Shown: positions 1 to 33,018 of the stretch, in pieces
Layout: the number at the start of each line of letters is the position of its first letter
Position numbering within the stretch: the first letter of the stretch is position 1
From: Octopus bimaculoides
Taxonomy: Eukaryota
Direction of reading: 5' to 3'
DNA length: 33,018 nucleotides
Assembly (NCBI RefSeq): GCF_001194135.2
Contig: NC_068991.1
Span: 60,618,814-60,651,831, forward strand
Translations under genes and position numbers: made by a program
The notes under the pieces: generated by a model
What the model was told of the DNA's origin: nothing
The model's input: the letters and a program-made list of their open reading frames with translations, nothing else
Databases searched by the model: none

Positions 1-299
1 TATATGTGCATGCATATTTGTAACATATCTTAATCATATGTTAAGGAAATATTCAAAGTATGTTATAGATGCAGAAAGCTGATTCAGTATTATTTTTCTT
101 AACCAAGCAATACTTTATAATTGTTTCAATGCTGCCTTATATTTCTTTAAAGGCCAGTGAAGCACATGCACTATCTTGAGACACCACTTGGTTAATGACA
201 TATATATATCTTTGTTTGTGTGTATGCACATACAACCACTTGCATACATGTTATATCATTATGTCTATTGACAGTATCAGTAAGATCTATTTTTGACTA

Positions 300-540
300 G
301 AACCCTGCTGTACTCTTTCACCACAACTTTCTCTCACTCTTTCGTCCTGTTTGTGTTGTACCTGTATTTCAAAGGGCAGCCTTGTTGCACTCTGTGTCAT
401 GCTGAATCTCCCCAAGAACTATGTTAAGGGTACACGTGTCTGTGGAGTGCTCAGCCACTTGCATATTAATTCCACAAGCAGGCTGTTCCATTGATCGGAT
501 CACATGGAACCCTCATCGTCATAACCGACGGAATGCCACC
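300..540 (+). mobile_element. 5'-truncated SINE, same family as 25770-26160
   Basis: Shares gaaccctgctgtactctttcaccacaac...cagccacttgca...gttgatcggatc with the reverse complement of 25770-26030. Confidence 0.75.
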
Positions 541-548
541 AATATATA

Positions 549-687
549 GATACAGATAAGGAAATAATTTTATTCTCAAACTCAGGATAATGCTAATAGT
601 ATAGCACGAACAGGGTAAACTAAACTTCATACTATATAATTAGCATTCTTCGGCATTTGAGAATAAAATTATTCCCATATCTGTATC
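549..687. repeat. Imperfect foldback element 1
   Basis: gatacagataaggaaataattttattctcaaa... mirrored by ...tttgagaataaaattattcccatatctgtatc. Confidence 0.75.
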
Positions 688-753
688 TTTCAATACATCT
701 CAACGCTTCTAAAGCAAACTTTGTTGACTTTCAATGTAAGTTGAATTTAATAG

Positions 754-785
<32 letters not shown>

Positions 786-841
786 TTCGTATGTGTATTT
801 CGTGTGCAAGATTCTTGATGTGGATACGTGTGTTGAAAGAA

Positions 842-1011
842 ATACAATTAAACCTTGGGAGAGGCATTATGCCGGTAATAAACACACGCACTGGTTCAGT
901 CCTTTATTAATTTATATAGTTTTTTGTTAAATTATATATAAATTAATAAAGGACTGAACCAGTGCGTGTGTTTATTACTGGCATAATGCCTCTCCCAAGG
1001 TTTAATTGTAT
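842..1011. repeat. Foldback element 2, 77-bp arms with one mismatch and a 16-nt loop
   Basis: 842-918 is the reverse complement of 935-1011 except ccgg vs ccag. Confidence 0.9.
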
Positions 1012-1037
1012 ATATATGTATATATATATAATATACT

Positions 1038-1070
<33 letters not shown>

Positions 1071-1175
1071 NNNNNNNNNNNNNNNNNNNNNNNNNNNNNN
1101 NNNNNNNNNNNNNNNNNNNNNNNNNNNNNNNNNNNNNNNNNNNNNNNNNNNNNNNNNNNNNNNNNNNNNNNNNNN

Positions 1176-1220
<45 letters not shown>

Positions 1221-1260
1221 TAGATAGATAGATAGATAGATATATATACATATATATATT
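1010..1260. repeat. (TA)n/(GATA)n around an N-gap
   Basis: Direct. Confidence 0.9.
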
Positions 1261-1272
1261 AATATTTAGCAT

Positions 1273-1377
1273 AAGTAACAGAGTGAGTCAAGGTCTAAGT
1301 TTGATGCATTGGCACTTATCAAACTGGTCTAAGTGCCAATGCACAAAATTCTCAGGCCTTGAATCACTCTGTTACTT
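1273..1377. repeat. Foldback element 3
   Basis: aagtaacagagtga / tcactctgttactt outer arms and tgcattggcactta / taagtgccaatgca inner arms. Confidence 0.8.
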
Positions 1378-1406
1378 CTACTAAATATTAATAATATATA
1401 TTTATT

Positions 1407-1566
1407 TATTTACAGGATATTAATTAAATTGCCAGTCATAGAGTGACCTATGGTTTTGTATCCATAAAGCGCATAGCCTTGTAGACGTCTATAAGGCTAA
1501 GCATTTTATGGATGCAAAACCATTGGTCACTCTATGACTGGCCAAATAATTATTTTCTTGTCAATA
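1407..1566. repeat. Foldback element 4, near-perfect palindrome centred on agac|gtct
   Basis: gccagtcatagagtgacc...ggtcactctatgactggc (1431-1542) with degenerate outer extension. Confidence 0.85.
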
Positions 1567-2574
1567 CATTACTGCTCTAACATTTAGAGTGTGCTTCTTT
1601 TTCGTATATATGATCCACTGACATTATATATATATGTGTATACATATATACACACACATGCATGCACACATATCTATGTGAAGCAATGAGGTGTGATGGC
1701 TGTGTGAAAAAGTGTTCGGCTATCACTGTATGAAGTCATAATTTCAATCACTGGCCTAATCTGTATGTAATGACTTTCTATGACAATGCAGTTGATAATC
1801 AATTACAGCTATCTCTAAGAACATTTTCTCCTGCAATTCCTGTTAATTCGTTGAACTGTTGATTTGTTTTATGGAAAACATAAATATCAAAATGTTTATT
1901 TATTAAGCATTTAGACATGAGCTTTTCCATAATTATTTTTTTTTAACCTTAGCTTAGCACCATCTCAGAATTGTATTCTGTATGGTGCTGCTTTGACATT
2001 GGTTCTGGTGAAGAAACAGAGTGGACAACTTAGATTTACCTCTCAAATCATCCAGTTTGAGTACTTTGCTGATAACAACAATAAAACTGAAGAATCTAAT
2101 TCCTCTTTATATTGGAAACGATGAATATTTAATTATTTATTACACTTTTAGAGACATGTTGCTAACACTAGCAAACCAAGCTACAGATGTAAAGATTACG
2201 AGTTCAAACTTTACTATAGGCACTTTGTTGTGCCCTCAACTCACTTTAATTTGCCATGCTTATAAAGAAATGCTACTGTTTCCACTACTTCATGCTTGAA
2301 TGGCTACTGTTAAGAAGGCCATGTTACAGTCTTAAAGCACACGTTGCAAGAACTTTTACAAATGATCTGAATTTGCAGATATATCCAACCCATAGAAAAA
2401 AATATGGAAATTATATAAAAAAGAATTTTAAATTTGTCTTTGTATTTTGTTTTTACTATTTAGAGATAATTTGATGGGGTAAAGCTTGGATTTGGCACCA
2501 CCAATGCCCTCTTAGACAATTACAGACTTTCTCAGTTAAGAGTCAGCCATTGTACATAACATTTATTGAGTTAG

Positions 2575-3345
2575 ATAAGGTGGCAAGCTGCCAGACAATA
2601 TGCTTAGCAGTATTTCATCTGTATCTGCGATCTGAGTTCAAATCCTGTTGAGGTTGGCTTTGCTTTTCATCCATTCAGGGTCGATAAAATAAGCACCAGC
2701 TGAGCACTGGGAGTTGGTGTAATCAATTATCCCCCTCCCAACAAAATTTCAGGGTTTGTGCTTATAATAGAAAGGATTATTATTAGTTAAGGCAGCAAAC
2801 TGGCAGAATTGTTAAGATGTGCTTACTAGCATTTTGTCCATCCTAATGTTCTGAGGTCAATTTTGCCTTTCATCCTTTCAGGATCAATAAAATAAGTATC
2901 GGTCATGTACTGGGGTTGATGTAATCAACTAGCCCTATCCCCCAAAATTTCTGGCTTTGTGCTTATAGTTGAAAGGATTTAGCAGAATTGTTAGCATGCT
3001 GGGCAAAATGCATAGCAGCATTTCATCCGTCTCTTTATGTTCTGAGTTCAAATTCTGCTGAGGTTGACTTTGCCTTTCATCCTTTCAGGATCGATAAAAT
3101 AAGTACTAGTTGAGTACTAGGGTTAATGAAATCGACTAGATCCCCTCCTTCAAAAGTCAGGCCTTGTGCCTATAGTAGAAAGGCTTACTATTATTATTAA
3201 GATTTGGTAAAATTGCTAGCACTTTGGACAATTGCTTAGCAGCATTTCTTCTAACTCTTAATGTTTTAAGTTCAAATTCTACCGAGGTCCATTTTGCCTT
3301 TCATCCTTTCAAGGTCAATGATATAAGCATCAGTTGATGTAGTGC
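2575..3345 (+). mobile_element. Four head-to-tail Nin-domain-type tRNA SINEs
   Basis: Repeated ttctgagttcaaat...gaggtcgactttgcctttcatcctttc.gg.tcgataaaataagtacc core; Nin-domain assignment from recall. Confidence 0.75.
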
Positions 3346-3548
3346 AGTTGGAAAGAATTTATTTTCTTGGAGAAGGCTTTTTACAGGATTCTATGCTCTG
3401 TACTGTGAGCTCACTAAGGAAACTATGTGTAGTTGAATGGCTTGCAAAAGCCATACAATACTTATACAGAGATGCCTTCAGCAAGATAAGAGTTAGCAAT
3501 AAGTTCAGTGGGAATTTAGCATTCAGGAAGGTATCCATTTCAAGAAAG

Positions 3549-3580
<32 letters not shown>

Positions 3581-3679
3581 TTGTTGAACATATCAACGTG
3601 GTCATTGTAGAGAGCCTTTGTTGAAAGATCTCTTACAGCTTTACCACATTGTTACCCGGTAGCATAGTGACAAGCACAA

Positions 3680-3975
3680 TTAGTTAGCTGTGAAGTAAGA
3701 ACAAAATGGAAAAATATTTCGGGTGCTTTTACCTTTGTTGGGAAACAAAGGAGTTCTCTTTCTGAGTGAAGACCAAACTGTATGATACTCGTACATAATG
3801 CATATTGTTACATGATAGTAAAACATGGGCACCGCAAGTGGAGGATGAGTAAAGGCTAGAAAGAAGTGAGGTGAGTATGCTCTTGGATGTGTAAGCTTAG
3901 TGTGCGTAACAAAAGAGCTGAGAGAATGATGGTTATAAGGGGAATCAGATGTGTATAAGAGGAAAGACTTTTGCT
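3680..3975 (+). mobile_element. RTE-clade LINE fragment (post-RT region), degenerate
   Basis: Broken translation LLPLL..K...KLYD...LHDSKTWAP...RLERSEVSML resembles the RTE LYGSETW region. Confidence 0.6.
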
Positions 3976-3999
3976 TGTGTTAGAATTACCTAGAGCAGT

Positions 4000-4400
4000 A
4001 GATTGTTAGAGCATTTGGGAAAATGCCACGTAATATTAGATCCAACTTGGTCTTTACATTCTGAGTTCAAATTCTGCTGAGGTCAAATTTGTATTTCATC
4101 TCTCTAGGGTTAATAAGATAAGGTACCAGTCAAACACTGGATGGAAGGTATTGACCAAAACCTATTGGCCTTGTGTCTGAGTTAGTAAGCATTAATTACT
4201 TTTATTAAGGCAAACAAGCTGGTAGAACCATTAGCATAATGGACAAAGTGCTTTGCAGCATTTCTTCCAGCTCTTTACATTCTGAGTTCAAATTACACCA
4301 AGGTCAACTTTGCCTTTCATCCCTTCAGGATTGATGAAATAAAGTATCAGTCTTATACTGGAGTTAATGTAATCAACTTGTCCCCTCCCCTCAAAAATGT
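4000..4400 (+). mobile_element. Two further tandem Nin-domain-type SINEs
   Basis: Same core motif as 2575-3345. Confidence 0.72.
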
Positions 4401-4541
4401 GGGCCCTGAACCCTACAACAGACTGGTGGCCAGTTCATGGGGAATGTTTGTGATTTCTGTAACTTATGCAACAAAGAAACCAGGTTACCAGATGTATGAA
4501 TCCTAGAGCTTGAAAAAGAAGTATATATATATATATATATA

Positions 4542-5403
4542 TGAGGGTAATCCCAAGAGTAAGGTCTCCAAAGCGCTGGGGACGCAGGGAAACTGCGGGC
4601 AGCTATTGGAAGCACTGTTGTGCATGTGCCTCGCTGCCATGCTCAGTCTTGGCTTGGCAGTCCTATCTGATGGAACTCCTGACTGACACTACCGCCAAGT
4701 GTGAAGTTTGCGCAGTTATTAAGTTTTTGAATGCAAAAGGCATTAAACGGATTGAAATTCATTGCCAATTAACGGAAGTGTATAGCAAGTTGTGCATGGA
4801 TGTCAAAAACGTCCGCAAGTGGTGTAGGGAGTTTGCAGCTGGTCGTACTGAAATTCATGATGAAGAAAGAAGCAGGCAACCATCAATTTTCAATGAGACA
4901 GTTGCAAAGGCTGAGCAAATTCTGCGTGAAGATTGGCAGATCACTCTGGATGATCTCTGCATTTTAGTTCCTGAGGTTTCCCAGAGCACCATTCATAGGG
5001 TTTTGAGTGAAAAGTTGCAATATTGGAAGGTGTGTGCAAGATGGGTTCCACAAATGCTCACAGAAGACTATAAATGGCAACCCACCTTATAGTCTGGACT
5101 TGGCACCCAGTGAGTACCACCTGTTCCCTAAGATGAAAGAACATTTGGCCGGAACATGCTTCAGCAATGATGACGAGGTGAAAGATGAGGTTCAACACTT
5201 CCTCAATGACACGGCGGTGAGCTGGTATGACATGAGCATACAAAAACTGCCCCAGCGCCTACAAAAATACATCGACTGAAATAGTGATTACGTAGAAAAA
5301 TAGATAAATGTTCCAACCTTAAAATGATGTAAACATCATTAACAATAAATGTTTCTGTGATTTCTAAATATTTTTGGAGACCTTACTTTTGGGATTACCC
5401 TCA
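4542..5403 (+). mobile_element. Mariner element, internally deleted (862 bp), intact TIRs
   Basis: ~31-bp TIRs tgagggtaatcccaa(g/a)agtaaggtctccaaa with TA flanks. The transposase N-terminus with WVPQML is joined directly to PPYSLDLAPSEY at ~5080/5081. Confidence 0.95.
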
Positions 5404-5450
5404 TATATAAAAAAATGATTTATTTTATCTTCATGAAATATGTATAGACA

Positions 5451-5479
5451 TTTATTCACACATATAAAACAGTTTTATT
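5451..5479 (-). terminator. Two candidate poly(A) signals (AATAAA) for IQUB
   Basis: tttatt on + at 5474-5479 and 5451-5456, just downstream of the stop codon. Confidence 0.45.
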
Positions 5480-5495
5480 TGCCATTATCTTTTCA

Positions 5496-5729
5496 TTAGC
5501 CTGAAGGGAATAAGTTACACGAGGTTTTCTTTGATAAGTATCTGCCATCTCTTTTCTGGGAGACTGACAGTCCCAGTTCTTTTGGTTGGTTGATCTGNNN
5601 NNNNNNNNNNNNNNNNNNNNNNNNNNNNNNNNNNNTGATCTGACTCTCCAGCCAAGGAAGACGAGAGAAGTGAGACTTGGCTGAAAGGTGTTTCTGAAGA
5701 ACCTTGTTGACAAATACTTCGCCATAGGC
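5496..5729 (-). CDS. IQUB: IQUB terminal coding exon ([25 protein letters not shown]...FPSG*), spans an N-gap
   Basis: Poly-T...gcag| acceptor; resembles recalled human [23 protein letters not shown]; TAA at 5498-5496. Confidence 0.88.
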   Translation of the reverse strand, partial: AYGEVFVNKVLQKHLSAKSHFSRLPWLESQIXXXXXXXXXXXXXQINQPKELGLSVSQKRDGRYLSKKTSCNLFPSG

Positions 5730-8700
5730 CTGCAAAAAAAAAAAAAATAATAATTTTTTCTTTATTAACCACTAAGGGTTTACAATCAAGTCAAGGGCAG
5801 TACAGGACAACACAATATACAATGTAATATGGCATGGGATTACATGAAGGCACGTTGCCAGGGCCACGGATTGGCTCCCGTGCCGGTGACACATGAAAAG
5901 CACCATTCGAGTGTGATCGTTGCCAGCATTGCCTTACTGGCATATGTGCTGGTGGCATGTGCAAAACAACATTTGAGCATGGTCGTTGCCAGTGCCATCA
6001 GACTGGCTCCCATGCAGGTAGCACGTAAAAACACCTTTTGAGCATGGTCATTGTCAGAACCACGTGACTGGCCCTCGTGCCAGTGGCACGTAAAAGTACT
6101 CACTACACTCTCGGAGTGGTTGGCATTAGGAAGGGCATCCAGTTGTAGAAAGTTTGCCAGATCAGATTGGAGCCTGGTGCAGCCTTCTGGCTTGCAANNN
6201 NNNNNNNTCCAGTTGTAGAAAGTTTGCCAGATCAGATTGGAGCCTGGTGCAGCCTTCTGGCTTGCAAGTCCTCAGTCAAACAGTCCAACCATGTCAGCAT
6301 GGAAAGGGAAAGTTAAATGATGATGATGTGTAAACAGTAAAAGTAACAAAAATTTTTAAAGAAGACAGATTCCCCTAAAGTTGAAAGACTTCTGAGGGCT
6401 GCTCATGGAAACCCCACAAAACCATGGTCACTAACTACCAGGGGAAGTGCACTCTTTCCATCCTTCCCAACCCATTCAACTAACAGGAACATGTTCAGAC
6501 AAGATTCATTCACCTGGGCTATTCTTGCCACTCTCACCTATCTTTCAACAAATTTGCTGGAAAGGTGGACTTGCCTCTCCCCACTCACTTTTCTTTTCAA
6601 GCAAAACTTGAATGAGTTGAGAGTTGATAAGAGCTTGATCAAAGAGAAAGGTTTCTGTTGGGTCAACAGCACAACCTCTTTCACTAAGGCCACTAAACAG
6701 ATGAACACTGCCGGTCCTTCTCGGCCAAAAGAAGGAATCAGGACAATGTTCACAATTGATAATAATAATAATAATACCCCAAGCCTACCTGAATACATCA
6801 TCTCCTCACCACTGTTAACAGTGGTATCATTTCTTATTTCTTTATTGCCAACAAGGGGCTAAACATAGAGGGGACAGACAAAGGGATTAAGTCGATTACA
6901 TCGACCCCAGTGCATAACTGGTACTTAATTTATCGACCCCGAAAGGATGACAGGCAAAGTCGACCTCGGTGGAATTTGAACTCAGAACGTAATGGCAGAC
7001 GAAATACCGCTAGGCATTTCGTCCAGCGTGCTAACGATTCTGCCAGCTCGCCGCCTTGATTACAGTGGTATCATTTCTACCCTATTGCTAGCACTCCTGT
7101 TGCCTCCCCAAGTCATGCACCCTTCCCCTCAAACTTCTTCAATCTTTACAGACATTGTTTACCTCTCTTTCCCTGTTCTGTTATGCCTTCTTCATGCCAG
7201 TTGCATGAAAAAAAGCACCCACTACACACAGTGAAGCAGTTGGCATTAGGAAGGAAACTCAGCCATAGAAACCATGCAAAGCAAACACTGAAACATAATG
7301 CAGCCCTTTGACTCATCAGATCTTTGTGAAACAGTCCAACCCATGCCAGCATGGAACATGGACGTTAAATGATGATGATAATCATGAATAAATAAGATAA
7401 AAAAGAAAAGTAAACAAAATGTAGATATGGTTTTTCTCATTCTTATTTTTTATAAATACATGTAGAGGCCAACCATTCTTAGAATCCTGTTGATATTTCA
7501 TGTAAAACTGAGTAAGATGTTGATGGTTGCATGTGTATTTAGTGCATGGCTTATATTCTCATGATATTCTATGGGTTTGTTGTACATGGTGTGGTGAATA
7601 AACTGTCGTCTAAGTTACGCAAAAATGAAAATAACACTGACATCTCATTTTAACAGATATATTTAACAAAATTTCATAAAAATATCTTGAAATACTAAAG
7701 AGTAAATTTATTCAATAAAATCGTCACTGGCTTCAACCATGGTCTCCAGACGACTTCAGAATTTCCTGCAACTCTTCTGGATGGTCTCCTTATTTTTAAG
7801 TTGGTCAATGCTGTCATAATCCTTGTCTTTGGTTCATCTTTGGTTACAAGGAGTTTTGTTGGTCTCTCACTCAACTGTGCCCAACACATAATAATCAAGG
7901 GGGTTGCAGTCTGGGGAAGTAGGTGGCCACATGTTAGAGGTAATGTGGGCACAGAAATTGTCTGACAGCCATGATTGGGGTCTCCTGCTTGTGTGGCAAG
8001 GTGCAGAGTCCTGTTGACAGATATAGGATCTTCCAGCAGCCACTCCCTTGACTCAAGGCAGTACTACCTCCTCCAGGTACTTAATGTAGGCCTCCGTGTT
8101 GAGTGTGAGGCCATGTGAGAAAATGAATGTAGGCATAATGTCGCCATCACTAGTGATCACACCAAACACCATGACATTGACTGGATGTTTGATTTTTATC
8201 ATTCTTGGTACATGTTTGTATTGGTACATATCCGTATTGGATCTTCCAGTGTGAATGCCAAGCAGTACAGTATGTCATTTCAAAATTTCTGGAATTGTGT
8301 CATGGTGCTGTTTTTCTCACAGATGGTGCCCAACTGACCCTACTATACAGTGTAGAAAACAAAATCAAAAACAAACAATGCACCTGCACGAAACCAAAAA
8401 TATAAAATGGCAACAATTTATCCATCACACCCTGTACAGCATAAAAATCATTCATCTCAATCTTTTGTCAGCTCTTCTATGAGACTTAATATCCTGGAGT
8501 CTGATAGGATATTAAGTCTCATGGAAGACTTTAGAGGGTCTTTTATCTTTTACTTGTTTTCAGTCATTGGACTGTGGCCATGCTGGAACACCACCTTGAG
8601 GAATTTCAGTTGAATAAATCGACTCCAGTACTAAGGTTGTTTTAAGTCTAGTACACAGTTTATTGTTCTCTTTTTGCCAAACCACTAAGTTACAGGGACA

Positions 8701-8780
8701 TAAACAAACCAGTGTGGGACAATTATTCACACACACACACACGCACACACACACACACGCATGCACACGCACGCATACAG

Positions 8781-8816
<36 letters not shown>

Positions 8817-10176
8817 TACAATGGGTTTCCACACAGTTTCCTTCTATGAAATTCACTCACAAGGCATTAGCTTATGGAAGGCCCAATTTTGTGTGGGACA
8901 TAGGGTGATGCTTTTGACACTGTTTTTTTTTGTGTTTGAAAACCAGTGCAACTAATATGCCATGAAACATGTGTTATCTCAGAATGCCAAAGAGAGTATG
9001 TACACCTATAATAGAACTTTGAATGATTAACCCCTCTGAAAAGAAAAAAAAAGATCCTTTTTAGGGACAAATGTAATCCCTGCCCTGGGATGGCCCCAGG
9101 CAGATCAGACACCAAAGAACTCTTTCAATTGTGAAGGTACAAAGCAAATGACCACCACCAGCATGCTACGATAAAACATCTTCCTCCAAAATAAGTAAAA
9201 AAAATAACCAAATTGAAGCTCTGTCTTTCCACCAGAGAAGCAATTTTGACCACACATACAACTATAGGAAAGTGGGTTATACATCATTAGATGTATCCTG
9301 ACTTTCCTATATAATATTAAGAATATAACGGAACGCTGAACTCCAGACTATCAACATAACTATTATTTATTTAAGGTGGTTAATATATACATCTTTAGCT
9401 CTTGTTTGTTGTTACAGCTTCTGTGTGTGTGAGCATGGTTGTTGGGACGTTGGTATGTAGATGTAAGCGAGCTGTCGAGCGTAAGTTCGAAAGATGGAGA
9501 GAGACAGCTAAACACGTCCTTGCTCAATCGCTGGCCAGCAAGAAAGAGACAGAATGAAGCGGGAAAGCTTGGTTGTTGAATTCCACGCATGCGTGAGACT
9601 ACGCATGCGCAGGGCGTTACTACACAACCTATCACAACTTCAGCTTCAAGACATGTGATGCGTTTTTTGGGGTTGATACACTATATACAATTCCTTTGAA
9701 AATTGCCACAGAAAGACTGCTTTGCATGTCAATCACAAAGAAACACAACCATTTTGAGGGTGAAATTAAATAATAGGGAAATTTTAAAAACAGTAATAAT
9801 AGAGACAGAAAAGTATTATGGCAATATTTACAATTTCCAGATCGTCCAACTTGCTATGCATTTCAGCTTCTTCAAATGTTACCAAAAAACAGTTCCAAGG
9901 TGACCATACTTCATCTTTATTCCATCGTACCCAGATAAGTTCATACAGATCATTACAGTTGCTGATAATACTTTCACTGTTCCAGATCTTCTCAACAAGG
10001 TAACAAATATCTGAATCCTAGATTAAATATATAAACAAATGTAGACATAAATATTGCTACAGCAAATGTAGTTATATATTGATAGGGAAACACACACACA
10101 CACACAAACACATACATATTGCTAGAATAATATATACGGATATAAACGTTGACAGGTCAACAGATATATGTGTGTA

Positions 10177-10226
<50 letters not shown>

Positions 10227-12007
10227 CAAAGGACATACTAAGTATGTCTACCTGCTTGAAATAACAGTCAAAACTTGTTATTAAATTGCCAAAAATACAC
10301 TGGTGATAACTAGAGGAATCAAATGAAGGCAAATTCGGTTAAGACAATCTACTTACATACATTTAAGTATTTGGATTCACGTGTACTAACTAGTTTCTGC
10401 ACTGGAAAAATAAGCCTTAGCTTCTTCAGCACGCATTACCAAGATAAGAGATTCCCAACCTATCGTTCTGAAGTCTGTGCCGCTACTGATTCGTTTTGTG
10501 CCAAAATCACAGCAGCTACCAGTGTAAAATAATCTCGATACAATAATCTCAAGAAAAATAATTTATTAAAATTAACTTACGAAGGTGTCATTAATTCTAT
10601 TATTATCCAATGTAACTATTTTAAATATATATATATATATATATATATCAGGTAAGACCTTCAAACACGGTGAGGCAAGACCTTCGAGCATGGTGAGGCA
10701 AGACCTTCNNNNNNNNNNCTGTCAGGGGTGTAGCCAGCCCACTTATGCGTACCTTTCCTTCATTGGATACTAAACTCCGCTTGCGAAGACCTGTTGAGGC
10801 AAGTGAAATTGAAACCGAACTAAATTCGACGACTGGCACCCCTGCCAATGTTGTCTCCTTCATTGGACATGAAACTCAGCTTGCGAAGACTTATTGGGGC
10901 AAGCGAAAGTGAAATCGGGATGGCACCTGTGCCCAGCGTCGCCTTTCTGGCACTTGTGCCCATGGCATATGTAAGGACTTTCGAGCGAAATCGTTGCCAG
11001 TGCCCCTAGACTGGCTCTTGTGCGGGTGGCACATAAAATACACCATTTTGAGCGTGGCCGTTGCCAGTATCGCCTGATTGGCCTTCTTGCCGGTGACATG
11101 TAAAAACACCTACTACACTCTCTGAGTGGTTGGCGTTAGGAAGGGCATCCAGCTGTAGAAACTCTGCCAAATCAGATTGGAGCCTGGTGTAGCCATCGGG
11201 TTCCACCAGTCCTCAGTCAAATCGTCCAACCCATGCTAGCATGGAAAGCGGACGTAAAACGATGATGATGATGATGATAAAGGTTAGTAGAATTAGAGGT
11301 TGGAATAACTGCCTAAGAGATAAAAATATCCATTATACTACCGGTATAATTACCTATGTTAACCCTGAACATACACACGCAAGCATATCATGCTCATAGA
11401 TGACAAAGATAAATATGAGTTTATCAGGAATCAAATTTAAAGTAAACAGAAAATGGAGAAATATTGATCAACGACAATTGACTACTTTTTAATTCAATAC
11501 AAAGTAACATTTTCTGTTTATTTTAAATTTTATATATATATATATGATGGTAGTCTGTCATAGTCTGAGAAAGATGGTTTGACAATTTCACGCTGAACAA
11601 CCTGCTTCACTCCCTTTCTCTCCTTTTTCTCTAACTCTATCTATATTTCTCCATTGAAGTTATTAACTTCCTTGGTGGAACAACAAGAATAATAATAGTG
11701 ATAATGAAATATTCACCTGAAGAAGAAAAGCAATAGTTGAGTTGTCTTTGTAGCGTTCTTCCCTTGACCGCAGAGATTTCAGCATATACCTGTAGATGTT
11801 GAAGTCCCTTCTAAGACGACCTTCATTGTCTTTACTCTTACACATTTTACATGGACCAGGTACTTGGGCATTAACATTAAGTGGGAACTGGTTTGATGAA
11901 TAAAATTTGTTGCAACTTGCACAGTAATATACTTTCTGGTTCTTTGTCAATGGCGGAAGCTAGAACAGTTAAGAAAAATATTATTATTATTATCACCATC
12001 ATCATCA

Positions 12008-12042
<35 letters not shown>

Positions 12043-12043
12043 T

Positions 12044-12080
<37 letters not shown>

Positions 12081-12541
12081 CATTATTATTATTATTACCT
12101 CCGTCCAACCCATGCTAGCATGGAAAGCGGACTTTAAACGATGATGATGATGACCTCTGCCAAGGAAGGAGGTTATGTTTTTATCAGCGTTGGTTTGTCC
12201 GTCTGTGTGCAAAATAACTCAAAAAGTTGCGACATTAGTTTTTTGAAATTTCATCCCCCTACCCATATTTTTTTTTTTTTCTGTGGCTATCAGTTTCCAA
12301 TTGTTGAAGAAGAACATTAACTATGTTGATCTTATTGATCTCAGAGAACCTGCTGAGACCATGAACACAGCATCAAAACAATATCCATAGCTGAAACAGT
12401 TTTAACAGTTTTGATCATGCATCTGCTGGATCAGGACTGACCTGTAGCTGATCTACAACAACAACAACATTTTCATGATCATCAACCACAACAATATCAT
12501 CATCAAAGTCAAAAGCATCTACATCATGATCATTATCATAC

Positions 12542-12574
<33 letters not shown>

Positions 12575-15252
12575 GGAGGAGACCCCCTTTGGTCATGAAT
12601 GACCATGGGATTGCACCTAGAAAGTTACCCTCCGAGGCACAAGTCTGGGCAAGGTTGTTTATGAAAGTCCAGCAGTCGCCCATGCATAACAGCCTCCCCT
12701 TTCCACACCATGGATGTTATCCAAGGGAAAGGCAAAGGGGCCGATACAGCTTGGCACCTGTGACGTCGCAACTCATTTCTACAGCTGAGTGAACTGGAGC
12801 AACGTGACATAAAGTNNNNNNNNNNATTTCTACAGCTGAGTGAACTGGAGCAACGTGACATAAAGTGTCTTGCTCAAGAACACAACACGCAGCCCGGTCC
12901 AGGAATCGAACTCACAACCTCACGATCGTAAGCTAGATGCTCTAACCACTAAGCCATGCGCTTTCATCATCAACAACGTCAACAACAACAGCAATATCCT
13001 CATCCTCCTGCTCCTCCTCCTCGTTATCATCATCACCATCATCATCATCATCATCATCAACCGCTGCCGCCGTAACAGCTGCCACCACCACCACCACCAG
13101 TAATAAGACTCAAAAGTAAGCTGAATTTGACTCACCGTTGTATATCTGGCAGCTTCTGGGTTAAAGACTGGTGTCTTGATGTACTGTAGAAACAGAGTAG
13201 CAATCCTTTTACGGAGGCCTACCAAACTGTTATTTGACACGCCTCTCATCAGAAGGTCAGCTTCACGGTCAACCAGGCATGTAATCTCGTAACTCAACTT
13301 GCAATCGTGTTCCTGAAACACCATGCATGTGGATATATAGGGGTCAGTATGCAAGATTAGCTGTAAGAAGCTTGCATCCTAATCACATGGTTCTGGGTTC
13401 AGTCCCATTGTGTGGTGCCTTGAGATGAGCAAAGTCTTGCAAGTGGATTTGGTAGGTGGAAACTGGAAAAAAACACACACACATATATAATACATATGTG
13501 TGTGTGTGTGTATGTATTATGCATGCATGTATGTATGTATTTATGATGAGCTTCTGCACAGTTTCCATCTACCAAATCCACTCACAAGGCACTGTTTTCT
13601 CTGGAGGTATAGTAGAAGACACTTGCCCAAAGTGCCACGCATTGGAACTGAACCCAAAACCACATGGTTGCAAAGAAAGCTTCTTAACCACACAGCCCAT
13701 ACCATGTTGAATATCTTACTAAATCTCCCCAATAATTCGACTATTTTCAAAATTAATTCACACAAATAGACAAATGCATTTCATAAGTAATGTTGGTGTC
13801 AAAATTTGGCATAAGGCCAGCAATTCCAGGGGAGTGGATAAGTAAGTTACATCAAACTCCACCAGTATTCAACTGGTAAATATTATATCAAACCTGAAAG
13901 AATGAAAGGCAAAATCAATCCTAGCACAATTTGAACACAGAATGTAAAGACAGACAAAATTCCACTGAGCATTTTGCCCGGTGTGCCAATGGTTTTACCA
14001 GCTTGCCACTCTCTTTTAATTGTTTCAGTCATTTGACTGTGGCCATGCTGGAGCACCGCCTATAGTAGAACAAATCCACCCCAGGACTTATTCTTTGTAA
14101 GCCTAGTACTTATTCTATCGGTCCCTTTTGCCAAACCACTAAGTTACAGGGATGTAAACACACCAGCGTTGGTTGTCAGGCAATGTTGGGGGGACAAACA
14201 CAGACACACAAACATATGCACACACACACATACATACATATATATATATACATATATATATATATACACATATATACGACGGGCTTCTTTCAGTTTCCAT
14301 CTACCAAATCCACTCACAAGGGTTTGGTTGGACTGAGGCTATAGTAGAAGACACTTGCCCATTGCCCCGCAGTGGGACTAAACCAGGAACCATGTGGTTC
14401 GTAAGCAAGCTACTTACCACACAGCCACTCCTACGCCACCTTAGATTATAAATAATACTGTTTTTACCTTTTACTCAGAAGAAAGTGTAAGGGTAAAGAT
14501 GCTCTTTGGTCATGAATAACCATGGGATTGCACCTAGAAAGTTACCCTCTGAAGCACATGTCTGGGGAAGGTTGTTTATGGAAGATCAGCAGTCACCCAT
14601 GCATACCAGCCTCCCTTCTCTACACCACTGATGTTATCCAAGGGAAAAGTAAAGGCCACTACAGCTCGGCACCAGTGACGTCGCAACTCATTCCTACAAC
14701 TGAGTGAACTGGAGCAATGTGAAATAAAGTGTCTTGCTCAAGAACACAGCACACAGCCTAATCTGGGAACCACTCTCACTACCTCATGAGTGAGAGCCCG
14801 ATGTTCTAACCACTGAGCCATGTGCCTTTTAGAAAGAAGGACAATATCTATAACCCTTTATACTTAATCTGACAAAATGTTCCCCAATAAAATTATGATA
14901 AAATGTTTTACTTAAAATATAAAGACTTTGAAACAGTTTTTTGTCTTATCTTAAAACTAGAAGTGGTCTCAGGTAAGTTTGTTTCATAAAGGATTAAGAC
15001 AATCCTTCTATGAATAACACATCTTAATTCTGTTAGCAGCCAAGAAATAACTGAAGCAAGCATACTCACCCTTACTGTATATTTTAACGTCAGCAAAATA
15101 TCGAGTCTTTCATCAAGAGTGAAATTATTTATGATGAGGCTGTTATAGATCTCCTGTAACTCTCTAGCTCGTATTGTATATGGAGTGTCAATGAGTGTCT
15201 TTTGGTTGTCATAGCTAGAGATGATACTTCGCGGAGCAGCAGTCTTTAAAAG

Positions 15253-15298
<46 letters not shown>

Positions 15299-18200
15299 AT
15301 AATAATAATAATAATAATAATGATCATGAGCAGAAGTAGTGGGGAAGCATCATAGCCATGTGTTGAGAGGAATTCTTTGGGGTTTGAATAATTCACCTTT
15401 GGAAACATGGGCGTTTTGCTCAACATCCTTAAACGAACCTTATTCAGGGACCTTTTGAGCGGGATGGGCTACTCGACCTGAAGAAAATTCTAACTGGGCC
15501 CCACCTGCGAGGTCATGCACTGTTTAACTTGATATGAGATCACCATGTCGCGCACATATGGTTGTGATGCATGTGCCTGGTGTACCCTTATCAGACGGGT
15601 AGTCATGATGGGTATACTGGGCTTCGTATATTTTACCCCAGTGTCATTTTGATGGCATGCACTGCTCTCTCACTCAATAATAATAATAATAATAATAATA
15701 ACAGTAGTAGTAGTAGTAATAGTAGTAGTAGAAGAAGAAGATAACCTACCACATCATCTCTGGATGTGTTACACTGGCACCCACAGGGTACTTGCAATGA
15801 CATTACAAGGCAGTCCAGTACACACTCTGGTCAATATGTTGCACCACCATCACTAAGCGAATTGGTGTGAACAGAAACCATCACAAACTGTGCAGAATGT
15901 TGAAGCTACCATTTTTTAGAATTTCGGTGTTCAGACTGATTGGGAAATTCAGGCTAACCAACCACATATCATTGGGGAAAAAAAATTATGTTGGAAAGAT
16001 ATGCCTTTTAACGGATGTTGCAACCCCAGCTAACAAAAAGTTTAAGAAATTGAGTAAATGTAAGGACTTGGAAATAGAAATCAGAAGAATGTGGCATTTC
16101 AAAGCAACAATGTTACCTATTGCTATTGAAAGACTCGGATTGATATCAAAAGGAGTAAACAAAATGCGAAGACCAAATTCTTGGAAGCCCCAAAATAAGT
16201 GAATTGCAAAAGATTATACACATAGAGGTATCTCACAAAATTTAAACAAATTCCTTTCCATGTAAATGGAAGCTCATTCATTTGGTTTTATAAGAATTTA
16301 TAGAGATTTCTTTTTGTTTTCAAATATAAGACACAGGCATCAGTCTTTTCCAATTACATAACTTCATTCTGAATTGTTTGAGAGTAAACTGTACTGATAG
16401 AAACCTATGCAGCTAAACAGCTTGCAAGAAACAGAATTCAAGTTTTCTTCAACTCACACACAGCTGTTGTAAGAAAGAAAGGAACATTGAATAATGTAAC
16501 CCAAGAGATATTACTGCAAAAAAGGAAAGGATGGTCATGACTGGAACCCTTTTGATCAGTCATGAGATTGCTTGGTCAGAGCTATCCTGGAGATGAATAG
16601 TAGCAAGGAAGAAAATATACTGACCTTATTAAGGAAAGACTCTATATTCTTCTCAGCAATAATTTCATCAACAATGGCTTGGTGTCTCCCAATGGCTGCG
16701 AGATGCTCCATTTCTTGATTCAACAACATGTAGAGAGCTGCTTTGCGTTCAGCACCAGTTAAAGTTTCGTTGATCTTGGCAATTTCTTGTAGGCGCCATT
16801 CTGACACAATCCAAATAAATGACCAGACATCAAAGCATGAATATCAATAGAAAGATTTTTTTAAACATTACTTTCCCAACAATTTCCTTTGTAAGTTTGA
16901 ATTTTTATTTGATTATTTTTTTAAAAATAGTTACAGTTGGAGTGAGCTTAAATCTACATTTATGTAAACTATTTTTTGATTTGATTTATAACTATGTATA
17001 CTCTGTTGGATGTGCAATCTAAATGTACATGAACAATGAAGTACAAAAGAGTTGAGAGAAAAACGATATGAAACGAGTCAGATGTAGTGTGCAAGAAAGA
17101 AGATGCACAGGGGTGGACTTGATGTACATAGATGAAGAAAGCCGTATAAAAAAAGTAGTAAACATTTATCATGGATGAAGTTTGTTGAAGAAGAAGATCC
17201 AAGAAACATGGGTTAAGGCTGATCTCAGGATCCTGATCTTCAAGGAAGTGATGACAAAAGATTGGGATTAAAGGTGATCATCATCATCATCATCATCGTT
17301 TAACGTCCACTTTCCATGCTAGCATGGGTTGGACGATTTGACTGAGGACTGGTGAAACCAGATGGCTACACCAGGCTCCAATCTGATTTGGCAGAGTTTC
17401 TACAGCTGGATGCCCTTCCTAACGCAACACTCAGAGAGTGTAGTGGGTGCTTTTACGTGCCACCGGCACGAAGGCCAGTCAGGCGGTACTGGCAACGGCC
17501 ACGCTCAAAATGGTGTATTTTATGTGCCACCCGCACAAGAGCCAGTCCAGGGGCACTGGCAACGATCTCGCTGTGCCTTAAAAAGACTCACCCATCTCAG
17601 CAAAACTGAGTATCATAAGTGTGTATGTGAATGTATGTGTATTGTGTGTATATGTGTGTGTGTGTTTGTGTGTCACACATACATACAAATCTCTTGACAT
17701 AAATAAGAATTGTGACTCACTTTCAAGCGCGTCATATAATGTATGGAAATCTTTCCTGCTGCGAGGACATTGTCGACGCAGGAACTCAGCCTTAATTCTA
17801 TTTTCTTTCTCCTGTTGTCTTTTCAAAGCTTCCTCTTTTTCAAACTGTAATCTTGCTTCTTTCTGTTTTCTGATTTTCATTACATACTTCCAGGCAAGGT
17901 ACCGACGTAAATATGTCTGCAGTACAATCACCTTGAATAGAAACCAGATCAAATGAGCTAATCAGAGAGAACTTCAACATGTTTCTTATTTTTTTAAAAA
18001 ATTTCTGGCTGGCTTCAGTCATTGGATTGCAGCCAGGTGTGACACCGCCTTAAACAGTTTAGTCAAACACATCAACCCCAATACTTATTTTACTGATACT
18101 TATTCTAACAGTCTCTCAATATCCAAACCGCTAAGTTACAGGGACAGAAACAAACCAACACCGGTTGTCAAACAGTAGGCAGGGACAAACACAAAGCAAC

Positions 18201-19299
18201 ACACATACACACACATGTACATGCACACACATATGTATGCTATAGGCTTCCACACAGTTTCCACCTACTGAATTCACTAACAAGGCATTGATCATCTTGG
18301 GGATACAGTAGAAGACAGCTGCCCAAGATGTTGTGCAGTGGAATTGAACCCAAAACCATGTACTTGCAAGTGAGCTTTATAGCCACACTTTAACTATTCA
18401 ACATTACCACCAATTTTTCTTCTGTGAAGCAAAAAGTTACCAACACTGAAACATAACTATGGAAAAGACTTAACCTTTAAACTTAGAAAACAATTGAAAA
18501 CAACAAATGTATCTTTTATCTTTATCTTTTACTTTTTTCAGTCATTAGACCATGGCCATACTGGGGTACCACCTTGAAGAATTTTTGATTGAACAAATCA
18601 ACCCCAGTACTTTTTTTAAAGCCTGGTACTTGTTCTATCAGTTATTTTTGCTGAACTGCTTAGCTATGAGGACATAAACAAGCTACCACCTGTTGTATGG
18701 GACAGACATAAAAACACACAGATACACACACGCACACACACACACACATGCATACACACACACATATACACACGCACGCGCGCGCACACACACACACACA
18801 CACCATCAGTAGTTCATATATCTGAAAAAGAAGCACACTCTAAAACATTAGAGCAGTAATATATTTTTTTAAGGAGTTGATTGCTATAGCTAGTCAGATG
18901 AAGGCATTGACTAACTACTTCTTTCCTGGGGTTTAAAAAGGTCTTCAGGTCAAGCGAGTTTTTTAGGTTCCTTGCCCTCCTCTAAGGCATTTCCTGCTAG
19001 AAGCTTGAAATTGCCCATTTATTGAAGAGAACCTTGACAGCATCTTCAAAAAATCACCATGGCTGGAACCTACGTAAGGGAAATAACCCCAGCTCACATG
19101 TTAACACTGCCTGCATGGCTAATCCAGGTGTATATTTTTTGTTTACAAAACTAGCTGATCATGACATATTCCTCCCTCCAGTTGTAGAGAGGTTATGTGC
19201 CTTCAGTGATTTGAGTCTGACGAGTCACCTATGTGGCTAAGCACTTTACAGGTGCAAAAAACCAATGGTCACTCTCTGACCAACCATAACAATTTCTAA

Positions 19300-19337
<38 letters not shown>

Positions 19338-20153
19338 TACAAGCTTCTTTCAGTTTTCATCAACCAAATCCATTCAGAAGGTTTTGGTCAACCTGAGGCT
19401 ACAGTAAAAGACACTTGCCCAAGGTGGGACTGAACCTGGAACCATGTGGTTGGGGAGCAAACTGCTTACAACACAGCCAAGCCTGCACCTACATGCAAAA
19501 ATAAATTGGTTAAAAGAAAAAAAAAAAGAAAAGAAAGTAAAAAATTTAAAGTACAAAAGATTAAATTATTGAAAAAAAAAAAACAAAAAACAATTAGATT
19601 TACTTCAACAAGGAAAAAAACGGAAAAGAAATAGTAAGAAAATACCTTTTCAAGCCTCACATCTTCTTTTTCCTTTGAGGTTATATATTTACCAGGAGTG
19701 TGAAGTCTGTTTTCTGCTACAGACACATAACAACCAATTTTCGTCATCTGTGTTGATGTATCTTGAGGGGTTTGCATCTTTTGGTTGGACAATTGTTTTG
19801 TTTGAGTGTCTCGAGTGAATAGTGTCTTTTTAGGCCAGTGTAGTGGGACAGGTTTGGTCTGGCTTGAGGCGTTATGATACTCTGCACGACTGGTTTTGTG
19901 TCGAAAACCTCCGAGGAATGGTTTCGTTCTGGCTGGTTGTAGTACTTCCACTGCTACTTGTTTTCCTTCTCCTTTTTCTGCAGCAATATGAGCAACATTT
20001 TATAATGTATCAAAGGAATTAATATTAAAAATTTATTTCAACTGCATGAAATATCAGAGTAGGATAATAAGAGACAGTGATGTTCATACTTTTCCTTAGG
20101 CTTTACTGAAACAATTGAAGTAATTCCAACCTACCAGCACCACCACCACCACG

Positions 20154-20206
<53 letters not shown>

Positions 20207-23200
20207 AGAATAAGTACCAGACTTAAAAACAGAATAACTATTAGGGTAGATTTGCTTGAGTAAAACCTTTAAAGGTGGTGCCCCAGCATGGCCACAGTCC
20301 AATGTTTAAAACAAGTAAAAGATAAAATGTGTGTGTGTGTGTTTGTTTGTGAGCTTGTCACCCCACCACTGCTTGAAAATTGGTGTTTGTTTGTTTACAT
20401 CCCTATAACCTAGTGGTTTGACAAAAAGACTAATAAAATAAGTACCAAACTTAAAACGAAAACAAAAATACTAGATATAATTGTTTCTAATTATTTTTTT
20501 TCTGATGCCACTACATCAAGTCTGCCAAAAATATAAACTGCAAGATATTCTGAAATACACCTTCTCCTCGACTTATGACCTATGCAACTTTTGACCATCC
20601 ACACTTATGACCACAAAAAATTTTTAAAATAAATAAAAAATCAATTTTTGGATGTCGGACAGCTGCGCGTATGATAACTATAGCAGCATCTGGCAACGCA
20701 GGCCTCCCTAAGACTCAGGCAACCACTGCCTGCCATTTCCTCTCACTCAGTCACTTTCAAGCACTAGTTGCATGAATGAAAATATTGTTGAAAAATATAA
20801 ACCCAACATACGACCAGATCGACTTATGACCTGTCAGTTGGAATGGAACTTGGTCTTAAGTCGAGGAGAAGGTGTACTGATAAAAACTCCAGGGTCTCTA
20901 CTTACTGTTAATGACGCTGATAGTGAGAATGTCTGGTATATAAGACTCTCGTTGGAAAGGTTTTAAAGGAAAGTGCTCAGGATCTCTGGACTCTAGTTCA
21001 AAATCAATTGTTTCATTTCGTTTGGCACCTAGCTCAATCAACTGTGTGTTATCCATTTGTATTTCACCTAAAAATAAACAGAAGAAATAGTGTGAGATTC
21101 CACAGCCATTCAAGCATTCATTCAATTTCTTATCTTATATCTATCTACATGTTGTTTTGTTATTGCTGATAAGCCTTAAGTCAGCTGTGATCAAGGGGAT
21201 TTATGTTCAAAAGCATTCTGTATGTAACCATTCCATATTTTTAGAGCATATACACTAAGGGACATGATCAAGAAGTTAAGGTCAAGCAACTGACAAATAA
21301 ATTTGTGGTATTGAGCAGAATATTTGTTATAAAGATATTTCTGCTTCAGCAACTCAGTGCTGAATCTGTTCGAAATGTAATGGAAAATAGATCAGTTTCA
21401 AAACATTGATGTCCAGATTACAAAAGCAAAATTTGAAGGGAACAGTAGTTATTTCCTTTGATTTCTAGAAAGAATCAAATAGGAAGTAACACTTACAAAC
21501 CAAAGGCGAAAAAAAAAAAAAGAAAAGAAAAATTTTGTTACACAGTGTAATCAATATAAACATGCAAAAGATGATTGTGAAAGAGTGTATCAGTGACATA
21601 TATATATAGGTATTTACAGGAAATAATGTAACAAACTATTAATGACCTACCATTGAATTTGATTTTAAGGACAACAGGTTCAATTTTCATTCTTCTCCAA
21701 AACCGCTCTTTAACCTTCCTTATAGTCTCTCCAAGTGTACAGGTTATAGTGACCATTTCCTCTTGAGGCAGAAGTAAGACCTTTACTAATGAAGAAGAGA
21801 AAATTAATTTTTCAGAAATGGAAATGATGATCATGTCAGATGTTATAATATATATTACAAACTGGCATGATAATTACCATTTAGATATTTAAAATAAGAC
21901 ATAGATGTTATATCAATGATAAATTATGATGGTGATGATGAAGATGATGCTGTACATGGAACCAAGTGGTTGAGAAGCAATCTTCTTACCACACAGTCAC
22001 AATGCACCTATGGAAAAAAATATAGAACATTTCATGAATTTGTGTGTCATCCTTGTGCAGAGGCCATGCTAATCTTCCTTGTGTTGTTCCAATTTTTAGA
22101 ATATGTACTGCAGAATGTGATAGATTCTCTTAGCATGAACAGCAAATGAGGGTTCAGTAAAATAAAGTGGTAATCATGTTCTATGGACATGCATGTGTCT
22201 CTTGAGGCCTGCTGGTGCCTTGCAAAGCTTTTGGTAAATGGAAGAAGTTGAGGACTCAGCTTTAGTGCTTATGGATTATTTACTATGTGTTTTCTTGAGT
22301 GGACAGCAAGGCCCACTTTGCTCTGTCCCACAAAATCACAATGACAAGTAAGGTTTTCATTATAGGAGCAGCATGCCTTCATGCTTGCATGAAGTTGATC
22401 CCAATGCTGGAGTCAACTTTGCTCAAATCTTTGAACTGAGGTGAAGAAGGTCTGGTACCAGGTCCTGTAATCTGATGCCTTATTTTTGCAGAATAAAAAG
22501 AGAATGTAGCATCACTTCAGATTTTCTTTTAGTTTGTCTTTGAAGCACAAGAGTGGCCTTCCAACCGATCTTTGTGTTATATTTAATGATACAGGGATGG
22601 AACACTTACTTTAAGGATTCTGAGTTTCTGTGCAAACAATTCATCAGCTTGTGCAAGGGTAATGCATACATACTGCATGAATTACACTTGCAAAAAAGCT
22701 AAAGAAGTACAACATTCACTGAATTGTTTGCACAGAAACTCAGAATTCTGAAAGTAAGTGTTCCATACATGTATCATTTAATAAATTTAGTCCTCCATTT
22801 CCAATAATATTGAGGTGTAATTCTGTTGTTGTTACACATGGCTGGTTGATATGTGCGTGCATGTGTGTGTGTGTGTGTGTGTGTGCATGCATGCATGCTC
22901 AACGAAATAGCTATGTAGTAAAGTTCACTTCCCAACCATGTACTTTCAAGTTCAGTCCCACTACATGACACATTTGGTATGCGTCTCCTCTTATAGTACC
23001 ATGCCAGACTGACCAACCTTGTGAATGGATTTGTTGTCTACCAAATTCACTCACAAGGCCTTGCCCAGCCCAAGGCTATAGCAGTAGACATTTGCCCAAA
23101 GTGCTATGCAGAAGGACTGAACCGAGAACCATGTGGTTGGAAAGCAAGCTTCTTACCACACAGCCACATGTTATGTACACACACACACACACACACACAA

Positions 23201-26200
23201 TCAAAGGAGCAGAAATGACGTACTACAAAAGAATTTAAAGGTAATGTAATTCAAGGGTAAAGTAAAAAATATCTATGAATCAGATACTCCAAATCAGTCC
23301 TCTTGTTGTTTGTTATTGTTAATTTTATTGATTGTTTATTAGATTTGACTATATATACATATAAATACATACATATATATATATATATATTGCCGGGAGC
23401 TTATATGCCCCATTATTAGACTATTTTTGTTAGTCATTGCATGGTGATCACTATAAGCTTTAAACTTAAAAAATACCTTTATTATTTACAGGATTGTAAA
23501 ACTCGGCACCGTATAACAAAACCATTCACACCGAAAGCAAATACACGCACACACACACACATACATATGTATGTGTAAAAATTAACACTTCCTTCTCCTT
23601 CTCGAAACCGAATCTAAGAATTCTCGGTCGTCCAAACCACCACGATCAACAGGTGCGAAAACAGGTTTTCTTTGTCCTGTCAAAAAGTGATTGATCATCT
23701 CCCTTTAACCTTCGACCTAAGGCCATGTCAGGCGAAGTTCAAATGGACAGGAGCTGACCTATTTAGGTACAAACCCTGCTGCAGTATGTCTGTCTTTCTA
23801 GCTGCCACGATTCTTATAAATTCAGTGGTCAATAAGACAGAGGGGAGAGAAGGTCCTGGCAGCCAAACAAGGAAGCTCTACGGCACAACAGGTTTTGGCG
23901 ACAGCAGAGACCAGAACAATGTTCCAAGTTCCACGGTAGACGACTGTATCAGATGACTACATACACACACACACAAACATATATTCAATTGTGACATACC
24001 ATTTCCACAGATGTACCCTGTTTTTATTTGTAGCAACTCGTAGCAGTTGTCAACATTTTGCATGTAGTGAAGAATTATGTGTACCAACGACAAATTAAGT
24101 CTGGTGAATAAATTATATTTTAATTATGAATCGATTCACTCATTTGTTTACTTCAAAGGCATACACATTCTTTTTGCATCTGTTTACCACCATACACATC
24201 TAACCACTACATTTGAAAACACTTATGTATGCAAACACAAACTTAGTCTTACAAATTTCTTTATTATGTTGGCAGTTCTGAATAATTCCATGAGTAGTGA
24301 AATAATTCTGTGAGAAACAAACCTGTGACATTTGACTCCAGATCTACAGGTACCTCTTCTTCATCCTCTGCTTCTGAAGAAGAAAAAGAAAATGAAAAAG
24401 AAAGACTGAAAGCAAAAAGCAATTGAATAATAAACCTGAGCTAGTCTCAGCAACAACTGTAACTTGTCTACTTTAAACACAAAAGTTAAATCTCTTTGAA
24501 ATCACTCCATGTCATTTTGAGAGAAGAAGAAAACACTGAATGAGGTAGAAATGGACGGTATGTATGAATAATAGATGGGATGATCATGCCTGAAATACTT
24601 TTCCTGTATGAATAGGTTCAGTAAACTTTTTAATAGGTACGCCTTAAGAGTTTCCTTTAGCTGTGTCCTTAGTGTAAAAAGAAGATATTAGTAGGCAGAC
24701 CCACACCCGAGACAGCGGAAGAATGCTCATGTAGAGGTAACACCATATGTCTCCTTAATGGCCACTGTAACAGGGAAACAGTTGCATATGAGACAGAGGT
24801 AACATCAAAAGGCCCAAACAGGCAACCAAATGTGTAGAAGTATATGGGAGCAATAGAAATTCCCTTCAGAGCCAGTTTCAACAGCCATATGTCCTCCTAA
24901 TATCCCAGAGAGATGAAATGCCACAGCCCTGGCCAAGCACATATAGTCATTAAAGAAAAACTCTGTACAATACAGAGTGGAGAATCTTAGAGAAGAGCAA
25001 AACTTATTTTAGTTGCAGCAGAGAATGCAGATTATGTTTAGCTGATAAAAAAGCCCACACATCTATCTAAACTGCAGAAGTGAGATTTTTAATCCTTGCC
25101 CACATGAAAGAAGGTATATTTTATTGTACCTATAGGCTCCATCATGACTATAATCAGCAGTTCTCCATCTTCAGCTCTTTCATCACCATATTCTGAGAAC
25201 CTTGTTAGGATTTTAACCAAAACATACAAACGGACACACTCAGACACATATGTACCCTTACATGGGATTAAGCATTTGAACACCTGCCTATCCCCCACAA
25301 AACCCCTACACACATTCCAACTCTATATGAATACTAACCCTAGCCCCTACACAGAAAAAATTCTTGCAGACTTACAGCATCTCAGAGACCTTTGGGGTCA
25401 AGGGACATAACTCGATATCTTAATATAACTCTTGCCGAGTTTGTTTTGTCTTTTTTCACAATATCCACAAACTGGATGTGTTTTTTCAGCTCCAATAACA
25501 GAGAACAGTCACAGTATATTTTTTCCATATCTGCCAGTTCTGACGAACATGTGGTATTGCTTAACCATGCTATTATCTAACATCTGGTTTAGTATCTAGA
25601 GTGAAACCAACTGTTAAAATCAGCCACAATGAATATATAATACTGTACACTTCAATTAATATACATAGATATATGTGTGTATGTATGTATGCGTATATGT
25701 ATATATATATATATATATGCATGTATGTATGTAGGTGTTAGATAAGTATAGATAAATATGTAATTATGTATGTGGTTATGACGGCAAGGGTTCCAATTGA
25801 TCCGATCAACGGAACAGCCTACTCGTGAAATTAATGTGCAAGTGGCTGAGCAATCCACAGACATGTGTACCCTTAATTTAGTTCTCAGGAGATTTAGCAT
25901 GACACGTAGTTCTCAGGAGATTTAGAGTGTGACAAGGCTGGCCTTTTGAAATACAGGTACAACAGAAACAGGGAGAAAGAGTGAGAGAAGGTTGTGGTGA
26001 AAGAGTACAGCAGGGTTCGTCACCGCCCTCTGCCGGAGCCTCATAGAGCTTTAAGTGTTTTCACTCAATAAAGACTCACAACACTCAATCTGGGAATCGA
26101 AATCACGATCCTACGACTGCAAGTCCGCTGCCCTAACCACTGGGCCATTGCGCCTCCACTATGTGTGTATACATAAATATACACATACGCATGTGTTTGT

Positions 26201-29200
26201 ATACACACACATGAACACACACACACAAGCACTTGCACCCATGCACACTTCTTCGCAGCACTGGCAGTTCTGTCCATTACCATGAGTAGTCAAGTAATTA
26301 ATTTTCTCAGAAACACACCTCCGGTAGAAGATCGAGCATCTTTATCAACAGCTTCCTCAACAGCTTCCTCAACAGCTTCCTCAACAGCTTCATCAACTGC
26401 TTCATCAATGACTTCTAAAGAAGAAGAAAAAAGAAGAAAGATTGAAAAGAAAACAATTGAATAATAACTTCTACATACCTTCATTTTCTCGGTTCATACC
26501 TTGCAACAAATTATTTACACACACATGCACACACACACACAAACATATATACAGACACAGGTATGGCTGCGTGGTAAGGATGCTTTTTTCCTAACCATAT
26601 GGCTTTGGGTTCTCATCCACTGTGTGACACCTTGGGAATATCTTTTCTACTATAGCCCCGGGGCATCCCAAAGCTTTGTGAGTTGATCTGGTAGATGGAA
26701 ACTGGAAAAAGCCCATAGTGTGTATATGTGTGTGTAATTTTACAGTTTAATGTGAAATTGTTTTTATTATAATGACATAACACAAAGGTGGTGAGCTGGC
26801 AGAATCGTTAGCATGCTGGGTGAAATACTTAGTGGTATTTTGTCTGTCTTCACGTTCTGAGTTCAAATTCCACTGAGGTTGACTTATCCTTTCAGTGTCG
26901 ATAAATTAAGTACCAGTGAAACACTCGGGTGATGTAATCAACTAATCCTCTTCCCCAAAATGGCTACCCTTATGGCAAAATTTGAAATCATTATTTTTTA
27001 TTCCTTTATTTTATGTTTCAGTCATGTGACTGTGGCTGCCTTTAGTCAAACAAATTGACCCCAGGACTTATTCTTTGTAAGCCTAGTACTTATTTTATTG
27101 GTCTCTTTTGCCGAACCACTANNNNNNNNNNTTTATTGGTCTCTTTTGCCGAACCACTAAGTGACAGGGACGTAAACACACCAGCATCGGTTGTCAAGCA
27201 ATGGTGAGGGGACAAACTCAGACACACAAACACACACACATACATGTATACAATGGTCTTCTTTCAGTTTCCATCTACCAAATTCACTCACGAGGCTATA
27301 GTAGAAGACACTTGCCCAAGGTACCATGCAGTGGGACTGAACCTAGAACCATGTGGTTGGGAAGCAAGCTACTTACCACATAGCCACTCCTGTGCCAATG
27401 ACAACAAACAAATATGTAAGTGTGTATGATTTTTCTTTCAGTTTGATTTAAGATTTTTTAAGAGAGTTCAAGCTGGTCACTAACAAGGTGACAAGACTTT
27501 CATTTAAGGGAGTTCCTGGTGTTGATATGTGGTTGAGTTGGTATGCTGGTTGAGCTGTCGATACATACACCCGAGTATGTGTATCTATTCATCTAAAGAA
27601 TCTCAGAGAATTTTTGTTATGTCTTACAAATCTGCACTGTGCCTCTAATAGATTGCATTTGGAGAATCCACATCAGTTTATTTTTCTCTCTCTTCCATTT
27701 TGACTCAGTATTATCCTTTAGATCAGTCTCTTTTACTCCTGTCTGTTGGTGCAAGCTACTATGGCACAATATAGCAGGACATTTATTGTCAAAAAGCTAA
27801 GAATTTGGATTTGAGCTACTTGTTCTTGCACAGTTTTGTCAATTGCAGATAATACCACGTCAGCATCATCATCATCGTTCAACGTCCGCCTTCCATGCTA
27901 GCATGGGTTGGACGATTTGACTGAGGACTGGTGAACCAGATGGCTACACCAGGCTCCAATCTGATTTGGCAGAGTTTCTAAAGCTGGATGCCCTTCCTAA
28001 CGCCAACCACTCCGAGAGTGTAGTGGCTGCTTTTACATGCCACCGGCACAAAGGCCAGTCAGGCGGTACTGGCAACGGCCACACTCAAAATGATGTTTTT
28101 TATGTGCCACCTGCACAGGAGCCAGTCCAGCGGCACTGGCAACGACCTCGCTTGAATATTTTTTCACGTGCTACTGGCACAAGTGCCAATAAGGCGACGC
28201 TGGTAACGATCATGCTCAAATGGTGCTATTTACGTGCCTCTGGCATGGAAGCCAGACAGCTGCTCTGGCAATGATCATGCTCGGACAGTGCTCTGAGCGC
28301 TCCACTGGTACAGGTGCCATCACGATTTCGATTTCACTTGCCCCAACAGGTCTTCGCAAGCTGAGTTTAGTGTCCAATGAAGGAGAGGTTGGCATGGGTG
28401 CCGTGGGTTTTTTCTCAACTTGTGTCAGTATTGTTTTCTCATGTAGAGCCTTATGTATATAAGTTGTGAAGTTCTGCTTGAACTTTGATGCAAGCTGTGA
28501 TTTTAGTATTTTGTATTTCTCACATGTTTTTGTGGGATCATAAATTGTTGCCACATGTTCCTGTAGTGGTGGTTTATTATTGTGGTGTTCGGTTTGGTCA
28601 CACTTCTTGTCATTCACATTCTCTTCACAGAAAAAAAGTTACTGTGTTGTTAACACGAACATTATTATTTCTACATTTAGGCTGAATGATTTTGCTAGGT
28701 AGGGTGGCATATTTCTTTCTAACAAATGTAGTCATTAGTGTAATTGTTTTTCTGAAAAATTTGAGAATGTTAGGTATTTCTTATCCCATATTCTTTAAGT
28801 CTTTTCATGCAGCCTAACGCCAGATTATTTCATTGCAATGGTGAATGTATAGTAATTTTCCATGTAGTATGTATTTCAAAAAAGGTTGTTGCTTTGCTTT
28901 TACTCAAAGAAAATAACCATTTCTTTTACCAGGCTTGCATTAATGGCAATAATTATAGAGGATACTATTCATTAATTTGGGAGAATAAACAGTCCCCTAT
29001 GCCAACGTTTCTGGCCTATATTCAACACCATGATTGTGTGTGTGTGTGTGCGTGTGTGTGTGTGTGAGTGTGTGTGTGTGTGAGCCCTTGTCTTGATATC
29101 ATGTGATGGTTGTAGAGAAGCATCACTATCATATAAGTGGGGTTGTTTATTTCCAGTCTTCTGTAAAAACATGTCTGATTATGGAAAATACTACCTTGTT

Positions 29201-30764
29201 TGGAAATAAGTGAGGGTTAATGCCAAAAAAGGCATCTATCTGACCCATGTGAGTATAGGAAAGAGGATGTTAAATGATGATGGTGATATAAATATATTTG
29301 TGCATGTACACATATATATGTGTGTGCATGCATGTTATATACATATATATGTGCATGTGTTTATGTGTGTGTATATATAAACACACATGCGCGTGTGCGC
29401 GCGCACACACACACACACACTCATTGCTTTCCATCATGATGGTGGGTGTGCACGATATAATGAGTGGTTAGGAAATTAATTCTCTCAGTAACCTACCTGT
29501 GACAGTGGGCTGGACATCCAAAGGTGTCTCTTCTTTTTCAGCTGCTTCTGAAGAAGAAAAAGAAGGCAAAAGATTGGAAAGAAAACAGTTAAATAATAAT
29601 TGTTATGTAGTGGATCTTGCATGCACAAAGTGGATTTGATCCATCATAGCAAAATTTAAATTAACACTTCAACAGAACTTTTCCCATGGTGGAACAATGG
29701 TTTTTCTGTGACAGCAATTTTACATTCGCCAGATTGCCTTAGCTAGGCCAAAATAATGTCTTCACCACTTGACCCTTATAACCTCTTCTACTTCACCGAA
29801 ACCTAGAATAGAGATAACAAGACCACCAACTAAATCTATCGTTTTCAATGATATGTTTATCTTTCTGGATAGTTATAAAAGCAAGAGCCCCAAGCAAAAA
29901 GATAATCCAGTCACTTCGGTGACGACTCAACCAGTTAGTCACTTCAGTGACAACTCATTGAGAACGAAGTCTGGCTGACCAGCTAGAACCTTGGTCAGAG
30001 GGAGAAATCTTGGTGATAAGTCTGATCAATATCTTGAGCAGCTAGGTAATGGATATTCTCAGAAACCTACCTGCGACATCAAGTGTGTCTGCTTCATCAA
30101 CTGCTTCTGAAGAAGAAGAAAAAGAAGAAAAATTGAAAAGAAAGCAAATAATAAATGTCACACACCTTCATGTTTTTGGTCAGTACCCAGCAACAGATGA
30201 TGCACACATACATACATATAATTATTTTCAGGATCCAATAAAATTAAAGGGTTTTAATAACAAAAGTTGTTTGGGTAGACAAGAAATGTATGAACTGTAC
30301 TGTGATCGAGGTCAGCTGACCTGCTGATGTGAATATCTCTCTGAAAATCAAAGAGAAAGAAGGTAACTATGGACAACTGCTTCAAAACCTCCAGCTTCTA
30401 TATCCGGATTACAAATTTACATTTTTACTGATAATAATTGGTGCATTTGGTTTTGTAAGTAAACGCCTAACTTTCAGTCTGGATAAGCTTGGATTTTCAG
30501 GAAAAGAAATCAACCAACTAATTTACCCATTACGTATACAATCTGTAAGTAGAACAGCAAAACTATGCAAGACTTTTCTCAGGTTTAACATGTGACATTG
30601 TCTTCGTTATCTACATTTCAAAGATGGCGCTTTATATCTTTGACAGAAACCAGCCCTTTCTTCAGAGAAAGAGTTCAAAAGATTAAATACAGAAGAGACA
30701 TACATACATACATTCATACATTCATACATACATACATACATACATACATACATTCATACATTCA

Positions 30765-30795
<31 letters not shown>

Positions 30796-31707
30796 GAAGT
30801 GATATCAAAAAGTTCTCAGGTTAGTTCTGTAGCGCACCAACAGATAGCAGCACACAAATGCATGTGCTGTAAAAGTTAGCGGTGAGCTTCATGTGGCAGT
30901 GTGCCTAGTGATATCACTGTGTTTATTTCGCAAGTTGTGAAATTTGTGTTTTTGTGATCATGTGTATGCTGTAGCCTGTCATGGACAGGAACAAAACACC
31001 AATGTGAAATTTTGCATTAAACTTGGGAAGCGACGTTGAGCATGCTCTGGCAAGCTTATGACGACAAAGCAATGAGGTGTATGCAATGTTTCATGTGGCA
31101 CAGGTGATTCAAAAGCAGAAGAATGCCTTTGGAAGATGATGGGTGATCTGAAAGACCTGTCACAAGTGTCACTCTCAGAAATATGGTATTGTGCATTGAG
31201 AATTCGTCCCCCAGGGCCAGACCATCAAAGGAGAGTTCTACTGCAACGTTTTGAAACATTTGAGGAAGGACATTCAGCAAAAGTGACGGGATCCGTGGAG
31301 TGTGAAGAATTGGGTTCTTCATGATGACAAAGCACCCAGTCACTGAGCTCTCCTCACTCATGAGTTTCACACCAAAAACATGGTATTGCTTCCATACCCA
31401 CGCTATTCACCAGATTTAATACCTTCAGAATCCATCTCTTCTCCAAGATGAAAATGCAGCTCAAAGGTTGCTGTTTTAACACAGTTGTCAAGATCCAGAA
31501 GAATCACAGAAGGTCCTCAACTTGCTTACGGAAAATGACTTCCAGGCTGGATTCCAAAAGTGGCAGGAACACTGGGACTGGTGTATTGCTACACAAGGTG
31601 ACTATTTCGAAGGAGTTGATAATAAAACATAGGTAAATAAGTTATTTTTTTATTAAACGTAACTAGTCTGGGAACTTTTTAATACAACCTCATACATACA
31701 TATAAAT

Positions 31708-31738
<31 letters not shown>

Positions 31739-32307
31739 CACATACATATGATGGGCTTATTTCAGTTTCTGTCTACCAAATGTACTTACAAAGCTTTGGT
31801 GAGCTCAAGGCTATAGTGGAAGATACTTGCCCAAGGTGCCACACAGTGGGACTGAACTACAGGGTTGCAAAGCAAACATCTTAACCACACAACTATATCT
31901 GAGTAGATATTTACTTAATGAATAAGTAACCACTGTTCTAATAAAGTCCGTACCTTTCTCTTCCTCACTCAATGACTCTTCTTCTGTTTCTGAAGTTGCT
32001 AGAACTTCTCCCTTAGGTGTACCAACCTCAGTTTCTTCATCGCTCAAAGGATTTTGTAAAATAGATTCATCTTCTTCACTTAAAACCACTCCTATTTTCT
32101 CCATTTCCTCATCTGATAGTTGGATGTCTTTTCTAGAGTCTTTCTGTGGAGCCAACCCCTCAATCGTAGATCCTCGAGTCAAAACAGTTTCAGTTTCACT
32201 TATCATATCGGTTGCAGCTTTTGCTAAGTGATCAATCTCATCTTCTGATAATAATGGAGAGGTGGACAACACACCATCTTCAGTCTTAGCTAATTCAAAT
32301 TCATTGT
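5496..32307 (-). CDS. IQUB: IQUB-like gene (IQ and ubiquitin-like domain protein), multi-exon, 5' end outside window. Core exons: 32307-31954, 21785-21651, 21067-20906, 19977-19646, 17931-17721, 16800-16625, 15243-15070, 13312-13136, 11959-11717, 10017-9832, 5729-5496; plus 4 candidate small exons
   Basis: Exon translations match recalled vertebrate IQUB motifs in the correct order: [29 protein letters not shown] (IQ), [53 protein letters not shown]. All junctions are GT-AG and the phases chain 1-1-1-0-1-0-0-0-0-0. Confidence 0.95.
5840..6330 (+). mobile_element. RTE-tailed interspersed repeat with internal ~65-bp subrepeats
   Basis: aggaagggcatccag...aaccatg.cagcatggaaa...(gat)n tail; internal gtgcc.gtggcac...gagc.tggtcgttgccag units. 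Confidence 0.75.
6330..6765 (-). mobile_element. L1/Tx1-like LINE 3' fragment
   Basis: Minus translation [13 protein letters not shown]...[24 protein letters not shown] resembles Tx1/L1 ORF2 C-termini (recall). Confidence 0.45.
6835..7061 (-). mobile_element. Young Nin-domain-type SINE with a 17-bp target-site duplication
   Basis: acagtggtatcatttct at 6818-6834 and 7062-7078; CpGs retained. Confidence 0.9.
7205..7385 (+). mobile_element. RTE-tailed repeat, 3' fragment
   Basis: ggcattaggaagg...aacccatgccagcatggaacatggacgttaaatgatgatgat. Confidence 0.7.
7585..8434 (-). mobile_element. DD37D (maT family) Tc1/mariner relic, deleted and degenerate
   Basis: Imperfect TIRs ca(t/g)ggtgtg.tg.ataaa with TA flanks. 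Minus translation QQDSAPCH...[13 protein letters not shown] has exactly 37 residues between the last two Asp. Confidence 0.88.
8545..8890 (-). mobile_element. CORE-like tRNA SINE, partial
   Basis: Matches 14015-14440 (cagtcattggactgtggccatgctgg...ccactaagttacaggga...(CA)n...aaattcactcacaagg). Confidence 0.7.
9440..9670. promoter_or_regulatory. CpG-rich promoter-like segment with two NRF1/Ewg-type GCATGC palindromes
   Basis: About 14 CpGs in ~230 bp against a CpG-poor background; cacgcatgcgtg (9584-9595) and acgcatgcgc (9601-9610). Confidence 0.45.
9832..10017 (-). CDS. IQUB: IQUB exon ([16 protein letters not shown]...[33 protein letters not shown]); absent from the ORF track
   Basis: Hand-translated; ttaatctag| acceptor and AATT|gtaaat donor; 186 nt, phase 0-0; VRWNK..WSPWNC motif. 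Confidence 0.93.
10720..11280 (+). mobile_element. RTE-tailed repeat, long copy
   Basis: 5' region cattggatactaaactccgcttgcgaagacctgttgaggcaag, subrepeats, and ggacgtaaaac(gat)n tail. Confidence 0.8.
11717..11959 (-). CDS. IQUB: IQUB exon with CxxC...CxxC (VYYCASC...CKMC...STIAFLLQ)
   Basis: ctgttctag| acceptor and TCAG|gtgaat donor; 243 nt, phase 0-0. Confidence 0.93.
11983..12096. repeat. (ATT/ATC)n microsatellite beside an exon acceptor
   Basis: Direct. Confidence 0.95.
12104..12152 (+). mobile_element. 49-bp RTE-tail insertion with a 7-bp TSD
   Basis: acctccg (12097-12103) and acctctg (12153-12159) flank tccaacccatgc...(gat)n. Confidence 0.75.
12153..12255 (+). mobile_element. Fragment of a TTACCTCCGCCAAGGAGGTTATG-type non-autonomous element (possibly Helentron-associated)
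   Basis: acctctgccaaggaaggaggttatgttttt...gtttgtccgtctgtgtgcaaaataactcaaaaagtt; family assignment from recall only. Confidence 0.4.
12480..12575. repeat. (CAT)n imperfect microsatellite
   Basis: Direct. Confidence 0.9.
12590..12965 (-). mobile_element. tRNA-derived SINE with V/Meta-like central domain
   Basis: Head ggcgcatggcttagtggttagagc...gagttcgattcc (A/B boxes), then gtgttcttgagcaagacacttt; homologous to 14505-14830. Confidence 0.75.
12965..13100. repeat. Compound (CAA/CTC/CAT/CAC)n triplet repeat
   Basis: Direct. Confidence 0.9.
13136..13312 (-). CDS. IQUB: IQUB exon ([10 protein letters not shown]...[28 protein letters not shown])
   Basis: tgtttcag| acceptor and AACG|gtgagt donor; 177 nt, phase 0-0. 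Confidence 0.95.
13350..13705. mobile_element. Two CORE-like SINE heads in opposite orientation (+ 13350-13480, - 13550-13705)
   Basis: ggttctgggttcagtcccattg and its reverse complement; gtggatttggtag core in both. Confidence 0.65.
13795..14005 (-). mobile_element. Diverged Nin-domain-type SINE
   Basis: Reverse complement of ttctgtgttcaaattg...ttttgcctttcattctttcagg. Confidence 0.65.
14015..14440 (-). mobile_element. Full-length CORE-like tRNA SINE
   Basis: Head gtggctgtgtggtaagtagcttg...ggtttagtccc, CORE-like gggcaagtgtcttctactatagcctc, microsatellite spacer, tail ...tgactgaaacaattaaaagag. Confidence 0.8.
14505..14830 (-). mobile_element. V/Meta-like tRNA SINE, second copy
   Basis: Colinear with 12590-12965. 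Confidence 0.75.
15070..15243 (-). CDS. IQUB: IQUB exon (TAAPRS...[15 protein letters not shown]...KYTVR)
   Basis: Poly-T...cttttaaag| acceptor and AAGG|gtgagt donor; 174 nt, phase 0-0. Confidence 0.95.
15253..15321. repeat. A~44 plus (AAT)n; forms the pyrimidine tract of the 15243 acceptor on the minus strand
   Basis: Direct. Confidence 0.9.
15325..15676 (+). repeat. Unclassified interspersed repeat ending in (AAT)n
   Basis: GC-richer block bounded by microsatellites; recalled as a common octopus repeat, single copy here. Confidence 0.4.
15745..16240 (+). mobile_element. RLE-type (R4/Dong-like) non-LTR retrotransposon 3' fragment
   Basis: HIISGC zinc-knuckle remnant and DVATP...[16 protein letters not shown] restriction-like endonuclease region. 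Confidence 0.75.
16625..16800 (-). CDS. IQUB: IQUB exon ([22 protein letters not shown]...FLNK)
   Basis: tgtgtcag| acceptor and TAAG|gtcagt donor; 176 nt, phase 1-0. Confidence 0.95.
16995..17275 (+). mobile_element. RTE-clade LINE 3' fragment, degenerate
   Basis: Broken translation WMCNL...ELREK...VQERR...DEESRIKK...RSKKTW. Confidence 0.6.
17280..17580 (-). mobile_element. RTE-tailed repeat, 5'-truncated
   Basis: (cat)n cgtttaacgtccactttccatgctagcatggg... reverse complement of 10990-11280. Confidence 0.85.
17721..17931 (-). CDS. IQUB: IQUB IQ-motif exon ([17 protein letters not shown]...LYDALE)
   Basis: ctattcaag| acceptor and GAAA|gtgagt donor; 211 nt, phase 0-1. Confidence 0.95.
18010..18390 (-). 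mobile_element. CORE-like tRNA SINE
   Basis: Colinear with 14015-14440. Confidence 0.7.
18530..18800 (-). mobile_element. CORE-like SINE 3' portion with (CA)n
   Basis: cagtcattagaccatggccatactgg...tgctgaactgcttagctatgaggacataaac. Confidence 0.65.
19335..19495 (-). mobile_element. CORE-like SINE head
   Basis: gacacttgcccaagg...ggactgaacctggaaccatgtggttgg...acacagcc. Confidence 0.7.
19646..19977 (-). CDS. IQUB: IQUB exon ([10 protein letters not shown]...RLEK)
   Basis: ttgctgcag| acceptor and AAAG|gtattt donor; 332 nt, phase 1-0; strong motif match. Confidence 0.95.
20135..20207. repeat. (CAC)n(TAC)n microsatellite
   Basis: Direct. Confidence 0.95.
20230..20460 (+). mobile_element. CORE-like SINE 3' portions
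   Basis: aaggtggtgccccagcatggccacagtccaatg...aaacaagtaaaagataaaa. Confidence 0.6.
20558..20874. mobile_element. Tigger/pogo-like MITE (317 bp)
   Basis: TIRs caccttctcctcgactta(t/a)gacc with TA flanks; resembles Tigger-type CCTCGACTTACGACC ends. Confidence 0.8.
20906..21067 (-). CDS. IQUB: IQUB ubiquitin-like domain exon 2 ([34 protein letters not shown]...)
   Basis: tatttttag| acceptor and AACA|gtaagt donor; 162 nt, phase 1-1. Confidence 0.88.
21651..21785 (-). CDS. IQUB: IQUB ubiquitin-like domain exon 1 ([16 protein letters not shown]...KIKFN)
   Basis: cttcattag| acceptor and AATG|gtaggt donor; 135 nt, phase 1-1. Confidence 0.88.
21950..22011 (-). mobile_element. SINE tRNA-head fragment abutting the U6 3' end
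   Basis: Reverse complement taggtgcattgtgactgtgtggtaagaagattgcttctcaaccacttggttcc matches the head at 19440-19495. Confidence 0.7.
22014..22122 (-). pseudogene. U6: U6 snRNA pseudogene, near full length
   Basis: Reverse complement aaaattggaacaacacaaggaagattagcatggcctctgcacaaggatgacacacaaattcatgaaatgttctatatttttt aligns to U6, with CpG-decay substitutions and a damaged ACAGAGA box. Confidence 0.9.
22170..22570 (-). mobile_element. RTE-clade LINE 3' end fragment
   Basis: Minus translation [16 protein letters not shown] and terminal C2H2-like [16 protein letters not shown]. Confidence 0.6.
22592..22771. mobile_element. Foldback/MITE, ~55-bp arms
   Basis: cagggatggaacacttactttaaggattctgagtttctgtgcaaacaattca mirrored at the right end; TA flanks. 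Confidence 0.8.
22900..23170. mobile_element. Two CORE-like SINE heads, opposite orientation
   Basis: ttcccaaccatg...agttcagtcccact (+) and ggactgaaccgagaaccatgtggttgg (-). Confidence 0.6.
24323..24373 (-). CDS. IQUB: Candidate IQUB small exon D (51 nt): [17 protein letters not shown]
   Basis: ttttcttcttcag| acceptor and ACAG|gtttgt donor; phase 1-1. Splicing to the next exon gives NVTVKVLLLP, matching recalled human ATVKVVLIP. Confidence 0.75.
24680..25130 (+). mobile_element. Penelope-like element, GIY-YIG endonuclease fragment
   Basis: [15 protein letters not shown]...VAYETEV...[20 protein letters not shown] and terminal [13 protein letters not shown]; in-frame stops. Confidence 0.75.
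25770..26160 (-). mobile_element. Full-length tRNA-derived SINE
   Basis: Head ggcgcaatggcccagtggttagggcagcggact...ttcgattccc; body matches 300-540; small internal duplication aaatctcctgagaacta x2. Confidence 0.8.
26319..26414 (-). CDS. IQUB: Candidate IQUB small exon C (96 nt): [32 protein letters not shown]
   Basis: ttcttcttctttag| acceptor and GGAG|gtgtgt donor; phase 1-1; internal 12-nt repeat; homologous flanks. Confidence 0.68.
26560..26720 (+). mobile_element. CORE-like SINE head
   Basis: tggctgcgtggtaagg...caccttggg...tcttttctactatagcccc...ggtagatggaaactg. Confidence 0.65.
26785..26990 (+). mobile_element. Nin-domain-type SINE
   Basis: ggtggtgagctggcagaatcgttagc...ttctgagttcaaattccactgaggttgact...tcgataaattaagtaccag. 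Confidence 0.8.
27010..27395 (-). mobile_element. CORE-like tRNA SINE (spans an N-gap)
   Basis: Colinear with 14015-14440. Confidence 0.8.
27595..27865 (-). mobile_element. RLE-type non-LTR 3' fragment, degenerate
   Basis: Minus translation [13 protein letters not shown] resembles [13 protein letters not shown] at ~30540. Confidence 0.45.
27865..28420 (-). mobile_element. RTE-tailed repeat, long copy
   Basis: Reverse complement of the 10720-11280 family, with more subrepeat units. Confidence 0.85.
29075..29290 (+). mobile_element. SINE-like fragment with RTE-type (gat)n tail
   Basis: ttaccttgtttggaaataagtgagggtt...gacccatg...gatgttaaatgatgatgg. Confidence 0.5.
29497..29547 (-). CDS. IQUB: Candidate IQUB small exon B (51 nt): [17 protein letters not shown]
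   Basis: ttttcttcttcag| acceptor and ACAG|gtaggt donor; phase 1-1; homologous flanks. Confidence 0.72.
30071..30106 (-). CDS. IQUB: Candidate IQUB small exon A (36 nt): [12 protein letters not shown]
   Basis: Long pyrimidine tract ttcttcttcttcag| and donor GCAG|gtaggt; phase 1-1; flanks homologous to three sister exons. Confidence 0.7.
30230..30600 (+). mobile_element. RLE-type non-LTR retrotransposon C-terminal fragment
   Basis: CTVIEVS...[33 protein letters not shown]...IIIGAFG...CKTFLRFNM*. Confidence 0.7.
30700..30792. repeat. (TACA)n microsatellite
   Basis: Direct. Confidence 0.95.
30795..31692 (+). mobile_element. Degenerate mariner element
   Basis: Imperfect TIRs tga(a/g)gt..tat(c/t)aaaaagttc with TA flanks; fragments [40 protein letters not shown] with stops and frameshifts. 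Confidence 0.88.
31745..31895 (-). mobile_element. CORE-like SINE head
   Basis: gatacttgcccaaggtgccacacagtgggactgaac...ttaaccacac. Confidence 0.7.
31954..32307 (-). CDS. IQUB: IQUB acidic N-terminal exon (354 nt, phase 1-1)
   Basis: Acceptor ttttgtttgcag|ACAATG and donor GAGAAAG|gtacgg. Open, very Glu/Asp/Ser-rich frame ([12 protein letters not shown]...SLSEEEK) in phase with the downstream exons. Assignment to IQUB rests on position and phase, not motif identity. Confidence 0.8.
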
Positions 32308-32464
32308 CTGCAAACAAAAGTCCAGAATAGTATGTCTATTATAGTACAAACATTAACATTAATTAAAATGAGTAACATTTGAAAAAAACTAAAAATGGAA
32401 AAATATTTTTTCAGTATACATGAGGCTAATTTAGTAATGAGAGAAAATGTAAACACATAGCAGC

Positions 32465-32467
32465 AAT

Positions 32468-32508
<41 letters not shown>

Positions 32509-32671
32509 AGGATTATCATTAGTGGTGGTAGTAGTAGTGGTGGTTGTAGTGGTGGTGGTGGTGGTAGTAGTAGTAGGAGTAAGGGCAATTGCTGCCATGC
32601 AATTACATAAATAATAAAATAATGAATTTAATGAATTGGACAAAATATGAAATAGACGAATTAGATAGATA

Positions 32672-32745
<74 letters not shown>
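32465..32745. repeat. Microsatellite cluster (TAT)n, (GTG/TAG)n, (TAA)n
   Basis: Direct. Confidence 0.95.
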
Positions 32746-32747
<2 letters not shown>

Positions 32748-33018
32748 GACAAAGAGCTAGAAACACTACTACAGACAGTACACGGCTTTACCAAGGAAAT
32801 AGAAATGAAATTCGGATTAGAAAAATGTGCCAAAGCAACCCTGAAAAGAGGAAAATTAGTTAAAAGTAGCAATATAACACTAGATAAAGCCAATGAAATA
32901 AGAGAACTAGACGAAAGTCAACCATATAAGTATTTAGGAGTCAATGAACTAGATAGGATACAACATACACAAATGAAAGAAAAAATAAAGAAAGAGTACT
33001 ATAGACGAGTTAGATCAA
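32746..33018 (+). mobile_element. 5'-truncated R4/Dong-like retrotransposon, RT region, open frame running off the window
   Basis: NDKELETLLQTVHGFTKEIEMKFGLEKCAK...YKYLGV...KIKKEYYRRVR without stops; begins directly after (TAA)n. Confidence 0.8.

Follow-up and report, generated by a model that had tools for sequence, protein, structure and literature searches.

The IQUB gene and its array of small exons

Are four small, duplicated exons in a gene of Octopus bimaculoides a cassette from which transcripts choose, or are they ordinary coding exons that together lengthen one acidic linker? The question arises in a stretch of 33,018 nucleotides of contig NC_068991.1 (hereafter the window). As the initial annotation had proposed, the gene is IQUB: its product matches the IQUB-like domain PF25805 of Pfam (E 8.5e-11, 41.9 bits, cut-off 27.8) and the human IQUB chain 8j07_c2 (E 6e-77) in four collinear stretches, one of which aligns 14 residues to VIVIQTYYRQWHAK. 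Further structure matches are mouse 9fqr and Chlamydomonas FAP253 (7jtk). An N-terminal ubiquitin-like (Ubl) domain followed by a conserved central region with an IQ motif is collinear with the solved IQUB chains; the Ubl domain matches 2daf at E 1.2e-8, and exon 21651-21785 aligns to the Ubl domain of human IQUB (2daf, 8j07). IQUB is an adaptor that anchors radial spoke 1 of motile cilia and sperm flagella, and its human, mouse and Chlamydomonas orthologues sit at the base of this spoke within the axoneme (PDB 8j07, 7jtk; PMC11755891). By orthology, octopod IQUB would occupy the same position.

Upstream of the first Ubl exon, reading the minus strand and extracting the exons yielded four homologous modules, m1 to m4, with exons of 36, 51, 96 and 51 nt. 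The features of the array and its surroundings are:

31954-32307, minus strand: upstream IQUB exon, 354 nt, phase 1-1; acidic N-terminal region ending in ...SLSEEEK, donor joined to m1
30107-30181, minus strand: acceptor flank of m1, TTATTATT...T-rich tract...TTCTTCAG (alignments A1/A2, nhmmer envelopes)
30071-30106, minus strand: exon m1, 36 nt, phase 1-1; encodes (E) + 11 residues
30012-30070, minus strand: donor flank of m1, GTAGGTTTCTGAGAA...ATTA...CTCA (alignment A1, nhmmer envelopes)
29604-30021, no strand assigned: high-copy transposable-element sequence filling most of the m1-m2 intron, outside the duplicated module
29497-29547, minus strand: exon m2, 51 nt, phase 1-1; encodes (E) + 16 residues
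27094-27159, no strand assigned: assembly gap region (N at 27122-27131) in the m2-m3 intron, inside a SINE-like repeat
26319-26414, minus strand: exon m3, 96 nt, phase 1-1; encodes (E) + 31 residues
24323-24373, minus strand: exon m4, 51 nt, phase 1-1; encodes (E) + 16 residues
29548-29625 (m2), 26415-26493 (m3) and 24374-24452 (m4), minus strand: acceptor flanks equivalent to that of m1 (A1/A2, nhmmer)
29438-29496 (m2), 26261-26318 (m3) and 24267-24322 (m4), minus strand: donor flanks equivalent to that of m1 (A1, nhmmer)
21651-21785, minus strand: first Ubl-domain exon, 135 nt, phase 1-1; encodes (V) + 44 residues

Exon m1 reads AAGCAG...GTCGCAG, preceded by ...TTCTTCAG and followed by GTAGGT; m2 reads AAGCAG...GTCACAG before GTAGGT; m3, behind the acceptor TTTAG, reads AAGTCA...CCGGAG before GTGTGT; and m4 reads AAGCAG...GTCACAG before GTTTGT. 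All four lengths are multiples of three and the phase-1 frame is free of stops (4/4). Coordinates, lengths, phases, open frame and the likeness of the acceptor and donor flanks were exactly as the initial annotation had described them (exon extraction, alignments). The introns m1-m2, m2-m3 and m3-m4 measure 523, 3,082 and 1,945 nt; introns here are packed with SINE-like and other repeats.

The acidic linker reported for this protein is real: m1-m4 encode 78 residues directly before the Ubl domain, of which 31 are D or E and 3 are K or R (net charge about -28). Both 51-nt exons, m2 and m4, end in ...VT, as had also been noticed, and m4 joined to the next exon gives SNVT|VKVLLLP. This junction matches DSLATVKV in human and mouse IQUB and NVTVKF and SATVKF in rotifers; the (A/V)T that is conserved ahead of VK(V/F), where the Ubl domain begins, comes from m4. 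Inside m3, at 26345-26408 of the minus strand, Tandem Repeats Finder detected a tandem repeat with a 12-nt unit (5.3 copies, 96% matches) that encodes EEAV/DEAV. The linker is probably mostly disordered: a single-sequence AlphaFold model, of low confidence (mean pLDDT 48), suggests that it lacks structure, save that the EEAV repeat of m3 may form a helix.

Homology extends into the introns

The sequence shared by the modules does not stop at the exon borders: in alignments A1 and A2 it takes in about 75-105 nt of intron ahead of each exon and about 60 nt behind it. Module pairs match at E values from 1e-9 to 9e-25 (pairwise blastn), and in leave-one-out nhmmer searches of the whole 33-kb window each omitted module was recovered at E 3e-27 to 1e-31. 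Because the flanks are homologous as well as the exons, the alignments show tandem duplication of a local DNA segment, exon plus intron flanks, and not convergence of coding sequence.

The copies are of unequal length and 64-77% identical to one another. Mean identity is about 74% for the acceptor flanks, about 67% for the donor flanks and 68% for the exons, on a metric whose background is high (about 0.59). Flanks and exons are hence about equally diverged (67-74% vs 68%), leaving no excess of flank conservation to explain. Between m2 and m4, 9 of the 16 codons differ, and all nine differences are nonsynonymous; nothing in the codons suggests that purifying selection has preserved the exact residues of these two exons, and only acidity and the exon ends would be under such constraint. 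We also attempted to derive the order of duplication from pairwise identities, and gave it up as the signals conflict and yield no consistent tree: the closest pair is m1-m3 by acceptor flank and m3-m4 by donor flank, while m2 and m4 share exon length, 3' end and a long downstream alignment.

Assembled transcripts include all four exons in series

The initial annotation had read the array as a cassette, either combinatorial (up to 16 isoforms from skipping of the four symmetric exons) or mutually exclusive, tuning the linker between sperm and other ciliated cells. Several features of the gene agree with such regulation. Since every exon is phase 1-1, any subset keeps the frame; a junction from m2 to 21785 would recreate TVKV just as m4 does, both exons closing with ...GTCACAG (VT); and mutually exclusive splicing has a classic source in exon duplications of this tandem kind (PMC9013439). 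The transcripts speak otherwise. In RNA contigs assembled from nine public runs, all of this species and belonging to at least five studies (X25, X26, X12, X8, X6, X2, X4, X29 and X30; contig depth 6.9 to 203), the only assembled path was 31954>m1>m2>m3>m4>21785. These are Logan contigs, built at k=31, which drop rare variants.

Each step of the path can be followed in the contigs. The donor at 31954 continues into m1 sequence (30077-30106) in X25, X4, X2 and X6. The joint between m1 and m2 (29547|30071, with GT..AG on the minus strand) is present in X25, X26, X12, X8, X29 and X30, and in 4 raw reads of X22, raw RNA runs having been sampled at about 6%, too few reads to quantify minor isoforms. 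The loose end at 29497 of m2 corresponds to 26387-26414, the start of m3, and the loose ends of m4 correspond to 26321-26345 (the end of m3) and 21756-21785 (the start of the Ubl exon) in X25, X6, X2 and X4. Seen from the other side, m4, at 24325-24354, is the sole upstream partner of the Ubl exon at 21785. Each loose contig end has a single match, at the exon end expected for it. In the contigs inspected, m3 is covered by its first 28 nt after m2 and its last 27 nt before m4, with the middle 41 nt uncovered; its 12-nt repeat would be the reason why contigs at k=31 break within this exon.

The modules are thus real, expressed exons, as had been proposed, their junctions being present in RNA contigs. 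Mutually exclusive use is contradicted outright by joint inclusion in single contigs: one holding m1 and m2 runs into m3, and another holds the end of m3, m4 and the Ubl exon together. As for combinatorial use, no second partner was found at 31954, 30071, 29497, 24373, 24323 or 21785 in any run inspected, and no contig with a skipped junction was found in the nine runs, within the limits of contigs that lose rare variants and of few raw reads. The single path, with one partner per splice site, holds even within one study whose runs differ about 25-fold in depth (X25 167 vs X12 6.9). Because all four exons are included in every assembled path, the duplication stands and the claim of alternative splicing is not supported, an outcome that the initial annotation had itself foreseen.

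We consider m1-m4 to be constitutive coding exons, spliced in series into the main mRNA in an ordinary lengthening of the linker, with a probability of about 86%. A regulated cassette appears unlikely on this evidence. Just as unlikely is skipping of some exons by cell type or stage, for example in spermatids versus epithelial multiciliated cells; if it did occur, IQUB at the base of radial spoke 1 would come in isoforms whose acidic linkers, ahead of the Ubl domain, differ in length and charge.

Copy number and assembly

A different origin for the array would be a dispersed repeat, such as a fragment of a transposable element with splice sites, that became an exon of IQUB on four independent occasions. 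The abundance of SINE-like and other repeats in the introns would suit this origin, as would the T-rich acceptor tract at 30100-30151, which reaches a depth of 160-200x in genomic run X20. We nevertheless find it very improbable. The modules stand at single-copy depth in X20: with the low-complexity (TTC)n tract set aside, the exons, the donor flanks and the distal parts of the acceptor flanks are at 10-24x at a similarity of at least 80%. By comparison, words of the neighbouring transposon at 29604-30021, on which many RNA contigs from three species also fall, reach depths of 5,000-13,000, against about 10 in the flanking single-copy DNA. A search of both strands of the 33-kb window disclosed no fifth module, the other nhmmer sites (E of 0.007 or more) being merely opposite-strand GAA/TTC tracts, and the four copies, alike in orientation, phase and position, all fall within a single intron interval of a single gene. 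Judged by depth in X20 and by the searches of the window, the module is, as initially supposed, not a dispersed repeat.

The perfect 28-nt duplicate that flanks the assembly gap (27094-27121 equals 27132-27159) looks like an uncollapsed scaffold overlap, judging from the letters. The gap leaves the reading frame intact, since in RNA contigs 29497 is followed immediately by 26414. This duplicated 28-mer, together with the simple composition of the acceptor tracts and acidic codons, might raise the suspicion that the array reflects false duplicate contigs in the assembly, or a chance likeness of low-complexity sequence in which polypyrimidine tracts meet GAA-rich codons. Such an explanation is hardly credible. 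The divergence and unequal lengths of the copies are unlike those of assembly duplicates, transcripts carry all four different sequences one after another, and genomic contigs of X20 cover m1 and m2 without differences. A non-repetitive donor flank (GT.GGTTTCTGAGAAAATTAATTAC..ACTACTCATGG) common to the copies and leave-one-out E values of the order of 1e-27 or better also speak against it.

Other species and proposed origin

The array had also been called lineage-specific, a claim that survives in part. Against it, two related species carry at least some of the exons: in one (organism C), m2 and m1 lie in one contig with the joint 29550|30077, and in the other (organism B) an m4-like exon, ...GTAGATCTAGCGTCAAGTGTTACAG (VDLASSVT), stands directly before that species' own Ubl exon. 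In its favour, no array of the octopus type was detected at the IQUB locus of Argonauta hians (L001), either with the nhmmer module model or by scanning for short acidic exons of phase 1-1 that finish with T, a weak negative given that introns are unalignable at that distance and RNA support is lacking there. At 5514-5960 of the Argonauta locus, ENTVEGA-type repeats with a 21-nt period appear to lie inside one large predicted exon (a model without RNA support). In other IQUB orthologues (P0120, P0128 and P0130), too, the acidic N-terminus is variable and rich in repeats.

A protein search with the segment spanning the N-terminus, the modules and the Ubl domain gave no match. Likewise, a second protein search and a search of 1.84 billion representatives returned no octopod IQUB with its N-terminus, the only hits being a partial Argonauta protein and a single-exon fragment of 159 aa; P0124 led only to contigs of 951 nt without upstream exons.

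These observations are consistent with the following scenario. The ancestral unit would have been a segment of about 170-240 bp, comprising one small acidic phase 1-1 exon with intron on both sides (about 75-105 nt before it, about 60 nt after it), and its tandem duplication would have given rise to four exons. As the unit is frame-symmetric, each extra copy could be spliced in without breaking the frame. The copies would then have diverged to 64-77% identity, with length shifts only in multiples of three, and m3 would have been lengthened further, in frame, by the 12-nt EEAV tandem repeat. Transposable elements may later have spread the copies across about 6 kb. The last copy, m4, would hold the ancestral position, from which it gives the (A/V)T of the (A/V)TVK(V/F) Ubl start.

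Comparison with known systems

The classic surveys of tandem exon duplication are those of Kondrashov and Koonin in 2001 and of Letunic, Copley and Bork in 2002. The octopus array fixes the N-terminal exon structure of octopod IQUB, including four small exons of a kind that gene predictors can miss; outside annotation its importance is slight. Any transcript assembly makes the exons plain to see. They offer a clean case of an acidic linker lengthened by frame-symmetric exon duplication and then by microsatellite-like growth in one copy, and a reminder that a duplicated frame-symmetric array alone does not imply alternative splicing. If the length of the linker before the Ubl domain affects docking at radial spoke 1, lineage differences in the IQUB N-terminus could matter functionally.

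Duplication of exons in tandem within genes has been reviewed (PMC9013439, PMC9741552), and the IQUB array is a real instance of this known kind of event: m1-m4 are adjacent, in the same orientation, homologous into their introns and phase-symmetric. Most well-studied tandem exon duplications are mutually exclusive substitutions, whereas in IQUB all copies are included and form an internal protein repeat. With mutually exclusive clusters, such as exon 6 of Dscam and the human MXEs (PMC1431710, PMC6071210, PMC5740500), the array shares a series of small exons that are homologous and alike in the flanks of their splice sites. It differs in that the rule of one exon per mRNA fails, that all exons are of length 3n, with no frame incompatibility, and that with introns of 523-3,082 nt steric exclusion does not apply.

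The protein itself resembles IQUB/FAP253/CMUB116 of other organisms (8j07, 9fqr, 7jtk; PMC11755891) in the order of its parts (acidic N-terminus, Ubl domain, conserved central region with an IQ motif, and PF25805 domain), which show 35-48% similarity to human IQUB, whose Ubl domain starts at about residue 131 (PMC11755891). As in P0120, P0128, P0130 and the Argonauta locus, the octopus N-terminus is of variable length, acidic and internally repetitive before the ...TVK... start of the Ubl domain. A point of difference is that in this octopod four duplicated exons encode the stretch immediately preceding the Ubl domain. The Argonauta repeats, of ENTVEGA type, appear instead to lie inside one large predicted exon.

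A tandem array of small exons in IQUB

The minus-strand gene was confirmed as IQUB: translation of its downstream exons gives a match to Pfam PF25805, the IQUB-like domain, at E 8.5e-11, which passes the curated cut-off. The same translation is collinear with three IQUB chains of solved structure: human (8j07, axoneme; E 6e-77), mouse (9fqr) and Chlamydomonas, where the protein is FAP253 (7jtk, radial spoke 1). The aligned parts include the ubiquitin-like domain (also 2daf) and the IQ region. IQUB has been described as the adaptor by which radial spoke 1 is anchored on the doublet microtubule; asthenozoospermia results when it is lost (PMC11755891). The top database relative is a partial Argonauta hians IQUB (70% identity), which places the window in an octopod. 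Protein database searches, the first of which was word-indexed and gave only proteins under 580 aa, found no full-length octopod IQUB; the octopus-like entry that came closest, P0124, is an ORF of 159 aa from 951-nt Logan contigs, which covers a single exon and reads through into the intron.

Reading the minus strand from 24000 to 30400, we found the four small exons of the initial annotation (modules m1 to m4) in place between two larger ones:

31954-32307, minus strand, upstream flanking exon, 354 nt, phase 1-1
30071-30106, minus strand, m1, 36-nt exon
29497-29547, minus strand, m2, 51-nt exon
26319-26414, minus strand, m3, 96-nt exon
24323-24373, minus strand, m4, 51-nt exon
21651-21785, minus strand, downstream flank of the array and first exon of the ubiquitin-like domain (Ubl exon), 135 nt, phase 1-1

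The modules share phase 1-1 with both flanking exons, and all four are open when the first codon takes one base from the previous exon. A long T-rich tract ending in CAG (but TAG at m3) precedes each of them; their first bases are AAGC or AAGT, and GT follows directly. Homology extends into the introns on both sides, reaching about 75-105 nt upstream of the exons and about 60 nt downstream (MAFFT alignments A1 and A2). Blastn between module pairs gave E-values of 1e-9 to 9e-25, and an HMM built from any three modules recovered the fourth at E 3e-27 to 1e-31 (leave-one-out, 33-kb window). Such resemblance is far beyond chance, and the array is real at the sequence level.

A dispersed repeat could also give rise to similar flanks, and within the m1 acceptor tract the (TTC)n stretch, and only that, does reach a depth of 160-200 in a genomic run, as expected of low-complexity sequence. 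The module exons and their non-repetitive flanks, however, lie at depth 10-24, against a single-copy depth of about 10, whereas the element that occupies most of the m1-m2 intron (29604-30021) reaches 5,000-13,000 in the same run. In two other species, RNA contigs accumulate on this transposon and not on module flanks, and the 33-kb window holds no further module copy, all other sites (E ≥ 0.007) being a GAA/TTC tract on the opposite strand. The modules are thus not a dispersed repeat.

The 29604-30021 element also occurs in RNA contigs of three species, with single contigs at depths above 5,000-12,000 in runs X29 and X30, and appears to be high-copy and highly expressed. At least 6-7 copies of a SINE-like element (...GACACTTGCCCAAGGTGCCA..GGGACTGAACC..GAACCATGTGGTT..) lie in IQUB introns (13604-13698, 14334-14428, 18300-18394, 19386-19480, 23073-23167, 27293-27387 and about 31810-31880), and many of them have a (CA)n/(TA)n microsatellite and a conserved TTTCAGTTTCCATCTACCAAATCCACTCACAAGG block ahead of them (repeat families D14, D19 and D20). 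The segments 4541-5092 (plus strand) and 7867-8229 (minus strand) resemble the decayed remains of transposases. Two matches were found here, both sub-threshold: a weak one of a single ORF to HTH_32 (E 1.5e-4), and one to DDE_3 (E 9.6e-6) when two adjacent ORFs are joined into one query.

All four modules are joined in series in the mRNA

Expression and junctions were read from same-species Logan RNA contigs placed on small stretches. Every junction of the chain was seen, m3 being represented by its two ends, so that all four modules are expressed exons. On 29450-30200, four runs of one study gave one 542-nt contig each, joining 29547 to 30071 (minus-strand GT..AG, read as CT..AC on the plus strand), with the end of exon 31954-32307 at one loose end and the first 28 nt of m3 at the other; the same m1-m2 joint appeared in two more runs of a fifth study. 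For m4, four runs from four studies gave one contig of about 2 kb each, which runs from the final 27 nt of m3 through m4 into the Ubl exon. All loose-end sequences map uniquely to the expected exon ends in the window. Between the two contig breaks in m3 lies a 12-nt tandem repeat of 5.3 copies, which we infer forms a cycle in the k=31 assembly graph and so breaks the contigs.

This series arrangement in one mature mRNA path refutes outright the proposal that the modules are mutually exclusive. The proposed combinatorial skipping found no support: the single path was the same in all nine RNA runs, the sole contig at the upstream donor (31954) goes on into m1, and m4 is the sole upstream partner of the Ubl exon. 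Contigs of these runs, which were read blind to tissue and drop rare variants, showed no second splice partner at 31954, 30071, 29547, 29497, 24373, 24323 or 21785; raw-read RNA runs held just four junction reads. Contig depth within one study ranged from 6.9 to 167, indicating that samples express IQUB very differently, yet the same path assembles. Cell-type-specific skipping, giving isoforms of different linker length, is improbable, and these runs lend no support to low-level skipping either.

The m2-m3 intron contains an assembly gap (27122-27131, 10 N) inside a SINE-like element, with the same 28 nt standing in direct orientation, without a mismatch, on either side (TTTATTGGTCTCTTTTGCCGAACCACTA; 27094-27121 and 27132-27159). 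This signature suggests two overlapping scaffold ends left unmerged, in which case the true gap length would probably be zero or negative. Transcripts pass straight from the end of m2 (29497) into the first 28 nt of m3 (26387-26414); hence the gap does not affect the reading frame and conceals no expressed exon of the main transcript.

Origin and divergence of the array

Homology of exons and intron flanks, together with the splicing of all copies into mRNA, bears out tandem exon duplication. In the simplest account, a segment carrying a single small acidic exon, splice-site flanks included, would have been duplicated in tandem and, the exon being frame-symmetric, every added copy would have been spliced in, lengthening the protein. 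Copies are 64-77% identical, with exons and flanks diverged about equally, and 9 of 16 codons differ between m2 and m4, all nonsynonymously. From this pattern, selection appears to keep splice sites, frame, acidity and exon ends rather than the residues themselves.

Both 51-nt exons end in VT, as proposed, and m4 yields the conserved start of the ubiquitin-like domain: its ...SNVT plus VKV of the Ubl exon matches DSLATVKV in human and mouse, and NVTVKF and SATVKF in rotifers. Judging from these alignments, the ancestral exon must have been at the position of m4, and the same TVT end in m2 would be a relic.

Together the modules add 78 residues (31 D/E, 3 K/R), which a low-confidence single-sequence model leaves without structure save for a helix over the EEAV repeat. 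The linker could conceivably affect radial spoke function. Variable, repetitive acidic N-termini also occur in other IQUB orthologues, so that expansion of this region is a recurrent theme, with exon duplication the route in this gene.

The shared flank about 70-75 nt upstream of m3 (minus strand 26485-26500, GAGAAAATGAAG followed by GTATGT) and m1 (minus strand 30165-30181, AAAAACATGAAG followed by GTGTGT) looks like an exon end plus donor, and resembles the real upstream exon end (GAGGAAGAGAAAG followed by GTACGGACTTTATTA, 31940-31960). It shares the exact 15-mer GAAAATGAAGGTATG with the end of a predicted exon (6760-6951; compare 6935-6960) in the Argonauta hians locus L001. The unit that was duplicated may have reached back through a one-time mini-intron of about 70 nt into the 3' end of the exon before it.

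The array in other octopods

In one related species (organism C), RNA contigs cover m2 in two runs, and in run X35 one contig also covers m1, joining both. In another (organism B), the Ubl exon is 86% identical and directly preceded in the transcript by ...GGGACTTGTAGATCTAGCGTCAAGTGTTACAG, an m4 orthologue (24/30 nt identical) likewise ending in VT. The array was thus in place before at least three related octopod species diverged. In Argonauta hians, the Ubl exon lies at 8117-8254 of L001 in the same phase (acceptor cag followed by TCAAAGTT); no array was detected in the genomic sequence, either with the module HMM or by scanning for small, acidic exons of phase 1-1. The locus has instead a large predicted exon in which ENTVEGA-type units repeat in tandem. 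The array may be absent from Argonauta. The suggested lineage specificity holds only in part, since organisms B and C carry at least some of the modules.

The deposited Argonauta IQUB model (GCA_054771915.1) is partial, starting at L001 10001. Upstream of it, the two exons of the Ubl domain lie unannotated at 8117-8254 and about 9021-9116, as do candidate N-terminal exons at 5514-about 6170 (ENTVEGA-type repeats, 21-nt period) and 6760-6951; these exons (5514-9116) fall between IQUB and an Rrp15p-like gene.

Comparison with known systems

No paper in the literature searched names IQUB with octopus, and the IQUB array has probably not been described before. Events of this kind are well known: it is textbook tandem exon duplication (PMC9013439, PMC9741552), in the constitutive form that gives rise to repeats. 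It differs from the mutually exclusive type in that the IQUB copies are all included together.
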